DNA from: an uncultured Gammaproteobacteria bacterium | GTDB taxonomy: Bacteria > Patescibacteriota > Microgenomatia > UBA10105 > UBA927 | NCBI GenBank assembly: GCA_964553825.1 | Contig: CAZKLT010000004.1 | Location: 3,137 to 67,136, forward strand | Length of the DNA: 64,000 bases | Reading direction: 5' to 3' | Part shown: in pieces, positions 1 through 64,000 of the stretch | How positions within the stretch are numbered: the first letter of the stretch is position 1 | Layout: each line of letters opens with the position of its first letter | Notes under the pieces: generated by a model | The model's database searches: none | What the model was told of the DNA's origin: nothing | Seen by the model: only the letters and a program-made list of their open reading frames with translations | Position numbers and translations under genes: made by a program

Positions 1-1091
1 CAGGTGGTGCGGCCAAAGTAAAGGAGTATCCAGAAGAAGAAAAGATACGCAAATGGTGCATATGCACCGGTAAGGGCGATCAGCGCACCCGCCAGGATCA
101 AATACGTGAGGACGGGAAGCCGTCCAAAATCAAACAGATCGCCGTTAAAGAGTCTGATAATGATTTCCTTGGCACCATAGGAATCAAATTTCCAAACAGG
201 ATCCCAGAATGAGATATTGTGGTAGTCACCATGGATAAGGATGGGCACGATCCAGTAGGCAAGGATGATCCCAACAGCCCCTAACAGAATACCAAGTCGT
301 ACGCCCATAGTTCCTAAGGGTGAAATCATACCCTTCCAATCCGAAAGCAGGATCGCGTGGAAGCAGGGTGCTATGGCAAGGGCGCCAATACTGAGAAACG
401 CCATAACGCCCAGGCCCAGGTGTCCACCCGTTGTTGCGGCAAGGAAAAAGATCGCCGGGATTGCCAGCGAGATTGGGTGTTTTTTTGTGATCGCGGAAGT
501 GAGATATCGATATGCATACGCGATGGCCAGAGGAAGCCAGATCATCGCAAACAGTTGGCTGCTGAGGCCATATCCGCGCCAGAGGAATGACGGCGGATCA
601 AGACCGTACAAGCCATCTGTTGATAGTTGGGAGGCGAGAAGTGCTCCGATACCCTGTGCCAGCGGCGAAAGTCCGATGACCCGAAGCGCAAGATAGACAG
701 AAACCGGAAACAGGCTTAAGAGAAGATAAATAATGATGTGGTAATACGAGTATAAGGAAAGTGCCGGGAGAAACACGTGTAAAAATCTCCATGTCGTCAC
801 GACGGCGATTTGCGGAATATGGGAATAGTAGTAGGGGAGATTATACCCCTCAGCCCAGTTGGGGACCCAATGGTCCACAAGGAGTGAAAGACCACAGAAT
901 GGCTTGAACGGCCATGAACAATTTTGTTGTGCATAGTCCCATATTTGGTTTGTCCGGTCAACGAGAGCGAATTGGAAGGTATTGTCATTTGGGTCTATGT
1001 GTGCCGTCGGTTCCAGACGATAGAGCCACAGGTTAAACGCTATGGAGGCGATAAGCAGTAGAAATGCCAAATAGTGATCCAATTTTCTCAT
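1..1091 (-). CDS. Polytopic membrane protein, GT-C-like (C-terminus beyond window start); start codon at 1089-1091
   Basis: Manual reverse-complement translation from 1091 downward gives an uninterrupted ORF (MRKLDHYLAFLLLIASIAFNLWLY...) with many hydrophobic helices; absent from ORF track because it runs off the window edge; same family flavour as other large membrane proteins here. Confidence 0.55.
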   Translation of the reverse strand, partial: MRKLDHYLAFLLLIASIAFNLWLYRLEPTAHIDPNDNTFQFALVDRTNQIWDYAQQNCSWPFKPFCGLSLLVDHWVPNWAEGYNLPYYYSHIPQIAVVTTWRFLHVFLPALSLYSYYHIIIYLLLSLFPVSVYLALRVIGLSPLAQGIGALLASQLSTDGLYGLDPPSFLWRGYGLSSQLFAMIWLPLAIAYAYRYLTSAITKKHPISLAIPAIFFLAATTGGHLGLGVMAFLSIGALAIAPCFHAILLSDWKGMISPLGTMGVRLGILLGAVGIILAYWIVPILIHGDYHNISFWDPVWKFDSYGAKEIIIRLFNGDLFDFGRLPVLTYLILAGALIALTGAYAPFAYLFFFWILLYFGRTT

Positions 1092-1101
1092 AGAATTTGT
1101 C

Positions 1102-1121
1102 ATTCCAGCGAACGCTGGAAT
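1102..1121. promoter_or_regulatory. Short palindrome/hairpin ATTCCAGCG-AA-CGCTGGAAT between GIY-YIG gene end and downstream membrane-protein start
   Basis: Perfect 9-nt inverted repeat read directly from sequence; no adjacent U-run so not a canonical intrinsic terminator. Confidence 0.3.
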
Positions 1122-1130
1122 CCACTACTT

Positions 1131-1442
1131 TCAAATAAGCGTTTCATACAAATCATCCCATGTAGGATTTCTCCCCACAATGAGATCTATTTTCCAATCA
1201 CGTTTCCACCATTTTAATTGTTTCTCCCTTTGAATTGCTGCAGTGACGTTTGTATAGATTTCATAATAAACGAGCCTATGAATTTTGTATTTTTTGGTGA
1301 ATCCTGACAGTAATTCATATTTATGTTGCACGAGTCTTCTTCCAAGGTTATTAGTAACACCGATGTATAACGTACCATTCCTTTTGTTTGCAAGAATATA
1401 TACAAAATAATGCTTGACCATATGACATGGATTCCGGATCAA
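1131..1442 (-). CDS. GIY-YIG nuclease family protein (small, stand-alone)
   Basis: YFVYILANKRNGTLYIGVTNNLGRRLVQH... matches GIY-YIG catalytic module (GxLYIG..T.NL.RR..EH-like); ~95 aa typical of stand-alone GIY-YIG proteins; true start probably internal Met (MVKHYFVYIL). Confidence 0.85.
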   Translation of the reverse strand: MIRNPCHMVKHYFVYILANKRNGTLYIGVTNNLGRRLVQHKYELLSGFTKKYKIHRLVYYEIYTNVTAAIQREKQLKWWKRDWKIDLIVGRNPTWDDLYETLI

Positions 1443-1460
1443 GCCCGGAATGACAGGGCA

Positions 1461-3299
1461 TTATGGATACAGATAGGTATTAAGCCAGTCTGCATGATCG
1501 TCGGTGTTCCCGTCCCCGCCATCGGTAACGACGAGTTCCAGCGTGTCCACCCCGGTAATGTCGATCTGTGCATGTCTTGGGTATTCAAATCGTTTCACCA
1601 GCGGTGACTGGAATAAGAGTTTCCCGTCGCCGTATACTTCAAACACGACGCTTCCCTGCGGGCCGCCATTGGTGTCTACCCCGTAGTCAGTTGAAAGCCG
1701 GGAGAATTTGCCGTTGATATGATACACATCCCGCGCCGGAGCATGCGTGCCGATGCCCGTGTGATAGAAGGCGTATTGGACGGAGAGGGGCGACCATTTA
1801 TCAAACCCAAATCCGGCATTGGCCGGCATATTTATCTGCCTGCTGCCGTATCCTGCCACCGCGCTCACGGGGGTGATGGTTGCCAGAGCTACCGGTTTTT
1901 TCCGGATAAGCGGCATATTGGCGCCAATGAGCGAGAGCACGAGCAGTGCAACGGTCGCCGGAAGCACCATTCCGGCAATTTTCGACGTTCGGACGAGGAA
2001 TCCAAGAAAGGTAAAGAAAAGTACGGTCAGTGCGAGCGAAGCGGTGATCGTAAGAAACGGAGTATTGAGGGCGGTAAGTATAGGAATGCCGTTTTTGGGA
2101 TAATTGACGATCAGCGCAGTGTGAAGGTTATAAAAATAGATGACGGTATAGGCGAGATAGAATGCAGAAAAGAGTTTGAGATTCCGAAGAGATTCCTGGT
2201 GGGATTTGGCAGACAGAAAAAAGCTTGCCCAAAGAAGCAGGAATATCGAGAGCGGAAACGCGTAGCGGTCATGGGATTGTGTTTGGAAAAGGAAAAAAGC
2301 GCTATTTACCACAATAAGCGATTCAAGAAACCCCTTCAGAAGGAAGGACTTGGCAGTTGTCCGTATGCCTTCCAGCCACTGTCTGACGGTCGTAAATAAG
2401 TACAATGAGCTGAAAACCCACAGGCCAACGGTTTTTGCATTTACCATGCCGATGGCCAGTACTTTATCGGATAAGCCCATACCGCGGGCGCCTGAGAATA
2501 TCCACCAGGGATTATAGGCATTGAGAGACAGCCAGGGGAAATAGTCGTAATTGCCGACAATGGAGGCCATAATGCGCCAGGATTGACGTGCAAGAATGAA
2601 TTCGAAATTGAGGCCGACAAATGCAGCAAGAGCACTTCCGACAGTTGTTACCAAGCCGGGAAGCCCATAGAGTTGCCACGCAAACAGGAAGAAGACCGGG
2701 CCATAGATCATGTTTTGGAGCTTCGTCATCATGGCTACCATATAAAATATGCCAGCCCACGCAAGCCGGCGTTCCAAAAGAAGGACGAGTGCGATAAGAA
2801 ACAGAAACACGCCGACACTGTCTATCTGTCCCCAGAGGGCGCCATCAATGAGGCTAATGGGACTCAGGAGATACACGATGCCGATAAGTTCCCAATAGGA
2901 AAGTTCCCAGAGGGTGAATGGTGCAACAGGAAAGCCAAGTCGCTTGGCGTTTTTCCCCATATAGAGGAATATTCCGAGAATCCCGAAATCTGCAGCAATC
3001 GGGAACAGCTTGGAGATGGTCAGAAAAAGGAGATTTGTATTTTTCCACATCTCATTGAAATTATGCGGGTCGGCAAACCACGTATAGATCCACACCATGA
3101 AGGCAAGGACGTAGGCAAACGGGGTAGGGTAGTTAAAGTTGGTGAGCGGGAGTCCTTCGATGACGCCATGATCGAGAACAGCCATGCCCCAGGATTTCCA
3201 GAACGATACATCCGCCTCAAAGCCGGGGTTAGGTATCAGGACAAGCCGGGCCAAAAATGCCAGACCCAGAAGAAGGTAAAAAAGAAGCGGCCGTTTCAT
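1461..3299 (-). CDS. Polytopic GT-C-like membrane protein with C-terminal NPCBM (NEW2) carbohydrate-binding domain
   Basis: N-terminal 2/3 has >10 predicted TM helices; the N-terminal loop has an acidic motif (FEADVSFWKSWG); C-terminal ~130 aa GSVVFEVYGDGKLLFQS...VDTLELVVTDGGDGNTDDHADWLN matches the conserved NPCBM signature (VFxVxGDGk...L.v.dagdg...DhadWadak). Confidence 0.7.
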   Translation of the reverse strand: MKRPLLFYLLLGLAFLARLVLIPNPGFEADVSFWKSWGMAVLDHGVIEGLPLTNFNYPTPFAYVLAFMVWIYTWFADPHNFNEMWKNTNLLFLTISKLFPIAADFGILGIFLYMGKNAKRLGFPVAPFTLWELSYWELIGIVYLLSPISLIDGALWGQIDSVGVFLFLIALVLLLERRLAWAGIFYMVAMMTKLQNMIYGPVFFLFAWQLYGLPGLVTTVGSALAAFVGLNFEFILARQSWRIMASIVGNYDYFPWLSLNAYNPWWIFSGARGMGLSDKVLAIGMVNAKTVGLWVFSSLYLFTTVRQWLEGIRTTAKSFLLKGFLESLIVVNSAFFLFQTQSHDRYAFPLSIFLLLWASFFLSAKSHQESLRNLKLFSAFYLAYTVIYFYNLHTALIVNYPKNGIPILTALNTPFLTITASLALTVLFFTFLGFLVRTSKIAGMVLPATVALLVLSLIGANMPLIRKKPVALATITPVSAVAGYGSRQINMPANAGFGFDKWSPLSVQYAFYHTGIGTHAPARDVYHINGKFSRLSTDYGVDTNGGPQGSVVFEVYGDGKLLFQSPLVKRFEYPRHAQIDITGVDTLELVVTDGGDGNTDDHADWLNTYLYP

Positions 3300-3946
3300 T
3301 GAGAATTCCAGGTAACCGAATCAACGATTGCGTCAAATGTCGCTTTGGGCAGGGGGCCATTGGCCAGATGAATCACATACTGACCGTCAGGGGACACAAT
3401 GAAGACATCATCGTTTGGTGTTTGACCTGCCGTGTTTTTGTATTTGGCTTTGTAGCCGGTCAGGCCGGCCGTGTTGGTAAATGCACTGATTTGGGAAACG
3501 CCGGTCAGGCCGCTAAACTGTTTCCACCAGGCTTCCACGTACGCGCGCTTGTTTCCCTTGAGATGTTTTTTCAATTCTTCCGTGCGGTTAAGATCGTCTA
3601 CCCCGATGAGGACATTTTGTTCCGGCGGCTGATTATTGATGGACAGTGCGTAGATATCATACGGATCATTGGGGAACGTGACGAGCTTCAGCGTGTCCGG
3701 GGCCTCAAAGGTATACGGATAGATACGTCCCTTTACCGTTACCTTTCCGTCAGACGACGGGACAATAATTGGTTGGGAGGCAGCGGGCTGCACGGTGGGT
3801 GTGACGCCCAGGTACGTCCCTCCCGCAGGAAGGACGATCGTGCCGGATTTTTGGAAGGCGAGATTGTGCTGAAAAACGACAAAAAGGATAAGACTCGCGC
3901 TTACCATGCAGGTGATAAGGAGGGTATTTTTCATGGGCCGGTTCAT
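3296..3946 (-). CDS. Hypothetical exported/membrane-anchored protein (N-terminal signal anchor)
   Basis: ORF with N-terminal hydrophobic helix (LLITCMVSASLILFVVF), ATGA stop/start overlap with upstream gene; no recognisable domain. Confidence 0.5.
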   Translation of the reverse strand: MNRPMKNTLLITCMVSASLILFVVFQHNLAFQKSGTIVLPAGGTYLGVTPTVQPAASQPIIVPSSDGKVTVKGRIYPYTFEAPDTLKLVTFPNDPYDIYALSINNQPPEQNVLIGVDDLNRTEELKKHLKGNKRAYVEAWWKQFSGLTGVSQISAFTNTAGLTGYKAKYKNTAGQTPNDDVFIVSPDGQYVIHLANGPLPKATFDAIVDSVTWNSQ

Positions 3947-4064
3947 TGTACCATAGCAAATTTTGGGCTATACTACGGGCTATTCGCTCTATGTATCCCA
4001 AAAGCGGGATGTCCAATATAGCGTTTGTAGCACATTGAAAGTATTGGGGACAAGGGGCCGGGAA

Positions 4065-4106
4065 GGCGGTGCAAAAACTATCATGCGTGATGGCTTTTGT
4101 GCCGCC
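4065..4106 (+). other. Extended RNA hairpin (12-bp stem incl. 2 GU, ~18 nt loop) in the region upstream of small membrane-protein genes
   Basis: GGCGGTGCAAAA ... TTTTGTGCCGCC inverted repeat read from sequence; weak U-rich tail (TTTA). Confidence 0.3.
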
Positions 4107-4180
4107 TTTAATGGTTCCCGTGAGACGGAGAGCGCAGACGTGTGTCGACGCTTGGCAAATACATTCGCCCGGAGGAAGCG

Positions 4181-4369
4181 ATGAAGACTGTACGGACAAG
4201 AGTGGGTAGAGTATTGGGATTCTTACTGTTTCTGGGAGGGGCAGGATCGCTGTGTTTTTCCATGGAATGGGCAACCGAGATAGGCAATGCAACGCCTATC
4301 GTCGCGAGTGTCATCATAGGACTCGTCGGTGCGTTTATGGCCATGGGCAAGCAAAAGCAGAATGTCTAA
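4181..4369 (+). CDS. Small two-TM membrane protein
   Basis: Internal Met preceded by GGAGG Shine-Dalgarno 7 nt upstream; two hydrophobic helices (VLGFLLFLGGAGSLCF; IVASVIIGLVGAFMAMG). Confidence 0.45.
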   Translation: MKTVRTRVGRVLGFLLFLGGAGSLCFSMEWATEIGNATPIVASVIIGLVGAFMAMGKQKQNV

Positions 4370-4375
4370 AACGCC

Positions 4376-4576
4376 ATGAATCGATTACGAGACGTACTGC
4401 AGGGACCACTGGCGCGAATATTTGGTTTCATCTGCTTTGTAACGAGTGCATGCGGGTGCTCGATTACGGCTGATATGACCGTGAATCACGGCGGCAGTTT
4501 CCTGCCGACACTGCTTCTGTTCATCCTTGCGATGATCAGCGGTGTTGTCATGCTGGGACCGCCACGCTCGTCATAA
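4376..4576 (+). CDS. Small two-TM membrane protein (same architecture as 4181..4369)
   Basis: Two hydrophobic helices (IFGFICFVTSACG; LLLFILAMISGVVMLG); tandem with preceding gene. Confidence 0.4.
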   Translation: MNRLRDVLQGPLARIFGFICFVTSACGCSITADMTVNHGGSFLPTLLLFILAMISGVVMLGPPRSS

Positions 4577-4714
4577 AGATAACCAAACCCACCCCAATGC
4601 AAGGCTCTAGAATACTGTAACTGGCGAGAGCCGGTGTTTTTTCCTCCCTTAAACACTCATAGCCGGTTACTTTTTTCCGTTGTCGATAACTCGCCTTCAT
4701 AGTAGACTAGACAG

Positions 4715-6394
4715 GTGAGAATTTCGAAAAAAAGCGTTGTCATTGGGCTTATTCTTTTTTTTGTCCTGTTTTCGTTTGCCCCGACGTTTTATGAGTGGCA
4801 TGCGCGCTTTCGCATTCATGACGATCGGTATTTTGAGCTGGTGCATAATTTTCCGACTGATTACAATCTCTACCTTTCCCGTATCCGGCAGGGGAAAGAG
4901 GGGGCCTGGCTGGCGACCGAAAAATATACCTCAGAACCGCATGCGGGCAGCTTGAGTCAGATTCTGTATGTAATTATCGGTAGACTTGCCCATTTTTCTC
5001 ATGTTCAGACGCCTTATGTCTGGTTTGCGTATCACGTTGCGCGTGCATTTTTTGCGGCACTGTTGCTGTTCGTCATTTGGAAGGTGTGCGAGTGGGCATT
5101 TGCCAAATCCGGTGAACCGTGGCAAATACTTGCGTTTCTATTGGTTGTGACTGCATCAACATGGCCCAAATTTGAGACGGTCGCCGGTTGGCCGCGGTTT
5201 GGAGGATATATGCCGTGGTACACCATGGCAGACAGTCTTCAGAGAACAACGTTTATGCCCCACGTGACCCTCGCCCAAGGACTTTTGGCGTTTATCATTC
5301 TGGTGTTCAGCGGCGGCGTTGTGACAAAAATTATTCCGGCCAACTGGGTGTTTCTCGGAGTTTTTGGTATTGTCCTTGGCATCGTATTTCCTCCGGGCCT
5401 CATGTTTCTGTATGGAGTTCTTGCGTTTGTGTCCGCAACTGAGCTTCTTATCGTGAAAAAGAAAAAAGGCTGGATACATGAATGGTTCGTCAGGGATTTT
5501 TACGGGAGACTCATATTTGGTATTCTGACCATCCCGACGTTTATCTATTACGCACTGCTTTTGGGGAAGTATCCGTGGAAACGACTCGTTGAATTTGACG
5601 TGCTGCACCCGACCAAATTCTCCTACATGGAATATTTTCTGGCTGTGGGCCCCGTGTTGCCGCTTGGGCTTATCGCCATCATCGTACTTCTGCTGGGGAA
5701 AAAGAAAGAGGCATGGGAACGGTTAAAATATTTCGTTATCTGGGTCGTGGCGTGGTTATTTTTTATGTTTCTGTTTAACCAGATACCCCAGCAATCACCG
5801 ACCCGGTTTACCCAGATGGCGCCGCATATTCCCTTGGGAATTCTTGCCGTGTGGCTCTTCACCCAACTGGCGGGGCGTTTCCGTCACGCGATGGTCGTGC
5901 CGATTGCCATCGTGTTTCTGGCGCTGGGAAGCATGGCATCTTCCTATATGTGGCTCAAGGATTTTGTGGATCACAAACTGCGGGCAACGCTGCCAATCGT
6001 GCCATCGGGAGCACAGGTGATGTATCCGATGCGGGAGATTATCGACGGACTAACCTGGCTTCAGATATATACGCCGAGAAAATCCGTGGTTCTCACCGCG
6101 ATGACGACCGGAAATTATGTCCCGGTCTACGCCGGCAATACGGCGTTTGTCGGTCATGCCAATACCGTGCAACTAGAAGAAAAACTCATAGCAGCCCAGC
6201 AGTTTTATGCAGGCCGTATGGGAACGCCTGAAGGTATGAAATGGCTTGCCGCCAATGGAATTTCGTATGTATTTTTCGGCTTTGAGGAGCGGGAATGGGC
6301 GCAGGGTGTTCAGGATCTTCGCAGCATCTATCCGGCCCTTGAGCTTGTGAACGAATCGCCCAATGTGAAGATATACAAAGTGCCGGGCAATTAG
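4715..6394 (+). CDS. Polytopic membrane protein (GT-C-like glycosyltransferase candidate) with C-terminal soluble domain; GTG start
   Basis: ~12 predicted TM helices followed by ~150 aa hydrophilic C-terminal region; sits in glycosyltransferase context. Confidence 0.55.
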   Translation: MRISKKSVVIGLILFFVLFSFAPTFYEWHARFRIHDDRYFELVHNFPTDYNLYLSRIRQGKEGAWLATEKYTSEPHAGSLSQILYVIIGRLAHFSHVQTPYVWFAYHVARAFFAALLLFVIWKVCEWAFAKSGEPWQILAFLLVVTASTWPKFETVAGWPRFGGYMPWYTMADSLQRTTFMPHVTLAQGLLAFIILVFSGGVVTKIIPANWVFLGVFGIVLGIVFPPGLMFLYGVLAFVSATELLIVKKKKGWIHEWFVRDFYGRLIFGILTIPTFIYYALLLGKYPWKRLVEFDVLHPTKFSYMEYFLAVGPVLPLGLIAIIVLLLGKKKEAWERLKYFVIWVVAWLFFMFLFNQIPQQSPTRFTQMAPHIPLGILAVWLFTQLAGRFRHAMVVPIAIVFLALGSMASSYMWLKDFVDHKLRATLPIVPSGAQVMYPMREIIDGLTWLQIYTPRKSVVLTAMTTGNYVPVYAGNTAFVGHANTVQLEEKLIAAQQFYAGRMGTPEGMKWLAANGISYVFFGFEEREWAQGVQDLRSIYPALELVNESPNVKIYKVPGN

Positions 6395-7095
6395 TTGGTT
6401 CTGAGGACCCGCTGTTGGATCCAGAGACGGAGCAATTCCCGAATCGTTATAAGAATCATAAGCGGATTGGCGCCCTTGGCGCGTCCGGTGGTGCGCGGGT
6501 AGTAGGGAACGGCCACTTCCGTGAATTTGTATCCGTTTTTCCAGGCTTTGTAGATGACCTCAGGTTCTATGAGCGCACTTCGGGGGACAGCCGTAATATC
6601 GATGGCGTTCAGCACCTGTCTGCGCCAGAGGATGCTTGTTGATATTTCCCGTAGTTGCACGCCGAACAATGTCCGATAGAGTGTGTGAAACACGTGGGAA
6701 TTGAGCTTGCGCATCCATGGCTCCGGATTGTTTTTGCGGTAGCCCACCACAACATCTGCATGATCGACTCTGTTGAGGAATAGTTCGCAGTCGGAAGCAT
6801 CGATTTGCCCGTCTGCGGGCAGGAGAAAAACGAGATCCTTGGAAGCCTTCGTATAGCAGGAGCGGATTGCCCCCGAAAATCCTTGGTTTTTCGGATGCCT
6901 GATAACTCTCAGTCCCTTATATTTCCTGGTTAAACCCGCCAGAATCCGCGGAGTTGCATCAGTCGATCCGTCGTCAACGACGAGTACTTCTGCGTTTGCG
7001 GCGAGCCGTTTTGCTGCGGCAAGAGCGGCCACGACGACGCGTTCGATTGAGCCCTCTTCGTTAAATGCCGGAATTGCGATGGTAAGGCTGTTCAT
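6391..7095 (-). CDS. GT2 family glycosyltransferase (polyprenyl-phosphate sugar transferase, DPM1/ArnC/GtrB-like)
   Basis: IAIPAFNEEGSIERVV...VVDDGSTD...; classic GT-A motifs incl. DDGS/DxD. Confidence 0.85.
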   Translation of the reverse strand: MNSLTIAIPAFNEEGSIERVVVAALAAAKRLAANAEVLVVDDGSTDATPRILAGLTRKYKGLRVIRHPKNQGFSGAIRSCYTKASKDLVFLLPADGQIDASDCELFLNRVDHADVVVGYRKNNPEPWMRKLNSHVFHTLYRTLFGVQLREISTSILWRRQVLNAIDITAVPRSALIEPEVIYKAWKNGYKFTEVAVPYYPRTTGRAKGANPLMILITIRELLRLWIQQRVLRTN

Positions 7096-7705
7096 GGATT
7101 TGATCGATTATAGCACGCAATTTTTGGGGAGCGGAAAGGATAATATCCGGGCAAAGCGCGCGCATGCGGGAGGCAGACAACAGCCCCCAGGATACGCCGA
7201 TGCTTGTGATGGAAAGCGCGCGGGCCGCGCCTACATCAGCGTCGGTATCTCCGACAACCGCAAGCGGCAGGGGAATAATCGTTGCAATAACCGGCGCTTT
7301 TTGGTCTCGCGGAGTCAGAACACGATGCTCGGGAAACCAGCGATCAAGACCAAGCGCCGCAAGCTGCGCCAGGAGTCTCATGCGCTGTTTGCGCAGTGTT
7401 ACCAGATAGGGCACATATTGACGAGAGATTTCCTCAATGGCGTGCACCATGCCGTCAAACGGTGTGTCAAGCGCAAGCAGTGCGGTGTCTTCAATGCGTG
7501 CACGGAAATGCGTAAGGAAGGCGTCTGATGCGGTATGCGGGATCGACCGCCCGTTTCGCCGTTTGGTCCAATACGATGTTCGGGACAGAGGGACATGTCC
7601 CATATCCGCAAGAATGGAACTATACAGTGTCCAGAAGCGACGATGAACATCCAAGATCGTTCCGTCCAGGTCAAATACTACTGCGGGGTGCGCATTTTCA
7701 GCCAT
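7061..7705 (-). CDS. HAD-superfamily hydrolase (phosphatase)
   Basis: N-terminal VVFDLDGTILD (DxDGT motif I), later VVGDTDADVGAARA (motif IV-like). Confidence 0.85.
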   Translation of the reverse strand: MAENAHPAVVFDLDGTILDVHRRFWTLYSSILADMGHVPLSRTSYWTKRRNGRSIPHTASDAFLTHFRARIEDTALLALDTPFDGMVHAIEEISRQYVPYLVTLRKQRMRLLAQLAALGLDRWFPEHRVLTPRDQKAPVIATIIPLPLAVVGDTDADVGAARALSITSIGVSWGLLSASRMRALCPDIILSAPQKLRAIIDQIHEQPYHRNSGI

Positions 7706-8544
7706 AGGATTTCTTCTTCTATGTTATCAGGGAAGATGTATCGTGGAACAAAGGAAAGTTCGCGGCGCGCGCGGGCGATTGAATACACGAGATCATGCCG
7801 CTTTATCCGGCTGGGGATGGTGTAAATCGGCAATAAAGGATTGATGCGGTCACGGATGATCCGGGCAGCTGCTCCCACGGTGATTGCATGTCCGGTGCCG
7901 ATACAAAACAGACCGTTCGCCCGTTTGTCTATGGCCAGAAGAATCGCCCGTGCCGCGTCCTCCTTATGCAGATAGTCGCGTCTATTTTCGGGATTTTTCA
8001 CTTCTATGGTTTCGCCGGCAACGGCACGCGAAATGAAATTGGGAATGGCACGCGAGATCATATCTCCCGGACCATACATGGGTGAAAATCTGAGGACTGC
8101 AGTAGGGATACCCACGGATGTTCCGGCTTTGAGTATCAGCTGTTCTGATTTGAGCTTGCTTTTGCCGTACCATGTCGTCGGATGAACCGGGGTACGCTCG
8201 GTAATTTTTTTCGTGCGGGGGATTCGTCCGTATACCTCAATCGTACTTGCATAGAGCAGACCTTTGGCGTGTTGGCCGAATACCGCGATGAGATTCTGTG
8301 TCATGCGCATATTGGCGCCGAAGAGCATTCCCGTATCTTCGACTGCCTTCCGGGGAACAACTGCGGCAAGATGTACGATATAGTCGATTGCCGGGAATGC
8401 GTTTCGTGCGCGCTTCAGGCTCGCTCGATTTAACAGATCAAACCGCGGCCGGCGAAGTTCCCATATGTGATACCCGTTCTTTTCCAAGAGGCGGGTAACC
8501 GAAGGTCCCAAAAATCCCGTGCTTCCGGTGAGAAGGATATTCAT
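7678..8544 (-). CDS. NAD-dependent sugar epimerase/dehydratase (SDR family)
   Basis: MNILLTGSTGFLGPSV Rossmann GxxGxxG; YGKSK catalytic YxxxK. Confidence 0.85.
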   Translation of the reverse strand: MNILLTGSTGFLGPSVTRLLEKNGYHIWELRRPRFDLLNRASLKRARNAFPAIDYIVHLAAVVPRKAVEDTGMLFGANMRMTQNLIAVFGQHAKGLLYASTIEVYGRIPRTKKITERTPVHPTTWYGKSKLKSEQLILKAGTSVGIPTAVLRFSPMYGPGDMISRAIPNFISRAVAGETIEVKNPENRRDYLHKEDAARAILLAIDKRANGLFCIGTGHAITVGAAARIIRDRINPLLPIYTIPSRIKRHDLVYSIARARRELSFVPRYIFPDNIEEEILWLKMRTPQ

Positions 8545-8558
8545 AACTGTTATATCGA

Positions 8559-8580
8559 TTTCTTTGATCGCGCAAAGAAA
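8559..8580. promoter_or_regulatory. Palindrome TTTCTTTG-ATCGCG-CAAAGAAA 14 nt upstream of epimerase start codon (copy 1 of recurring motif)
   Basis: Inverted repeat read from sequence; followed by GAAAGAAAGCGCGCC as in the other copies. Confidence 0.45.
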
Positions 8581-8642
8581 CGGATGAAAGAAAGCGCGCC
8601 CACAGCGAAGATGTCCCTATGGTTCATCGTTTTGGAACACCT

Positions 8643-9689
8643 TCAAGCGGGAATTTTCGCTTGTTTTATTTGTTTGCTGGTTGTCAAAATCGGAAGAAAA
8701 TCCATACCCCGAATCCATACGAGGCCCGGTGGAAGGGGATTAACGCGTCGTTTCGGAAGGTGAGGCATTTCTCCGAAAGCCAGCTTGGTGTAGATAAGCG
8801 GCATATTCAGGCCTGCGTTGGTGAAAAATTGGTGCGTCGTAAAGAAGCGGCCGATATTTATTTCCGTGGGATTGGGGACTCCCCGGGCGTCGTAGGTGAG
8901 GTCTGCGCCATACAAACCATGGGGAGCCGGATCAAGGGCAAGAATCGCTTTCCTGGCTACCTTGTCCACGGTCGCGTCGCGAATAGTGACGCCCGCGCCC
9001 GTTACTCCCGTGATTCCTGAGGGGGCTATTTTGCCCATCTCCCAATACAGCCGTTCGCGTCCCTGAGCAACGATTAATTGTCCTGAATGCCAAATAGACA
9101 TCCAGGTAACGCTTCTTTTTGAGAGGTAGGATGCCGCCGTAAAATGTCCCCAGCCCTCATGAAAGTCAATCCATGCCTTTGCCTGTTTGACGCTGGTGGC
9201 AGCAAGGGAGCCACGACCGGCGGCGCCCTGAATATCGCGTAGCCAGAGTGGAGTACCGAGTGCTTCAAACGCGCGAGTAAGATCAGCGGGCCGCCTGAGA
9301 AGCAGGGTTTGGGGAACGGTAAGACCTGCTTTTTTCCATGCGAGGTAGGATTGAAATTTATCCTGACAGGTGGAAACGACACCATCTGCGGGAAGAAAAA
9401 CCCGAGCGGCCAAATGGTTCCGCATACGACTTATCCATGCGACCTCCTCGTCGTTCTGTGCATGGATAAATGTTATCCGTTCCTTCTTGATAATCTCGTT
9501 GATGACGGCTAAAAATCGTTTATCCGTCGCTTTGGGTACCAGGTATCGTGTATCCGTTTCGGCGCGAGCCAGGTAGTAGGGGTTGGCGTCGGTGCCGACG
9601 AGGTAGAACGGTTCGCCCGCTTCCCGCAGGGATCGAACGAAGTTGGTAGAAGGAGCGCCGCCAGCTCCGGCGATAAGTATGCGTTTCAT
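8643..9689 (-). CDS. ATP-grasp domain enzyme (sugar/amino-acid ligase candidate)
   Basis: MKRILIAGAGGAPSTNFVRSL... Rossmann-like N-domain then ATP-grasp-like central region; true start taken as internal Met because the upstream extension would read through the conserved hairpin. Confidence 0.7.
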   Translation of the reverse strand: MKRILIAGAGGAPSTNFVRSLREAGEPFYLVGTDANPYYLARAETDTRYLVPKATDKRFLAVINEIIKKERITFIHAQNDEEVAWISRMRNHLAARVFLPADGVVSTCQDKFQSYLAWKKAGLTVPQTLLLRRPADLTRAFEALGTPLWLRDIQGAAGRGSLAATSVKQAKAWIDFHEGWGHFTAASYLSKRSVTWMSIWHSGQLIVAQGRERLYWEMGKIAPSGITGVTGAGVTIRDATVDKVARKAILALDPAPHGLYGADLTYDARGVPNPTEINIGRFFTTHQFFTNAGLNMPLIYTKLAFGEMPHLPKRRVNPLPPGLVWIRGMDFLPILTTSKQIKQAKIPA

Positions 9690-9698
9690 AGTATTTTT

Positions 9699-9726
9699 GC
9701 CATTTCTTTGCTCACCCAAAGAAATG
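9699..9726. promoter_or_regulatory. Palindrome CATTTCTTT-GCTCACCC-AAAGAAATG ~10 nt upstream of ATP-grasp start (copy 2)
   Basis: Perfect 9-bp inverted repeat; followed by AAAGAAAGGGTGCCGCGG. Confidence 0.5.
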
Positions 9727-9865
9727 TGCAAAAGAAAGGGTGCCGCGGTGAAGGTTTTTTTGTTTTTCTAGCCTCGCGCAGTGCGGCTGACCCTCGGTTG
9801 AGGATCAACCGTGTCCGCACGCTTGCCGCTCGGCAAGCAAAACTACAAAAACACTTCAATGCGGT
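9727..9865. repeat. Intergenic element copy A (~65-70% identical to 11052..11176), contains GACCCTC-GGTT-GAGGATC and TTGCCG-AGC-GGCAA palindromes
   Basis: Manual alignment of the two intergenic regions shows shared blocks (GAAAG.G.GGCC..GTGAA...GATCCTCGGcTGAGGATC..CCGT.TCC.CACGCT...GCAAG). Confidence 0.5.
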
Positions 9866-11010
9866 TATCTATTCAGTTTGCTCACTAGGGTTAATATGTT
9901 TTCGATAACATATTCCTGTTCTTCTTTCGTTAAGCCGTGATACATGGGGATAGTGAGCGTTTCTGCCGATGCGCGCTGGGTATGGGGGAGGGAAAGCCGC
10001 GGATATAATTTTCTGTACGGAGTTTCCAGGTGAGCTGACGGTATTCCCCGACGCGTGGCAATACCTGCATCAAGCAGTTTCTGCATGAGCCGGTCACGGA
10101 GCGGCGCCCCTGCCCGCAAACGGATCATATAGGATTGGTAGGTGTGGAAATATCCTTCAGGGACGAAGGGCGGGACGATGACGCTATGTCCGGAGAATGC
10201 CTCAGTATACCGTTTGGCGGTTTTCTGCCGTGATGCCAGAATCGTCTGGAGTTTCGTAAATTGAGATAGGCCAAGTGCCGCATGGATATCACTCATGCGT
10301 AGGTTGTAGCCGATGAGGGGATACGATTCAAAAAGAACCTTCTTGCTGGCGTCACGCTTCTTGACGTCGATGGATGCGCCATGTGCCCGCAACAGTGAAA
10401 CCGTGTGGGCAAGCGATCTGTTCGCCGTAACAAATACGCCCCCTTCAGCGGTTGTAATTGCTTTCCGTGGATGAAAAGAAAAAGCCCCCCACGTGCCCCA
10501 GTTGCCGACATGTTTGCCATTGATCGTTGACGCCAATGCGCAGGCACAATCTTCAAATAGCTGTATTTTTGCTGCCCGGGCTATCCGGAAAAGCTCCGGA
10601 AGATTTGCGGCCAGTCCTACCTGATGGACGGCAAGGATGCCACGGGTTTTTTTCGTGATTTTCCGTGCGACATCCTTCGGATCCAGATTGTAGGTGTCAG
10701 GATCTATATCCACAAAAACGGGCGTAGCGCCTGCGTGGACAATACAGTTGGCGCTGGCGATAAAAGAAAATGACGGGACGAGTACTTCATCACCCGGGCC
10801 AATGCCGCTTGCCAGCAGCCCAAGATGCATCGCAGTCGTCGCGCTTGATGTGGCCACCGCATAAGGACTTTTGACATAGGCGCCGATTCGTTTTTCAAAT
10901 GCTTCAACCTTCGTCCCTTGCAACACCCATCCGGAACGGACAACAGAGGCTACTGCCTGTTCATCTTCTTTGGTAAAAAACGGTTTGGCAACAGGAATAA
11001 GTTTTTTCAT
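9865..11010 (-). CDS. DegT/DnrJ/EryC1/StrS-family PLP-dependent sugar aminotransferase
   Basis: MKKLIPVAKPFF..EDEQAV..VVRSGW..QG..V..FE; SxxK-type lysine region; family-typical length; start at internal Met MKKLIP. Confidence 0.9.
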   Translation of the reverse strand: MKKLIPVAKPFFTKEDEQAVASVVRSGWVLQGTKVEAFEKRIGAYVKSPYAVATSSATTAMHLGLLASGIGPGDEVLVPSFSFIASANCIVHAGATPVFVDIDPDTYNLDPKDVARKITKKTRGILAVHQVGLAANLPELFRIARAAKIQLFEDCACALASTINGKHVGNWGTWGAFSFHPRKAITTAEGGVFVTANRSLAHTVSLLRAHGASIDVKKRDASKKVLFESYPLIGYNLRMSDIHAALGLSQFTKLQTILASRQKTAKRYTEAFSGHSVIVPPFVPEGYFHTYQSYMIRLRAGAPLRDRLMQKLLDAGIATRRGIPSAHLETPYRKLYPRLSLPHTQRASAETLTIPMYHGLTKEEQEYVIENILTLVSKLNR

Positions 11011-11019
11011 ATATATCTT

Positions 11020-11051
11020 GATCATTTCTTTGTTCGCTCAAAGAAATGATC
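11020..11051. promoter_or_regulatory. Palindrome GATCATTTCTTT-GTTCGCTC-AAAGAAATGATC 10 nt upstream of aminotransferase start (copy 3, 12-bp perfect stem)
   Basis: Inverted repeat read from sequence; followed by GAAAGAAAGAGCGGCC. Confidence 0.5.
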
Positions 11052-11176
11052 GAAAGAAAGAGCGGCCAGTGAAAATATTCTTATGATTCTATCTTCGCCT
11101 GATGCGGTGGATCCTCGGCTGAGGATCGGCCGTTTCCACACGCTCAGGACTCAGCAAGAATCAACACAGAATATTT
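11052..11176. repeat. Intergenic element copy B (homologous to 9727..9865), contains perfect palindrome GATCCTC-GGCT-GAGGATC at 11110..11127
   Basis: See copy A; direct sequence comparison. Confidence 0.5.
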
Positions 11177-11641
11177 TCAACGGCGTAATTTTACCTGCCT
11201 CACTTTTGTATCATGTTTTTCGAATTTACGAGTTGACCCGACGATCTTGCCTGGGACACCCATCACGAGTGAGTAGGGAGGGATGGTTGCATGTTCGGGT
11301 ATCACCGCCCCGGCGCCCACGACTGAGTGATGCCCAATCGTTACTCCCATAAGCACTACGGCGTTGGCCCCTATGAAGCAGTAGTCACCGATCGTCACAT
11401 TTCCGGTATCAATTTGATTATAGCGTCGTTCACTGATACAACGGTGTACGGTTGAGTGGCTGATAATCTGGGCGCCGGTGGCAATATTGCATCCGCGGCC
11501 GATCGTAACACGGGCGTGCTTGGCGTCGATCAGCGTGAACGCGCCGATCCATGTTTCTTCCCCAATAACGGGGCTTCCCAGAATCCATGCGTGGGGATTA
11601 TAGGGGTTGGGAGGTATGCCTTCGGTGGGCGTGCGTTTCAT
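11177..11641 (-). CDS. Hexapeptide-repeat (LbH) sugar N-acetyltransferase
   Basis: Repeated [LIV]G..x.I hexapeptides (IGDYCFIGANAVVLMGVTIGHHSVVGAGAVI); PglD/WbbJ-like. Confidence 0.85.
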   Translation of the reverse strand: MKRTPTEGIPPNPYNPHAWILGSPVIGEETWIGAFTLIDAKHARVTIGRGCNIATGAQIISHSTVHRCISERRYNQIDTGNVTIGDYCFIGANAVVLMGVTIGHHSVVGAGAVIPEHATIPPYSLVMGVPGKIVGSTRKFEKHDTKVRQVKLRR

Positions 11642-12648
11642 TACCAGTTTTTGTCGGGTACGAGTTTTAACAGTTTATTGGCGTCAGGATAGGATTGTTT
11701 CACCCAGGCGATATATTTTTTTATGCCGGTCCTGATATCAATCTGTGGAGAGTAGGAAAGGGTTTTTTGTGCCTTGCGAATATCTGCGTAATGCCGCATT
11801 ACATCATTTGGACGGGCAGGCTTCATGACGGGTGTGTCAGGCATGCCAATTTCTTCACTGATAATGCGCGCAATTTCACGGATAGTGACTTCTTTCCCGC
11901 GGGCAATATTGATTGCACTTCCCAGGAGCGCATCTGACTGTGACGCTTGTATGATTCCCGCAACGGTGTCGGTGACGTAGGTGAAGTCCCGCGTTTGGGC
12001 CCCTGTGCCAAAGATCATCGGCGCCTTTCCGTTGAGCGCACGAACCACAAAGCGGGGAATCACCTCCCCGTACACGCCTTCAAAATGACTTCTGGGTCCG
12101 TATGTGTTGAAGGGACGAACGATAAGCGTCGGGAGTCCCTGGTGATCGTGAAAATGCTTCGTGTACAGTTCGCCCATGTATTTGCTCATCCCGTACACGG
12201 TTGTCGGGTTTATGGCATGTGTTTCCGGGATTTTGGGTGTTGTGGCGCTTCCGTATACCTCAGACGATGAAATGTAAATAAACCGTTTAACGCCCGCCTT
12301 TTGGGCAGCAAGCAGGGCAGTGAGGGCGCCCGTTGCGTTCACCTCGTGGACATATTGCTCGTCTGAAAGAGACAGGCGTACGCACGCAGCGCTGAAGTGA
12401 AATACCATGTCAACGGATTTCATCGCCCGGGTAAGCGCATCGCGGTCCAAAACATTTCCGTGGATTACCTTTGTCGCACCGAAATGCTTGAGCTGATCCG
12501 GTGTGGTTACGGAAGAGAGAAATGCGTCGTAGACAGTGATATCAGCCTTATTTGCCAGTGTTTCTGTAAAATGAGAACCGATAAATCCAGCGCCTCCGGT
12601 GACGAGAATTTTACGTCCAGATAATTTCATGCCCACGCATAATACCAT
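11641..12648 (-). CDS. NAD-dependent nucleotide-sugar epimerase/dehydratase (extended SDR)
   Basis: [13 protein letters not shown]; YGMSKYMGE (YxxxK); UDP-sugar 4-epimerase/4,6-dehydratase-like. Confidence 0.85.
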   Translation of the reverse strand: MVLCVGMKLSGRKILVTGGAGFIGSHFTETLANKADITVYDAFLSSVTTPDQLKHFGATKVIHGNVLDRDALTRAMKSVDMVFHFSAACVRLSLSDEQYVHEVNATGALTALLAAQKAGVKRFIYISSSEVYGSATTPKIPETHAINPTTVYGMSKYMGELYTKHFHDHQGLPTLIVRPFNTYGPRSHFEGVYGEVIPRFVVRALNGKAPMIFGTGAQTRDFTYVTDTVAGIIQASQSDALLGSAINIARGKEVTIREIARIISEEIGMPDTPVMKPARPNDVMRHYADIRKAQKTLSYSPQIDIRTGIKKYIAWVKQSYPDANKLLKLVPDKNW

Positions 12649-12706
12649 ACGCCTGTCTGCCGGTGTATTGCGTCATGTTGGACACAATGTAACAATGTAG
12701 ATATCC

Positions 12707-13456
12707 ATGGCAGACGACAAGAAAATAGCTTCGGGGTTACACCTAGCCCAAAGTGATATCGCGCAGTATATTCTAGCGGGTGTTTTCGTGGGGCTTGTGT
12801 TAACCGGATGCTTCAAGTACACGCAATTAATCGGAGAGGCACAGGGACTCACGCTTCTGAACCGGACGATGTCTTCAGGCACAATATTCCTTCTAAGTGC
12901 CGTTCTGCTTATTGGCCCGATGAACCGGTTATTTGGCGGCATATGGCGTACGCTGTTTATCCTGCGCAAGGAAATAGGCATGTATACGTTTCTTGCGGGA
13001 TTTGTGCACGTGTATTTGTCGATGTTCCCTCTGGCGCGCAGAGGGCCGTGGGGCTTCTATGAATCGCGGCCGTGGTCTGCCTATCCGGGCCTGGCGGCTT
13101 TGCTTCTGATGGCGATTCTTTTTTTCTTTTCCTTCGTGCGGACACAGAAAATGTTACCTTCTTCGCTTTGGTGGAAGCTTCAGTATACGGGTGCGCGTAT
13201 CGCACTTTTGGGACTTGTCGTCCATACCGTTGTCCTGCGGTGGAACGCATGGGGCACATGGCTTGGGCAATGGTGGAAGGGGGAGACCATATATCCGCCG
13301 CTTGCATTTTTGGCGGTTGTATTTGCCCTGTATGTGACCAAAGTGAAACTGGCGGAACGATGGAGCGGGGTGAGCGCCAGGAATTATGTGATCGCCGCAA
13401 GTTTTTTCCTTGTTATTTTCGTGACATTTCTTTTTGTGTTTCCGTCTCTGCGCTAA
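12707..13456 (+). CDS. Membrane protein, ferric-reductase-like/MsrQ-like transmembrane domain (tentative)
   Basis: Six hydrophobic helices with conserved His in helices (FLAGFVHVYLS; LVVHTVVL), RxxxG before helix as in YedZ/MsrQ family; weak call. Confidence 0.4.
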   Translation: MADDKKIASGLHLAQSDIAQYILAGVFVGLVLTGCFKYTQLIGEAQGLTLLNRTMSSGTIFLLSAVLLIGPMNRLFGGIWRTLFILRKEIGMYTFLAGFVHVYLSMFPLARRGPWGFYESRPWSAYPGLAALLLMAILFFFSFVRTQKMLPSSLWWKLQYTGARIALLGLVVHTVVLRWNAWGTWLGQWWKGETIYPPLAFLAVVFALYVTKVKLAERWSGVSARNYVIAASFFLVIFVTFLFVFPSLR

Positions 13457-14563
13457 TCACGCCGCAAAAAAGCGTTTCATCGTCCGTACAATGAAGGAAA
13501 TTTCCCGGTCTGTCAGTTCTGCATATATGGGCAAGGTAAGCATGGTTTTTGCCCGCATTTCTGCAACGGGAAAATCGCCTGTTTTGTATCCCAGGAACCC
13601 AAGAGCCGGAGTGAGGTGGAGGGGAACGGGATAGTGGATACCCGTATGAATGCCCTGCGCATTGAGGTAGCGCGCCAGTTTGTCCCGTTTGGCTGTACGT
13701 ATCACAAACAGATGGTAGTTTTGGATTTCATCCTTTGCCGACGCGGTGGGAAGCATGATATCGCCGACTCCCGCAAGTTCGCGGAGGAAGATACGGGCGA
13801 TATCGTTTCGTTTCCGGTTCCACGCATCAAGATGTTTGAGCTTGACTGTCAGAACAGCGGCCTGGATGGTATCGAGGCGGCTGTTGACGCCCAGGCGTAC
13901 ATGGTCGTATTTTTTCTTTTGGCCGATATTGCGAAGTATGCGGATTGTCCGGGCAAACCGTTCCTTCTTTGTGACAATGGCGCCGCCGTCCCCGAAGGCT
14001 CCCAGATTTTTCCCGGGATAAAATGAGAATGCCGCGATATCGCCGAATGCTCCCGCCTTCACGCCCGCCAGCGCGGACCCGTGCGCCTGTGCGGCATCCT
14101 CCATGAGGATGAGCGAATGCCTTCGGGCGATGGTTGAAAGCGCTTTCATGGGTGCCGGGCGCCCAAACAGGTGGACGGCGAGTATTGCTTTGGTTTTTTT
14201 CGTGACTGCCCTGGCCACCGCGTCGGGATCGATCCTGCCCGTTTCGTCACAGTCAACGAATACGGGGGTAGCCCCCAGCTCAATAATGGGCAGGACGCTT
14301 GCGATAAACGTGTTGACCTGAACGATGATTTCGTCGCCCCGGGTTATGTCCGTCGCTTCAATCATGAGTTTGATGGCGTCCGTTCCGTTGGCAACGCCGA
14401 CACAATACGGCACATGAATATAGGAGGCAAATGCCTGCTCAAATTCGCGTACCGCATCGCCGAGGATAAAGTCACCCTTTTTGCATATTTCGCCAATCGC
14501 CCGGTCTGCGTCTTTCTTTATGGCCGTGTATTGTCGTGCCAGGTTGACGAGCGGAATATTCAT
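13457..14563 (-). CDS. DegT-family sugar aminotransferase (WbpE-like)
   Basis: MNIPLVNLARQY..I.K.D...I....G.FILG; DAAQAHG; family-typical. Confidence 0.9.
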   Translation of the reverse strand: MNIPLVNLARQYTAIKKDADRAIGEICKKGDFILGDAVREFEQAFASYIHVPYCVGVANGTDAIKLMIEATDITRGDEIIVQVNTFIASVLPIIELGATPVFVDCDETGRIDPDAVARAVTKKTKAILAVHLFGRPAPMKALSTIARRHSLILMEDAAQAHGSALAGVKAGAFGDIAAFSFYPGKNLGAFGDGGAIVTKKERFARTIRILRNIGQKKKYDHVRLGVNSRLDTIQAAVLTVKLKHLDAWNRKRNDIARIFLRELAGVGDIMLPTASAKDEIQNYHLFVIRTAKRDKLARYLNAQGIHTGIHYPVPLHLTPALGFLGYKTGDFPVAEMRAKTMLTLPIYAELTDREISFIVRTMKRFFAA

Positions 14564-15021
14564 CGGGAAACGGGGCGGGCAGGATTTCCAATAACGGTTG
14601 CGCCGTCCGGAACATCGCGCGTAACGACGGCACCTGCTCCCACAAGCGCGTTTTTGCCGATGGTGATACCCGGGAGTATCGTTGCTCCGGCTCCAATGGA
14701 GGCGCCGTCACCGACGTGTGTTCGGTGCATCTGCCAGTCGCAGGCTTCTTTTTTTGTGCCGTCAGGATTGGTCGCTTTAGGATACCGGTCATTGGTGAAG
14801 GTAACATTTGGTCCGATAAACACGCCATCTCCGACCGTGATTCCTTCCGGGATGTATACCATGGCCTGCAGTTTGCAGTTTTTGCCTATAACGACGCCGG
14901 TTTTGATTTCGACAAATGAACCAATAGACGTGCCTTCTCCGATCGTGCATCCGTAAAGGTTCACTTGATCGGGATGATGAATAAGCACGTTCTTGCCGAG
15001 CTTTACGTCATTTTTGATCAT
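14560..15021 (-). CDS. Hexapeptide-repeat N-acetyltransferase (WbpD/WlbB-like)
   Basis: LbH repeats (IGDGASIGAGATILPGITIGKNALVGAGAVV); ATGA overlap with downstream aminotransferase. Confidence 0.85.
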   Translation of the reverse strand: MIKNDVKLGKNVLIHHPDQVNLYGCTIGEGTSIGSFVEIKTGVVIGKNCKLQAMVYIPEGITVGDGVFIGPNVTFTNDRYPKATNPDGTKKEACDWQMHRTHVGDGASIGAGATILPGITIGKNALVGAGAVVTRDVPDGATVIGNPARPVSR

Positions 15022-16052
15022 AGTTTTTTTGATCGGTCCCTCGCAACAACAGCAACTGGCTTGCCCTCATGCCGTAACGATTTTGTGGCTGCTTCAATAC
15101 AGCGTACCACCAAGAGACCCTGATTGCCATCGGCTTGTGGACGTTTCCCGGTACGGATCGTGCGGGTAAATTCAGAAACGACACCAAAAAGCGCTTCCCC
15201 GACGCCAAGCTTCGGGACAACCGCAGTACCGCTTCTGTAGCCAACGCGTAGAGCATACGCCTCTTTGGGATCAGATGTTACGGAAACGCTTTTGTCGTAT
15301 ATTTTTATTTTTTCTGAGGGCTCCATATCGTCATAGACAACCATTTTTTTTGTGCCGACAAAAATCATCCGCCGAATCTTAATAGGGGATAACCAGCTGA
15401 CGTGACTGTGTAAAAAGAGGGACTGGTCATAGGTGGCCGTGATGTGGGCAACCGTTTCCTGGTGGAGGTCTTCCTGTGCAAGTCCTGTTGCGGAAATTTT
15501 GGTCGGCGTTTTGCCGAACAGATACTGCATGATAGAAAAATCATGAACGGCAAGATCAGCAACGACGTTGCTGTCCTTTTGGAAAAGTCCGAGGTTGGTG
15601 CGGACACTGTCGACATATATGACGCGCCCCAAAGTGCCGCGGTCAAGGATTTCCTTCAGTTTCCGTACTGCGGGCGTATAGAGAAATGTATGATCGACCA
15701 TCAGCACTTTTTTTTCACGGTCAGCAAGTGTTGTGAGTTTGAGAGCGTCCTGTGCGGATGCCGTCATCGGCTTCTCAACCAGGACATGTTTGCCTGCCAG
15801 GATAGCCTTTTGAGCCAGCGGAAAGTGGGTACTCGGTGGGGTGACAATGATCACTGCGTGCGTTTTGCTATCGGCAAGCACATCATCTATATTTTTTGTT
15901 GTCCGGACCGTGGGATACATGCGGGGAATTGCCGCAAGAACCCTCGGGTTTACATCACAAACCCACGAAACCGATACGTGGGGAAGGAGAGCGAGGTTTC
16001 GGACGATGTTCGGGCCCCAATAGCCAAATCCAATAACTGCGATACGCATCAT
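15018..16052 (-). CDS. Gfo/Idh/MocA-family NAD-dependent oxidoreductase (WbpB-like sugar 3-dehydrogenase candidate)
   Basis: MRIAVIGFGYWGPNIVRN Rossmann start; EKP motif (VLVEKPM); start set at internal Met. Confidence 0.85.
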   Translation of the reverse strand: MMRIAVIGFGYWGPNIVRNLALLPHVSVSWVCDVNPRVLAAIPRMYPTVRTTKNIDDVLADSKTHAVIIVTPPSTHFPLAQKAILAGKHVLVEKPMTASAQDALKLTTLADREKKVLMVDHTFLYTPAVRKLKEILDRGTLGRVIYVDSVRTNLGLFQKDSNVVADLAVHDFSIMQYLFGKTPTKISATGLAQEDLHQETVAHITATYDQSLFLHSHVSWLSPIKIRRMIFVGTKKMVVYDDMEPSEKIKIYDKSVSVTSDPKEAYALRVGYRSGTAVVPKLGVGEALFGVVSEFTRTIRTGKRPQADGNQGLLVVRCIEAATKSLRHEGKPVAVVARDRSKKL

Positions 16053-16166
16053 ACTGGCGCCAACAATACAGGAAGCGTGCATAATTTGCAAGGCAACTAT
16101 TGAGAAGCTTGACAGCAAACCGGAGAAAGTACATCATAAGGAAGAGTTCGTTGCCGGCACGATACT

Positions 16167-16622
16167 ATGTTTGAATCAAACAGCAGTTTACCGTTTGAAC
16201 CCCATCATGCTCCCGGTCTTGGTAAGTCTGTGCTTATTGCAGGAATGCTTATTCTTATGGTTACGCTGGGCGTTGTCGTCATGTTTTCCCAGCAGAATAC
16301 GGAACTTCGCAGTAGGGCAGCGTATCCGCCTGTCGGCGAGTTGTGTAATGGAAATCCTAAGCCGACCTGTCTGAAAAGCGGTGAAGTTGCCGAGTGTCGT
16401 GATCAAGGATGGGTTTGTAAAGTGCCAACACCCACGCTGCCGCCGCAGGTTACCCCCGCCAAGCTTAAGTCAGGCGCCGACTGTGGAAGCGATTGTTACC
16501 GGGCGTGTGAAAGCGGCGTAGGCTGGTCTGGCAAGTGCCGGACGAGACAGGCGTATTGCGAAGCGCATAAAAATCCCGTTATGCGTGCAGCCTATGGTTT
16601 GGTAACAATCGAATGCCCTTAA
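16167..16622 (+). CDS. Small membrane-anchored Cys-rich (10 Cys) exported protein
   Basis: N-terminal TM (VLIAGMLILMVTLGVVVMF) then Cys-rich domain CNGNPKPTC..ECRDQGWVC...CGSDCYRACE..C..C; no known domain recognised. Confidence 0.5.
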   Translation: MFESNSSLPFEPHHAPGLGKSVLIAGMLILMVTLGVVVMFSQQNTELRSRAAYPPVGELCNGNPKPTCLKSGEVAECRDQGWVCKVPTPTLPPQVTPAKLKSGADCGSDCYRACESGVGWSGKCRTRQAYCEAHKNPVMRAAYGLVTIECP

Positions 16623-16662
16623 GATTGAGAGCGACATCCTGTATGCGTTGACAATCCCCAGT

Positions 16663-16671
16663 TGATACAAT
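16663..16671 (+). promoter_or_regulatory. Extended -10 element TGaTACAAT ending 6 nt before ATG of 16678 gene (putative leaderless mRNA)
   Basis: TGnTACAAT read from sequence; A of ATG is 7th nt after -10. Confidence 0.3.
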
Positions 16672-16677
16672 GAGCTA

Positions 16678-18153
16678 ATGCGGCGCCTCGTTACGATTGC
16701 ACTGATCATTCTCCTTGGATATCTTCTCTGGTGGCGTTGGCAGGTGGCACAGACCCGATTTTTTGATGTCGATGAATTCAGCTATCTGCATTGGACGGCA
16801 AATATTGTCAAAGGCGAGCGCCCGTATATTGATTTTTTTCTCATTTTCACGCCGGGTTTTCTTTGGGTTTTCGCCCCTCTGGTCAAAGCGTATTGGATGA
16901 GCGCATCTGTTTTTCTGGCTGCACGCGGACTTGCGTATCTTATTTTCCTTGCACTGCTTGCTGCCGTATCATTCCTGTTTGCCAGGACAAGAAACAAGCG
17001 GTGGGTTCTTTTACCGGCAATTATTCTTGCCTTTCTTCCGATGCCCTACGACAAGTTTCTGGAGGTACGTCCCGATAATTTTGCAACATTGCTCGGTTTC
17101 GTGGCGCTCACGTTTGAATCACTGGCATTTGTGCAAAAGAAGCGTGTGTACTGGTTTCTTGCCGGAATGGTGTATACCGTTTCGGTCATTGTATTTATCA
17201 AGATGATACCGTTTCCGTTTATCGGCGTACTTGTCGCATTAGGTGCATGGATGAAGCGGGAGATTGATGCCCGTGATGTGCGCACATTTATATTGGGCAT
17301 GGTGATCCCTGGGATACTTCTCTTGGGTTGGATGGCAACCCTTGGTGATCTGGGCTACATTTTATATTCGGTCCTCAAGCTTCCGTTTGAAACAAACCGC
17401 GTGGGTCAGGTGGATATCATGGAACCGCATTTATTCTTCTTTCCCAATGCATCATTTTATGGCGGATGGGGTATGACACTTGGTCTAATCACAAATCACT
17501 TTTGGTGGGTCATGGGTCTTCTTGCCGGGGTGTACCGGTTATTCACGCCGTATATTACGGCGGCGGGGGATACGCGGAAAACTTATGTCGAATACCTCGT
17601 CGGCGGCATATTTATCGTGTCGGTTTATGGATACATCCAGTTCTTCCCTCTCAAGCACAGCCAATATCTTATACCGATTGCGGTGTTCATCGCGTATTAC
17701 AGCGCCGATTGGCTCAGCGCTCTTTTCGAATGGGTGGAACGCAGAAGTCCGTGGCTTTTTCTGTGTATATTATTGGCTGGATCTTTCGTGCTTGCACAGG
17801 CGACAATTACCGTGAACCGTATGAAACTTGTGGCCTCAAATTCTCCTCAACTTGCCCACATGGAGCAACTGTTGAAAACCGTTCCGGCAAACGCACGCGT
17901 GTTTGATCTCGAAGGAAAAATGCTGTTCTGGGAGGATGCCTACTATATCTGTTGCGTGTCGGTCGGAAGCTTTGTGCATTATATTTCCCGGCCTCCGGCG
18001 CCGCTCATTTCCGCGTTGAGTGCCGAAACGGAATATATTTTTCAGGGAGAAAGCAACCGGCTTTCGGCGCTTTCACCATCAGAGCGTCTCCATATCGCAA
18101 CTTACTACGAGCCAGTCCCAGGCTGGGGAGACATGCTTCTTGTTCGCAAATAA
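16678..18153 (+). CDS. GT-C glycosyltransferase, PMT/ArnT-like (GT39/GT83-type) membrane protein
   Basis: First periplasmic-loop motif FDVDEFSYLHW (DE..Y acidic motif typical of PMT/ArnT family); ~12 TM helices. Confidence 0.7.
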   Translation: MRRLVTIALIILLGYLLWWRWQVAQTRFFDVDEFSYLHWTANIVKGERPYIDFFLIFTPGFLWVFAPLVKAYWMSASVFLAARGLAYLIFLALLAAVSFLFARTRNKRWVLLPAIILAFLPMPYDKFLEVRPDNFATLLGFVALTFESLAFVQKKRVYWFLAGMVYTVSVIVFIKMIPFPFIGVLVALGAWMKREIDARDVRTFILGMVIPGILLLGWMATLGDLGYILYSVLKLPFETNRVGQVDIMEPHLFFFPNASFYGGWGMTLGLITNHFWWVMGLLAGVYRLFTPYITAAGDTRKTYVEYLVGGIFIVSVYGYIQFFPLKHSQYLIPIAVFIAYYSADWLSALFEWVERRSPWLFLCILLAGSFVLAQATITVNRMKLVASNSPQLAHMEQLLKTVPANARVFDLEGKMLFWEDAYYICCVSVGSFVHYISRPPAPLISALSAETEYIFQGESNRLSALSPSERLHIATYYEPVPGWGDMLLVRK

Positions 18154-18857
18154 GCGTTTTGTCTGAGTGCCCAGAGATACAGGCGAAGATACTTAGGCAT
18201 CCGCTCGAAGAACCGGAATTTCGAGTGTCCTCGGGTTCGGCCTTTCCAGAATGTCGGCATTTCGGTGATCCTGTGGCCGTGGAAATACGCCTGAAGTACC
18301 AACTCCATGGATGCTTCTACGCCGCTGTCTGACTGTATGGTGAGACTTTTTGCAATTTTTGTTTTGTACATTTTATACGCGTTACTCACATCCCAGGTTG
18401 GGATTCCCGTCAGGAGGCGCATGCTCGTGCACACAAACCGGGAAAACAACGATTGAAGCCAGGGGCCACCTGCCTTGCGGCCGCCGGACATGTACCTCGA
18501 GGCGCAGACGACGTCCCATCCTTCACGTATTTTCTTCACCATCCGGTCGATATCTTTGGGATCATCACACAGATCAGCCATAACGGGAACGACATACGGA
18601 GTTACGGTCTTTCCCAAGCCCAGTGAAAGCGCGGAGCCAAAGGTGCCCGTTTTCGATATCCGATGGAGAAGGGATATGTGCTTGTGCTTGCGCATATAGG
18701 TACGGACAATAGTTGCTGTCCTGTCCCGGGCATCCGTATCGTTTACGACGAGTATTCGGTGCGGCGTCTGAACGGATTTTCGCAACGAATCAAGAACGGC
18801 CTCAATGGTATCAGTCTCGTGTTTGGCTGGGATGAGAATGGTGAGGATGGGTTGCAT
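18105..18857 (-). CDS. GT2 family glycosyltransferase (DPM1-like)
   Basis: ILIPAKHETDTIEAVL...LVVNDTDARD...; GT-A fold motifs; 49-nt convergent overlap with 16678..18153. Confidence 0.85.
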   Translation of the reverse strand: MQPILTILIPAKHETDTIEAVLDSLRKSVQTPHRILVVNDTDARDRTATIVRTYMRKHKHISLLHRISKTGTFGSALSLGLGKTVTPYVVPVMADLCDDPKDIDRMVKKIREGWDVVCASRYMSGGRKAGGPWLQSLFSRFVCTSMRLLTGIPTWDVSNAYKMYKTKIAKSLTIQSDSGVEASMELVLQAYFHGHRITEMPTFWKGRTRGHSKFRFFERMPKYLRLYLWALRQNAYLRTRSMSPQPGTGS

Positions 18858-20212
18858 TATCGCCTGTTATACACGTATCCGATTGCCTTCGCAATCCACC
18901 AGAAGCAGAGGAAAAAAAGAAATGTTTGCGTGGTAATAATATGTCGCGCAAATTCCCATGCTCCTCCAAAAACAAGACTGGAGAAAAGCTGGTATCCCTC
19001 TATAAGAACGATGCTCAAGAGAAAGGTATGCAGGGGTGTCTGTTTTTTGAGAAAAAGCCAGACGGTAAGCGGGGCAAGAAGGAGATACATAATCGTTGAT
19101 TTCTGAATGACCTGTATCATCCCGTCCAGAACATCAAAAAACGCTCGGGTTGGGCTCCACGCGGAAGCACGGTATATGACGCCGTAGACTTCCGTATCGA
19201 AAAACGCCTTGGGAATATCCGCGACTACTGACCGCATAAATGCCCCAAACTGATCGCGTACAACGAGGGCATTGAACCTCTGCAGATCGGCAACACGGTC
19301 GTATATTTCGTTATTGTAATGGACAAAAAAGTACCACGGTATAGAAACATTCCCGCCGTTTTGTTTGTATTCCACAACCTGTGCGTGCAGCGGGAGTACC
19401 GATGCGGCCGCGTCTACCGGAATATCGTACAAGAGAATTCTGCCAAAAACGGAGAAGTCGGTGTTGTAGCTAATACCGCGGAAATTGTGAAGTATCCGAT
19501 TTGCCGTAAGGAAGGTGGCGGGAATCAAAGTATAGAGAAGAAGGCAAAAAGCAATGAGGGTAAAAACGCGTTTTGTCCGGTGCATGACCCACACTAGCGG
19601 AAGCGTGAGAAATGGGAGAAGAAGTCCAGCCGGGCGAAGCATAAATGCATACGCAGCAAGCCCGGTAAACAGGAGCGCCGACACGGTGGTGACCCGGTGA
19701 AGCAGGCGCACAAAGAGCCAAAGAAGGACGATGAGCAGCGATATATAGAGTGATTCCGTCAGAAGTGTCCGATCCCAGATAAATTGATAGAGATTCAGCC
19801 CGGTAAATGCAGTGAATGCAAGGGAATACGGAGGAGAAATATTCAGGCGGATGAGGGTGTCAAAAAGGAAAATAAGGGAGAGCACGCTTGCGATCGTTTG
19901 TATCACAATGATAATCCAGAGTCGCTGGGTGAATTCTCTCGTCCCATAGAGGGGATAGGTATCACCGGTTACAGCCATAGCAAGGGAGGTGATCATGGTA
20001 TATCCGGGGGTTCTGTTGGGATTGAAGAAATTGGTACGCACATTTTTCCCAAAAAAATTTTCTTCCACATAATACCCCTGACTATCAGGTTTCAGATCAA
20101 TGCCGCCTCCCGCGTACGATATATACCAAAGACGGACGAATGCCGACACAACGAGTATTCCCAACAAAAGCAGCCGGTAGAATGGGGGTATTTCTATTCG
20201 CGACATAGGCAA
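18857..20212 (-). CDS. Polytopic membrane protein (GT-C-like candidate)
   Basis: ~11 TM helices; no diagnostic motif recognised. Confidence 0.5.
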   Translation of the reverse strand: MPMSRIEIPPFYRLLLLGILVVSAFVRLWYISYAGGGIDLKPDSQGYYVEENFFGKNVRTNFFNPNRTPGYTMITSLAMAVTGDTYPLYGTREFTQRLWIIIVIQTIASVLSLIFLFDTLIRLNISPPYSLAFTAFTGLNLYQFIWDRTLLTESLYISLLIVLLWLFVRLLHRVTTVSALLFTGLAAYAFMLRPAGLLLPFLTLPLVWVMHRTKRVFTLIAFCLLLYTLIPATFLTANRILHNFRGISYNTDFSVFGRILLYDIPVDAAASVLPLHAQVVEYKQNGGNVSIPWYFFVHYNNEIYDRVADLQRFNALVVRDQFGAFMRSVVADIPKAFFDTEVYGVIYRASAWSPTRAFFDVLDGMIQVIQKSTIMYLLLAPLTVWLFLKKQTPLHTFLLSIVLIEGYQLFSSLVFGGAWEFARHIITTQTFLFFLCFWWIAKAIGYVYNRR

Positions 20213-20237
20213 TAGTATCAGTATATAATAGCCGCAA

Positions 20238-21158
20238 ATGAAAACGGCAGTGATTACCGGTGGCGCAGGATTTATCGGGTCTCATGTTGCTGCCAGGCTT
20301 GTCCGTGACGGATATTCGGTTGTTGTATTTGATGATTTGTCTTCAGGCAGGAAAGCCGCAATTCCAAAGAGAGCGCGTTTCGTCCGCGGAGATGTTCGTT
20401 CCCAAAAAGCCGTGATGGGCGTGGTCGCGAAGTTCCGGCCAAGCGTGGTGTGCCATATTGCCGGTCGCGCTTCGAATATCGGGTCGTACATGGACCCGTA
20501 TGGCGATATAGCGGTGAATTATATAGGGTCTGTCAATATCGCCACGGCGTGTATCCGGTATGCAGTCCCGCGGCTCATCTATGCATCCAGCATGCTTGCT
20601 CACGGCGCAGACGGTCCGTCCTCGTATTATGGCGTATCCAAATATGCCGCAGAACGCTTTCTCCATCTGACGGCACAGCGTGGTGATATTGCCTCTCCTT
20701 TTGCAGTGACATCCTTAAGAATGTTTAATGTTTTTGGTCCGGGTCAAAGTCTTACAAATCCCTATCAGGGTGTTCTGGCGATCTTTGTCGGACGCGTTCT
20801 GCGGGGGGAGGAAGTTACGATTTTTGGCACCGGAAGACAATCACGGGATTTCGTATTTATCGACGACGTGTGTGATGTGTGGAGCCGTGTCATTGAGAAC
20901 ACCAAGAGCTGGGGGAAAGTGCTTGATGTCGGCACCGGGAAGCCTACGTCGATAAAAAAACTCGCCTACGACGTTATACGGGCCGCAGGAGGGGATAGGC
21001 GGACGTACCCGATCACGTTTATGAGTCAGCGGCCGGGTGACATTGCCGGTTCGGTCGCCGATATGAAAAAGACACGCGCGGTGATAGGGAAATGGAATCC
21101 GACGGCGCTCTCCCACGGTTTGACAAAAACCATCGCCTGGGCAAGAAAGACGTTATGA
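20238..21158 (+). CDS. NAD-dependent sugar epimerase/dehydratase (SDR)
   Basis: [18 protein letters not shown]; YGVSKYAAE. Confidence 0.85.
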
Positions 21159-22205
21159 ACGGTACGCGGAGGCCAGTTGAGCAACAATTTTTTCGGTGTC
21201 GTAGGTATGTTTCCAGAACGGGTAGTGAGATTTGAATTTCGAGACGTTGGAGATATACCAGATGTGATCGCCTTTCCTCGGGGTTGTTTTGTAGGTAAGT
21301 TTTGCTTTTTTCTTCACCAGTGGCTCGATGAGTTTGATGGCTTCCAGAATCGAAACGCTGGAAAATCTGCTTCCTCCCATATTGTACACTTCCCCGGCCC
21401 TTGGATGGCGCCAGAAGTGAGAAAACGCATTCACCAAATCGTATGCGTGGATGTTATCGCGCACTTGCTTGCCTTTGTATCCGAAGATGGTATACGGCGT
21501 CTCAGTGGCGATGGCGCGGACCAGGTATGCTAAAAATCCATGCTGCGAAGCTGCAGCGTGTGCGGGCCCGGTAATGCAACCGCAGCGGAATATGCCTGTC
21601 TTCAGACCGAAATAGCGGCCATATTCCTGGACGAGGATATCGGCTGATACTTTGGAGGCGCCAAACAAACTATGGAGGGATGCATCGACACTCATGGTTT
21701 CATCAATGCCCCGATACAAGGGATGATTTGTGCGAAGTTCATAGCGCGTCTTGCTTTCGTAGACCGGAAGAAGATTTGGCCGGTCGCCGTAGACCTTGTT
21801 GGTTGAGGTAAAGATAAATACGCCTTTGGCGCTATAGCGCCGGTACGCTTCAAGCAGGGTGAGTGTTGCCGTGGCATTGATGGAAAAGTCTGTCGCTGGG
21901 TCACCTGCCGCCCAATCATGTGATGGTTGTGCGGCGGTGTGGATAACAAGGTCAAAGTGGTATTTGGCAAAGAGCTCCGTGATTTTCCTCGCATCACGGA
22001 TGTCAAAGGAAAAATGCTTGTAGGAGGGGTAGTCTTTTTGCAGTTGGCGTGCGTTTGGCTTGGTGCTTGCCTCAGGGCCGAAGAAACGGCTGCGCATATC
22101 ATTGTCGATCCCGAATACGGCACACCCCCGGTTGCTGAAAAATTCGACGGACTGGCTTCCTACCAGTCCGGACGATCCGGTGATAAGGACTTTCTTCTTC
22201 GTCAT
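21153..22205 (-). CDS. NAD-dependent epimerase, CDP-paratose 2-epimerase-like
   Basis: [12 protein letters not shown]; [13 protein letters not shown] and [12 protein letters not shown] resemble CDP-tyvelose/paratose epimerase family (SSTNKVYGD). Confidence 0.75.
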
Positions 22206-22245
22206 GACGGTATTCTAGTCGCAAGCCTGCCAACCCGCAACCGCG

Positions 22246-22254
22246 TGCTACAAT
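22246..22254 (+). promoter_or_regulatory. Extended -10 element TGcTACAAT abutting first ATG of methyltransferase ORF (second Met at 22264 probably the true, near-leaderless start)
   Basis: Read from sequence. Confidence 0.3.
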
Positions 22255-23118
22255 ATGGGGCGTATGCACTGCGTTATATGTTCATCTCAGTCGCTTAAAA
22301 CGCTGTTTGTTCACAGGGCGGGACACATGGCGCTATGTAACATGTGTGGTCTCGTGCAGCTCACCCCCATGCCGTCTTCCAGGGAAATCGGGAAGTTGTA
22401 TCACGAAGATTTCGATCACTTCGCTCCGTACATTGAGCAAATTGCCGTACATCGGATGTATTTCCGTCAGAAAATAAAAGAAATAAAACAACACATGGGG
22501 CGCTCACACGCAGGCAAAATCCAACTTCTTGATGTCGGATGCGCTCTGGGTGTTCTTCTTGAAGAAGCCGGGAAGTTGGGGATTGCGGCAACCGGTATCG
22601 ATATTTCGCACGATGCCGTTGCCTATTGCCGGTCAAAAAAATTATCGGTTCTACCAGGAACTCTACACGCTTTGAATAAAAAATTAAAATATAGGTCATT
22701 TAGTGTAGTGACCGCATTCCAGGTAATCGAGCACGAGCGGGATCCGATAAGATTTGTTCGAAGGATACATAAATTACTCAAAAATGGTGGTTTAGTCGTC
22801 ATCGCTACGCCGGACTATGGGGGCTTATGGAGGAAAATTATGGGTCGGCACTGGTTTGGATTTGCGCATCCTGAACATGTTGTTCTTTTTTCGGAAAAGA
22901 GCATGCGGACGCTTCTGGGTAACGCCGGATTCCGCGATATCCACATACGGAAAGATACACCCCGGCCCTTTCCGCTCTCGTTTGCTTTTCGCAGGGCGGC
23001 TGATTATTTCCCATGGCTTGCCGGTATCTGTGTGCCCATTGCCCGATTTTTGGACCGGTCGAAGATAAAAAATCCTATTAATCCATGGGATGACATGATA
23101 GTATTTGCTAGAAAGTAG
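22255..23118 (+). CDS. Class I SAM-dependent methyltransferase with N-terminal Cys4 zinc-ribbon
   Basis: CVIC...CNMC then LLDVGCALGVLLEEAG (motif I GxGxG-like). Confidence 0.85.
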   Translation: MGRMHCVICSSQSLKTLFVHRAGHMALCNMCGLVQLTPMPSSREIGKLYHEDFDHFAPYIEQIAVHRMYFRQKIKEIKQHMGRSHAGKIQLLDVGCALGVLLEEAGKLGIAATGIDISHDAVAYCRSKKLSVLPGTLHALNKKLKYRSFSVVTAFQVIEHERDPIRFVRRIHKLLKNGGLVVIATPDYGGLWRKIMGRHWFGFAHPEHVVLFSEKSMRTLLGNAGFRDIHIRKDTPRPFPLSFAFRRAADYFPWLAGICVPIARFLDRSKIKNPINPWDDMIVFARK

Positions 23119-23147
23119 CCGGAACCACTGCCCCCCGAAATGTACAC

Positions 23148-24197
23148 ATGAGACGCATTCTTTTGTCGGTTGTTATTCCTACCTATAACTCATGGATCAC
23201 CGTTGACCGGTTGCTTGTGTCGCTGAAAGGATCGTCTTACCGACACTTTGAGGTCCTTATCGGGGACGATGCGTCCCATACGGAAAAACCGTCGCACCTT
23301 CTGGCGCTCAAGCGACAGAAAATAGGAGTAAGAGCGCCCGTATTGGTCCGTCTTCCCGTCAATCGGGGGCCGGCAGCGGCACGGAATGCTGCCGCGAAAA
23401 AAGCAAAAGGCGCTGTTCTGGTGTTTCTCGATGCTGATGTGACCGTGTACGCAGATACGCTCGCAAAAATCGCCATAAAATTTCAGGACGATCCTGATTT
23501 GACGGCTATTACCGGCGTGTGGGATAAACATCAGAAAACCCGGGCATTTTTTCCGCAGTTTAAGGCGCTTCGCGATTGGAGTTACTGGACCAATGAGCGG
23601 GGGAGCGACGGCTATTATTACCTTTTCAGTACCCGGGTTGCCGCTATAAAAGCAGATGTATTTACCCGGCTCGGGCGGTTTAATGAATCGTTCCGGCAGA
23701 TGGAAGACGTAGAATTTACCTACCGGATAGCGCAGCGGTATGCCATTATATTTGCACCGGATGTGCGGGTGCATCATGAATTCGAGGGATTTATCCCCGT
23801 TGCCCGGAAGTATTTCTGGCGCAGCTTTTATTGGATGCGCCTGTACCGCGTGCGACGAAAATTTGACCCTGTGGCAACAACGGTTTGGGAGAGCTTGGCG
23901 GCTCTCTCAGCGGTCGGTGCCGTGTGCTTTCTTCTGTTTGGCATGCTTGTGTATTTTCTTTGGCCCGTACCGTTCGTGAAGATGATGAGTCTTTCGGGTG
24001 CGGGAGTGCTTCTTTTGGCTCACATCATTTTATTGGCGAAATTTTTGCGGTTTGTGGCCCGCGAGAAGGGCTTAGCATTCATGGGCAAGGCATTGGGGAC
24101 CGGGATTATCTTATACTGCGTCATCGCAGCGGGATCTCTTTATTCCTTCACCGCTTCGTATATATCCACGCAAACTCGGCGTCCCCGCGGGAAATAG
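23148..24197 (+). CDS. GT2 family glycosyltransferase with C-terminal TM helices
   Basis: VVIPTYNS...LIGDDAS...DAD; C-terminal hydrophobic segments. Confidence 0.85.
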   Translation: MRRILLSVVIPTYNSWITVDRLLVSLKGSSYRHFEVLIGDDASHTEKPSHLLALKRQKIGVRAPVLVRLPVNRGPAAARNAAAKKAKGAVLVFLDADVTVYADTLAKIAIKFQDDPDLTAITGVWDKHQKTRAFFPQFKALRDWSYWTNERGSDGYYYLFSTRVAAIKADVFTRLGRFNESFRQMEDVEFTYRIAQRYAIIFAPDVRVHHEFEGFIPVARKYFWRSFYWMRLYRVRRKFDPVATTVWESLAALSAVGAVCFLLFGMLVYFLWPVPFVKMMSLSGAGVLLLAHIILLAKFLRFVAREKGLAFMGKALGTGIILYCVIAAGSLYSFTASYISTQTRRPRGK

Positions 24198-25770
24198 TGT
24201 GCGTCAGCTTCCAGGCAGCAGGCAGACGACGCTCAAACTCATGCCGAAGAATGTGGGATGATTTATTCACGAGAATGATGCTGTCTGCTTCGGCGGCGTT
24301 GTAGACATATTGGTCTTCCTCCCCCAGATAATACCAGGTAAGGTGCCCTCCGATAGGTGACCAGAGTGCGATGGTGCCTTTCGTTTTGTGAAGGTAGTCG
24401 ACGGCCTCCCGCACGGAAAGCGCCTCAATGTCCCGGTCATACTGTTTGTTTGGGTTCCGAGCAAGGATGTTGAGGTATCCCGTGGAATACGGAAAATAGA
24501 GGGCATTAATAAACACCAGATGCGCCAACACACCCAATGCCAAGCCCTGACACTGCGCCAGTGGAGTGCGGTAACGCCTCTGAAGAATGGTGGTCAGATT
24601 CCAGAGTCCAATGGCTGCAAGAAGCGATGCAGCCGGCAGAATTTCCATAAAGTGCCGCATGCCGTCATAAAAGGCGGCATGAGGAAGGATGGCCCGGAGG
24701 GGAGGGACGAAAAACCACACAAGAAGCAGTATTGACCCCGAGACGCCGGGGCTTCTCCTGACGATCAAGCCAATGTTCGTTGCCAGACCAACGGCAAGCA
24801 GGAAAAGAACGGGTAGCGGCGTGGAAAGAAGAATGTTCATCCATGGGTACCACCAGAGGCTTTTGCCGGTCCCCACCTCGTAGAGCGTGCCGTTCCAGAA
24901 CAATTTATATCCTTGTCCGACGGTGGTGAAGTAGGTGATAACTTCCGCAAATCTGCCTATGGGATCAAACCAAAGATACGGCCATGCGACAACGCAGACG
25001 ACTGCCCCCAGGGTGAGGAATAGAAGGATATGGACAAATGACACCCGTCCGCGAGGCGGTTTTGCGATCATGCGGGTCGCCAGAAGCGTTGCTGTCCAAA
25101 TGACAGGCACGTAGACGGCATTGAATTTGCTGGCCACGGCAAGCCCCCAGACCGTACCGGCAGCCAAAAGATTGTTGAGTTGGCCGCGGATGGTGAACCG
25201 GAACAGTACATAGAGTGTGACCGTGAAGAGTGCTACCTGTGCCGTGTCTTTGAGATTGGATACGCCATGCCCCCAGAGGGTTGGGTTTCCGGCAGTCAGA
25301 CCGGCGGCAAATAGACTCACCCATACGGGGAGGCCGAGTTTTCGGGCAAAAAGAAATACGCAGGATACGAGAAGGGCAAAAAAGAGCAGCGTTGCCGCGT
25401 GAAATGCAAGGATGATATCCGGTCCCGTGAGCGTGCCACCAATCAGCGCAAATCCCTGGGCGATGAGTGTGCCTATCATGTTGGGGAACGGGGGATACCG
25501 TGCGATGGCGACTTCCTGGCTGAAGATGAGTTTGCCGAAAATTGATGACGACGGGTCTCTTGCAGTCAGCGTTGACGGATCAAAGCCTTGGGCAAAAAAT
25601 CGGGCATACTGTCCGCCTGAGTAGATGTTGTCCGGTTCGTCCCATGCGGTGCCGATGCGCGTGAGAAGCGGTGCGCCGATAAGGAACATGGCAGCGAACA
25701 ATACGCCGGCAATCAACAGATTAGACGGAATAAAACGTCGATTGATCACGAGTTTCATGATACTCGTCAA
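24148..25770 (-). CDS. GT-C glycosyltransferase, ArnT/PMT-like membrane protein
   Basis: Loop motif GTAWDEPDNIYSG (DE acidic motif) after first TM; ~12 TM helices. Confidence 0.65.
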   Translation of the reverse strand: MTSIMKLVINRRFIPSNLLIAGVLFAAMFLIGAPLLTRIGTAWDEPDNIYSGGQYARFFAQGFDPSTLTARDPSSSIFGKLIFSQEVAIARYPPFPNMIGTLIAQGFALIGGTLTGPDIILAFHAATLLFFALLVSCVFLFARKLGLPVWVSLFAAGLTAGNPTLWGHGVSNLKDTAQVALFTVTLYVLFRFTIRGQLNNLLAAGTVWGLAVASKFNAVYVPVIWTATLLATRMIAKPPRGRVSFVHILLFLTLGAVVCVVAWPYLWFDPIGRFAEVITYFTTVGQGYKLFWNGTLYEVGTGKSLWWYPWMNILLSTPLPVLFLLAVGLATNIGLIVRRSPGVSGSILLLVWFFVPPLRAILPHAAFYDGMRHFMEILPAASLLAAIGLWNLTTILQRRYRTPLAQCQGLALGVLAHLVFINALYFPYSTGYLNILARNPNKQYDRDIEALSVREAVDYLHKTKGTIALWSPIGGHLTWYYLGEEDQYVYNAAEADSIILVNKSSHILRHEFERRLPAAWKLTHTISRGDAEFAWIYTKR

Positions 25771-27701
25771 TTATTGGGTATTTCAAGCGGGGGCACAAAA
25801 ATCGGGGTAGGTGCGGGCGTGGAGAGCGTGGTCGGTGTTTGCGGAGTCGGGATTTCCGGAGATACCGGTCCCTGAAGTCCGTTGAGTTCGTTCGTGATGA
25901 GGGAATAGTCTTCCGATCCGGCCGGAACATACTTCTGTGCCTGTGCCCACGCTTCTTTCGTACGCTCGAGATCCCCGTTGAGTTTGTACGCGTTGCCGAG
26001 GTTATACCAGGCATTGGCATAATCCGGTTTGAGCGTGGTTGCGCGCTCAAATTGCGTTATCGCTTCGGTATAGTTTTTCATCCGGACGTACATGCCGCCT
26101 AATTCAAGCGGCAGCACGGGGTTCACGGGGTCCCGTTTTATTGCTTCTTTGAGGGTTGCCACCGCCCATCCGTCTGCACCCTGCGCTACGCCAATAAGCT
26201 GTTCATAGGTGCGCGCGAGATTTTCCCATGCGAGGATATTTACGGGATTGAGGCTTACGGCAGTTTTGGCTTCACGGATCGATTGAGAGACCAGTTGCGC
26301 CACCAAATCCCGGTCTTCCAGGGCAGCAGCGCTGCTTGCGTCCGGTTGTTCACTCAGGCTGGTAGCCAGGGAGGTGGCAAGTGCGAGATTGGTTTGACTG
26401 AAATAAATCCGCAGCCTGCTATTTTTCGGATTTGCTTGAATAGCCTTCGTTTGCAATGTATACGTCTCAGTTCCGTTGTTACTCCGTGCCGCTGCCAGTG
26501 ATCGGGCAAACAAGCGCTCAGATGCATATGCCTTTCCGGTGAAATAGAGCGATCCGGCGATAAAAAGCCCGATAAGCGTTAGGAAGAAAATCCGTTTCCC
26601 CGAAGAGAGCTTTGCGGCGGGTATGATTGTGGGCGGCGCATGCGTCTCAGAAAGCAAAAGGAGCACAAAAAGCGTCAGCACCACCGATACGCTCGGCGGA
26701 GACAGAAGTATGGCCAAGATGCCCAGGAAGAGCGCCCAGGATAAACCGGGAATTGTGTGTCCAGGTCGGTTTCGCCAGAGGGTGCGCAGCGTAAACAGAA
26801 GCGCGCCCAACCCCAGGAGCCCCCACACGGTCATGTAATGAAACAGTACGGAAGAATTTGTGAGAAACCGGACGCTCCAAAGCGGGGTAACGTTTACGCT
26901 TGCCGGTCTTGCGGCTGAGAACGCTGCAAGAAAATTTTCAGCGCCGACGCCAAACAGCGCCTGCTTCGGGCTCTTGAGGATTTCAAGCGTGATTGCCCAT
27001 CCCTGAGAAAAGGGGAGTATGGTTGCGGGAATTCTCGGAATGAGTTCCCACAGGGTTACCCCGATTCCAACCGCAATAACGATAGTCATAATAAGAAGAA
27101 GGACCATATGGGTCTCGTGGTTGCGTTTTACCGCGCGTATCGTATGACCAACCACGAGCGGGAAGCTTAGCAGGAGCATGGTGGCTGTGGCCAAGGTTGA
27201 TCCGGTCGGTGTCCAAAGGGGATCGGCAAGAAATGCTACGGAAGGAAACATAATTCTGCCCATTCCAAGGAGCTGGTAAACAGCCAGAAGCGAGAGTATT
27301 GTTGTGACCCAGAAATATGCCCAAAGCAGCCGGGTGTGCGTGTGTTCATCCCGAACCATCGGAAGGACGCAGGAAACAAGCGCAAGGCTCCCAAACAAGA
27401 CGATGCCCAGAGGGTGCATGAGCGCCTCGACTTTGTTCGTAGAGGCCATAATGAGGCTTGCCGTACCGGCAAGGGCAAGAAGTGTCAGGCTTCTCGTTGT
27501 GGTGCCGAGCGAAAGGGCAACCTGGGAATGCCGGTGAGCCAGTGTCCACGCGCTTCCGGCAAGGGTCGCGAGCGACAGGGCGATGATGAAAAAGAATTTC
27601 CCCATATCGTAGAAATCCTGTACAGCCGGAAGAAAAAAGATTGCAGCCAAAGCAAGTGCGGCGGGAAAAAGCCAGGAAACGAGCGCGGAGGTGTGCTTCA
27701 T
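25767..27701 (-). CDS. O-antigen-ligase/Wzy-like polytopic membrane protein fused to C-terminal TPR repeats
   Basis: N-terminal ~400 aa polytopic; C-terminal TPR-like helical repeats (AWYNLGNAYKLNGDLERTKEAW..). Confidence 0.6.
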   Translation of the reverse strand: MKHTSALVSWLFPAALALAAIFFLPAVQDFYDMGKFFFIIALSLATLAGSAWTLAHRHSQVALSLGTTTRSLTLLALAGTASLIMASTNKVEALMHPLGIVLFGSLALVSCVLPMVRDEHTHTRLLWAYFWVTTILSLLAVYQLLGMGRIMFPSVAFLADPLWTPTGSTLATATMLLLSFPLVVGHTIRAVKRNHETHMVLLLIMTIVIAVGIGVTLWELIPRIPATILPFSQGWAITLEILKSPKQALFGVGAENFLAAFSAARPASVNVTPLWSVRFLTNSSVLFHYMTVWGLLGLGALLFTLRTLWRNRPGHTIPGLSWALFLGILAILLSPPSVSVVLTLFVLLLLSETHAPPTIIPAAKLSSGKRIFFLTLIGLFIAGSLYFTGKAYASERLFARSLAAARSNNGTETYTLQTKAIQANPKNSRLRIYFSQTNLALATSLATSLSEQPDASSAAALEDRDLVAQLVSQSIREAKTAVSLNPVNILAWENLARTYEQLIGVAQGADGWAVATLKEAIKRDPVNPVLPLELGGMYVRMKNYTEAITQFERATTLKPDYANAWYNLGNAYKLNGDLERTKEAWAQAQKYVPAGSEDYSLITNELNGLQGPVSPEIPTPQTPTTLSTPAPTPIFVPPLEIPNN

Positions 27702-27732
27702 GAATACTGTTTATGATACGGCATCAAATCGA

Positions 27733-30459
27733 TCACTGCAATTCCATGAGCCGCTGGTCTCCCTCGGGACTGGACGGATCCAGCTGTTTGAATGTGAGGT
27801 ACGCCTTTCTCGCTTCGTCTGTTCTTCCGATTTTCGCATAGAGGTCTCCCAGGCTGATATACGCACGCGGCTTGATTTCATCGTCTGTTGTGGCTAAAAG
27901 AAGATACCGCTCCGATTCTCCGTACCGGTTTGCGTTCATATACATGCTGCCCAAAGCCAGCCAGGCCTGTGCTTTGAAGGGGGTCTCAAGACACCGCTTG
28001 AATGTTTCCTCTGCAAGGTCGTAATTTCCCTGCTGAAGGTATACATTGCCCAGGCCTATATAGCCGTTTCCCTGCGGGTTGATAGCTATTGCCTTTTGAA
28101 GCGGAATTATAGCATCGTCAAGTCGTCCCATCTGCAGGTAGAGATTTCCAAGTCCTTGAAATCGATCTGCCTTCGGATTTATTGCGATTGCCTTGTGTAT
28201 CGTTTCCTCAGCGAGGGAAAATTGCCGGGTTTGCACATAGAGTTCTGCCAAGCCGGTATACAGATCCGTATTGGGATCCACCTCAAGCGCTTTTGTGTAG
28301 TAGCGTTCGGACTCCTCGTACCGGCGCATGCGAAGGTAGAGGTCGCCGAGGGCAGCGTATAGTCCTGCGTATGTTGGGTCTATGGCAAGCCCCTGTCGCA
28401 GTACTTGTTCGGCAGAATCGAACTGACGGTATTGCATATAGAGATATGAGATCCCAAACAGCATGCCGGTATCCCGCGGGTTAATCTGAAGGGCACGCGT
28501 AAATGCTTGCTGCGAGTCGTCATGACGGCGAAGGACGCGGTACAGTTTGCCCAGATCGAAATACGCGCCGGTGTCGTGAGGGTTCAGTCTGATGGCGGTA
28601 AGAAAAAACCGTTCAGCTTGCGCATATTCACCACGCGTATATGAGACGCGTCCAAGTCCTGTGTATGCACCGCTATTTTCGGGATTATGTGCCAGGGACC
28701 TGGTGAATGCTTCCTGTGCCTGAGTAAGCTGGTTAAGCTTGATATGGGCATTGCCAAGTCCGTTTAACAACTCGGTTGCCATGGGATCATCCATGACACC
28801 GCTTGCATAGGCGTCAGCAGCTTTTTGAAATTGTTGTTGCGCGAAATATTCGTTGCCCAAAACGAGGAAGCGGTGTGCGGTTTCATCCCGAACAAAAAGA
28901 ATGATCGGATAGGTCATGTGTGTGGAGATACTGCGCAAGGGCACATACGGCATGCGTTCCATAATGTACGGTGCACAGGCCGACCGGGCTTGTTGCTGAT
29001 CCTCGCGAGATAATCCCACACAAGATACGAATAAGTAGTCGGTTTTTTCTGGAAGGATAAGCAATCCTTTATAGATATCCGTAGAAACCAGTTTTGATCC
29101 GGTTTTCTCTTCCAGCAGATGCCAGAAAAAGTATCCATAGTTAAGGCTGTATTCCTGCAAGGCGGCGACCTGTTGGACTTTGAAAGTATACACGGCATAG
29201 GTAGGCTTCGAATCGCCACGTTTCGGCAGCAGCGCAATCTCCCGGCGTACTAATTCTGCTGCCTGCTGTGCGGCAGGGTAGGGACGCTTCTTTTCCCACC
29301 GGAATCCGTCAGACTGCGAAAAGAGCATGAAGCCGGCAAGCGCGGCAGCAGCGATACGCAGCAGCGGATGGTGAGCCGAAAGCATATCCGACAGCACCAG
29401 CGCAGTTACAATACTGCCGAAGCCGAGGGCAAGATGCAGATAGTGTTCGGACGGCGCCAGGGAGAAGATCGGCATGATTAGAAGAGGAATAAGCGACAAT
29501 GCGAGCACGGCGAGGATGCTATTTCTTTCCCGCGCTGCTTTCCCGCGAAGGATCACAAACGCACTGAAAAAGTATAAAAGTCCCATCATCAGCTGGGATA
29601 GCGAAATAGATCCGATAGTCCCGGGATAAGGGAAAAGGAACATGCCGTACAGACGTGCGTATGTCTGGAGTCCCTGCAAATACTGTGGAAGCGTAGGGGT
29701 CAGAAGTTCTGAAAATTGATTCAAAGTAAATGAGCGATGAAACGCAAGTGACCAGGCGACACTGCCAAACGCAAGGCTGATACAGCACGCAGCAACTGCA
29801 GCTGTTTTTCGGTACGCATTGGCATGTGCAGGAAGGCGGCGAAGCACAATGAGGACGCCAATGATGTACACGGGGATATATGCGACCGATGAAAGGTATA
29901 GTCCCGTTGCAGCGACGAAGGCGGCAACGCTCCCAAGAAGAAAACCAAGTTTTCGCGATAGCCATGCCTGAACAAGCAGCGCGATGCTCACCATAAAAAG
30001 GGGCTGCATCACATACGGTTGGAAGAAAAACCTGGATGACCGCATGCCCCACGCGGAAAGGCTGATGAAAAGTACGCTAAGGAATGCCGCACGTATACCC
30101 AATACGCGTCTGACTATTTCCCAGATCGTAAAAGCCATCAGTCCCTGCATGGCTATATTCAAGGCGTTTAGGGTGAAAATACTGTTCCAGAGCATGAGGG
30201 GTACAGCCAGAAAATAGTAGTACAGTGGGCTGTTTATGGGTGCTTTTCCCTCAAAGGCTGTGGTGCCCACCAACGGGAATTCACCGTGCTTTATGATATG
30301 GGAAGCCACGAGATACTCCAGTGACGGATCTACCGTGTTGGGGTCAGGATAATTGAATAGGTACAGGTATGAGCGCAGGATGAGAGTGCCTGCGAGAAGT
30401 GTAATTAGTGCTTTGGTTGACAGTGTCATAGGGATGGTGTCATCATTTCTGAAATGCAC
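27733..30459 (-). CDS. Large GT-C-like membrane protein fused to ~11 C-terminal TPR repeats
   Basis: N-terminal ~520 aa polytopic; C-terminal tandem 34-aa TPR units (..GLGNAHIKLNQLTQAQEAFTRSLAHNPEN.. repeated). Confidence 0.7.
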   Translation of the reverse strand: MHFRNDDTIPMTLSTKALITLLAGTLILRSYLYLFNYPDPNTVDPSLEYLVASHIIKHGEFPLVGTTAFEGKAPINSPLYYYFLAVPLMLWNSIFTLNALNIAMQGLMAFTIWEIVRRVLGIRAAFLSVLFISLSAWGMRSSRFFFQPYVMQPLFMVSIALLVQAWLSRKLGFLLGSVAAFVAATGLYLSSVAYIPVYIIGVLIVLRRLPAHANAYRKTAAVAACCISLAFGSVAWSLAFHRSFTLNQFSELLTPTLPQYLQGLQTYARLYGMFLFPYPGTIGSISLSQLMMGLLYFFSAFVILRGKAARERNSILAVLALSLIPLLIMPIFSLAPSEHYLHLALGFGSIVTALVLSDMLSAHHPLLRIAAAALAGFMLFSQSDGFRWEKKRPYPAAQQAAELVRREIALLPKRGDSKPTYAVYTFKVQQVAALQEYSLNYGYFFWHLLEEKTGSKLVSTDIYKGLLILPEKTDYLFVSCVGLSREDQQQARSACAPYIMERMPYVPLRSISTHMTYPIILFVRDETAHRFLVLGNEYFAQQQFQKAADAYASGVMDDPMATELLNGLGNAHIKLNQLTQAQEAFTRSLAHNPENSGAYTGLGRVSYTRGEYAQAERFFLTAIRLNPHDTGAYFDLGKLYRVLRRHDDSQQAFTRALQINPRDTGMLFGISYLYMQYRQFDSAEQVLRQGLAIDPTYAGLYAALGDLYLRMRRYEESERYYTKALEVDPNTDLYTGLAELYVQTRQFSLAEETIHKAIAINPKADRFQGLGNLYLQMGRLDDAIIPLQKAIAINPQGNGYIGLGNVYLQQGNYDLAEETFKRCLETPFKAQAWLALGSMYMNANRYGESERYLLLATTDDEIKPRAYISLGDLYAKIGRTDEARKAYLTFKQLDPSSPEGDQRLMELQ

Positions 30460-30474
30460 TCATGATAATACGTT

Positions 30475-32073
30475 ATGAAGCGATTGCCTATACACGGACT
30501 GTTGGTTTTTTTCCTGATTATTTTTGGCATTGTGAACCGTGCCGGCCGTTTGGATATCGCGTTTGATCCAGAGGATACGCATCTTGATTATCTTGCGGCA
30601 CATCAGATGGTACGCTATGGACAGATTCCGCTGTCGGGATCAGGGAATCCTGTACTTATCGATAGCCCTTTATATTATTACATTACTGCAGCGTTTGTTA
30701 CGCTGAACGATAGCCTCCTGTTTCTGTCCATCGTGAACTTTGTCGTTATCCAGCCGATTCTGTTTGTGCTTTTTTACGCTTTGGCAAGCGCGCTGTTTGG
30801 CAAGTGGGTCGGCGTGTTTGCCGTAGCTCTTGCGGTTACCAGCTTTGAGTACGTTGCGATGGGTAGTTACTTTTTCCAAACGAACGTCATGCAGGTTTTC
30901 GCCAACGCGTCGTTTCTGTGTCTTGCCCTTGCATGGCGGCACAAACGCAAGGCACTGCTCGCCGCCAGCGTTGTGTTGTTGGCTATAGCGCTGACGATCC
31001 ATCACTCGGTGCTGGCGTTGTTGCCGCTTTTCGGGTTGCTCACTTTCAGGCTTATACCGCGCGCTCAGCGGGCTGCTGAATCGGTCCGGCTGGGGGCGCT
31101 CTGGCTGGGTTTTGTTTCCCTTTTCCATATCCCGGTGCTGATGCTGTTTCAAGCCGAGCCCGCATCCCTGGAGCGCGTGGCTGGCAGCGTATCGGCAGGG
31201 TACATAGGCTCCCCGGATGAATACGTAGGAAAATTTTTTGCCAATCTCCTGCAGTTTGTGTACGCGTTCTCGCTTCGATGGGTTGACAACGCACAAGTCG
31301 TAAATGGTGCATTACTGCTTCTTCTTGTCCTCGGTGGCGTTCAGTTCTTCAGACGGTCTTCTGCACCGCAACGGATGATTCTGGGTATTATGATTGCAGG
31401 AATCCTGCAGCTTGTGCTGCTTGCATCGCTGCTTCGTGTGGGAGTCTGGAATTTCACGTTTACGTCGTTGGCAGGCATCTATCTGATAACAGTTAGTGCC
31501 GTTGTGTTGCGGTGGTTTTCCGGCGGACTGCTGTCAAAAGCTATAGGCATCGCCTCTGTCGTCGCGGTGATGTATGCCTTTTCCAATGCCGGATACCTTA
31601 TGGGCGCTCCGGTATATCCACGGCTGTGGAGGTGGCAGCTGACCCAGGAATCTCTTGCCGCCATTTCGCTCACCGTTGAAAATATCCGCCAAGCGGAAAA
31701 TCGGCACGACGTGTCTTTTTTCCAGATTGAACGAGTCCATCGCAAGCCCTCGGGCGGACTGTTTGTGGATGTGTATTCGCCGGCGGGAATTCAGATTATT
31801 GCCGATTTGCTTTACTGGCCAGCCTTGCAGCAGCGGTTCGAACAGCCATTTGTCCGCATGGAGAAAGACGGATATTTCCCGACAATCCTCAATACGGATG
31901 ATTATGTTTTTGTCATTTGTGATTCAACCAGGGCGACATTTTTGGGGAGCGAGGATTGTCTCGTCCGGTATCTGTCCGATCGACCGAGCCGTACCTTCGT
32001 GCGTCATGTGTATGCATCAGAACTTATCACCGTGGAGCTTGTACGAAGAAGTGATGTCGCCAGGAGATTCTGA
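30475..32073 (+). CDS. Polytopic membrane protein, divergent paralog of N-domain of 27733..30459
   Basis: Shared N-terminal pattern (DPEDTHLDYLAAHQMVRYGQIPLSG..SPLYYY vs DPSLEYLVASHIIKHGEFPLVG..SPLYYY). Confidence 0.6.
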   Translation: MKRLPIHGLLVFFLIIFGIVNRAGRLDIAFDPEDTHLDYLAAHQMVRYGQIPLSGSGNPVLIDSPLYYYITAAFVTLNDSLLFLSIVNFVVIQPILFVLFYALASALFGKWVGVFAVALAVTSFEYVAMGSYFFQTNVMQVFANASFLCLALAWRHKRKALLAASVVLLAIALTIHHSVLALLPLFGLLTFRLIPRAQRAAESVRLGALWLGFVSLFHIPVLMLFQAEPASLERVAGSVSAGYIGSPDEYVGKFFANLLQFVYAFSLRWVDNAQVVNGALLLLLVLGGVQFFRRSSAPQRMILGIMIAGILQLVLLASLLRVGVWNFTFTSLAGIYLITVSAVVLRWFSGGLLSKAIGIASVVAVMYAFSNAGYLMGAPVYPRLWRWQLTQESLAAISLTVENIRQAENRHDVSFFQIERVHRKPSGGLFVDVYSPAGIQIIADLLYWPALQQRFEQPFVRMEKDGYFPTILNTDDYVFVICDSTRATFLGSEDCLVRYLSDRPSRTFVRHVYASELITVELVRRSDVARRF

Positions 32074-32093
32074 TGCGGCTCGGTACAATTTAA

Positions 32094-33620
32094 TTATTTT
32101 TCTAAGGCATAGAATGATGCCGTAAGGTGTTCGACAGGGGCGAAGTCATCCGTTAACAGCAATTCTCGGGATGGTGCGACAGGTCCATCGTACCGGTGCA
32201 ACAGATAGCCGGCCAATTCCTGATTATCCGTTGTCCACGATGGGGCTATCGACGATGACTGTGCAATAAGGACGATATTCTGGATGATGTCCGTTCGGGT
32301 CGGATCCAACACAGGGAACGCAAATACCTGCGGGAATATATGGGCATAGGTTGCCCGTTGCGCCCGGAAAAATGCACTATGCACGCCCTGTGGCGCCGAA
32401 ATCATGTTAACGACGATGACGCCGCCGGGATTGAGAATATTCCGCAGGGCTCGTGCCCACTCTATAGTTGTCAGGTGAAAGGGGATGGAATACTGCGGGT
32501 CAAACGCGTCAATAAATACCGCATCGTATCGGTGTGGCGTGGAATGGACGAACAAACGTGCATCCGTCGCATACGTGGCAATCGCAGGATATTCGTTCAG
32601 GTGAAAGTATGATCTGGCGATATCAACAAGCTGTCCGTCTATCTCCACGACATCGAGTCGTTTTTCCGGATTGCGCCGGATGAAATCCTTCGGAAATGAA
32701 TATCCTCCCGCCCCGATAACCAGTGCCCGCTGGATTGCGGGATTGAAATGGAAGGCCAATCGGAAAAACTTGAGATACGGGGCAACAAGGTCAGTATCCG
32801 CATCCAGAAACATGCTGGATTGGGATCCGTATGGGCTGGTTTGAAGGTAGCGTACCGGTTTGCCGGTTTGCCGGTCGGTCTGGTCTCGGATAAGGTATCG
32901 CCCATAGCGTGTGTCTATATCTGCGATAGCCCCGGGCCAGCTGGTGAGCGCGGGCGTTTTCCACGCGGCGAACATGGCGGCTACCCCCGCCCATAGAAAC
33001 GAAACAATGACGATTTTGGAAAGACGGTTTGGAGCCCACGCAAGGGCGAGTGCGCAGAGGATGACCGCCAACAGAAGAAGCGTTTTAGCATTCCCCAGGG
33101 CGGCAATCAGATAAAAACCCGCAAGAAACGTCCCGGCAATGCTGCCTACGGTGGAGCTGGCGTACATACGGGCAACGGTAACTCCGGCATTCGTCAGCGA
33201 ATGGAGGGCAAGACGCGTGGTATACGGCAGCACTATACCCAGGGCAACGGTGGGCAAGCCAAAGAGGAGAAGCGTGGCCAGTATCGAGCGCACCCGGATA
33301 TCGCCGATACTGCTGTTTATCGCCAGAAGCAGTCCGGGGGCGAGAAACGCACTCAGCGTGAGGCTAATGGACGCTCCAAGCAGGATCCACTGGAGAATGT
33401 CCGTTTTTCGCCGGTCAGCAAGTCTGCCGCCGAGTTCGTATCCGACTGCCAGCGTAGCCATGATTGTGCCGATAATGGCTGTCCACGCGACCAGGGAGGA
33501 GCCTATGGCCGGAGCCAGCACCCGGCTTGCGGTAAGCTCAAGCATCATCACGACGGCACCTGTCGTGCCTGCTGTAGCTTCAAGCTTGATACCTGAAGGA
33601 GGCGTCATAGTCTGTATCAT
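32094..33620 (-). CDS. Membrane protein fused to spermidine-synthase-like (polyamine aminopropyltransferase fold) domain
   Basis: N-terminal ~200 aa multi-TM; C-terminal ALVIGAGGYSFPKDF...VVEIDGQLVDIARSYF...DAVFIDAFDP matches spermine/spermidine synthase class-I MTase-like fold. Confidence 0.7.
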   Translation of the reverse strand: MIQTMTPPSGIKLEATAGTTGAVVMMLELTASRVLAPAIGSSLVAWTAIIGTIMATLAVGYELGGRLADRRKTDILQWILLGASISLTLSAFLAPGLLLAINSSIGDIRVRSILATLLLFGLPTVALGIVLPYTTRLALHSLTNAGVTVARMYASSTVGSIAGTFLAGFYLIAALGNAKTLLLLAVILCALALAWAPNRLSKIVIVSFLWAGVAAMFAAWKTPALTSWPGAIADIDTRYGRYLIRDQTDRQTGKPVRYLQTSPYGSQSSMFLDADTDLVAPYLKFFRLAFHFNPAIQRALVIGAGGYSFPKDFIRRNPEKRLDVVEIDGQLVDIARSYFHLNEYPAIATYATDARLFVHSTPHRYDAVFIDAFDPQYSIPFHLTTIEWARALRNILNPGGVIVVNMISAPQGVHSAFFRAQRATYAHIFPQVFAFPVLDPTRTDIIQNIVLIAQSSSIAPSWTTDNQELAGYLLHRYDGPVAPSRELLLTDDFAPVEHLTASFYALEK

Positions 33621-33662
33621 AGCACGCGGGGCGCGTCCCGAAGCGAAATAAGCCTATAGCAT

Positions 33663-33691
33663 TTGACGTGCATTGTGGCATAGGGTACAAT
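33663..33691 (+). promoter_or_regulatory. Sigma70-like promoter TTGACG-N17-TACAAT
   Basis: Exact hexamers and 17-nt spacer read from sequence in a 360-bp divergent intergenic region. Confidence 0.45.
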
Positions 33692-33752
33692 AGGGTAGTC
33701 GATCGCACATTGACATGTTGCACGACAGGCGGAACGCCACAGGCGTGAAATA

Positions 33753-33778
33753 CCCCGTGAGGCACGGGGATTTTTTTT
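33753..33778 (+). terminator. Rho-independent terminator CCCCGTG-AGG-CACGGGG followed by T8
   Basis: 7-bp GC-rich perfect stem, 3-nt loop, immediately followed by 8 T. Confidence 0.6.
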
Positions 33779-33983
33779 GCGTGTTTGGCTATACGCCTAT
33801 CGGTTTATCACGAAGTAAGAAAAGGGCGGCAGTAAGTCTTGGATGTGATCCAGGATTTTCCGCCGCTCTTTGAGAGGGTGGTCATCGCGAGTTTAAAGGA
33901 GCAAAAACGGGGGAGAGTAACGGAAGAAAAAAGAGTAAAAAGCGATTCCGGACGGACGTCCGGAGAAGGAAAAAGAGGTAAGA

Positions 33984-34982
33984 ATGGCTACAGTAAAGAA
34001 AGGCCACCCAAGTAATTTCCAGTTCGTATGGCGCGTGGGGTTAGTTTTGACGGCTATCCTGTTTGTTGTGCCCGTGCTTTTCCTGGCGGTCAACGCGCAG
34101 GAGCCTCCTGTCCCATACAACCCACCCGTGATTTTAGAGGCGACTGACACGGCTACGACGATGCCTGTGGCGACTGACACGGTTGAGCCCACCAACACGG
34201 TGCCGGCGGTAACGCCCACCTCAACCCGCATCCCGTGTCCACCTGTCGGCGAGCCTGCAGTTTACGGGGAAATCCGGGTTGTGTACCACGAGAGCGTGGG
34301 GGTGGATGCGTGTAATCTCATCCAGCGGTATGTTTCTCTAACCAATGAGAAGTTTTCTGCCATGGGATACGAGACTGGACCAATAGAGGTGGCAGTATTC
34401 ACCACTGTTGACGCCGTCACGGATTATACGTATGAAAAAGCCCGTTTGGCTGGGTGCAATCCTGACAGCAAGGACATCATCAGGTCCCAATGGACTCGTG
34501 GCGGCGCCATGAGTACGCACGGTGTCGCGTTGTTCATGACCACCGGATGGTGGAATGAAAATCCCTTGAACGAGCGGATTGTGGCTGTCGTCCATGAAAC
34601 AACACACGTGGTTCAGGGTAACTATGCCGGAAGCTGTGCGCGTAGCTGGCAAGTGCCAGATTGGTATTCCGAGGGACAGGCGCAGTATTTTGGCCGGCTT
34701 TTTGAATCCCAGTGGGGAATTATGCCGGCGGATATACGCTCGAATCTCTTGGGGTGCCGCGGACAGTTATCCAATCTATCCGGTGATTGCCTATACATGC
34801 AGGGGGAGCAAGCATTTGTTCTCCTTGCTCACCTTTATGGTGAGAAAAGCATGGATGTCTGGGTAAAGTTCGCCGAGGGAAAGTCGTTCAACACGGCTTT
34901 CTACGAAACATACGGCACAAGCGTCTCCCAGTTTTCAAGTGACTTTGATGCTTATGTCAAGGGAGGCTACCGTTTGCCGTAA
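33984..34982 (+). CDS. Secreted/membrane-anchored putative zinc metallopeptidase (HExxH) with Thr/Pro-rich linker
   Basis: N-terminal TM, T/P-rich low-complexity linker, VVHETTHVVQG (HExxH) with downstream E (EGQAQYFG); SD-like AGGAAAAAGAGG upstream. Confidence 0.5.
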   Translation: MATVKKGHPSNFQFVWRVGLVLTAILFVVPVLFLAVNAQEPPVPYNPPVILEATDTATTMPVATDTVEPTNTVPAVTPTSTRIPCPPVGEPAVYGEIRVVYHESVGVDACNLIQRYVSLTNEKFSAMGYETGPIEVAVFTTVDAVTDYTYEKARLAGCNPDSKDIIRSQWTRGGAMSTHGVALFMTTGWWNENPLNERIVAVVHETTHVVQGNYAGSCARSWQVPDWYSEGQAQYFGRLFESQWGIMPADIRSNLLGCRGQLSNLSGDCLYMQGEQAFVLLAHLYGEKSMDVWVKFAEGKSFNTAFYETYGTSVSQFSSDFDAYVKGGYRLP

Positions 34983-35002
34983 ATCGTGATGACCGATACC
35001 AA

Positions 35003-35055
35003 AACCCGGGGAGCGAGTTTGCTCCAACTTGTTCCCTGGGTTCGTATCATTTTTT
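35003..35055 (+). terminator. Possible terminator (compound hairpin AACCCGGG...CCCTGGGTT then T5)
   Basis: Imperfect stem, 8-nt gap before T-run; weak. Confidence 0.3.
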
Positions 35056-35079
35056 CGTATTTGTGATACGATAAATATT

Positions 35080-35637
35080 ATGGATGTGCAACAGTCGCAA
35101 TCACCACCAGGTGTACCACAACAACCAATACAGCCAATACAAGCACCGCCTCCTCCCGTCCCTGTCCAACCGCAGGCACCGCCTCCCACAACCGTGCAGG
35201 AGCAGCCGGTGAATGTTCACAAACGTTCCTCCCTGGGTATGTGGCTTTCTATCGCTTTTTTTATTCTTCTGGTTATCGCCGGGAATGTGTATATATTTCT
35301 TCCAAGAAGTGAGATTGATGTAGCAAATCCGGCACCCGGACGGACAATTCATGTGAACAAATTGTTTCTAACCAAGCCGGGCTGGCTGATCATCAGCCAT
35401 GTTTCAGTCGTGGAAGGAGTTACCGAGATTGCCGTTACTGCGCTCTTGGGACCGGAAGATTATCGTGATTTTGACCTGCCGCTTATGAGCGACGCGCTGG
35501 ATTTGGCGTCAGGGGATTTACTCTACGCAACACTGTATGAGGATACGAATGGCAATGAGGGATATGACTCGCGTATTGATAAGCCCATGCGAGATGCGTT
35601 ATTTCGCCCCATTCGCGTCAGCGTACGGGTTCAGTGA
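35080..35637 (+). CDS. Small membrane-anchored exported protein, family A (Pro/Gln-rich N-terminus)
   Basis: PGRTIHV..L.L.KPGWLIIS...LYEDTNGN...PIRV shared with 35710..36171. Confidence 0.55.
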   Translation: MDVQQSQSPPGVPQQPIQPIQAPPPPVPVQPQAPPPTTVQEQPVNVHKRSSLGMWLSIAFFILLVIAGNVYIFLPRSEIDVANPAPGRTIHVNKLFLTKPGWLIISHVSVVEGVTEIAVTALLGPEDYRDFDLPLMSDALDLASGDLLYATLYEDTNGNEGYDSRIDKPMRDALFRPIRVSVRVQ

Positions 35638-35709
35638 TTGTCCGTACAGGTATGCAGGGTGGGGGTGATTGTGTGTGAAGTATCGTAATACCAAAACATC
35701 CTGAGTGTT

Positions 35710-36171
35710 TTGGGCGCACCGTCAGCTCTTACTATGCAGGCGTCACGACCGATTGCGCAAAAAACTACCTGGTTTATCCCCATTGGGATAGCCAGCGTTT
35801 TCCTCGTATTGCTGGCTGGCTGGTTTATGGCCACTGCGCGAAGTTCCGTGCGGATTCAGGATCAAAAACCCGGACGAACCATCCGGGTGGCCGAACTTTC
35901 CCTTGCGCGTCCCGGCTGGCTGGTGGTCAACCGTGTGAATTTGACAGGCGGCGACGATGAAATTGCTGCTACACCTCGCTTAACGCCCGAGCAGTATAGA
36001 GAGTTTGATATTTCCCTGAAGGATGGGATGCCAGATCTTGCAACGGGGGATTTTTTGTTTGCTGTATTATATGAAGATCGCGATGGAAATAAACTGCTTG
36101 ATACTCTGGTTGATCGACCTATGAACAACCGCTGGGGCAGGCCGATACGTATCTTATTGCGCGTCAAATAA
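35710..36171 (+). CDS. Small membrane-anchored exported protein, family A
   Basis: PGRTIRVAELSLARPGWLVVN...LYEDRDGN...PIRILLRVK paralog of previous. Confidence 0.55.
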   Translation: MGAPSALTMQASRPIAQKTTWFIPIGIASVFLVLLAGWFMATARSSVRIQDQKPGRTIRVAELSLARPGWLVVNRVNLTGGDDEIAATPRLTPEQYREFDISLKDGMPDLATGDFLFAVLYEDRDGNKLLDTLVDRPMNNRWGRPIRILLRVK

Positions 36172-36173
36172 TG

Positions 36174-36875
36174 TTAGAAGATAGTCGTGTTTGGAAGCAT
36201 TTCCTGGAGAGTAGTGTAGGTTGCGGCGTCGATAGCATTTCCTCCCAGATACAGGTAGCGCAGGTTTGTGAGGCGAGACAATTCCTCAGGGAGCGTGGTG
36301 AGTCTGTTGCTACGCAGATCCAACGACGTTAATGCTGCCAGATCGCCGATCGTAGCCGGGAGATGGGTAATTGCGTTGTTGTTCAGTCGAAGCGTAACGA
36401 GTGCAGTCAGTTTCCCGATTTCGGGGGGGAGTTCTGTAAGCTTGTTGAACGGTAGTTCTAACGCGGTCAAACCGACGAGGTCACCGATTTGCGCAGGCAT
36501 CTGCGCCATCTGCGTATTGCTGACGCGAAGAAACGTGAGCGATGAGAGAAGTCCAATTTCCTGAGGGAGGTGCCGGAAAGAGGCGCTTTCTATGGTTAGC
36601 CGCTCAAGGGCAATGAGCGTGGCGATTTCTGCTGGAAGCATCTCTACAGTATCTTGCGGTGAAATATTGAGATCCTTCAGGTGCGGATTTTCGGCGATGA
36701 TCGCAGCGAGGCGCGCAGTGTCTGTCGGCTGCTGTAGTTGCCCCTGCGAGATGGTGGTGCCGCCAAAATGTGCAAACCGTGCGGCAAGATGCGGCGTAAG
36801 CTGCACCAGGCTGATAATCGCAGCTGCAAGCGATATGATGATGACCAGGGCACTGAGTGTGCGGCGTGCTGTCAT
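36174..36875 (-). CDS. Leucine-rich repeat protein, N-terminal membrane anchor
   Basis: Seven+ 23-aa LRR units (L..LP..IG.L..L..L.L..N.L..LP). Confidence 0.85.
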   Translation of the reverse strand: MTARRTLSALVIIISLAAAIISLVQLTPHLAARFAHFGGTTISQGQLQQPTDTARLAAIIAENPHLKDLNISPQDTVEMLPAEIATLIALERLTIESASFRHLPQEIGLLSSLTFLRVSNTQMAQMPAQIGDLVGLTALELPFNKLTELPPEIGKLTALVTLRLNNNAITHLPATIGDLAALTSLDLRSNRLTTLPEELSRLTNLRYLYLGGNAIDAATYTTLQEMLPNTTIF

Positions 36876-36912
36876 TGACAGTATTTAGTATAGCATGTAA
36901 GACTAAGACTGC

Positions 36913-37344
36913 ATGATGCGGTGGATTGTCATTGGTTTTTGCTGGCTTGTTGCGCTTGCAGCACAGGGCGCGCGTTGGAGCCTGCAGCAGTCTGCCATAG
37001 CTGTCCATGACCAGCCCATCGGGGATACGGTTGTTGTGGATCGCGCGCGTACACCTGAACCAGGTGTTTTGGCTGTTGTAAACTCCCTTTACGGCAAGCC
37101 CTATTTTGAGCATATCCTTGATCAGGTAGACCTTCCCCGCGCGGGGACATATACACAGGTACAGATGTCAATCGCACAATATTCGCTCGGTTCTTCCCAG
37201 GCGCCCGAAGGCACAGAGGGGATATTGTCTCCAGGAAGCCTTGTCTATGCCGTGCTTATGGTTCCTAAGGCGCCGGGAGAAACACCGGAGCCGATGCGTG
37301 ATATTACCGGAAAACCGCTTGCCCACCCATTTCGATTACAGTAG
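36913..37344 (+). CDS. Small exported protein, family A (divergent)
   Basis: Signal anchor then V.DQPIGDTVVVDRA..PG.LAVV pattern shared with 38610..39014. Confidence 0.5.
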   Translation: MMRWIVIGFCWLVALAAQGARWSLQQSAIAVHDQPIGDTVVVDRARTPEPGVLAVVNSLYGKPYFEHILDQVDLPRAGTYTQVQMSIAQYSLGSSQAPEGTEGILSPGSLVYAVLMVPKAPGETPEPMRDITGKPLAHPFRLQ

Positions 37345-38070
37345 CTAGAAGTGTATATCGACATCCGGAAGTATGGCGCGGATGCGTGCCTTTTCTGTCT
37401 CAGAAATAAGATTTCCTCCCACATACAGTCGTTTTAGTGTACCGTTAAGTTTTGTCATGGAGTCAGGCAGCGTCCTGAGCCTATTGGACCGGGCATCCAG
37501 GACGGTCAGCGCCGTAAGATTGCCGATCGAATCGGGAAGCGTGGTGAGGCGATTGTCATAGATGTGCAGCGTGGTGAGGCGCGTAAGCGCTCCGATGGAA
37601 TCCGGAAGGGTCTCAAGCGCGTTTCCGCCCAGCTTCAGTGTCTCCAGCCGTGTAAGATTGCCAATCGTATCCGGAAGGTGCATTATGCGCTGGTCCTGTA
37701 TTTGCAGTCGGGTGAGCGAGGTAAGCGACCCGAGAGAAGCAGGAACGACGCGTACGTTTCCCCGGACAACTCCATAGCGGGCGAGCTGTTTCATGGGCAG
37801 AAGGGTGTCGATGTGAAGCGCGTTGATGTTGCATACCGGCGAATAGTCCAGCGTCGTTACCCGGGGCAATTTTTCCCAGACAGCGCGCAGTGACCTGCCG
37901 GCATCCCGGTCATACGTGCCCAGCGTCTCACAGTATTCCACCGGATCGTACGCCAGTTGTCTTGCAACGGGTTGAACCAGGAGTGTCGCGCCGGATACCC
38001 ATCCGGCAAAAAGGGACACACCCCACAGAAGAAGGGAAAAAGCCGGTGTGTGTCGTGCCTGCATGCGCAT
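37345..38070 (-). CDS. Leucine-rich repeat protein, N-terminal membrane anchor
   Basis: LPDTIGNLTRLETLKLGGNALETLPDSIGALTRLTTLHIYDNRLTTLPDSIGNLTALTVLDARSNRLRTLPDS. Confidence 0.85.
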   Translation of the reverse strand: MRMQARHTPAFSLLLWGVSLFAGWVSGATLLVQPVARQLAYDPVEYCETLGTYDRDAGRSLRAVWEKLPRVTTLDYSPVCNINALHIDTLLPMKQLARYGVVRGNVRVVPASLGSLTSLTRLQIQDQRIMHLPDTIGNLTRLETLKLGGNALETLPDSIGALTRLTTLHIYDNRLTTLPDSIGNLTALTVLDARSNRLRTLPDSMTKLNGTLKRLYVGGNLISETEKARIRAILPDVDIHF

Positions 38071-38106
38071 AGAATTCGTATACCTGCTATCATTATAGCA
38101 ACGATT

Positions 38107-38613
38107 ATGACAGCGGCGAAACAGGCTCTCTCCTACGAAACGTGGGGCATCTTGGTTGTTTTCTTTCTTCTTGCGGCTGTGGCGTATTTTATCCGTTTCG
38201 TCGATACGCCGTCGCGGAAAATTTTTGGTGCGCAGATGTTTAACCAGGTTACGAACCGTGCGGACATGCCGATATGGGAGAACCCCGATTTCCCGCGTCA
38301 GGCAGGTTTACTTGAGATTTTTTCCATAAATGGCATGCTTGTGTTTGATGGTCACTTTGAACGACCTCTTCCCAAGACATCACTTGTCGTGTGGGTGCAT
38401 GTGGGAAGCTGTCGGCACATGGGAGAGAGGCGCTACGTACTGCCGCCGACATCAGCAGAAGCATCGGTCTGGTGGACGAGTTTGTATGCGTTCCCCTGGG
38501 AGCGGCTTTCGGGTGAGCTTCCGCTTGCGGTTTCGTTTCGCGATCCGGACGGTGAGCATGCGATATATTATTGCGCTGATATTCTGATGGAACAGGAAGG
38601 AGAGGCACCATGA
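38107..38613 (+). CDS. Hypothetical membrane-anchored protein
   Basis: Start set at internal Met to avoid overlap with LRR gene; one N-terminal TM. Confidence 0.4.
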   Translation: MTAAKQALSYETWGILVVFFLLAAVAYFIRFVDTPSRKIFGAQMFNQVTNRADMPIWENPDFPRQAGLLEIFSINGMLVFDGHFERPLPKTSLVVWVHVGSCRHMGERRYVLPPTSAEASVWWTSLYAFPWERLSGELPLAVSFRDPDGEHAIYYCADILMEQEGEAP

Positions 38614-39014
38614 GTGCATGGATACTCGCGGCACTTGTGTTTTGTCTAAGCGCGGTGGTTTCGGCGTACGTATCGCTTGCGCGCACAGCGTATGATCTGG
38701 TCGTGAACGATCAACCGGTCGGGACATCGATTGTGGTTGAGCGGCTGGTGCTTGAAAAAGGAGGCTATCTTGCCATCACACCGCTTTCCGGTCCAAACAC
38801 GCAGCAGTCAGTTTCCGACTATATGCCTGCAGGCGTATTTACTGATTTCAATGTGGATATCTATTGGGGAGACGAGCTTGATCTTCCGGCGCAGACGCCG
38901 GTAGTTGTACGGATCCTCGTGGATAACGGGGATGTGTACTTTGACTCGGAATTTGATGTACCTGCCCGAAACGCGCAGGGGCAGATGTATGAAAAAACGA
39001 TTGTCCTTCGGTAG
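38610..39014 (+). CDS. Small exported protein, family A (divergent)
   Basis: ATGA overlap with previous; VVNDQPVGTSIVVERLVLEKGGYLAI. Confidence 0.5.
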   Translation: MSAWILAALVFCLSAVVSAYVSLARTAYDLVVNDQPVGTSIVVERLVLEKGGYLAITPLSGPNTQQSVSDYMPAGVFTDFNVDIYWGDELDLPAQTPVVVRILVDNGDVYFDSEFDVPARNAQGQMYEKTIVLR

Positions 39015-40128
39015 ACTGGCCGTTGTTGTCGCGCTTGCTGTCCTGTGCGGCTTGGCGGCAGGTGCTTTGTTTAGAGGAATCAGAGGGGAGACGCTGAGGG
39101 AGCATGTCGCCTCCGCGTTTACATCCTGCGCAGAACCCACGAAGGAATTCGACTACAACTGTCTGCGAACGGTCATGACGCCGCTTGTGCGTGAGGATAC
39201 GCTTACACCCGTAATGGAGCACCTGCACGATATTTTTTCGTCGCCTGATGTTTCGCTTCAGACGCATGGTGCGCTGACGTGTCATCCGTCCGGCCATGTG
39301 GCAGGAGAGATAGCCGCAGAGAAACACATAGCGTTTTCCCGTATTACGCAGTTGTGCGGCGCGTCGTGCGATTACGGATGCACACATGGGGCATTTGTGG
39401 TAACGCTGCGGCGTGATCCTGGCTTTCTGGACAGAGTGGGTACCCTGTGCGATGAACTTTCTTCTTCCGGTATACGGCGGCAAATGTCTTCGTGTGGGCA
39501 TGTCGTCGGCCATGGGTTGGCCGAGGTATTTGCCAGCAACACTGACAAGGCTCTCGGGTATTGCGATGCGATTGATGATGCGTCCGCGCGTCATGCCTGT
39601 GGGCAGGGGGTTATGATGGAACAGCTTATTGGACTGCCAGACCGGCCAAAGAATATACCGTTGTCGTTGGAAAGCGTGCTGGTATTTTGCGACAGCCTTC
39701 CGGGTGTCTATAGGAAAGAGTGTTTCGATAACGTAGGAACGTATGCCGGACGGATTACGCAAACGGTACAGGAGGCGAAAGATGTCTGCACGCATGTTCC
39801 TGCTGAGTCAGCCGTGGCGTGTGTACAATCTCTTGGCGGCGTGGCGTACTATCATTTCCGGCATGAACCGGAGCAAATGAGCGCATACTGTCGCTCGATG
39901 GACAGTGCAGTGCAGGCGCCGTGCGTTCGGGGCGTTCTGGAGACCAGCGTCGGCGAAAAAGACCGCTTATGGTATGGCAATGCCCTCTGCAGGACATTTG
40001 CGCAATCCGCCCGCAGGGATTGTTTCGCATACTTCGGTATCCAGGTGGGCATGGCCTGGGGAGACCAGGTACGGGCAGATACGTGCAGTGCGCTGGAGAA
40101 AGAGGATATGCAGGCGTGTCAATTATGA
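38989..40128 (+). CDS. Cys/His-rich membrane-anchored paralog 1 (subtype D)
   Basis: N-terminal TM; CHPSGHVAGE..CGASCDYGCTHGAF..CGHVVGHG..CGQGV; start at internal Met MKKRLSF. Confidence 0.65.
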   Translation: MKKRLSFGRLAVVVALAVLCGLAAGALFRGIRGETLREHVASAFTSCAEPTKEFDYNCLRTVMTPLVREDTLTPVMEHLHDIFSSPDVSLQTHGALTCHPSGHVAGEIAAEKHIAFSRITQLCGASCDYGCTHGAFVVTLRRDPGFLDRVGTLCDELSSSGIRRQMSSCGHVVGHGLAEVFASNTDKALGYCDAIDDASARHACGQGVMMEQLIGLPDRPKNIPLSLESVLVFCDSLPGVYRKECFDNVGTYAGRITQTVQEAKDVCTHVPAESAVACVQSLGGVAYYHFRHEPEQMSAYCRSMDSAVQAPCVRGVLETSVGEKDRLWYGNALCRTFAQSARRDCFAYFGIQVGMAWGDQVRADTCSALEKEDMQACQL

Positions 40129-41066
40129 ATATCCGCACCATTTTTTCCCGCCTTCCGGTGCCCATGAGGTGGGTCATCCTGCTTGGGGCAATCGGGATAG
40201 CGCTTTTTGCCGTTACCAAGACAGGATATACCGACCGCCGGCATCCAGCGCTTCTGAGTGGCAGGGAAGTCGTACGGGTGCGTGGACAGATTACGCGTGT
40301 CATGCGGACGAAAGGGCCGCGGGTAGCGTATGCATACGCCAAGACATTGTTTCCGTACGACACATCGGGTGTTTCCCAGCACTTGACGATGCATATCTTT
40401 GCGGAAGTGGCGTACGGCCGGTACGGCGCCACCGCCATGGCGTATTGTGATCGGGAGTTTTCATATGGGTGCTATCATGGCTTTTTGGGGCAGAATATTG
40501 CCCGTGAGGGTCTGGACGCGGCGCGAGATCTTTTTCTGGCATGTAAGGATGAACCGAATGTCATCGCATGCCAGCATGGGATCGGGCATGGCATTATGCA
40601 ATATATGGGCCACAGACGTTTGAAGGATGCTCTTGATGCTTGTGTGCAGATCGGCGCACCCGTCGCCGCGACCGGATGCTTCGGTGGTGCGTATATGGAG
40701 TATCACTTTCCCGCGTTGTCAGCCGGCGGGGCACAGACGGCGATGCGGTTTGATCCAGAGAATCCGTATGACGTCTGTCCTGAGCTCCCGACTGCGTACC
40801 AGTCGTCGTGTTACTTCCGTCTGGCCGAGTGGTGGGAGCAGATTCTTAGCCGTAACTACCGCCTGATGGGCGGACTGTGTGCCAGGATAGGGGAGAGCGG
40901 GATGCGTGAGCAGTGCTTTACCGCCATCGGGGCAACGAGTTTTACCACCGGGGGACATATCCGGCAGGGGGTTATCGATGCCTGCAATCAGGCGACAGGC
41001 AGCCCGGGATACGAGCGGTACCGGGATATCTGTTTGCGGGGATTTGATACACAGAGTCAACGTTGA
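40125..41066 (+). CDS. Cys/His-rich membrane-anchored paralog 2 (subtype D)
   Basis: ATGA overlap with paralog 1; MHIFAEVAYG..CDREFSYGCYHGF..CQHGIGHG..CFGGAY. Confidence 0.7.
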   Translation: MNIRTIFSRLPVPMRWVILLGAIGIALFAVTKTGYTDRRHPALLSGREVVRVRGQITRVMRTKGPRVAYAYAKTLFPYDTSGVSQHLTMHIFAEVAYGRYGATAMAYCDREFSYGCYHGFLGQNIAREGLDAARDLFLACKDEPNVIACQHGIGHGIMQYMGHRRLKDALDACVQIGAPVAATGCFGGAYMEYHFPALSAGGAQTAMRFDPENPYDVCPELPTAYQSSCYFRLAEWWEQILSRNYRLMGGLCARIGESGMREQCFTAIGATSFTTGGHIRQGVIDACNQATGSPGYERYRDICLRGFDTQSQR

Positions 41067-41072
41067 TCAGGC

Positions 41073-42161
41073 TTAGTTCTTCCAGACGTTGTGGACCAGG
41101 ATGCCCTCCGTGAAGTAATTGTGCTGTTCTCCCGGAAGGCTGAGGTTGTAGACGGGCGGATTTTCGTCTACTGCTGTAATGCTGCCCACGAGTAGCTGGT
41201 TTCCCTGGGGGTCAAGGAGCATATCGTTCACGCGAATAGCGTCGGCTCTGAGCCACGCCTTCCTGTTTTCCACCCAGATATTGTGACCTTTCGTGACACG
41301 CAGTGTCCCGTTGATCACCAGATACCCTGCTTCCTGCGACTCCGGATCTTCCGAGGGACTTGTATGAACCAGAAGCGCGGCTACAGGATTGGGTACCAGA
41401 GTTTCTGTCGTTAGGTCGTAGGAGAGTACAACGTCGCCCGGTCTGATATCCTGTATTTCCTTCAGGGTGCCGTCTGCCATAAGTACCTTGGTGCCAGCCA
41501 GGAAACATCCGCCATAGCTGCCATATGATGATTGCCCGTACCCATAATAGCTTGCTTGTCCATAGCCATAGCTGTAAGAATAGTAGCTGCTTTGGCTATA
41601 GGCATAGTAGTTGGATTGGCTATAGGCATAGTAGTTTGCCTGGCCGTAATTATAGTAGGTGGATTCGGAGTAGGAATAGCAATTATTGGTGTACTGCCCA
41701 TTACCGTCGTCGCAATCTGCACTGAGGGACTTCATGAGGCCAATTCTTCTTCTTCCGGGTGCAGACGCATCATAGTATTGGGCAGTGGGACTAAACCACC
41801 CGTCTGCATCCGCGTCATCAATCCAAAGACCGTTGCCTACCAGAAGCTGGCCGCTGCCGATTGCAATACCACCCGCGCCGTTGATGATAAATTGTCCGGC
41901 AATGATTTTCTGGCTTGACGAGAGGGTCAGATTGTAATCTCCCAGAGTGATGGTAGCGGAATTTGTCGTGGATGATTCGCTGTTTTGCGGGTTGTCTACC
42001 CCGTCAATCGTATATGAGTATGTACAGGAAGCCGTGAGGACGACGTTGCCGTATGTTGTCGCAGGACGGGCACAATCAGCTAACACCGTGTGTTTCGGCG
42101 CGAGAAGGAGCAAGAATACGAGTGCGCAAAGTAATGCAAGGGGTGTGAAAAGTCTTTTCAT
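41073..42161 (-). CDS. Secreted protein with C-terminal Hint (bacterial intein-like, BIL) domain and Tyr/Ser/Gly-rich linker
   Basis: Signal peptide; ...YYAYSQSNYYAYSQSSYYSYSYGYG... then CFLAGTKVLMADG (Hint block A), TKGHNIW (block B TxxH), VYNLSLPGEQHNYFTEGILVHN (blocks F/G) ending 4 aa before stop with Val at +1. Confidence 0.85.
   Translation of the reverse strand: MKRLFTPLALLCALVFLLLLAPKHTVLADCARPATTYGNVVLTASCTYSYTIDGVDNPQNSESSTTNSATITLGDYNLTLSSSQKIIAGQFIINGAGGIAIGSGQLLVGNGLWIDDADADGWFSPTAQYYDASAPGRRRIGLMKSLSADCDDGNGQYTNNCYSYSESTYYNYGQANYYAYSQSNYYAYSQSSYYSYSYGYGQASYYGYGQSSYGSYGGCFLAGTKVLMADGTLKEIQDIRPGDVVLSYDLTTETLVPNPVAALLVHTSPSEDPESQEAGYLVINGTLRVTKGHNIWVENRKAWLRADAIRVNDMLLDPQGNQLLVGSITAVDENPPVYNLSLPGEQHNYFTEGILVHNVWKN
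41560..41660. repeat. Tandem ~24-bp DNA repeats (TTGGCTATAGGCATAGTAGTT..) encoding the NYYAYSQS repeats of the Hint protein
   Basis: Direct repeats read from sequence inside CDS 41073..42161. Confidence 0.6.
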
Positions 42162-42164
42162 ATG

Positions 42165-42740
42165 TTAGCGAAACGCAAAGCCGCCTGTATAGGTTTCATC
42201 TGTGCCGACCAGGGTGAAGTCGAGATAGTATATTTCGTTGTAGGTGTCGTCAGAAATGCGAGTCGCTTGCCACGTGCCGTTGGTGTCGGTACCCGCGATA
42301 CGCGTAAATGTGAGTGGTGTTTTCTTCGTATCGGTGTCGAGCCGCGCCGTGACCGACGTGATGGGGGATGTATGGGTGGCCTTTACGGTGATCGTCTGAG
42401 TGACACCGGGTTTCACGCCAAGCGGATCAAGGCTGAATTCGTAGATTTTGGGGCCCTTGGCTTTTGGACCCGGAGCATATTGGAATGTTTCTTTCCCGGG
42501 ATTAAGAAGTCGGGGAGACGGCTTGGGTCGCATGCTGGCGGTAGGAGTAGCGCCGCCCGATTCTTCTGCGGGCACACCGCTTAACCAAGAAACCATCTCA
42601 CCCTTTTGCGTAAAAATGTAGAATGCCAATAGAAGTACAATAGCACCAATGCCTATAAAAAGAGGGGTATTGGAGATGCCGTTGGACCTTACCTTATTCA
42701 CGATATGATTTCTTTTAGACTTTGCCTTATGTAATTTCAT
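42165..42740 (-). CDS. Hypothetical membrane-anchored protein (beta-rich ectodomain), operonic with Hint protein
   Basis: N-terminal TM (LFIGIGAIVLLLAFYIF); 4-nt gap to downstream Hint gene. Confidence 0.5.
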   Translation of the reverse strand: MKLHKAKSKRNHIVNKVRSNGISNTPLFIGIGAIVLLLAFYIFTQKGEMVSWLSGVPAEESGGATPTASMRPKPSPRLLNPGKETFQYAPGPKAKGPKIYEFSLDPLGVKPGVTQTITVKATHTSPITSVTARLDTDTKKTPLTFTRIAGTDTNGTWQATRISDDTYNEIYYLDFTLVGTDETYTGGFAFR

Positions 42741-42865
42741 GACAATGTCCTTATCTTCATCCTAGGAATACGCACATCTCTTGTCAAGGGGTAAACGTGA
42801 TATACGTTACTGACCGTTTACTATATAGTTGATACAACGATGTAAGATAGATTACTTGAGACTGA

Positions 42866-44047
42866 ATGAAAAAGGTGATATTTATCGGTGTTCTCGTGTT
42901 CCTTTTTGTTGCGTGGGCTTTCCGCGCCAAACCCCAGGTCAAATCGTACCCTGAAGTGTCCTATCTTGCAGCGCAGACTATGGACTTCGGACAGTTAAGT
43001 ACGTTTTTCACCAGGCTTGCGCAAACCAAGGGAGCCGCCTATGCGTTTGAGGTTCTCGGACAGGCGTCACTCCCGCCAAATACGGATATGCACCTGCTTG
43101 GTCATGTCGTGGGAGATGAATTATATAAAGAAAAAGGAATTGACGGGATGCGTATTTGTACGCAGGATTTTCGGAATGCCTGCTCTCATTCCATTGTTGT
43201 GGGATATTTTCTTGCCCATGGAGAAGAGGGATTGGGGGCGATAGCCGAAGCATGCAGAACTGCTCCGGGAGGAAGTGGCGCGTATACCATGTGTTTCCAC
43301 GGCCTTGGTCACGGTATTCTGGCAGCTGTTGACTACGATCTTCCCCGGGCTGTTGCCCTGTGCCAGAAAACGGGAACACTTCCGTACGGATACCGTGAGG
43401 CTTCCGAGTGTTCCAGCGGGGCCGTCATGGAGATTATATCCGGAGGGTTTCATAATAAGACACTTTGGGAAAAGGCCTCAAAACGCTATCTGTCCTTGAC
43501 CCAGCCGCTTCTTCCCTGTGTCGCTGACTATATGCCGGCAGTCGCGCGGCCGTCCTGTTTTGAATATCTCACTGGACACCTGGTTACGGCTGCGGGCGGC
43601 TCACTGGATACGGGTGTGCCGACGGATGAGGTCATTGTGCGCGCTATGCAAATGTGCACTCAGGTGGTTGACGCAGCTCCTCGGGATGCGTGTTACAAAG
43701 GATTTGGAAAAGAATTTATCGTCCTTGTGCACAATCGCGATACGCGGACATTGACGGATATGAACGATGAAGAAATGAACGAAACATACCGCCTGTGTGG
43801 CCTTGCTCGCGATACGCGCGGGGAACAGATGTGCCTGACGCATGCGCTTGATTCTCTCTACTGGGGAGGCGAAAACGATATCCGCGGGGCAGTACGGTTC
43901 TGTGCGCTGATGTCATCTCCGGTTATGAAGGAGACTTGTTTTGCGCACTTAACGGGTGCTATACAATTCTTTGCGAAGACCCCGAGGGAGAAAAACGAAG
44001 ACTGTGGAGCGCTTCCCGAAGCGTACAGAAGCAGGTGTTATGAATAA
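42866..44047 (+). CDS. Cys/His-rich paralog 3 (subtype D)
   Basis: DMHLLGHVVGDELY..CTQDFRNACSHSIVVG..CFHGLGHGI..CSSGAVME. Confidence 0.7.
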   Translation: MKKVIFIGVLVFLFVAWAFRAKPQVKSYPEVSYLAAQTMDFGQLSTFFTRLAQTKGAAYAFEVLGQASLPPNTDMHLLGHVVGDELYKEKGIDGMRICTQDFRNACSHSIVVGYFLAHGEEGLGAIAEACRTAPGGSGAYTMCFHGLGHGILAAVDYDLPRAVALCQKTGTLPYGYREASECSSGAVMEIISGGFHNKTLWEKASKRYLSLTQPLLPCVADYMPAVARPSCFEYLTGHLVTAAGGSLDTGVPTDEVIVRAMQMCTQVVDAAPRDACYKGFGKEFIVLVHNRDTRTLTDMNDEEMNETYRLCGLARDTRGEQMCLTHALDSLYWGGENDIRGAVRFCALMSSPVMKETCFAHLTGAIQFFAKTPREKNEDCGALPEAYRSRCYE

Positions 44048-45524
44048 CAGAAAGGCGATAACAGGAGGGACGATTGCCGTTTTTGCCGCATGCGTGTGGG
44101 TGTTTTGGGCAAAGGCGTTCGTCGTGGGAGACGGCAGGAGTATAACGTTCCGTCAGGACGGTTACCGGCCCACGCGATTAACCGTGCGCGTCGGGGATTC
44201 CGTGACGTTCAGAAACAATTCGGGCAAGCCATTCTGGCCAGCCAGCAATAACCACCCAATCCATGAACTGTATCCCGAATTCGATCCGCGTAAGCCGATT
44301 GCTCCCGGTGAGTCATGGCAGTTTACGTTTACCCAAGAAGGAAAATGGCGTTTTCATGATCATATATATCCGGAATTTCGCGGCACGATCATGGTGCTCC
44401 CTCCGGGGAAAACCACCCTTCCGCCGCTTGACTGCAGTGCGTCTGCTGATGCCCAAACAAAAGGTCGCTGCTGGGAGGAAACCCTCAGTGATGCCCTGGA
44501 AACACGCGGCATTGCGGGCGCGTTCAAGGAATTTTCCCGATTGTATAAAACGGACACCGACTTCATACGCAGCGGGTGTCATGTGCACGCCCATAGGATC
44601 GGGGATGAATTTTTCCAGGCATATGCATCCAAGCTGCGGAAGCTGGAGGGCATAGAATTGCCCGTGGAAACTATGAGCTGTGGATACGGGTTTTTCCACG
44701 GATTGTTTGAACATTTTTTCCGGAAGTATCCGGATGTAGAATTGGCGCGGGCGATTTGTGACGACTTGGATTCGCGCTACAGCAAGACAATTCCGCTTAT
44801 CCGTATCAACTGTTTCCATGGCGCCGGTCACGGACTGATTGCGGATCCTCCCGATCCTTCATCCTGGGGAAACCCAAAGTCGCTTGTGGCTGGGCCGCTT
44901 GCGCTGTGTGCGCAAATTTCCCATATACCCGATGAATCGCATGCCTGCATTGACGGGATATTCAATGTCGTATCCAGTTGGATGGGGGACGCCAAGTACG
45001 GTATGAGCATAGACGCGGCAGATCCGTTCTGGCTTTGTGAATCAGTCCCCGACGTGGCAAAGGAATCCTGTTATTATGAACAAATTATGGTAATGAGCGA
45101 GATGGAGAATAGGGATCTGCTTGCAATTACGCGGAAATACGTGGCACCGATTGCGGATCCGCAGATCGCAAGGCTTGTTATGTTCTCGCTTGCGGCATCG
45201 TTCATGCAAAAAGACGTCGCACTTGCCGATCACGCGCATATGCTCGTGAATTGTAGAAATGTGCCCGCCGGTCTGAAAGAACGTTGTTTAGAAGGCGTGT
45301 TAAACGGTTTTAAGGGACATGGCGAACCGGGAAATGAATACAACAAAGCGCTGGCATTCTGTGCGCTTCCCCAGATGACGCGGGAGGAACAGCAGGTCTG
45401 TTATCCGTATCTGGTAAGGATTCTTTGGGAGTTATATCCGGCCCAAAAAGTGTTGTCTCTTTGTTCAATGATTCCCAGTGAATACAGAAATGCCTGCGAA
45501 ACACGGATGATTCAGCAAAACTAA
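44040..45524 (+). CDS. Cys/His-rich paralog 4 with N-terminal cupredoxin-like domain (subtype C)
   Basis: TM, then ITFRQDGYRPTRLTVRVGDSVTFRNNSGKPFWPASNNHPIH...WQFTFTQEGKWRFHDHIYPEFRGTIMVL, then CHVHAHRIGDEFF..CGYGFFHGLFE..CFHGAGHG; 8-nt overlap with paralog 3. Confidence 0.7.
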   Translation: MNNRKAITGGTIAVFAACVWVFWAKAFVVGDGRSITFRQDGYRPTRLTVRVGDSVTFRNNSGKPFWPASNNHPIHELYPEFDPRKPIAPGESWQFTFTQEGKWRFHDHIYPEFRGTIMVLPPGKTTLPPLDCSASADAQTKGRCWEETLSDALETRGIAGAFKEFSRLYKTDTDFIRSGCHVHAHRIGDEFFQAYASKLRKLEGIELPVETMSCGYGFFHGLFEHFFRKYPDVELARAICDDLDSRYSKTIPLIRINCFHGAGHGLIADPPDPSSWGNPKSLVAGPLALCAQISHIPDESHACIDGIFNVVSSWMGDAKYGMSIDAADPFWLCESVPDVAKESCYYEQIMVMSEMENRDLLAITRKYVAPIADPQIARLVMFSLAASFMQKDVALADHAHMLVNCRNVPAGLKERCLEGVLNGFKGHGEPGNEYNKALAFCALPQMTREEQQVCYPYLVRILWELYPAQKVLSLCSMIPSEYRNACETRMIQQN

Positions 45525-45526
45525 CG

Positions 45527-46696
45527 ATGAAAACTGTCATATCGCACCGTTTCCCTTTCGTCATAGGTTTTGTTCTCGTGTTGGCTATCGGCGCAGGTCT
45601 CTTTGCGGGGAGTGGACAATTTGGCCGGCCTACCTGTGATCAGAAAGATGCGGAAGCACTGAAAAAATGTTGGGAAGCGGTGGTGTCAGTGTCTATGAAG
45701 AAGGGAGATATCGCAGGCGCATTTGATTCGCTGGCTGACCTCTATGGTGCCGCACCTAATCTGGGAGAAACGTGTCATAGTCTTACTCATGAGATAGGCC
45801 GAACGGCGTATCGGTTGTTTGCGCGCGATGTTGACTTTGGCATTACGCCGAAAACCGCATACTGTTCCTATGGCTTTTACCATGGGTTTATGGAAGAGCT
45901 GGTTTTGGCAAAAGGCGACATGAAGCTTGCGCGGGAATTTTGCAGTTATGTGGATCAGCAGCTTGTAAAGGTGAGTCCGGACGTGACGCTTCAGTGTTAT
46001 CACGGTATCGGGCACGGAACCGTCAATAATCATGATCCAAGAACATGGGGAGATCCGCAGAAGCTTATCGACCCGGCCATTGCGCTGTGTGAGGAAGTGG
46101 CGACGAATGACAGCGAAGTAAACCGATGTGCAACCGGGGTCTATAACGGACTTGCCGTTTTTTACAGCAACGGCGAATACAAATTAACGCTTGACCGAAA
46201 TGATCCGGTCGGCATTTGCAGAAGGCAGCCAGAGAAGTACCAGGATGCCTGTTATGTCAGTTTCAATACGCTTCTTTTGGGGTTGACGGGATATGATTTG
46301 GCAAAGGCTGCGACGTACCTTGCCCATATTCCCCAGGATGTGATTGCACAGCATGCCATGATTAACCTGGCATCTCCCGTCGGCACCAAACATATCACGG
46401 AAACAGACCATGCTCCAACGATTTCTGTCTGCCGGTCGCTGCCCGCGCGTATTCGGCTTGCGTGCATTCAGGGATATGCGTTTGGTTTTTTGGAACACGG
46501 TGAACCGACGAAAGAATACATAAAACCTCTTCAATTTTGCGAATCAAATCAGCTTACTACAGAAGAGCAAAATGCATGCTTTGAGTACATTTTAGGGTAT
46601 CTTCCCAGATGGTATGCCAAAGAGAAAGTTTTGATGATTTGTTCGGATCTTAATCCGAAATGGAAGGAATATTGTGAGAAGCAAACTATTCAATAG
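45527..46696 (+). CDS. Cys/His-rich paralog 5 (subtype B)
   Basis: KCWEAV..CHSLTHEIGRTAY..CSYGFYHGFMEEL..CYHGIGHG..CATGVYNGL. Confidence 0.7.
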   Translation: MKTVISHRFPFVIGFVLVLAIGAGLFAGSGQFGRPTCDQKDAEALKKCWEAVVSVSMKKGDIAGAFDSLADLYGAAPNLGETCHSLTHEIGRTAYRLFARDVDFGITPKTAYCSYGFYHGFMEELVLAKGDMKLAREFCSYVDQQLVKVSPDVTLQCYHGIGHGTVNNHDPRTWGDPQKLIDPAIALCEEVATNDSEVNRCATGVYNGLAVFYSNGEYKLTLDRNDPVGICRRQPEKYQDACYVSFNTLLLGLTGYDLAKAATYLAHIPQDVIAQHAMINLASPVGTKHITETDHAPTISVCRSLPARIRLACIQGYAFGFLEHGEPTKEYIKPLQFCESNQLTTEEQNACFEYILGYLPRWYAKEKVLMICSDLNPKWKEYCEKQTIQ

Positions 46697-48101
46697 AGCG
46701 CATGCATTTTTTCTGTTTACGGCATCAGGAATTTTGGGCCTCATTGCTTTTGTTGCTGTCGGCACCTGGTTTTCCAATACCGTTATTACCTTGACGGATG
46801 ACGGATTTTCTCCGAGGGTGGTAGTAGTGAGGAAAGGGGCGACAGTTCGCTTCAGTTCAAATCGTGGGCGATATTTCTGGCCCGCATCCGATCCGCACCC
46901 CATCCATACGAAGGAGCTGAGTTTTGATCCGAAGCGTGCCATTGCCCCGCAGGGTCAGTGGGAGTTTGTTCCCATGTCAGCAGGAATTTGGACATACCAT
47001 GATCACACCGCTCCGCAGTTTCGCGGGACGGTTATTGTACTTGCGGGCGACAGCAGCGTTTTGTCGTATGTGTGGGGACGTATTGGTCAGTGGGCTCGCA
47101 TCGTTTTGCTGAACACGCAGCGGCAAAGCGATGCATATTTCCGCGACTGCGGCCCTCTGGGTAAGGACTGTTGGGACAGAGCGTTTCTCGAAGTGGTCAA
47201 CCGCGAGGGGTCGCGGGAGGCATTAAGAATGGTGGATTATCTGCGGCGGACGTATCCTGAGTTTGCCAATTATTGCCACCAGTATGCCGATTTTATTGGT
47301 GACATTTCTTATTGGAATATACCTGCGGCGCGCAGAGTTCTTGATTTTGACATCTCGCTTGCCGGGCAGTGCTCAAGCGGCTACATGCACGGATATATGG
47401 GAGAGTTTATGTCACACGGTATTTTCGCGCAGGGTGTGGCATTTTGCGATCAGATTAGAGCCAAATACCCGGGAACAGAAGCGGCATTGGAGTGTTACCG
47501 GGGGATCGGCAATGGGCTTACCTTTCAAAACGGTTTTCTCTATTGGAATGATGAAACAGCGATCGTCGATCACGCTCTTGCCGGTTGCAGCGGGTTGGCA
47601 GAAGAAGATGCCTGTCGAAGTGGGGTATTTGTGGGGATAGATCACATGCATTTTGGCGTACACGGTTTTGAGTTACGACGTGATCCGAATGATCCGTTTG
47701 CGCTTTGCCGTGGCCGGGATACCGTTACCGAGGCTGCCTGTTATGATGCGACGATCTCATCCTTTTTTGCGGCGGTTGGTTATGATTTGTCCGAAGCGGC
47801 GAAGCATCTGCGCATACTACCCCTTATTCATGCCAAGCGCGTGGTGGAGCAAGTCGTGAAAATTCCTTACGAGCTGGAAGATTTTGAACGGAAAGGCGGA
47901 AATATGACCATTATTGCCTGGTGCCGATCAATCGGCGGTGCCTTACATCCTGCATGTTTTCGGGGATTTGTCCTGAAGTTATACACGATCGATGTTGAGT
48001 ATAATGGACAAAGTAGTCTTGCCCGCGAATTCTGTGGGAATTCATTTCTGAATCAGTCAGAGAAAGACATGTGTCAGCAGATATTCAATGAAGCCATATA
48101 A
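46674..48101 (+). CDS. Cys/His-rich paralog 6 with cupredoxin-like N-domain (subtype C); GTG start
   Basis: ITLTDDGFSPRVVVVRKGATVRFSSNRGRYFWPASDPHPIH...WEFVPMSAGIWTYHDHTAPQFRGTVIVL; 23-nt overlap with paralog 5. Confidence 0.65.
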   Translation: MRSKLFNRAHAFFLFTASGILGLIAFVAVGTWFSNTVITLTDDGFSPRVVVVRKGATVRFSSNRGRYFWPASDPHPIHTKELSFDPKRAIAPQGQWEFVPMSAGIWTYHDHTAPQFRGTVIVLAGDSSVLSYVWGRIGQWARIVLLNTQRQSDAYFRDCGPLGKDCWDRAFLEVVNREGSREALRMVDYLRRTYPEFANYCHQYADFIGDISYWNIPAARRVLDFDISLAGQCSSGYMHGYMGEFMSHGIFAQGVAFCDQIRAKYPGTEAALECYRGIGNGLTFQNGFLYWNDETAIVDHALAGCSGLAEEDACRSGVFVGIDHMHFGVHGFELRRDPNDPFALCRGRDTVTEAACYDATISSFFAAVGYDLSEAAKHLRILPLIHAKRVVEQVVKIPYELEDFERKGGNMTIIAWCRSIGGALHPACFRGFVLKLYTIDVEYNGQSSLAREFCGNSFLNQSEKDMCQQIFNEAI

Positions 48102-49269
48102 ACTCATTATTCCAATTTCATTATTTTTTCTGGTTACCGCTTCCTATGTGGGCCTGTATCGCGGAGCGGGATCGACGCCCCAACATGCAGCGCAGCGTGT
48201 CATCAGTCGGTGTCAGAACGAAGCCCACCGACCTGCCTGTTATGAGCGGGAGATTCCGAAACTCATGAACACGCTCTCCATGGAAGATGCCTTTGCCGTC
48301 ACCCGTCTGGTGCAGGACGCTGATCCAGCGTTTGCATACTGTCATGTGGTAGCGCATAAATTAACCGCGATAGAAACAAAAAAGAATCCTCTGAGGTGGA
48401 AAGACGTCATGCTCAGGTGTCCGCAATCGGCGTGTAATTACGGCTGCCTCCACGGATCGCTTATCGAACGGTTCCGCGGAGAAACACTCAGCGATACGCA
48501 GATCGCTCAAACCGAACTCAGCATAAAAGATCTCTGTGAGCCGCGCCCGGGATTTGCTCCAACGGAAATTGAGCGCACGATGTGTTATCACGGCATAGGA
48601 CATCTTGCGATGTATATGACCGGAGGAGATCCTGCGCGCAGTATTCCGGTATGTGAGCGGCTTGCGAAGCGGGACGATGGCCGGGAGTATATAAAAACGT
48701 GTGTTGAAGGCGTATTTATGACTGTTTTTCAGAGTATCGATCCTGAAGATCTCGCCCTCGTTATCGACATTAGGCCCAACAAGCAGGATGTTGGCGCTTT
48801 CTGTGAGCAGTACGGTGTATACGTGGCCAACTGCCGACGTGAATCTTACGCGATGTTCGCAGACGAAACCCAAACCGCCGAAGGACTCCGCTCTTTCTGT
48901 TCCTATGCCCGCGGAGAAGAGGAAAAGCGGGATTGTTATTGGGCGGTGATTAACGCCAAAACGACGATATTCTTTGAACAGTCCGATTCGGTTTCCCGGA
49001 TTGGAGCATACTGTCGATCGTTTCCGGCAGACACTCGCAGCTGGTGCTGGCGGGGAGCGGCTATGCGGTTAGTACAAATAGATCCGTTGAGGAATGTCCG
49101 TGCGGCTGATTCCGTCTGCGCTATGGGGTCGACACAAACAGAAATCCAATCCTGTTATCAGGATTTGCTTTATTATGCTGAATTCTCGTTTGAAAAAAAC
49201 AGCCAACCATATAAAGAGTATTGCGGCGGCCTTGCCGAATCCTGGAGACAGCAATGCGTCAGTCAATAA
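48088..49269 (+). CDS. Cys/His-rich paralog 7 (subtype A)
   Basis: RCQNEAHRPACYEREIPKLM..YCHVVAHKL..CNYGCLHGS..CYHGIGHLAMYMTGGD. Confidence 0.7.
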   Translation: MKPYKLIIPISLFFLVTASYVGLYRGAGSTPQHAAQRVISRCQNEAHRPACYEREIPKLMNTLSMEDAFAVTRLVQDADPAFAYCHVVAHKLTAIETKKNPLRWKDVMLRCPQSACNYGCLHGSLIERFRGETLSDTQIAQTELSIKDLCEPRPGFAPTEIERTMCYHGIGHLAMYMTGGDPARSIPVCERLAKRDDGREYIKTCVEGVFMTVFQSIDPEDLALVIDIRPNKQDVGAFCEQYGVYVANCRRESYAMFADETQTAEGLRSFCSYARGEEEKRDCYWAVINAKTTIFFEQSDSVSRIGAYCRSFPADTRSWCWRGAAMRLVQIDPLRNVRAADSVCAMGSTQTEIQSCYQDLLYYAEFSFEKNSQPYKEYCGGLAESWRQQCVSQ

Positions 49270-50450
49270 AAAGGAAACCATTGATCGTGGGAACACTTAT
49301 AGCAGCGTGCGTGGGCTTGCTTGCCGTTGGCGTCTGGTATGTGTCGCGGGGAGCGAGCGTATCGTCAAAAATGGTGGCAGCCTTGGCCTCAAGCTGCGCT
49401 CAGTCAACGGAAACTGCCAAAACGCAGTGTTGGGAAGATCTCGTGCGTAAGGTTATCCGGGAGCATGGCGTACGGGCGGCGTTTGACGTTATATCCGCTC
49501 TGCATGATGCAGATGCGCAATTTGCACAAACCTGTCACGCCATGGTGCATATTGTGGGACAACAGGCATACGGAGAATTTCATACGACCGGACGGGTTGA
49601 TTTGTCAGCGAAGGCAGCGTCCTGCGCATTTGGGTTCTATCATGGATTTATGGAGATGTTGGTAGCGCGCAAAGGGACGATTGCCCAGGCGCAGCAATTT
49701 TGTGATTATGTCGATCGGATACTCGGAAATGAGACACCGAATGCGATATATAGCTGCACTCACGGGATTGGACACGGATCTACCGATATTCATAATCCTC
49801 AGTATTATGGGAATGAGCGGGCGGTCATAGCGCCTGCGATTGCAAATTGTGAGGCATTTGCCCGGGACGATCATGAGCTGACGCTCTGCGCGACGGGCAT
49901 ATTTGATTCGATTGCGCTTGCATACTACAACAACGGAGAAAATGGGTTTGTGATGAAAAAAGAGGACCCGCTCTGGCTCTGCCACGAGCAACCCTTAAAG
50001 TATAAGGAGGCGTGCTATCGTGATATGATGCCAGCCGTGATTTGGATGGGGGAGCACGACCTGACCCTTGCCGCCCCGATCGTTTTCACGCACGCAGAGG
50101 ACGACTACAAGGCGTTTGCCCTTGAAGCCCTTGCGGAAAACAGCGTTCGGTTCATTGTGAACAAAAAACCAACCACCGTATATCTGCCATATTGTCGCTC
50201 CCTTACGGGAAGTCTCTCTGATGCCTGTGTACGCGGATTGGCGGCAGGAGCGATGCAATTTGGCAGACCTGATCGTGAATATGAAGACGCGTTGGTATTC
50301 TGTAAAGACGACCTGCTCACTGCCGGAGAGAAGGATATCTGCATGAAGCGGATTTTGGATTATGCACGCGGGCGGTATTCGCAAAAGCGGGTTTCTGATA
50401 TCTGCAGGGAAACAGAAGAAATCTGGCGACCGTACTGCACACAACTATGA
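49254..50450 (+). CDS. Cys/His-rich paralog 8 (subtype B)
   Basis: QCWEDLV..CHAMVHIVGQQAY..CAFGFYHGFMEML..CTHGIGHG..CATGIFDSI; start at ATG 49254 (16-nt overlap). Confidence 0.7.
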   Translation: MRQSIKRKPLIVGTLIAACVGLLAVGVWYVSRGASVSSKMVAALASSCAQSTETAKTQCWEDLVRKVIREHGVRAAFDVISALHDADAQFAQTCHAMVHIVGQQAYGEFHTTGRVDLSAKAASCAFGFYHGFMEMLVARKGTIAQAQQFCDYVDRILGNETPNAIYSCTHGIGHGSTDIHNPQYYGNERAVIAPAIANCEAFARDDHELTLCATGIFDSIALAYYNNGENGFVMKKEDPLWLCHEQPLKYKEACYRDMMPAVIWMGEHDLTLAAPIVFTHAEDDYKAFALEALAENSVRFIVNKKPTTVYLPYCRSLTGSLSDACVRGLAAGAMQFGRPDREYEDALVFCKDDLLTAGEKDICMKRILDYARGRYSQKRVSDICRETEEIWRPYCTQL

Positions 50451-51676
50451 AACTGAGCGGTGGGAAAAAGCTATTGTTGGCGGGACTGTTGGTGCTTCTT
50501 GTGGCGGAAATTGCATATCTTATCGTCCCAACGCTCAATCGTTCGAAAGACGATCTTCTGACGCTTGCGTCCCAGTCGATTCTGCGTGCATGCGAAAACA
50601 ACCAGCACCGGCCGACCTGCTATGACCGGGAGATTCCCAAGCTTATGAACCGATTTACCCTTGAGGATGTTTTTGCGGTTACCAAGCGTATACAGTCTCA
50701 GGATCAGTCCTATGCGTATTGCCACGTGTTGGGACACGCAGTCTCTGCCGCCGAAACGAAAAAAGACCCGTCTCTTTGGCGTGAAGTCATAACACGATGT
50801 CCCAGCGGCGTGTGCTCAAACGGGTGTGTCCATGGGGCCTTTCAGGAGCGATTCCGCACCGACGTTCTTCCGGATCATGAAATTGAGGTGATAAAGCCCG
50901 ACTTGCTCACGGTGTGTGAGCCACGGGATTCATGGAAACCCACAAGTCTTGAGCAGGCAACGTGCTACCACGCACTTGGGCACCTGCTCATGTATATTAC
51001 GGGTGCGGATCTGACGAAATCCGTGGGACTGTGCGATCAGCTGGCCGGGGTAAAAGACGGGAGCCAGTTTGATTTCCGTCATATCTGCTACGATGGCGCG
51101 TTTATGCAGATATTTCAGCCGCTTGAGCCGGAAGACCGGGCGCTGGTTGCCGGAAAACAGCCGGCCAAAGCAGATGTGTCGGCCTATTGCAGCGTTTGGG
51201 AGGGGCAGCGGCAGGTTTCATGCATCAGTGAGTCGTGGCCGCTTTTCCTGAACGAACTACAGGATCCTTCTTATCTCTCGACGTTTTGCGGGCAGCTTCC
51301 CTCCGATTTCTCACCGCGGTGTTATACCGGTATGTTTTATATACTCGTCGTACAGTTTCGGTTTGACCTCTCGCGGATGAAAGTCTATTGCGACGGGCTA
51401 CCCCAGAATTTGAGCGGGGCATGCTACGCCAATACGGCATCCCGTCTTATTGAGACTGACTGGGGAAATGTGTATAAGGCAGCCGCATGGTGCAAGGACG
51501 CCGGGAGTGTCACCGCGCAGCAGGACTGCTATCAGGAGCTTGCGTTTTATGCGTCATATAATTTCCATATGGGGTCGCCGGAATTCTATTCCCTGTGTGA
51601 GGCCCTGCCTGAGCCCTGGAAAGACGCCTGTCTGAAAGGTTCGACGGAAGGAAATCTGAAGCCAGTGAATCAATAG
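50447..51676 (+). CDS. Cys/His-rich paralog 9 (subtype A)
   Basis: ATGA overlap; RACENNQHRPTCYDREIPKLM..YCHVLGHAV..CSNGCVHGAF..CYHALGHLLMYITGAD; five C-x9-11-C[YL] units in C-half. Confidence 0.7.
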   Translation: MKLSGGKKLLLAGLLVLLVAEIAYLIVPTLNRSKDDLLTLASQSILRACENNQHRPTCYDREIPKLMNRFTLEDVFAVTKRIQSQDQSYAYCHVLGHAVSAAETKKDPSLWREVITRCPSGVCSNGCVHGAFQERFRTDVLPDHEIEVIKPDLLTVCEPRDSWKPTSLEQATCYHALGHLLMYITGADLTKSVGLCDQLAGVKDGSQFDFRHICYDGAFMQIFQPLEPEDRALVAGKQPAKADVSAYCSVWEGQRQVSCISESWPLFLNELQDPSYLSTFCGQLPSDFSPRCYTGMFYILVVQFRFDLSRMKVYCDGLPQNLSGACYANTASRLIETDWGNVYKAAAWCKDAGSVTAQQDCYQELAFYASYNFHMGSPEFYSLCEALPEPWKDACLKGSTEGNLKPVNQ

Positions 51677-51677
51677 T

Positions 51678-52667
51678 ATGCGTATGCAACAAATATCATC
51701 GCCAATATGGTGGGCGTTTTGCGCGCTGGGCGTGACGGTTGCCGTTATCAGTGCCGCTGCGGGCATGATGGCGCCGCCGGAGCCGAGCGCCCCTGTCACC
51801 GATTCAGCGGGTGCCGTGCGGCAACTGTCGGGTATTATCCGCGCGCGCGGAGTAGATGCTGCGCAGGCGTTTTTTCTTAAACACTTCTTCTCGTACTCTG
51901 ACAACCACAGGCACTATCTGGGCCATCTAATCGGTGAGCACATATATAAGACATATGGTATGGACGGCATTAGCAGGTGTTATTCCAGTATGGAGTTTGG
52001 CTGTATCCACGGGTTTCTGCTGACTGGCTATATGGATCGGGGCGATCCGTTTCTTGACGCGGTCATTTCACGTTGCAGTCAGGATTTGCCGGAGGGGTGC
52101 ATGCATGGGCTCGGTCATGCGTTTTTGCTTATACGGGGATACGATATTGCCGATGTACGGTCCAGTATTGACGCCTGTCTTGCCCTGAGCACGCAGTTGC
52201 CGTACCGGCAGCAGTGTATTCAGGGGGTATATATGGAATACAATGACCGGTTTCTGGTTGACGGATCGCTGAGCGCAAATTCGTTTAAACCAAGAGCATA
52301 CGATCCAGACAATCCATATGCTCCGTGTGACACCGAGCCGGCACAGCTTCAGCCGATTTGTTATCGGGAACTCGTGTTGTACTGGTCGAATATTTCTACA
52401 CTGAACCCAGAGCTCATGGCTGATCTGTGCAACGGATTGTCCGGCGAAAACCGCTATGAGTGTTATTGGAGCTTGGGCGGTCTCGTAGCCGGTGACAGTA
52501 AAGAAATAGAGTCTCCGCTTGTCGAATGCTTACAGTTTGCACCGAAAGATTTGTCCGCATGTCTGAAAGGCGCAGTCCTATCAGTGGCATTTCAGAGCCA
52601 AAGGCCCCGTTCTGAATTCTGTGCACCACTACCTGCTGCTGTAGCTAAGGAGTGCCGCACATGGTAA
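51678..52667 (+). CDS. Cys/His-rich paralog 10 (subtype D)
   Basis: HYLGHLIGEHIY..CYSSMEFGCIHGF..CMHGLGHAF..CIQGVYMEY. Confidence 0.7.
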   Translation: MRMQQISSPIWWAFCALGVTVAVISAAAGMMAPPEPSAPVTDSAGAVRQLSGIIRARGVDAAQAFFLKHFFSYSDNHRHYLGHLIGEHIYKTYGMDGISRCYSSMEFGCIHGFLLTGYMDRGDPFLDAVISRCSQDLPEGCMHGLGHAFLLIRGYDIADVRSSIDACLALSTQLPYRQQCIQGVYMEYNDRFLVDGSLSANSFKPRAYDPDNPYAPCDTEPAQLQPICYRELVLYWSNISTLNPELMADLCNGLSGENRYECYWSLGGLVAGDSKEIESPLVECLQFAPKDLSACLKGAVLSVAFQSQRPRSEFCAPLPAAVAKECRTW

Positions 52668-53677
52668 AGATAAAGCATATTATCGGCATCGGCCTTCTTG
52701 TAATTGCAGTAGTTTTCGGTGCGCTGTACGCAGCCTCATCCCGCAGCGACAGCCTTTCGCGCGTTTTTGCCGGCGGTGACTTGTCGCCGGGGAAGCTGCG
52801 GGGTGCCTTCATGGCGACCATCCAGCGTGACGGTCCGGCCGAAACGTACACCAGGCTCAAGGTGCTGCTTGCCGGTATCGACGCTCCTCAGCAACACAGC
52901 ATCGCTCATATATTCGGGAATGTACTTTATAAAACAAACGGACTGTCGGGCCTGACGGTCTGCGATGCCAGCTTCGGATTTGGGTGTTACCATAGCTTTT
53001 TTGGCGCTGCCATCAGCGAAAAGGGGGAGAGCATTGTCACAGAGCTTGATCGTATTTGTGTTTCGGCGTATGGACCGATGGGACTTGGGTGTCCCCATGG
53101 GATAGGGCATGGCCTTGGAGCGTATTTCGGGCCGGACAGGATCGACGAGCAGCTTGCCCTGTGCAGTACCCTCAGCTGGAAAGGGAAGTATCTCGGGTGT
53201 CAGGGTGGCGTTTTTATGGAATATAATACGCCCACAGAAAGCCAGAGTGATACAGCCACAACTTCCGTGCGGCCCTTTGATCCCGATCGGCCGTACGGTA
53301 TCTGTCAGCAGATTGACGACACATTTCAGCCGGCCTGTTTCCTGGAGTTGTCGGGCTGGTGGGAACAGGCTATGGGTAGGGACTACGCGAGAATAGGGGC
53401 GTTATGCCGGCACGTGCAAGGCAGGAACAATCGGGACAGTTGTTTTCTGGGTATCGGATATGCGGTAGCACAGTCTACCTGGTATGATCTGCAGCAGACG
53501 CGCGATGCATGTGCAGCCGCAGGGGATGCCGATGAAGAAATGCTGTGTACCGCAGGCGCCGCGTGGAGCTTTTTTGCCAATCCGGCGGTGCGGGGGCAGG
53601 CCGCGGACGTGTGTCAGCGTCTGGCGAACGATATGCGGGCAGATTGTGTTAAGCGATCCGACCTACTTTCCCTATAG
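52661..53677 (+). CDS. Cys/His-rich paralog 11 (subtype D)
   Basis: HSIAHIFGNVLY..CDASFGFGCYHSF..CPHGIGHGL..CQGGVFMEY. Confidence 0.7.
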   Translation: MVKIKHIIGIGLLVIAVVFGALYAASSRSDSLSRVFAGGDLSPGKLRGAFMATIQRDGPAETYTRLKVLLAGIDAPQQHSIAHIFGNVLYKTNGLSGLTVCDASFGFGCYHSFFGAAISEKGESIVTELDRICVSAYGPMGLGCPHGIGHGLGAYFGPDRIDEQLALCSTLSWKGKYLGCQGGVFMEYNTPTESQSDTATTSVRPFDPDRPYGICQQIDDTFQPACFLELSGWWEQAMGRDYARIGALCRHVQGRNNRDSCFLGIGYAVAQSTWYDLQQTRDACAAAGDADEEMLCTAGAAWSFFANPAVRGQAADVCQRLANDMRADCVKRSDLLSL

Positions 53678-53680
53678 GAT

Positions 53681-55159
53681 ATGAGAAAGTTTCGTGCATT
53701 TTTACTGCTGCGATACCGAATTGTGATCCTTATTTTGGCTATTTTTCTTGCCTGCGCAGGCGCCATCTGGTTTTGGGTTCCCCAACCGCGTACGGTGGCT
53801 TTGGGTGAAAAAGGATTTGAACCCGCTGAACTTCGTGTGCCGGTCGGTACGGTGATCACCTTCGAAAATCACACACAAAAAACCTTTTGGCCGGCCAGCA
53901 ACTTCCACCCGTCGCACAAGATATATCCAGAGTTTGACTCGAAGAAGCCCATACCGGCGGGTGATTCCTGGAGTTTCCGTTTTTCGGTTGCCGGAGTATG
54001 GCGTTACCATGACCATCTCAACAGCCGCCACACCGGAACAATAATCGTGTATGCATCACCGTTTGTCCGGGCACAACAACTGTGCGACGGCGACATTGAT
54101 GTCCTGCCGACGAAGACGCAGGAGCGCTGTTGGATACAGGATATAGAAAAGACGCTCGTGACAAAGGGGATTGACGCGGCGTTTGAGCAGTTCGGCCGCC
54201 TGTACGAGACGAAAAATGCATTCTCCGCCGACTGTCATGATGTTACTCATTTGCTGGGTGAGGCGGCGTATAGGGATTATGTGCGCCACGGAACAGTCAT
54301 AGAGTCGACAAAAACAGCCTACTGCGGGTACGGATTCTATCATGGATTCATCGAGGCGCTCTTGTTTACCACCGGGGATTTTCAGCAGGCAAAGTCCTAC
54401 TGTCATGCCGTACAAGAGAAGCTGGAAGAGAAGATTGTCTCACCCAATGCCATTTATTCATGCTATCACGGGCTTGGTCACGGAACATTTGATACGCAGG
54501 CGTACTCAGAGTGGGGCGACGACGAACAGATGCTTGCATCTGCGCTGGATACCTGCGACCGGGTAACCCGGGGCGAGGAGCAGGAATTGGTGAAACAGTG
54601 TGCAACCGGCGTGTTTAATGCCCTGGCCAATGCGTACAACAACAATACGTATAATCTTTCGTTCGACCGGCAGGCGCCGTGGGGCGTGTGCGATAATCAG
54701 AAGAACGATGAGCACAAGAAGGCATGTTTCCGTGAAGTTACCGCATCATATATAAAGGGGACCGTGAAGGATACGAAGGAGGGCCTTACGAAACTCTCGC
54801 AGATCGTAGATCCCGTAGGAGCGGGGGCTGCCATGTTTGCGTATATGAGTGAGGAGGCGCGATTGGGAATGGACGTGATTGCCGCAAGTGAATTCGTCCG
54901 TCTTTGCAACACGCTTCAATCTTCTCTGCTGCGCGCGGCGTGTGCGCAGGGAGTGGGGGCTGGTTTATTTCTGTGGGGCAAACCGGGACACGAACATGAG
55001 AAGGCGATTGCATTCTGTATGACCCAGGGACTGGGAGTCGAAAGTCGGGATGCGTGCATGACCTATATTGTGCCCCGTATACGCACTGTGTATAACCGGG
55101 ATAGAGTTTCGGCCGTCTGCCGCGCGATTGATCCGGCATATCAGCATTTATGTCAATGA
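53681..55159 (+). CDS. Cys/His-rich paralog 12 with cupredoxin-like N-domain (subtype C)
   Basis: VALGEKGFEPAELRVPVGTVITFENHTQKTFWPASNFHPSH...WSFRFSVAGVWRYHDHLNSRHTGTIIVY; CHDVTHLLGEAAY..CGYGFYHGFIEAL..CYHGLGHG..CATGVFNAL. Confidence 0.7.
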   Translation: MRKFRAFLLLRYRIVILILAIFLACAGAIWFWVPQPRTVALGEKGFEPAELRVPVGTVITFENHTQKTFWPASNFHPSHKIYPEFDSKKPIPAGDSWSFRFSVAGVWRYHDHLNSRHTGTIIVYASPFVRAQQLCDGDIDVLPTKTQERCWIQDIEKTLVTKGIDAAFEQFGRLYETKNAFSADCHDVTHLLGEAAYRDYVRHGTVIESTKTAYCGYGFYHGFIEALLFTTGDFQQAKSYCHAVQEKLEEKIVSPNAIYSCYHGLGHGTFDTQAYSEWGDDEQMLASALDTCDRVTRGEEQELVKQCATGVFNALANAYNNNTYNLSFDRQAPWGVCDNQKNDEHKKACFREVTASYIKGTVKDTKEGLTKLSQIVDPVGAGAAMFAYMSEEARLGMDVIAASEFVRLCNTLQSSLLRAACAQGVGAGLFLWGKPGHEHEKAIAFCMTQGLGVESRDACMTYIVPRIRTVYNRDRVSAVCRAIDPAYQHLCQ

Positions 55160-56697
55160 AACTGATTTTTCTATTCGTATGCTTCTGTATGGCCGTGGCT
55201 TTCCGGACAGGTGTTGCGCTGGCGGCGCCGGCGACTTCGGGAGCCCATATTGTTCTGACGAATGACGGATTTCAGCCGAAAGTACTTCAGATCCCCGTGG
55301 GCAGCAGCGTTACGTTTACCACAACGCGGGGACGGTATTTTTGGCCCGCATCAGATGAGCATCCGTCGCATAGTATATATCCGGAATTTGACCCCCGCGC
55401 ACCCATTTCACCGGAGGATTCGTGGTCCCATACCTTCGAGAGACCTGGCGTGTGGAAGTTTCATGACCATGTATCGCCGTCGTATACAGGAGAAATACGA
55501 GTGATGGAAACGGGTGACCGGGTGGTTCCGATAGAAAATAAGGAAAACGTAATTGTAAAACAATCCATACTATTAAAATTGAATAATTGGATTGTTCAGA
55601 ATGTTCTCCCTCTTAATTATCGTCGGTGTATGGATGAGGAGCTGAATCACGGATCCAGAATCCAGTGCTGGGAGCATGTAGTGGTGAAAATAACCCAGCG
55701 CAAAGGACTCATCACGGCACTTAACTTCGTGCATCGGCAGAGAAGCCGCGATACTGCCTTTGCATCCGACTGTCACGTCTATGTGCATCGCATCGGGGAG
55801 GAGTATTACTGGAAGTTTTTCAATGATCGGAAAATTGAAGTATCGGATAAGTTTGGCCTGTGTGATCAGGGATTTTTTCATGGGTTTATGCAGGAATTTA
55901 CGAGTCATGGGACAAATATGGTACAGGCGAAACGGTATTGCGACACGCTTCTGTCAAGAATGAAGCAAGATGAGCACGGAGAAATGCTGATTCAACAATG
56001 CTACCATGGAATCGGCCACGGAGCCGCATTTCTGTATGCCGCATCATTGTGGGGTAATACCGATGAAATTATACGACGATCGATTGCCGACTGTCGGTCA
56101 CTTATCGATGGAAATCCGCGTATGTGCATCAGCGGAGTCTTTGGCGGAATTGCGGCGATGCATTGGGGTCTTCACGGGTTTACGCTCGAAATGGACCCTT
56201 CTAATCCTTGGGAGCTCTGTAAAAACCAGGTGAAACCCGAGAACTTGGAATGCTATGATCAGCTTGTCCCCGTGCTTTTCAGCAAGGTTGATCTGGATTT
56301 AGAAGCCGCGGGTCGGTTGGTCGCTCAAATATCGGATGCGGAAATTCAACGTGTTGCCATGATACATTTAGGGAGCATGCCTTCGTATACGATTGTGTCC
56401 AAGACGGAGGATTACTCACAGATTGTTCAATCGTGCCGACGTTTTGCCTCCCCGCTTGATCGCGACTGCCTGTATGGATTTTCCGGTGCAATTACCCGTA
56501 TTGGCGCATTGCCCGAAGCGCAGGCGCGGTCTATCCGGTTTTGTGAGTCGTCATATCTGACTGAGGCCGAACGAGCAGTCTGTTATGATAGTGTCCGTCA
56601 GCAGATATCCATACATTATTCCGAGCGGGAAGCTGTACGGTTCTGTGAACGGATATCGGCTCGGTACCAGCATTCGTACTGCAGTAATCAGCCATGA
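55150..56697 (+). CDS. Cys/His-rich paralog 13 with cupredoxin-like N-domain (subtype C)
   Basis: IVLTNDGFQPKVLQIPVGSSVTFTTTRGRYFWPASDEHPSH...WSHTFERPGVWKFHDHVSPSYTGEIRVM; CHVYVHRIGEEYY..CDQGFFHGFMQEF..CYHGIGHG. Confidence 0.7.
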   Translation: MSMKLIFLFVCFCMAVAFRTGVALAAPATSGAHIVLTNDGFQPKVLQIPVGSSVTFTTTRGRYFWPASDEHPSHSIYPEFDPRAPISPEDSWSHTFERPGVWKFHDHVSPSYTGEIRVMETGDRVVPIENKENVIVKQSILLKLNNWIVQNVLPLNYRRCMDEELNHGSRIQCWEHVVVKITQRKGLITALNFVHRQRSRDTAFASDCHVYVHRIGEEYYWKFFNDRKIEVSDKFGLCDQGFFHGFMQEFTSHGTNMVQAKRYCDTLLSRMKQDEHGEMLIQQCYHGIGHGAAFLYAASLWGNTDEIIRRSIADCRSLIDGNPRMCISGVFGGIAAMHWGLHGFTLEMDPSNPWELCKNQVKPENLECYDQLVPVLFSKVDLDLEAAGRLVAQISDAEIQRVAMIHLGSMPSYTIVSKTEDYSQIVQSCRRFASPLDRDCLYGFSGAITRIGALPEAQARSIRFCESSYLTEAERAVCYDSVRQQISIHYSEREAVRFCERISARYQHSYCSNQP

Positions 56698-57908
56698 AAA
56701 CATATCTTGCTACAAGAGGAACAGGGATTTCTGTGATCTGGCTTTTGGTGGTTCTGTTCGGTGTGGGGACGGCGCTTGCGACCCGCGTGTATTATCCGGC
56801 CAAAAAGTCGCTTTCAGCCTACGCAGACGATGTGTATGAAAAATGTGCTCCGGCGCCGCATGCCCCATCCTGTTATGACGAGGAAATTCCGAGACTCATG
56901 GACCGCATATCTATGGAAGAGGCGTTCGAGGTGACCCGGTTTGTCCAGCAAAAAGACCCGCGATACCTGTACTGCCATGTACTTGGGCACAACATAAGCT
57001 ACCGTGAGGCGGATCGCGATGTATCGAAGTGGAAAGATGTGGTCGCCCGGTGTCCCACGACGTTTTGCAATAACGGGTGTCAGCACGGTGCGCTTATGCG
57101 CAGATTTAACGCGGAGAGTCTCACCGATGCGCAAATTCAACAGGTGAAGCCGGATCTGCAGGATGTTTGTGAGCCGAGAGGGAACTGGAATCCCCGCGAA
57201 GTAGAGCGCTCCATGTGCTATCACGCCTTGGGGCACCTTCATATGTTTATGACCAATGCGGATATTAATAAATCCGTGAACTTATGTCAGGATGTGGCGA
57301 CGAAACCTGATGGACGTAACTATGTGCAGACGTGCACGCAGGGCGTCCTTATGTCTGTCTATCAACCGCTTGAACCTGAGGATTTTGCGCTTGTGCGCGG
57401 ATTGACCCCGACGAAGGAAACAGTGAACGCATTTTGCGATCAGTTTACGGGTGAAGCCTGGTTTGCCTGTCATAGTGAATCATGGCCCTTGTTTCTGCAG
57501 GACATGAAAGAACCTGCCGGTCTCATGCGGTTTTGCAGTTATACGGATGAACCGTACCACAAAAAGAATTGTATAGGCACGGGCATGAGCATTCTCACTG
57601 TCTTGATGGTCGTGGAGCAGGGAGGCAGGCTTGATACACTTACGGCGTATTGCGATCAGTTGTCGGGTATCCACAAGGGGGATTGTTACGCGCATGCCGC
57701 GTTTCGGCTTGTGCAGATAGATCCTCGATATACCGCCCTGGCCAAGTCCGTGTGTGATGCCGCTTCCCAGTCCGGTGTTGGCGATGCGTGTTTCTCGTAT
57801 CTGCTTCAGCATGTCGACCAAAGCTTCGCTCCCGGACAAGAGGCAGATGCGTTTTGTTCCGCATTTGAGGAACCGTGGCAGACAAAATGCTCGACGCGGA
57901 CCTATTGA
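56694..57908 (+). CDS. Cys/His-rich paralog 14 (subtype A)
   Basis: ATGA overlap; KCAPAPHAPSCYDEEIPRLM..YCHVLGHNI..CNNGCQHGAL..CYHALGHLHMFMTNAD. Confidence 0.7.
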   Translation: MKTYLATRGTGISVIWLLVVLFGVGTALATRVYYPAKKSLSAYADDVYEKCAPAPHAPSCYDEEIPRLMDRISMEEAFEVTRFVQQKDPRYLYCHVLGHNISYREADRDVSKWKDVVARCPTTFCNNGCQHGALMRRFNAESLTDAQIQQVKPDLQDVCEPRGNWNPREVERSMCYHALGHLHMFMTNADINKSVNLCQDVATKPDGRNYVQTCTQGVLMSVYQPLEPEDFALVRGLTPTKETVNAFCDQFTGEAWFACHSESWPLFLQDMKEPAGLMRFCSYTDEPYHKKNCIGTGMSILTVLMVVEQGGRLDTLTAYCDQLSGIHKGDCYAHAAFRLVQIDPRYTALAKSVCDAASQSGVGDACFSYLLQHVDQSFAPGQEADAFCSAFEEPWQTKCSTRTY

Positions 57909-57987
57909 TATGCTAATTGATCCTTAAAAGATACTTCGATTGGTTAATCTATAGTAAAAGACTCTCTGATATAGAAATAGAAAATGA

Positions 57988-59223
57988 CTATATCAAAGTA
58001 TGGTATTTCATGTGTTTCCGATGCGCCTTTTCTATTATGGAGCATATGAATGCGATATCTTTATGCATGAGCGTAGTGGAAGAAGGAAGATAGAGTCCAT
58101 GCCGCCCCAAATGCTCAGCAACGGGGAACCGTGACGGCGCAAATTGCTTCCAGTACGCGGGTTGGAAATGAATGGGAACAAAGAAGGAGCGCGTTTCGAC
58201 TCCCTGATGCGCAAGGAGTCTGCGAAGGCGGTTGCGATCCATACCAAAACGATCCGGATCTACAAGCACGCCGTACATCCAATAGGCGTGTTGCGTCTGT
58301 GGGGCCTGGTGGGGTGTCGTGATACCGGGGATGGGGGAAAGGAGCTTGGTATAGAGCGCGGCATTTGCGCGTTTCCTAGCCAGAAGCTTGGTAAATCGTT
58401 CCGTTTGACCCAGGCCGATGGCCCCCTGGATATTGGTCATGCGGTAGCCAAAGCCGACAATCGGGTGCCAGAAGTGTCGGTCAGCCGAAAACGCATGGTT
58501 GCGCAAAAGATCAATCCGGCCTGCAAGGGCGCGATTGTTGGTTGTAACCATGCCGCCCTCGCCAGTCGTGATTACTTTGTTGGCGTAAAGGGAAAATGCC
58601 GCAACGTCGCCAATCGATCCCACGTGTTTGCCTTTGTATCTAGCGCCGTGCGCCTCGGCCGCATCCTCTATGACATGTATTCTGTGCTTGCGGGCAATCC
58701 GAAGAACGGGATCCATGTCTGCCGGTGCCCCGTATGTGTGCACGACAATCATGGCTTTTGTTTTGCGGGTGATGGCATGGGAGAGCTTCGTGGTGTTTAT
58801 ATTCCACGTGATCGGATCGCTGTCCACGAGAACCGGGGTGGCGCCGCAATAAGAGACGGCATTGACGGTCGCAATCATGGTAAACGCCGGAAGGATGATT
58901 TCGTCGCCCGGGCCGATGCCAAGGGCCACAAGCGCGATATGAAGGGCAGTTGTGCCGCTGTTGACCGCCAATGCATAGCGTGTATGTGAAACGGTTTTGG
59001 CAAATGCCCGCTCAAAGCGTTGTACAAATTCGCCGGACGATGAGAGCCACGATGAGTCAAAAGCGCTTAGGAGATACGCTTTCTCTTTTGAAGATAGGTT
59101 TGGCTCACACACCGGTATGATGCCGGAGCCTCTGAGTTCCGGCTCCGGACCGGGCAAAAAATCGGATATACGGTTCAGATCATTTTTGGGAATAAATGAA
59201 AGTGGGGGAATACCGGTCTTCAT
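57988..59223 (-). CDS. DegT-family PLP-dependent sugar aminotransferase (third copy)
   Basis: FVQRFERAFA...ALAVNSGTTALHIAL...DAAEAHG..SLYANKVITTGEGG. Confidence 0.9.
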   Translation of the reverse strand: MKTGIPPLSFIPKNDLNRISDFLPGPEPELRGSGIIPVCEPNLSSKEKAYLLSAFDSSWLSSSGEFVQRFERAFAKTVSHTRYALAVNSGTTALHIALVALGIGPGDEIILPAFTMIATVNAVSYCGATPVLVDSDPITWNINTTKLSHAITRKTKAMIVVHTYGAPADMDPVLRIARKHRIHVIEDAAEAHGARYKGKHVGSIGDVAAFSLYANKVITTGEGGMVTTNNRALAGRIDLLRNHAFSADRHFWHPIVGFGYRMTNIQGAIGLGQTERFTKLLARKRANAALYTKLLSPIPGITTPHQAPQTQHAYWMYGVLVDPDRFGMDRNRLRRLLAHQGVETRSFFVPIHFQPAYWKQFAPSRFPVAEHLGRHGLYLPSSTTLMHKDIAFICSIIEKAHRKHMKYHTLI

Positions 59224-59273
59224 GTCTCATTTGGGCAAACGGGTATCATACTATACTGCCGGCTCACTCTGCG

Positions 59274-59975
59274 TCAATTCCTCGATCGCCATAGGGCAAT
59301 AGCCGCGGCCGAATATGAGATGAGCATATGAACGAGACGTGACTTGCTCGTCCCCCCCAGGCGAGCGCCGTAGTACACCGGGATTTCGTCAATGTGCAGG
59401 TTGGCTTTCCGCGCGAACCATACCAGTCGCAGGTGATACTCACCATATCCGTAATAGATGCGGCCAAGTGGTAATTTCTGAAGCGCCTTTTTTCGAATTG
59501 CATAAAAACCGCTTGTACTGTCAGTAACCGGAAAACCAAGGATATATCTGATGGCTGTGTTAAACACCCGACTTGCATGGTATCGTAAGCCGCTTTGCAT
59601 TCCTCCGCCGGGGAGGAAGCGGGAAGCGACCACTATGTCTGCATGCGTGAGGTTTTCAAGGAGTGTCGGGATGACCGCAGGATCGTGATTGCCGTCAGCA
59701 TCCATCCCTATGCATATCCGGCCTGAAGCTCTTTTGAGGCCGTATAAAATAGAGCCGCCTAAATCCCGGGGTCCGGGATGAGAAAAACATTTCAACCATG
59801 GGGCTTTCCGGATCGACTGTCCGATATGGGTAAGTGTACCGTCAGGACTTTGATCGTCAACAACGATGATTTCGTGCGATATGTTCTTGCATACTTTGTG
59901 TATATTTTTTATCAATTTACTTATTGTTTGAGACTCATTGTACGTCGGGAGGATGAGAGAGAGGATTGGTGTCAT
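59274..59975 (-). CDS. GT2 family glycosyltransferase (DPM1-like)
   Basis: LSLILPTYNESQTISKLI...IIVVDDQSPDGT; start at internal Met. Confidence 0.85.
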   Translation of the reverse strand: MTPILSLILPTYNESQTISKLIKNIHKVCKNISHEIIVVDDQSPDGTLTHIGQSIRKAPWLKCFSHPGPRDLGGSILYGLKRASGRICIGMDADGNHDPAVIPTLLENLTHADIVVASRFLPGGGMQSGLRYHASRVFNTAIRYILGFPVTDSTSGFYAIRKKALQKLPLGRIYYGYGEYHLRLVWFARKANLHIDEIPVYYGARLGGTSKSRLVHMLISYSAAAIALWRSRN

Positions 59976-60673
59976 GGTTTGTGGGCAAGGATGAGAAGAG
60001 AGGATCCCCAGGGGCGGGGAATCCACGCAGGGAGTCGTGCTTCCGCCGTTAGGAGGATGGTGAGCATTCTGTTTATACCAGGAGCTACGGGAGTGCTCCA
60101 GCCGGCGTTTCCGATGCGCCGTGAGAGGACAACCAGAGGAAAGATACTGCTAAAAATGTACATACAGCGGTCAACGGAAAATCCCGCGCCCTGTATCAGA
60201 GCAAGAAGGCGGGACTTCGTATACCGGTATTTGGCGTTCCACGCTTCATCGTGCTTGCTCCAGAGCCATGGGTGGGCGCAGTCCGTGACAAGCAGTGAGC
60301 CGCCCGGGGCAAGGACGCGGTATGCCTGTGCAAGCGCGCTGGCCTCATTGACGTTGCTGTGATACAGAACATCGCACAGGGTTACGAGATCGAATGAGCT
60401 AGGCGGGAAGAGGAGTTTGTTTGCTGAGCCGTTTTTCACGATGAGCCCCCGGGTTCGGGCAAAATTCGCTGCGACGCGATTGATTTCCATCCCCAGAACA
60501 GGGCCAAATGCGGCAAGAGCGCGGGTGGTGCCACCGGTTCCGCATCCAACATCAAGAATACGGCCGTGTATCCCCGCGTCGGACAAAGCTGCAGTAATAA
60601 AGGCGCGTTTCCCTGCGAACCAGAAGTGCGTATCCTCAAGGGTAAACATCGCACGGATGTTGGCGTCCTTCAT
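59972..60673 (-). CDS. Class I SAM-dependent methyltransferase
   Basis: ILDVGCGTGGTTRALA (motif I), LAPGGSLLV (motif post-II); start at internal Met to abut next gene. Confidence 0.8.
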   Translation of the reverse strand: MKDANIRAMFTLEDTHFWFAGKRAFITAALSDAGIHGRILDVGCGTGGTTRALAAFGPVLGMEINRVAANFARTRGLIVKNGSANKLLFPPSSFDLVTLCDVLYHSNVNEASALAQAYRVLAPGGSLLVTDCAHPWLWSKHDEAWNAKYRYTKSRLLALIQGAGFSVDRCMYIFSSIFPLVVLSRRIGNAGWSTPVAPGINRMLTILLTAEARLPAWIPRPWGSSLLILAHKP

Positions 60674-60677
60674 GGGT

Positions 60678-61370
60678 CTATATGCAAAGAGCGGTAGTAT
60701 AGGCCGGTGTCCCATCCTTGGGCACGAAGCATGCAGAAACAACCGTAACGTCCGGTTGCGTCAGGCCTGGTTGCGGCGTTATGTCTGGAGGGAGTGGTAG
60801 CGTAATAGGTGTTCGGACAGTAACACCAAGCAAATTGCCGTTGGTGTCTGATTTCATCGCGCCGCATTCCGTGATGGTTTTTTGTTCCTGGGTTACAATC
60901 TGAGTGCAGGAGGAGACCGATCGATCTTTGAGGAAGCCTTCATCAAGTATGTCTGAAAGGAGCACTTGCGCTTTTTCTTTATTTACTTCTGATGCAAGCG
61001 GCATGTGCCAAACGCGTATATAGTTGATCGCCTCGTTATTGGATGTTAGACCAACTAATACGCTCATAAATTTCCCGTCGTGGTTCCAGTTGCCCATGAA
61101 TACATCGCCGCGAGGTCCTTCGGCTTTTTCAGAAACGCGCAGCACTAATTCTGAGGGAATGAGGCTTTTTTTCGTTGCGGTCTGCAAGAAGGAAGCGACC
61201 TGTTGTGCAAGCGGTGAGGCGAGTGATGTTTTCAGCGTAAGATCGCCATAGACAAGCGTCTGCTGCGGTGCCCCTGATTTATCCATAAATCCCGCAACGC
61301 GAGGCCATAGGATAAATCCGGCGAGAAACGCCACGATCACTGAAAGAACAACAATACCTTTAGTAAGCAT
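60678..61370 (-). CDS. Hypothetical membrane-anchored exported protein
   Basis: N-terminal TM (IVVLSVIVAFLAGFILW), no recognisable domain. Confidence 0.45.
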   Translation of the reverse strand: MLTKGIVVLSVIVAFLAGFILWPRVAGFMDKSGAPQQTLVYGDLTLKTSLASPLAQQVASFLQTATKKSLIPSELVLRVSEKAEGPRGDVFMGNWNHDGKFMSVLVGLTSNNEAINYIRVWHMPLASEVNKEKAQVLLSDILDEGFLKDRSVSSCTQIVTQEQKTITECGAMKSDTNGNLLGVTVRTPITLPLPPDITPQPGLTQPDVTVVSACFVPKDGTPAYTTALCI

Positions 61371-61447
61371 TATGGTTATTGTAGTTATCCGAATTTTTCT
61401 GTCAAGATGATGTTGCTTTTTACTAAGTGTGTTGCCATACTGAACGT

Positions 61448-62128
61448 ATGAAACGCGACCCCTGGCGTGATGGGTTTACTTTGGCGGAAATCCTCATCGT
61501 TGTTGTTATTCTCGTGATCTTACTTATGGTGGTGCTTCTCAGTCTTCGCACGCAAGTGTTGCGAGCTCGTGACGCGCGAAGAAAAGCGGATATTAACAGG
61601 ATTCAAAAAGCGTACGAGGAGTATTTTAATGATAAACAGTGTTACCCCTATGAAACGGCACTGGAAAATTGCGGGAGTTCTGATCTGGCGCCATATTTGA
61701 GAAAAATTCCCTGCGATCCGAAAAACAATGAACCGTATCTGTATGTACCAGGGTCACCTTCGTTGTGTAGCGGGTACCGGGTGTGCGCCAAGCTTGAAGA
61801 TCTGAATGATGCCGACATCGCGCGCATCGGCTGTCATCCGACCGAGGGATGCGGCTGGTCTCCCGGGTTCAATTATTGCGTCTCAGTCGGCATGGCTGCA
61901 GCAGCGCCTGGCGCAGCGCAAGGAAGCGGTGAGGAGGAGGGTGATGAAACCGTTACGCCGACACCTTCCTTGCCGCCTGAACCAGGAGAATGGGCGTGTA
62001 CGCCGGGAGGCGCCTGCAACATTTATGTTGATCCTGTCGGCGCGGGTTGCCCGGTAACGTATGCAACGGTTTGTACGTATAACGGAGTATGGCAATGTGA
62101 TAATCCCGCTAATCGGTGTACAGACTAA
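61448..62128 (+). CDS. Type IV pilin/pseudopilin-like protein (prepilin N-terminal methylation motif)
   Basis: GFTLAEILIVVVILVILL = class III signal peptide G|FTLxE + hydrophobic helix; start at internal Met. Confidence 0.8.
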   Translation: MKRDPWRDGFTLAEILIVVVILVILLMVVLLSLRTQVLRARDARRKADINRIQKAYEEYFNDKQCYPYETALENCGSSDLAPYLRKIPCDPKNNEPYLYVPGSPSLCSGYRVCAKLEDLNDADIARIGCHPTEGCGWSPGFNYCVSVGMAAAAPGAAQGSGEEEGDETVTPTPSLPPEPGEWACTPGGACNIYVDPVGAGCPVTYATVCTYNGVWQCDNPANRCTD

Positions 62129-62151
62129 ACGGAATGCGGTACAGTAAAATC

Positions 62152-62694
62152 ATGAACAGAAAATCAGGATTTACCCTTATTGAGCTTCTTGTGGTCATCA
62201 TTATCTTGGGAGTCCTTATCACCGTTGCTCTCGTGAGCTTCCTTTCTTCGCAAAAGAAATCGCGTGATGTGAAGCGAAAAAATGATCTACGGCAGGTATC
62301 GATCGCACTGGAGGCCTACTACAACGATCGGGGTCGGTATCCGGCGGGCGACAGCCTGGGTCGCATTGAGGGATGTGCACCGGACGGACAGACCGCATGT
62401 GAGTGGGGCGAAGCCTTTGAAGATGAAAACGGGACCGTATACATGGTAAATTTGCCGACGGAGCCCACCAGCGAGCAGGTATATTTTTATATGGCAAATG
62501 CTGCAGGAAGTCAGTATCAGCTCTATGCGCGGCTGGAAAATACGCTCGATAGTGAAATTCCTCAAAGTGCAGACGCCAGTCGGGCGTTTGCCGATACCGC
62601 GTGTGAATCCGGAGTAGGAACGCTCTATTGCAATTACGGGGTGTCGAGTGCCAATATACAGGTGGAAGAAGGAAGGACGGTGGTCTATGAATAA
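62152..62694 (+). CDS. Type IV pilin/pseudopilin-like protein
   Basis: KSGFTLIELLVVIIILGVLITVAL; conserved following RKNDLRQ..LE.YYND as in copy 3. Confidence 0.8.
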   Translation: MNRKSGFTLIELLVVIIILGVLITVALVSFLSSQKKSRDVKRKNDLRQVSIALEAYYNDRGRYPAGDSLGRIEGCAPDGQTACEWGEAFEDENGTVYMVNLPTEPTSEQVYFYMANAAGSQYQLYARLENTLDSEIPQSADASRAFADTACESGVGTLYCNYGVSSANIQVEEGRTVVYE

Positions 62695-63214
62695 ACTATT
62701 CGAGCGAATGAAACATAACGACGGATTTACCCTCATTGAACTTCTTGTCGTAATAGCTATCATTGCCGTGATTGTCGCTTTTGCCGTGGCTAATTTTGTG
62801 GGAGCCCGGTCCCGCGCGAAGGATTTGAAAAAGAAAAGTGAACTGCAGCAGTTTAAGAGTGCGCTGCGGCTCTACTACAACGACTTTAATCAGTATCCGC
62901 TTCCGGCGTCAGCTGTGGACAACGACATAGAAGGGTGCGGCAACGCGACTCCGCCTGTCGCCAGCTGCGGCGCTGTTTGCGGCGGTCAGTTTGCCGCCGG
63001 TCCGACACAGTGTGATTCGGTATACATGAAACTATTGCCTGAGGCGACTGATTATGTCTGGACGTACCAACAAATGTCAGGGGGAGATGATTTTTGTCTG
63101 TGGACGACGCTTGATAATGCTTCTGATGCTGAAATTGCTCGGTCTCAAACCCGCTGTTCCGGCCTCTGCGGAGCTGCAGTTCCGCCGACAGATTACGTTT
63201 TGTGTGCCGATTAG
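62687..63214 (+). CDS. Type IV pilin/pseudopilin-like protein
   Basis: NDGFTLIELLVVIAIIAVIVAFAV; ...KKKSELQQFKSALRLYYND. Confidence 0.75.
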   Translation: MNKLFERMKHNDGFTLIELLVVIAIIAVIVAFAVANFVGARSRAKDLKKKSELQQFKSALRLYYNDFNQYPLPASAVDNDIEGCGNATPPVASCGAVCGGQFAAGPTQCDSVYMKLLPEATDYVWTYQQMSGGDDFCLWTTLDNASDAEIARSQTRCSGLCGAAVPPTDYVLCAD

Positions 63215-63408
63215 GCAGCCTCAAAAATATCATTGTTTCCGTGGTTGACGAATCTCATGAGCATGGGTAGGAGAGACACCGTAGTCTTTTGTGTGTTGGT
63301 GGCCTTAGTTGACGGGTTTGCCTCTTGTCGAAGAGAGGTTATAGGCGAATACTCCGGAGTAAACATGCCACGCTGTTCTGTGCGTCCGTTTGCATATCGG
63401 TACATCGG

Positions 63409-64000
63409 TTAGTTAACAATCCACCAGTTGAATTCGATATCCTGCAGTATAGCTGTGTCCAGCGCGACCGTGAAGCCTTCGCCCGGTATAGTATCCATGA
63501 CGTAGAGCGCCTGATTTCCCGTTGAAGAGAGGGGCGTAAGGTAGATAAGGGTGTCAGAGGAAACTCGTGTGTTAGCAATAAAGATAGCTCGATTGCCAGC
63601 AGTCAGTGTACTTCTTCCGACAGAGGCACCGAGGATTCCTGAATCTGAGGCTGAATCCGTGAATCTCAGTTCGCTTATGGTCAGGGCACCGCTTACGGTG
63701 GCTGTTTGCGCAAACAGGGTTCCGGAAATTGAGGCATCTCTTGCAGCAAGCGAGCCGGAGAAGGTAGCGTTCCCTGCCTGATCGAGCGAAGCGACCATAG
63801 TTCCAAATGAATCTTTAATCGACAGGTTGCCACGCAGGTCCAAATTTCCGTTGATCATCACATCGCCCGTGGTGGTAACGACGATTGTGCCGCCCATAAT
63901 GTCAAGAGCAGCGAGGCGATTTTTTTGAATATACAGGGTGTCTGAAACCGTCTCGAGCGTATTGTTTTGGATGTGTACGGATCCGTCTACAACCATGCCG
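63409..64000 (-). CDS. Partial (N-terminus beyond window) repetitive beta-helix-like surface protein
   Basis: Gly/Asn/Ser/Thr-rich degenerate repeats (GNLDLRGNLSIKDSFG..GNATFSGSLAARDASISGTLFAQTATVSGALTIS); frame stays open to the window end. Confidence 0.45.
   Translation of the reverse strand, partial: GMVVDGSVHIQNNTLETVSDTLYIQKNRLAALDIMGGTIVVTTTGDVMINGNLDLRGNLSIKDSFGTMVASLDQAGNATFSGSLAARDASISGTLFAQTATVSGALTISELRFTDSASDSGILGASVGRSTLTAGNRAIFIANTRVSSDTLIYLTPLSSTGNQALYVMDTIPGEGFTVALDTAILQDIEFNWWIVN

Follow-up and report, generated by a model that had tools for sequence, protein, structure and literature searches.

A cupredoxin-like domain without the blue-copper cysteine in four paralogs of a helical Cys/His-rich family in a Patescibacteriota genome

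The paralog array and the W domain

The window analyzed here is a stretch of 64,000 nucleotides from an uncultured Patescibacteriota bacterium (GenBank assembly GCA_964553825.1, contig CAZKLT010000004.1), and it contains an array of paralogous genes that is broken up by two genes on the opposite strand (Table 1). The gene order of the array was matched in GCA_964445435.1. A profile scan of all open reading frames (ORFs) in the window detected a Cys/His core in 14 ORFs and, in exactly four of them, an N-terminal cupredoxin module without Cys. This module is called the W domain, and the proteins that carry it are paralogs 4, 6, 12 and 13. The domain E-values of the four hits, about 1e-32 to 5e-39, are partly circular because the profile contains the four window sequences; independent backing for the module comes from more than 100 homologues in other genomes.

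Pairwise identity of the four W segments was 36-40%, with 24 invariant columns that include FWPAS, HP.H, FD, W, G.W, HDH and G. The original prediction, made from the sequence alone, had described four paralogs with an N-terminal module of this motif pattern, and both the number and the pattern were confirmed. The translations of the four segments contain no Cys. Each segment sits between an N-terminal hydrophobic helix and the helical core, in which a sextet of the form HxxxH / HxxxE / HxxxH (five His and one Glu) is conserved. Paralog 46674 has the W cluster intact and a degraded core sextet (H-D-H-G-R-N). The anchor of paralog 12 would put the remainder of the protein outside the cytoplasm, and in Dehalococcoidia orthologues a lipobox replaces the membrane anchor. 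The ATG at 44040, which is internal to a GTG-initiated ORF beginning at 43956 and overlaps the upstream stop by 8 nt, is a plausible start for paralog 4.

Table 1. Features of the array and of its W-bearing paralogs, in window positions.
Feature	Position	Strand	Basis or remark
Core-family array, 14 paralogs, 4 with W domain	38989..57908	+	Profile hits and alignment
Two genes breaking up the array	41073-42740	-	
W domain, paralog 4 (ORF 44040-45524)	44139..44399	+	Profile E 4.5e-39; amicyanin aligned end to end
W domain, paralog 6 (ORF 46674-48101)	46779..47042	+	Profile E 1.1e-32; HPIH and HDH both present
W domain, paralog 12 (ORF 53681-55159)	53792..54052	+	Copy used for AF2 model
W domain, paralog 13 (ORF 55150-56697)	55246..55509	+	Profile E 9e-37
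N-terminal membrane anchor, paralog 12, residues 2-32	53684..53776	+	AF2 helix 2-32; basic residues ahead of hydrophobic stretch
FWPAS motif, paralog 12, residues 69-73	53885..53899	+	Opposite 7-residue gap in canonical cupredoxins
HPSH (H76-P77-S78-H79), paralog 12	53906..53917	+	hhalign: H76 at T1 N-terminal His; H79 three residues on
HDH (H110-D111-H112), paralog 12	54008..54016	+	D111 at T1 Cys position, His on either side
All-alpha Cys/His-rich core, paralog 12	54113..55156	+	
Equivalent cores in the other three	44451-45500, 47163-48089, 55645-56685	+	

Fold and ligand positions

The AF2 model of the W domain of paralog 12 had a pLDDT of 91.6, and the W profile matched the cupredoxin domains of copper nitrite reductase (NiR) and amicyanin with E-values of 1e-7 to 2e-6. 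By this model and these profile matches the domain has a cupredoxin fold, as had been proposed, a superfamily defined by a 7-8-stranded Greek-key beta-sandwich that can be superimposed on its known members. The best Pfam match was PF13473 (Cupredoxin_1, EfeO-type), found for 69 of 83 family members at E<=0.01. In the comparison with PF13473 that had been suggested at the outset, only one of the four window copies reached the gathering score: the 44040 ORF scored 27.5 bits against a gathering score of 27, but the others scored 15.5 (46674), 19.7 (53681) and 18.0 (55150). The W domain did not reach the cut-offs of PF00127 (12.6 bits vs GA 21.2) or TIGR02656 (19.6 vs 87.85 bits), just one of the 83 members touched the Cu-oxidase Pfam models, and multicopper oxidase (MCO) motif hits of the W profile were weak.

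The W family was aligned with 94 canonical type-1 (T1) repeats using hhalign (probability 99.2%, E 3e-19). Numbered as in paralog 12, H76 corresponds to the N-terminal ligand His, D111 to the Cys, position 114 to the second His and position 117 to the Met, in agreement with the expectation of an early His at a ligand position. The spacing of P115, G119 and the FD motif is preserved relative to the canonical repeats, and HDH aligns gaplessly with the YHC of amicyanin and with the canonical Y.C..HP.M.G motif. HDH had been thought to replace the canonical Cys loop, and this is correct for the Cys, which becomes the Asp of HDH, but the C-x-x-H-x4-M segment as a whole was not replaced: the loop is as long as in its nearest canonical relatives and retains its Pro and Gly. 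FWPAS is not part of the ancestral ligand region and makes up most of an insertion of 7 residues (69-75) that is specific to the family and directly precedes H76, the first ligand His.

A type-1 copper site requires a Cys thiolate. Among 121 homologues the Cys position is occupied by Asp in 105 (87%), Asn in 14 (12%), Glu in one and Gly in one, and never by Cys; it is Asp in all four window copies. Positions 114 (N/A/S/R) and 117 (F/Y/H/N) are variable, so that neither the second His nor the Met is kept as a ligand. The alignment therefore indicates that the blue-copper site is dismantled, with H76 as its sole surviving ligand. Mean column identity of the W alignment is 53%, and four His and two Asp stand at 83-100%: H110 in 121 of 121 (100%), H112 in 114 (94%), H76 in 108 (89%, otherwise Tyr), H79 in 101 (83%, otherwise Asn or Asp), D86 in 94%, and D111 as given above. 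W70, P71, A72, P77 and G105 are invariant.

These columns bear on the possibility that W is an ordinary blue-copper carrier of the plastocyanin or amicyanin type, passing electrons to, for example, NirK. Nine family members bear the IMG product name 'plastocyanin' (P0037, P0045, P0063, P0090, P0106, P0117, P0156, P0166 and P0235), the weak TIGR02656 and PF00127 matches point the same way, and CPR metabolic reconstructions invoke a 'cupredoxin' or 'plastocyanin' as NirK donor (PMC5581439, PMC12931201). However, both of those models scored below cut-off, and with the T1 Cys, second His and Met all lost the W domain cannot be a blue-copper electron carrier. Blue-copper identity is refuted at the level of sequence, and the probability left to it is practically nil.

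Small type-1 cupredoxins (amicyanin, plastocyanin, Nitrosopumilus 5fc9 and the C-terminal domain of 9cck) are extracytoplasmic, as W is predicted to be. Their N-terminal ligand His, FD motif and G.[WY].Y strand, like the Pro and Gly of the loop, are in register with those of W. Unlike them, W has Asp for Cys, no second His or Met and the FWPAS insertion, it adds conserved His at T1-His+3, Cys-1 and Cys+1, and it is often fused to a helical domain of 350 aa. Engineered azurin C112D (type-2 or 'type zero' copper) is a cupredoxin with Asp for Cys that binds Cu(II) in a non-blue site; it was made in the laboratory and retains both T1 His, whereas W has lost the second His and gained new ones. In the PF13473 group (Brucella FtrB 8vuk, B. 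anthracis 4hcf), FtrB, like W, is without Cys and binds Cu2+ at micromolar affinity through Asp/His near the C-terminal loop (PMC11966278). D111 and H112 are candidate Cu(II) ligands of W comparable to these. W differs from FtrB and EfeO in its WPAS / HPxH / HDH motif set and in its context, since neither the window flanks nor the neighbors sampled from 80 loci showed an Ftr1/EfeU-type permease or EfeB.

In multicopper oxidases and copper nitrite reductase, the T1-His+3, Cys-1 and Cys+1 positions serve type-2/type-3 (T2/T3) copper. H79, H110 and H112 of W map to these three in the profile alignment, which is a match of sequence positions alone. By position, the H-P-x-H of W resembles MCO motif L3 (T1 His, then T2/T3 His) and its H-[D]-H resembles the H-C-H of L4, and H110 corresponds to NiR His135, a T2 ligand. 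W differs from both enzymes in being a single domain outside the Cu-oxidase Pfam models, with no T1 center, no H-C-H or H-C bridge to one and no third L3 His (position 81 is Ile or Leu).

Distribution and gene neighborhood

The W domain is widespread, occurring by itself, in fusion with the helical core or as a neighbor of core genes, and it is a variant of known cupredoxins that is not peculiar to the window paralogs. At least 228 clusters at 50% identity were found at E<=1e-30, with the WPAS motif in most of the 150 hits listed. Among the top representatives, 54 are fusions of W with the core and 56 are free W proteins, W-W tandem proteins occur, and HPxH and HDH are found together in 111 of 129 stand-alone W proteins. 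Free-standing copies end directly after the domain, and the domain would therefore act autonomously. No description of the variant was found in the literature on cupredoxins of these bacteria.

Related loci were searched with a 10-sequence alignment. A core gene was present in the 12-kb locus for 28 of 40 free W genes and within two genes for 23 of 40. Together with the fusions, this adjacency supports the proposed functional coupling of the module to the downstream domain. Eleven of the 40 free W genes adjoin, or are fused to, a small family in which a signal-peptidase motif, (A/V/T)-x-(A/T)|H, is present in 19 of 19 members and predicts that the mature protein starts with His. This N-terminal-His family had no match to CopC, YcnI or other copper families and matched Ig-like models (PKD, Big_3_5, filamin) only weakly, and a database search with it returned seven unnamed proteins.

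One locus encodes a canonical T1 cupredoxin, W and an RnfD/FNR-like reductase consecutively. A general redox context for W was rejected, as this arrangement was seen at one locus only. At the other sampled loci and in the window flanks the neighbors were genes for envelope glycans and unrelated ones (a TPP enzyme and DUF502, for example), and no copper, respiratory or permease genes were seen near the array within the window.

Possible roles of the W domain

In a clade of 13 of the 121 homologues the motifs read YPxN/D and H[DN][HND], with Y76, N/D79 and often N/D112, and the domain and core sextet are intact. The domain is retained in this clade, and its role there would thus not depend on the His cluster. 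One explanation is a degenerate, metal-free cupredoxin, that is, a structural, docking or ligand-binding beta-sandwich. Its task would be to hold the core in position or shield it, or else to bind, through a W/Y/H/D/N surface, a glycan or protein of the envelope or of a host. Copper-free cupredoxin folds are known in SufI/FtsP, CyoA and ephrins. In addition to this clade, which lacks two or three of the four His, such a role is consistent with the replacement by Asn of D111 (14 of 121), H79 (17 of 121) and D86 (7 of 121), a pattern typical of hydrogen-bonding residues, and with neighbors that include glycosyltransferases, a DegT aminotransferase, CARDB, LRR and fn3/PG-binding fusions. The five invariant residues also point this way, as does the full-length model of paralog 12, whose confident domain arrangement (pTM 0.91) suggests fixed docking onto the core. 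However, the four His and two Asp lie in loops at the metal end and are conserved well over the column mean, the His coincide exactly with positions that NiR and MCO use for copper, W is linked and in some cases fused to the predicted N-terminal-His family, and its free copies are autonomous. We regard a metal-free role as possible but rather unlikely.

The W His could also be half of an interdomain NiR/MCO-like type-2 or trinuclear site in a T1-less oxidase or reductase, the other half being supplied by a second W domain (in an oligomer or a W-W tandem) or by the His5-Glu face of the core. The matches to MCO L3 and L4 and to NiR H135, the weak MCO motif hits, the existence of W-W tandems and the conserved core sextet would fit such a center, as would the pTM of the two-domain model and the pLDDT of the H76-F85 loop, which is 73 when the domain is modelled alone and rises to 94-95 in the full-length protein. 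Against this, the two His clusters vary independently in evolution: in the Y76 clade the W cluster is degraded and the core intact, and in 46674 the reverse holds. The missing third L3 His, the lack of a T1 site as electron source and the single Cu-oxidase Pfam contact among 83 members argue in the same direction, and we consider this center distinctly unlikely. A search for core columns conserved specifically in W-fused proteins, which would hint at an interface or a shared site, found none.

The explanation that we favor, at about even chances, is that W is an extracytoplasmic T1-less cupredoxin with a non-blue metal site that is accessory to the core proteins. The domain would have descended from plastocyanin/amicyanin-like type-1 copper domains, with the T1 site dismantled and the FWPAS insertion gained. 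Conserved H76, H79, H110, D111 and H112, with D86 and Y82, would lie at the end of the sandwich that normally houses copper, where by homology with known cupredoxins the His would cluster in space and most likely bind one non-blue divalent metal through His/Asp ligands, copper being the best guess. W would then serve the His/Glu/Cys-rich helical core as a metal-binding, metal-delivery or redox accessory, in cis where it is fused, as in the four window genes, and in trans where it is free-standing beside core genes.

The fusions, the adjacency of free W genes to core genes and the pTM of the full-length model were counted for a tie to the core. Linkage to the N-terminal-His family, the T1 cupredoxin-W-reductase locus and the FtrB precedent were counted for copper. 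Counted against a metal were the Asp-to-Asn and His-to-Asn changes, which are also tolerable on a hydrogen-bonding surface that binds ligand or protein, the strictest motif (W-P-A and P77), which is no ligand set, the Y76 clade, the neighborhoods, with envelope-glycan genes at other loci and no copper, respiratory or permease gene by the array, and the lack of W-specific core columns.

The 'plastocyanin' label on family members without Cys is a matter of annotation. A WPAS/HDH-type protein cannot donate to NirK, and metabolic reconstructions that invoke such donors should therefore check for Cys. The loss of T1 with His kept at T2/T3 positions bears on the evolution of copper sites in the cupredoxin fold. 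A bolder and, in our judgment, unlikely reading is that W, the His5-Glu/Cys core and the N-terminal-His Ig-like protein form an extracytoplasmic copper system, so far unrecognised, that Patescibacteria would share with Dehalococcoidia and a few other monoderms, in which a T1-less cupredoxin with MCO-type T2/T3 His hands copper to, or completes, a binuclear center in the helical domain. If true, a stage postulated for the evolution of multicopper oxidases, with single domains and interface copper, would have a living representative. The W family is large, has a sharply defined motif set and is genetically linked to two further uncharacterised families, both extracytoplasmic, one of them the helical His/Cys family whose 14 copies take up 19 kb of the window. 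A metal assignment for W would give a first handle on such expanded surface families in organisms of minimal metabolism.

The W domain within the paralog array

Four of the 14 paralogs that share the all-alpha, Cys/His-rich core domain carry a Cys-less, cupredoxin-like module, the W domain, between the N-terminal hydrophobic helix and the core. A profile scan gave domain E-values of 1e-33 to 5e-39 for these four segments, values that are partly circular because the four window sequences belong to the profile; independent support comes from the more than 100 full-length homologues in other genomes that carry the segment. The four segments are 36-40% identical and have 24 invariant columns, among them FWPAS, HP.H, FD, W, G.W, HDH and G, and both the coordinates and the motif in the original prediction proved correct. 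No Cys was present in the translations of the four segments.

The whole array was also found, in identical order, in GCA_964445435.1 (locus L001), where the paralogs are 482/395/472/401/393/404/330/337/486/506/402 aa long; after them come the GT2 and methyltransferase genes known from the window, and pilin-like N_methyl genes. This recurrence in the same order indicates that the paralogs are old; the array is ancient and stable, and is not a recent amplification. The LRR, DUF7282 and Hint proteins around it suggest a cell-surface or host-interaction island. The Hint protein has a Ser/Tyr/Gly-rich, low-complexity middle region and interrupts the array on the opposite strand.

Positions of the features described (window coordinates unless a locus is named; residues are numbered as in the 53681 ORF; L numbers are related loci in other genomes and P numbers homologous proteins)
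Feature	Position or identifier	Strand	Description
Core-family array	38989-57908	+	14 ORFs matching one core profile
W-domain ORFs	starts 44040, 46674, 53681, 55150	+	exactly 4 of those 14; profile of ~88-aa N-terminal segment
Paralog with degraded sextet	46674-48101	+	one of the four W-domain ORFs
Hint protein, 362 aa, secreted	41073-42161	-	C-terminal Hint / PT-HINT domain, E 1.5e-10
Small leucine-rich-repeat (LRR) protein	36174-36875	-	directly upstream of array
Small leucine-rich-repeat (LRR) protein	37345-38070	-	directly upstream of array
DUF7282 protein	38610-39014	+	directly upstream of array
Array flanks	window		DegT aminotransferase, GT2 glycosyltransferase, methyltransferase, LRR and TPR proteins, Hint-domain protein
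Array in L001	CAYUKU010000002.1:100588-122048		identical order
FWPASxx	69-75		7-residue insertion immediately ahead of first ligand His (hhalign)
H76	76		first T1 ligand His, retained (hhalign)
FD	85-86		canonical motif kept, +9/+10 spacing from His unchanged (hhalign)
D111	111		at T1 Cys ligand position (hhalign)
Position 114	114		at second T1 His ligand; now N/A/S/R (hhalign)
P115, G119	115, 119		retained from canonical T1 domains (hhalign)
Position 117	117		at T1 Met ligand; now F/Y/H/N (hhalign)
Y-clade W-core proteins	P0021-P0025, P0028, P0029, P0032-P0034, P0036, P0039, P0043		H110 and core sextet intact
Dehalococcoidia W-core loci	L012, L020, L021, L023, L027, L028, L037, L041, L058, L064
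N-terminal-His genes	L034:6267-6794, L009:6378-6767, L082:6270-6803, L055:6264-6788		and 15 more
N-terminal-His/W fusion	L036:5248-6267
Three-gene redox locus	L004:3084-5410		T1 cupredoxin, W protein P0235, reductase-like membrane protein

Fold, ligand positions and conservation

The cupredoxin fold that had been proposed for the segment was upheld, and a non-cupredoxin fold did not arise: AlphaFold2, run on an 83-member alignment, returned an eight-stranded sandwich (pLDDT 91.6), and the profile of the same 83 members matched the cupredoxin domains of 6hbe (1e-7) and 9cck (3e-7), both Cu nitrite reductase/MCO-like, as well as amicyanin (2e-6). Amicyanin was also matched end to end in a single-sequence search of PDB sequences (E 2e-4). 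Pfam Cupredoxin_1 (PF13473) scored 27.5 bits for the 44040 ORF (GA 27) and 15.5-19.7 bits for the other three.

Canonical ligand positions were taken from 94 type-1 (T1) repeats in multi-repeat proteins returned by the exhaustive search (consensus ...tW.N.g..pHtvTa.dg.FDSg...G...s.tF...Gty.Y.C..Hp.M.gtv.V.), to which the family profile was aligned with hhalign (probability 99.2%, E 3e-19). As judged from this alignment, the T1 site of the W domain is lost. There are three extra conserved His: H79 (T1-His+3), H110 (Cys-1) and H112 (Cys+1). In multicopper oxidases (MCO), L3 has the pattern H-P-x-H-x-H and L4 the pattern H-C-H, for example H419/H422/H424 and H491/C492/H493 in CotA, and Cu nitrite reductase (NiR) has H135-C136. 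By sequence position, H79, H110 and H112 match the sites at which, in MCO and NiR, His residues on the outward-facing side of the domain with the T1 centre coordinate type-2/type-3 copper; the correspondence is one of position, not of measured geometry. The conserved His and Asp residues of the W cupredoxin fall at its canonical metal end.

In an alignment of 121 full-length homologues, W70, P71, A72, P77, G105 and H110 were invariant, while H112 was found in 114, D86 in 114 (N in 7), H76 in 108 (Y in the remainder), D111 in 105 (N in 14) and H79 in 101 (N in 17, D in 3). The complete H..H plus HDH pattern was present in 88 of the 121 by alignment, and a motif search found it in 87 of 119 proteins. 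The 13 homologues with Y76, termed the Y clade, have N/D79, and N/D112 in 7 of the 13, and keep the remainder of the W domain. The His cluster is thus strongly conserved yet not universal, and its members disappear together. Either the site was lost in the Y clade or there was a switch to harder (Tyr/Asp) ligands. The W domain evidently also has a role independent of the His cluster. A metal-free docking or ligand-binding sandwich, which the Y clade favours and the conservation of the cluster disfavours, is possible though rather unlikely.

The core carries about 16 Cys and a sextet made up of H186-x3-H190, H221-x3-E225 and H263-x3-H267, which is intact in 119 of the 121 W-core proteins. The five His of this sextet vary little or not at all across the 14 window paralogs, with the exception of the 46674 paralog, in which the sextet reads H-D-H-G-R-N, the only badly degraded sextet among the 121, and the W His cluster is intact. 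Perhaps this paralog is non-catalytic or serves as a decoy. Since the Y clade shows the reverse, the W and core clusters are separable, which speaks against a metal centre that the two must share. The W domain has ligand positions in common with MCO and NiR but lacks their defining T1 feature, and an NiR/MCO-like catalytic centre between the two domains is decidedly improbable. The H76-F85 loop had a pLDDT of 73 in the isolated-domain model and 94-95 in the full-length model, from two runs whose alignments differed, and in the latter may pack on the core.

Distribution and genetic linkage

When 1.84 billion representatives were searched exhaustively with the profile, there were 10,339 matches at E<=1e-3, ordinary cupredoxins included, 4,639 at 1e-10 and 228 at 1e-30. 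The best 142 new representatives comprised 56 proteins with the W domain alone (105-180 aa, an anchor and the domain, ending directly after it), 54 W-core, 4 W-W, 2 W-core-W-core and 1 core-core-W-W proteins, and 2 fusions of W to a second family, the N-terminal-His family; the remainder were canonical multi-T1 repeat proteins. HPxH and HDH occurred together in 111 of the 129 WPAS-containing domains in this set. The hosts were chiefly Patescibacteria/Parcubacteria MAGs, with further members in Dehalococcoidia (3-4 Mb genomes), Acidimicrobiales, Longimicrobiales and Verrucomicrobiia MAGs. In Dehalococcoidia, W and core form a single-copy lipoprotein with a lipobox (LAAC), whose conserved neighbours are a TPP enzyme, a hexapeptide transferase, DUF502 and an unknown protein of 198 aa. 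The W-core family thus extends beyond Patescibacteria.

Among 80 loci from species-representative genomes, 52 contained W-core fusions. A core gene lay inside the 12-kb locus for 28 of the 40 free-standing W genes and no more than two genes away for 23, often with a spacing of 3-25 nt. W and core are thus linked by both fusion and neighbourhood. The N-terminal-His family adjoined or was fused to 11 of the 40 free W genes, and three independent fusions were found (L036, P0200 and P0255). These proteins of about 175 aa, encoded directly after free W genes, have a signal peptide followed by an Ig-like sandwich and, at the C-terminus, an anchor. In 19 of 19 members the predicted cleavage site is (A/V/T)-x-(A/T) followed by His, so the mature protein is predicted to begin with His. 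Histidine-brace copper proteins are characterised by an N-terminal His; no match to CopC, YcnI or similar proteins and no Pfam or PDB family match was found for this family, and the likeness is therefore only a hint. A profile scan of the window ORFs detected neither a free W gene nor an N-terminal-His gene.

The only clearly redox context among the loci seen, which is not general, was L004, with three consecutive genes: the cupredoxin has all of the T1 ligands (H, C, H, M), the W protein comes next, and the third gene encodes a 495-aa protein that joins an RnfD-like membrane domain to an FNR-like NAD-binding domain.

Proposed role and annotation

Judging from the anchor or lipobox, the Cys-less cupredoxin of the W-core proteins is probably extracytoplasmic. 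The preferred reading, held with about even confidence, is that the W domain would bind one non-blue metal ion and act for the core proteins as an accessory module in metal binding, metal delivery or redox chemistry. Candidate ligands are H79/H110/H112, which would make a type-2-like site of three His, and/or the relic pair H76/D111. The metal would most plausibly be Cu(II/I), although copper is a guess.

C112D azurin is one of two precedents for such a domain. In its working the W domain is most like the Cys-less EfeO/FtrB-type cupredoxins, but it is only a borderline PF13473 member, and their permease context is missing from the window flanks and from the neighbours sampled at other loci. 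The other precedent is FtrB, which is Cys-less, binds Cu2+ via Asp/His and oxidises Fe2+ (PMC11966278).

The W domain is least like plastocyanin in its working, and a true plastocyanin, ruled out by sequence, has a virtually nil probability. The IMG product name 'plastocyanin' is nevertheless attached to the Cys-less P0037, P0045, P0063, P0090, P0106, P0117, P0156, P0166 and P0235, in which HDH or HNH replaces the Cys loop and six of which are W-core fusions of about 450-500 aa. This naming is a systematic mis-annotation, and may touch proteins in CPR NirK electron-transfer proposals. No description of the WPAS / HPxH / EFD / HDH motif set, of its free and fused forms or of its linkage to two uncharacterised families was found in the literature searched. 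The W domain offers an initial way into these large families of paralogous surface proteins.

Follow-up and report, generated by a model that had tools for sequence, protein, structure and literature searches.

Alpha/alpha repeats of 30-36 residues that carry disulfide bridges have been described in HcpB/HcpC and in COA7 (PMC8892353; PMC3851747). In COA7, whose alpha/alpha repeats measure 30-36 aa, the intra-repeat disulfides are C28-C37, C62-C71, C100-C111, C142-C150, and C179-C187 (PMC8892353). These proteins (HcpB/HcpC, PDB 1KLX and 1OUV, with the HcpC sequence checked against 1OUV; mitochondrial COA7, PDB 7MQZ) served as comparison structures for a family of Cys/His-rich proteins encoded in the window, by which we mean the entire 64-kb stretch of DNA analyzed. 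Like Hcp and COA7, members of this family would reside in an exported or oxidizing compartment and would be superhelices of alpha/alpha hairpins, arranged in tandem and about 30-36 residues long, the tandem hairpins being taken here from a structural model. In Hcp and COA7, each repeat carries one Cys pair (spacing 7-10) that bridges its helices, as is proposed here, and the C100-x10-C111 pair of COA7 has exactly a spacing found here. CPR/Patescibacteria, to which the family appears to belong, have tiny genomes and depend on hosts, and the function of most lineage-specific CPR surface proteins is not known (PMC6744442).

The open reading frame at 50447-51676 (+ strand) is complete (409 aa plus stop) and represents the subfamily with 20 Cys; its product is identical to protein P0001 on a 73-kb NCBI contig. 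Its ATG start codon overlaps the stop codon of the upstream paralog (ATGA). All 20 Cys follow an N-terminal hydrophobic membrane anchor (residues ~9-27; 50471-50527, +; hydropathy 2.6), which AlphaFold2 (AF2) places in a continuous helix spanning residues 5-30 and which is preceded by K2, K7, and K8, giving a predicted N-in/C-out topology. Of 231 single-domain homologs, 219 had an N-terminal Lys-rich segment followed by a hydrophobic anchor, a pattern that fits the extracellular placement proposed in an earlier note on this DNA. Taken as a whole, the product is likely to be a membrane-anchored, outward-facing helical-repeat protein of an alpha-solenoid-like type, with stapling disulfides and a putative five-His metal site.

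The family HMM matched exactly 14 open reading frames in the window, all on the + strand between 38905 and 57905; the array (38989-57908) occupies about 19 kb of the 64 kb. Two genes on the minus strand (41073-42740) break the array after its second member, and the paralogs lie at 38989-40128, 40125-41066, 42866-44047, 44040-45524, 45527-46696, 46674-48101, 48088-49269, 49254-50450, 50447-51676, 51678-52667, 52661-53677, 53681-55159, 55150-56697, and 56694-57908. They are only 16-38% identical to one another, and all 14 display the alternating Cys gap pattern of ~10 and ~21-25 residues, which bears out the common periodicity that had been claimed for the 14 paralogs; in six of them, the loss of one Cys pair leaves a gap of 59-60.

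The Cys residues of the 50447-51676 protein comprise nine C-x8-17-C units and one cross pair, C92/C123. All seven C-x-C peptide units quoted for this paralog in the earlier note were recovered in the translation, together with two that it had not listed, C118-x8-C127 and C196-x17-C214-Y. The note had described two Cys about 10 residues apart with an aromatic residue after the second: the spacing holds at 8-11 residues in seven of nine units (15-17 in the other two), and the aromatic residue is found in six of nine. Across 339 homologous domains, where the background frequency of Y/F/W is 0.107, seven of the nine units had Y/F/W after the second Cys at a frequency of 0.50-0.86; the values were 0.21 after C127 and 0.05 after C395. 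The proposed period of ~35 aa applies to the five C-terminal units, where the steps from first Cys to first Cys are 33, 34, 34, and 35 residues, and fails in the N-terminal half, where the units are irregularly stepped at 39-52 residues. Both the number of motifs and their periodicity exceed chance and were almost never reached by shuffles: four or more C-x(8-11)-C-[YFW] motifs occurred in 6 of 100,000 ectodomain shuffles (shuffle mean 0.26), and the 12 Cys pairs observed at a lag of 33-35 (shuffle mean 2.7) were reached in 2 of 100,000. Internal repeats, assessed by unit-versus-unit hhalign with shuffled controls, were detected in register (U4-U8, P=5e-6; U7-U9, P=5e-8), as the note had anticipated. 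Masking of the Cys left most units with weak similarity to one another, and given this, shared ancestry of all units is not proven.

The AF2 model of the 50447-51676 protein is all-alpha (pLDDT 93.6, pTM 0.89), the C-terminal fragment modeled alone reached a pLDDT of 94.6, and the chain beyond the anchor helix forms about ten helix-turn-helix units. In each modeled unit, a short helix A ends at the first Cys and is followed by a 4-residue turn and a longer helix B, about two turns into which the second Cys sits. The sequence opens with U0 (residues 40-75; 50564-50671, +), a helix hairpin with C49-x8-C58-Y, and an irregular His/Cys core (residues 84-187; 50696-51007, +) that contains five invariant His and the C92/C123 cross pair. 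It continues with U4 (residues 188-239; 51008-51163, +), which carries C196-x17-C214-Y and the invariant G217 and F219. In the AF2 secondary structure, helix A and helix B alternate regularly over residues 240-409, repeating every 33-35 aa; the units there are U5 (residues 240-272; 51164-51262, +; C248-x10-C259, followed by I), U6 (273-306; 51263-51364, +; C281-x10-C292-Y), U7 (307-340; 51365-51466, +; C315-x10-C326-Y), U8 (341-375; 51467-51571, +; C349-x11-C361-Y), and U9 (376-409; 51572-51673, +; C384-x10-C395-L). In these C-terminal units the turn is often x-x-L-P, helix A ends in [aromatic]-Cys, and helix B carries Cys-[aromatic].

The Foldseek neighbors of the model were exclusively alpha-solenoids (HEAT/ARM/TPR-like), all of them weak (best E 0.02-0.1; whole-model TM 0.2-0.25, C-terminal fragment TM ≤0.45), and neither the whole model nor the repeat fragment had a structural match at E≤0.001. 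This outcome, combined with the periodic all-alpha architecture of the confident model, sustains the earlier reading of a solenoid-type repeat protein. A closed alpha/alpha toroid enzyme (LanC-like, or a glycoside hydrolase or lyase barrel) was rejected, as it yielded no profile match and did not appear among the Foldseek matches. VPS35, importins, the N-terminal domain of Nup358, and the HEAT-like repeats of AlkC/AlkD share the stacked antiparallel helix pairs predicted here; unlike the present family, however, they are cytosolic and have no disulfides, membrane anchor, or His cluster.

Membership in the Sel1/Hcp family was rejected on the results of the Pfam, PDB, and profile comparisons. 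No Sel1 or TPR match was obtained for 10 paralogs in Pfam (hmmscan, E≤1), whereas the TPR proteins that the window also encodes gave strong scores against that library. The family profile had no sequence match among all PDB chains (hmmsearch, E≤10), its hhalign probability against HcpC was 0.6%, and Hcp and COA7 were not among the best 50 Foldseek matches of either the whole model or the repeat fragment. The repeats themselves differ as well: helix A has only 7-9 residues, and [aromatic]-C-x2-L-P-x6-C-[aromatic] is unlike the SLR consensus. The family is further set apart from Hcp and COA7 by an irregular N-terminal half with a five-His cluster, a membrane anchor, arrays of up to 14 genes, and restriction to CPR. 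A point of resemblance is that COA7 also binds a cofactor, heme, through His/Met, as the CPR family might bind a metal at its putative five-His site. At the sequence level, then, the CPR family is not detectably related to HcpB/HcpC or COA7, which are better viewed as its closest analogues. The description of these proteins as a new architecture went too far, given the disulfide-bridged repeats of 30-36 residues already known; by analogy, the family may be regarded as a new, disulfide-stapled variant beside them, in which case alpha/alpha repeats with disulfide bridges would be represented by a second lineage, independent of the first. Searches of the literature returned no relevant account of the family.

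Several patterns argue that the Cys are clamped pairwise, as the earlier note had supposed. The number of ectodomain Cys was even in 218 of 219 homologs (counts of 20, 16, 14, 18, and 12), although the homologs are mutually related and this tally overstates their independence; in the window, it was even in all 14 paralogs once anchor Cys were excluded. Since Cys and His are nearly invariant, classical covariation is inapplicable to most pairs. Co-occurrence within Cys pairs gave a phi of 1.00 for 92/123, 0.97 for 281/292, 0.89 for 384/395, and 0.83 for 349/361. Across the 339 domains, C92 and C123 were both present in 261, both absent in 78, and never single, and C281 and C292 were both present in 234, both absent in 101, and single in 4; in the 16-Cys subfamilies, C281 and C292 have disappeared together. 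Where C281/C292 is lost, it is replaced by I/V/L and A, and where C92/C123 is lost, by G/A/T and F; such packed combinations of a large and a small hydrophobic residue are what the loss of a buried cystine would be expected to leave. These comparisons of homologs give indirect but good support to a disulfide within each unit, between its two Cys, that would staple helix A to helix B, and equally to a C92-C123 disulfide that would tie together two helices of the N-terminal core. Pairing between units (the second Cys of one with the first Cys of the next) was rejected because the last Cys pair of truncated paralogs is a complete intra-unit one and because the joint loss of C281 and C292 would orphan C259 and C315. 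The ectodomain would then be rigid and contain 10 disulfides, with oxidative folding carried out by an MdbA-like/VKOR system. The MdbA-like oxidoreductase family, whose genes often adjoin VKOR, is reported to be enriched in CPR (PMC6744442), and searches for Dsb, MdbA, and VKOR genes within the 64-kb window found none.

The earlier note had left room for a shared metal in place of a disulfide, and in that case the Cys pairs would act as thiolate ligands for Cu(I) or Zn in an extracytoplasmic metal store or buffer. Csp proteins, helical copper storage proteins lined with Cys, are conceptually comparable to this idea, to which the 20 Cys on helices, the invariant His, the cupredoxin-like fusions, and one ArsR-family neighbor would also be congenial. 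We nevertheless judge it very improbable. Each repeat contributes a single pair, ~34 residues from the next, and the pairs disappear independently of one another, with 118/127 far from 281/292 in the chain; totals of 14 and 18 Cys are not divisible by four and do not fit Cys4 sites between units. Cys4 or Fe-S-type clusters shared between units were rejected on these grounds, and the shared-metal option is disfavored. The hydrophobic replacements are those expected of a buried cystine, the protein is predicted to lie outside the cytoplasm, and machinery for making disulfides is reported from the lineage. In addition, the core domain matched no family in Pfam or NCBIfam, neither the Csp profile nor any other metal-binding family.

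Conservation in the family is highest in the irregular N-terminal half, where five invariant His with flanking Gly lie in the motifs C92-H93-x3-H97, C118..C123-x2-G126-C127-x-H129-G130, and C157-x15-C173-Y-H175-x2-G178-H179. Across the 339 domains, H93 was conserved in 339, H97 in 335, H129 in 336, H175 in 336, and H179 in 338, and G126, G130, G178, and G217 were conserved at 97-100%. The earlier note had not mentioned these five His. It had also set the solenoid against a globular enzyme, a claim left unsupported by the His and Gly, which point to a metal or an active site; to judge from this conservation and from the frequent fusion to cupredoxin-like domains, exclusion of an enzyme or metalloprotein is unproven. 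The five His probably hold a metal. Against such a site stand the lack of any acidic ligand conserved throughout the family and the absence of a match to a metal-binding family in the profile and PDB searches. In the arrangement that we propose, His would directly follow the stapled Cys in the first three units (C-H-x3-H, C-x-H-G, and C-Y-H-x2-G-H), and the invariant Gly nearby would permit tight packing of the helices. With less certainty, the five His may together form one putative site on a single face of the solenoid that binds a metal and is possibly catalytic, such that the repeats would provide the scaffold and the His cluster the functional center.

As to the metal, copper is the leading guess: family members recur as fusions with cupredoxin-like domains, or such domains are encoded immediately upstream of the arrays. 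Four paralogs, those starting at 44040, 46674, 53681, and 55150, have an N-terminal cupredoxin-like domain (Pfam Cupredoxin_1 for 44040, 53681, and 55150; seen in the alignment for 46674), and Cupredoxin_1 fusions occur in many further homologs; the 50447-51676 protein has no such Pfam match. The domains in paralogs and homologs match Cupredoxin_1 and the amicyanin and plastocyanin chains. In the paralogs, the type-1 copper ligands are replaced, with Asp at the position of amicyanin Cys92, Tyr at His95, and Phe at Met98, and the link to copper is therefore circumstantial. Conserved H-P-x-H and H-D-H motifs in these domains suggest a different site. A broader reading, in which the family is a CPR-wide superfamily of extracytoplasmic metalloproteins whose penta-His, possibly copper, center is set in a disulfide-stapled solenoid and accompanied by degenerate cupredoxin-like partners, is offered tentatively, as a possibility that is considerably less probable than the description of the single protein given above. 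If true, this would be the founding description of that superfamily, with a fold that has no solved relative, and of a surface redox or metal-handling system central to an episymbiotic lifestyle; in these very small genomes, the system would be encoded in long arrays or strung together into giant multi-domain surface proteins.

The same invariant residues could instead serve catalysis, in a new extracytoplasmic enzyme (such as a hydrolase, lyase, or oxidase) whose substrates would be polymers of the envelope or the host, with the His and the Tyr of C-Y-H as catalytic residues, no tightly bound metal, and a groove that binds the polymer. Tyr follows C173 in 241 of the 339 domains, the context is one of polysaccharide and envelope biosynthesis, carbamoyltransferase genes adjoin arrays in three other genomes, and an alpha/beta-hydrolase domain is joined to the family domain in one homolog. 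Yet the sequence and fold searches matched no enzyme family, no acidic or nucleophilic residue is conserved family-wide in the 339-domain alignment, and 14 paralogs sharing one catalytic core while otherwise so divergent would be unusual, which makes an enzyme of this kind distinctly improbable.

The gene neighborhood bears on yet another reading, that of a structural or adhesive surface solenoid forming a rigid stalk or binding surface for host cells or matrix, in which the His would be structural (for example, in a buried hydrogen-bond network), metal-free, and not catalytic. In the window, the array is surrounded by surface genes encoding LRR proteins, DUF7282, a Hint-domain protein, pilin-like proteins, and glycosyltransferases, and in other genomes FG-GAP/ASPIC proteins are found nearby or fused. 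Some homologs (P0121-P0125) hold 4-7 copies per polypeptide behind one anchor, in a bead-like manner. Adhesins and surface antigens usually diverge fast; however, identity among orthologs remains at 45-72% across CPR phyla, and five His and four Gly that hardly vary are a pattern usually seen where a cofactor binds or catalysis occurs. Solenoids of the SLR/TPR type usually act as scaffolds for interactions (PMC3851747), which would suit this structural role, but the recurrent cupredoxin-like partners are left without an explanation, and we regard it as unlikely, if less so than an enzyme. A fast-evolving, variable surface antigen was likewise set aside as unlikely, given the 45-72% identity of those orthologs versus 16-38% among the paralogs of the window.

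The family is large, with 7,758 representatives of 50%-identity clusters matching it at E≤1e-3, and almost all named genome records that contain it are Patescibacteria; it is essentially restricted to CPR/Patescibacteria. It is ancient and paralogous. Its subfamilies are only 16-20% identical overall, and tandem arrays were present in 81 of 84 related loci. A family with thousands of members and arrays in nearly every related locus has no Pfam or NCBIfam entry and no relative that is solved or closely similar in structure, and the proposed disulfide-stapled helical-repeat ectodomain with its invariant five-His site gives experimenters a concrete starting point. An ArsR-family regulator adjoins the array at locus L001, an arrangement seen in one genome lineage only (L001/L002). 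Small membrane-anchored proteins that appear cupredoxin-like by eye head the arrays at L001 and L004.

The target ORF at 50447-51676 (+) is complete, encodes 409 aa and belongs to a co-directional run of genes that overlap or lie close together. A profile derived from the window-paralog alignment matched exactly 14 window ORFs, all on the plus strand between 38905 and 57905, with two minus-strand genes (41073-42740) as the sole interruption of the array. In that alignment, the target shared 37-38% identity with the paralogs at 48088 and 56694 and 16-20% with the remaining ones, and its core domain matched no family in Pfam or NCBIfam. All seven peptide units quoted in the earlier note were found in the target, which contains 20 cysteines (49, 58, 92, 118, 123, 127, 157, 173, 196, 214, 248, 259, 281, 292, 315, 326, 349, 361, 384 and 395). 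From C248 onward, gaps of 10-11 and 21-22 residues alternate to give a period of 33-35, and the N-terminal half is irregularly spaced; pairs beyond those listed earlier include C118-x8-C127, C196-x17-C214-Y and the cross pair C92/C123. The aromatic residue said to follow each second cysteine occurs in six of nine units of the target and is missing from the other three; among 339 homologous domains, its frequency at seven units was 0.50-0.86, compared with 0.107 in the background, and it was low after C127 and C395. Ectodomain shuffles reached the strict motif count of the target (4) six times in 100,000, and its 12 cysteine pairs at lag 33-35 twice in 100,000. The alternation was present in 14/14 paralogs, six of which lack one pair, bearing out the shared periodicity, and the observation of repeated cysteine units was confirmed.

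Internal repeats were assessed by cutting the alignment of 62 orthologs into ten units and comparing all pairs with hhalign. In-register matches were obtained among the C-terminal units: U7 (C315/C326) with U9 (C384/C395; P = 5e-8), U4 (C196/C214) with U8 (C349/C361; 5e-6), U6 (C281/C292) with U7 (1.1e-5), and U5 (C248/C259) with U6 (2.7e-5) and U7 (4e-5). Column-shuffled controls reached the observed score in 0/40 cases for each pair (z = 5-9). With cysteines masked, U7-U9 and U4-U8 still clearly exceeded the shuffles, U6-U7 and U5-U7 were marginal, and the other unit-unit matches vanished. As a structural unit, the repeat is genuine; a common origin of all units would draw thin support from sequence outside the cysteine pair and its flanks.

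AlphaFold2 modeling on the ortholog alignment predicted an entirely helical structure with high confidence (mean pLDDT 93.6, pTM 0.89; 356/409 residues at or above 90), in which the membrane anchor is a single long helix (residues 5-30). According to the DSSP string, helix A spans 7-9 residues and ends on the first cysteine, usually with an aromatic just before it, a 4-residue turn (GQLP, DGLP, EALP) follows, and helix B extends over 11-18 residues with the second cysteine about two turns in. The isolated C-terminal 174 residues were predicted to adopt the same fold (pLDDT 94.6). Foldseek against the PDB returned no match at E<=0.001 for the whole model or the fragment; weak similarities comprised VPS35, importins, designed armadillo proteins and the like for the former (E about 0.02-0.15, TM about 0.2), and the Nup358 TPR-like domain, VPS35 and AlkC/AlkD HEAT-like repeats for the latter (TM <=0.45). 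Searching all PDB sequences with a profile likewise gave no match at E<=10.

Six indirect lines of evidence suggest that the cysteine pairs probably act as disulfide staples. A lysine-rich N-terminus followed by a hydrophobic segment was present in 219/231 single-domain homologs, which places the domain outside the cytoplasm. Beyond the anchor, the cysteine count was even in 218 of these 219 anchored homologs (20, 16, 14, 18 or 12), although the sequences are related and do not represent 219 independent trials, and in 14/14 window paralogs once anchor cysteines were excluded; the count thus varies among homologs yet remains even, despite their kinship. Partners were also kept or lost together: across the 339 domains, C92/C123 were both present in 261, both absent in 78 and never single (phi 1.00), and C281/C292 were both present in 234, both absent in 101 and single in 4 (phi 0.97), with phi values of 0.89 for C384/C395 and 0.83 for C349/C361. 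Lost pairs were replaced by complementary large and small hydrophobic residues (I/V/L + A at 281/292; G/A/T + F at 92/123), as expected for two buried, touching positions. Because shortened paralogs end on complete cysteine pairs and distant pairs are lost independently, pairing within the unit is the only consistent scheme. Counts of 14 and 18 cysteines disfavor Cys4 metal sites shared between units, and with them the shared-metal alternative of the earlier note. Precedent and machinery exist for the disulfide staples: the crystal structure of COA7 contains intra-repeat disulfides with x7, x8 and x10 spacings in alpha/alpha repeats of 30-36 residues (PMC8892353), HcpB/HcpC carry similar disulfide-bridged repeats (PMC3851747), and CPR genomes are enriched in an MdbA-like thiol-disulfide oxidoreductase family, often adjoining VKOR (PMC6744442). 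The interpretation in the earlier note is thus partly borne out: an extracytoplasmic, cysteine-clamped helical solenoid of roughly 35-aa repeats is well supported by the helical units, N-terminal anchor, cysteine parity and co-loss of pairs.

The disulfide-bridged Sel1-like repeat (SLR) proteins HcpB/HcpC and COA7 are the closest analogue in working principle, so that the claim of a new architecture was overstated. However, membership of the target family among SLR proteins failed in the PDB-sequence search and three further tests: Pfam gave no match to Sel1 or TPR, hhalign against HcpC (sequence verified against 1OUV) gave a probability of 0.6%, and Hcp and COA7 were not among the top Foldseek matches of the whole model or fragment. 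The family works like a disulfide-stapled alpha/alpha solenoid, yet is not a detectable SLR protein, and it contains an irregular His-cluster module absent from SLR proteins.

The highest conservation in the family resides not in the repeats but in five histidines: H93 (339/339), H97 (335), H129 (336), H175 (336) and H179 (338). Three motifs, C-H-x3-H, G-C-x-H-G and C-Y-H-x2-G-H, contain these histidines, which follow a paired cysteine by 1-2 or 5-6 residues and belong to the B-type helices of three consecutive units. G126, G130, G178, G217 and F219 are conserved alongside them, and no acidic residue is conserved family-wide. These histidines would lie on one face, forming a putative metal or cofactor site, and the glycines would permit close helix packing nearby. 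A metal site in the family is likely, and given the invariant histidines the earlier dismissal of a globular enzyme is unsupported. Four window paralogs, at 44040-45524, 46674-48101, 53681-55159 and 55150-56697 (+), carry an additional N-terminal cupredoxin-like domain of ~110 aa that follows the anchor and contains the conserved motifs F-W-P-A-S-x2-H-P-x-H and H-D-H; Pfam Cupredoxin_1 scored above threshold in 44040 and below it in 53681 and 55150, and the domain of 46674 was recognized from the paralog alignment. Such fusions were also found in 6/10 multi-domain homologs scanned. Compared with amicyanin, the type-1 ligands are replaced (Cys to Asp, His to Tyr, Met to Phe), which counts against copper in its classical role; the cupredoxin fold may hold another, His-rich metal site. 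Small membrane-anchored proteins (150-170 aa) head the family arrays of two other CPR genomes (L001 7108-7620; L004 7220-7672) and end in ...YGYGCDxSTGAxGxFLVT, with a Cys, a Met and no second His; by eye, they appear cupredoxin-like. In L001, a divergently transcribed ArsR-family (HTH_5) regulator adjoins this gene. The fusions, array-head proteins and ArsR neighbor provide circumstantial evidence that connects the family with metal or redox chemistry.

An exhaustive profile search recovered 7,758 cluster representatives (50% identity) at E<=1e-3, 3,133 of them at E<=1e-30. An identical protein (P0001) lies on a 73-kb NCBI contig, and the names of homologs, which come from Gottesmanbacteria, Sungbacteria, Colwellbacteria, Microgenomates and other lineages, do not go beyond 'hypothetical' or 'uncharacterized'. 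This undescribed, very large CPR family, whose function we infer, is expanded in minimal genomes; its size, this expansion, the confident unmatched fold and the likely metal site all recommend it as a target for experiments. The 80 loci with a lineage in the title were mostly Patescibacteria/CPR; about 20 were titled 'uncultured Gammaproteobacteria', one Verrucomicrobiia and one Acidimicrobiales. These non-CPR-titled MAGs (among them L005, L006, L016, L019 and L028) hold close orthologs (42-59% identity) of the otherwise CPR-restricted protein in CPR-like tandem arrays, and we suspect labeling or binning errors. Subfamily orthologs share 40-72% identity across CPR lineages and are far closer than in-window paralogs, so the paralogy is ancient. 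At least one further family member adjoins the ortholog in 81/84 retrieved loci. Some homologs hold 4-7 domain copies behind a single N-terminal anchor with essentially no internal hydrophobic segment, which suggests that paralogs encoded as separate genes work jointly or in series; P0121-P0125 (1,726-3,580 aa, P0121 being the 3,580-aa protein) carry 4-7 tandem copies of a ~330-aa domain and 81-144 cysteines. FG-GAP repeats (P0128) and an alpha/beta-hydrolase (P0210) also occur as fusion partners in the family.

Neighboring genes in the window and other genomes encode surface or envelope functions, including LRR, DUF7282, Hint-domain and pilin-like proteins, PMT_2/TPR glycosyltransferases, sugar-modifying enzymes, FG-GAP/ASPIC proteins and carbamoyltransferases. 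NodU/CmcH-type carbamoyltransferases (Carbam_trans_N/C) flank arrays in three CPR genomes (L001 13140-14852, L085 579-2288, L086 1-1542), and none was seen in the window. Two leucine-rich-repeat proteins (36174-36875 (-), 37345-38070 (-)) and two DUF7282 proteins (35029-35637 (+), 35710-36171 (+)) lie just upstream of the array; DUF7282 proteins also stand beside the array of the Gottesmanbacteria locus L085, where pilin-like genes precede it. Within the window array, 41073-42161 (-) encodes a 362-aa secreted-looking protein with a Tyr/Ser/Gly-rich low-complexity stretch (YYAYSQSNYYAYSQSSYYSYSYGYGQASYYGYG...) and a C-terminal Hint/pretoxin-HINT domain (Pfam PT-HINT 1.5e-10), and the same gene occupies the equivalent place in L003, which is syntenic with the window. 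Three consecutive small proteins at 61427-63214 (+) are type IV pilin or pseudopilin-like, as they carry a prepilin N-terminal methylation motif. A cluster of large PMT_2 (dolichyl-phosphate-mannose-type glycosyltransferase) membrane proteins spans 24148-32073, two of which (908 aa and 644 aa) bear long C-terminal TPR arrays. Sugar-nucleotide modification and glycosyltransferase genes are densely clustered at 6391-23118 and encode epimerases/dehydratases, hexapeptide acyltransferases, GT2 enzymes, methyltransferases and all but one (57988-59223) of three DegT-family aminotransferases, and a Ferric_reduct-like membrane protein is encoded at 12707-13456.
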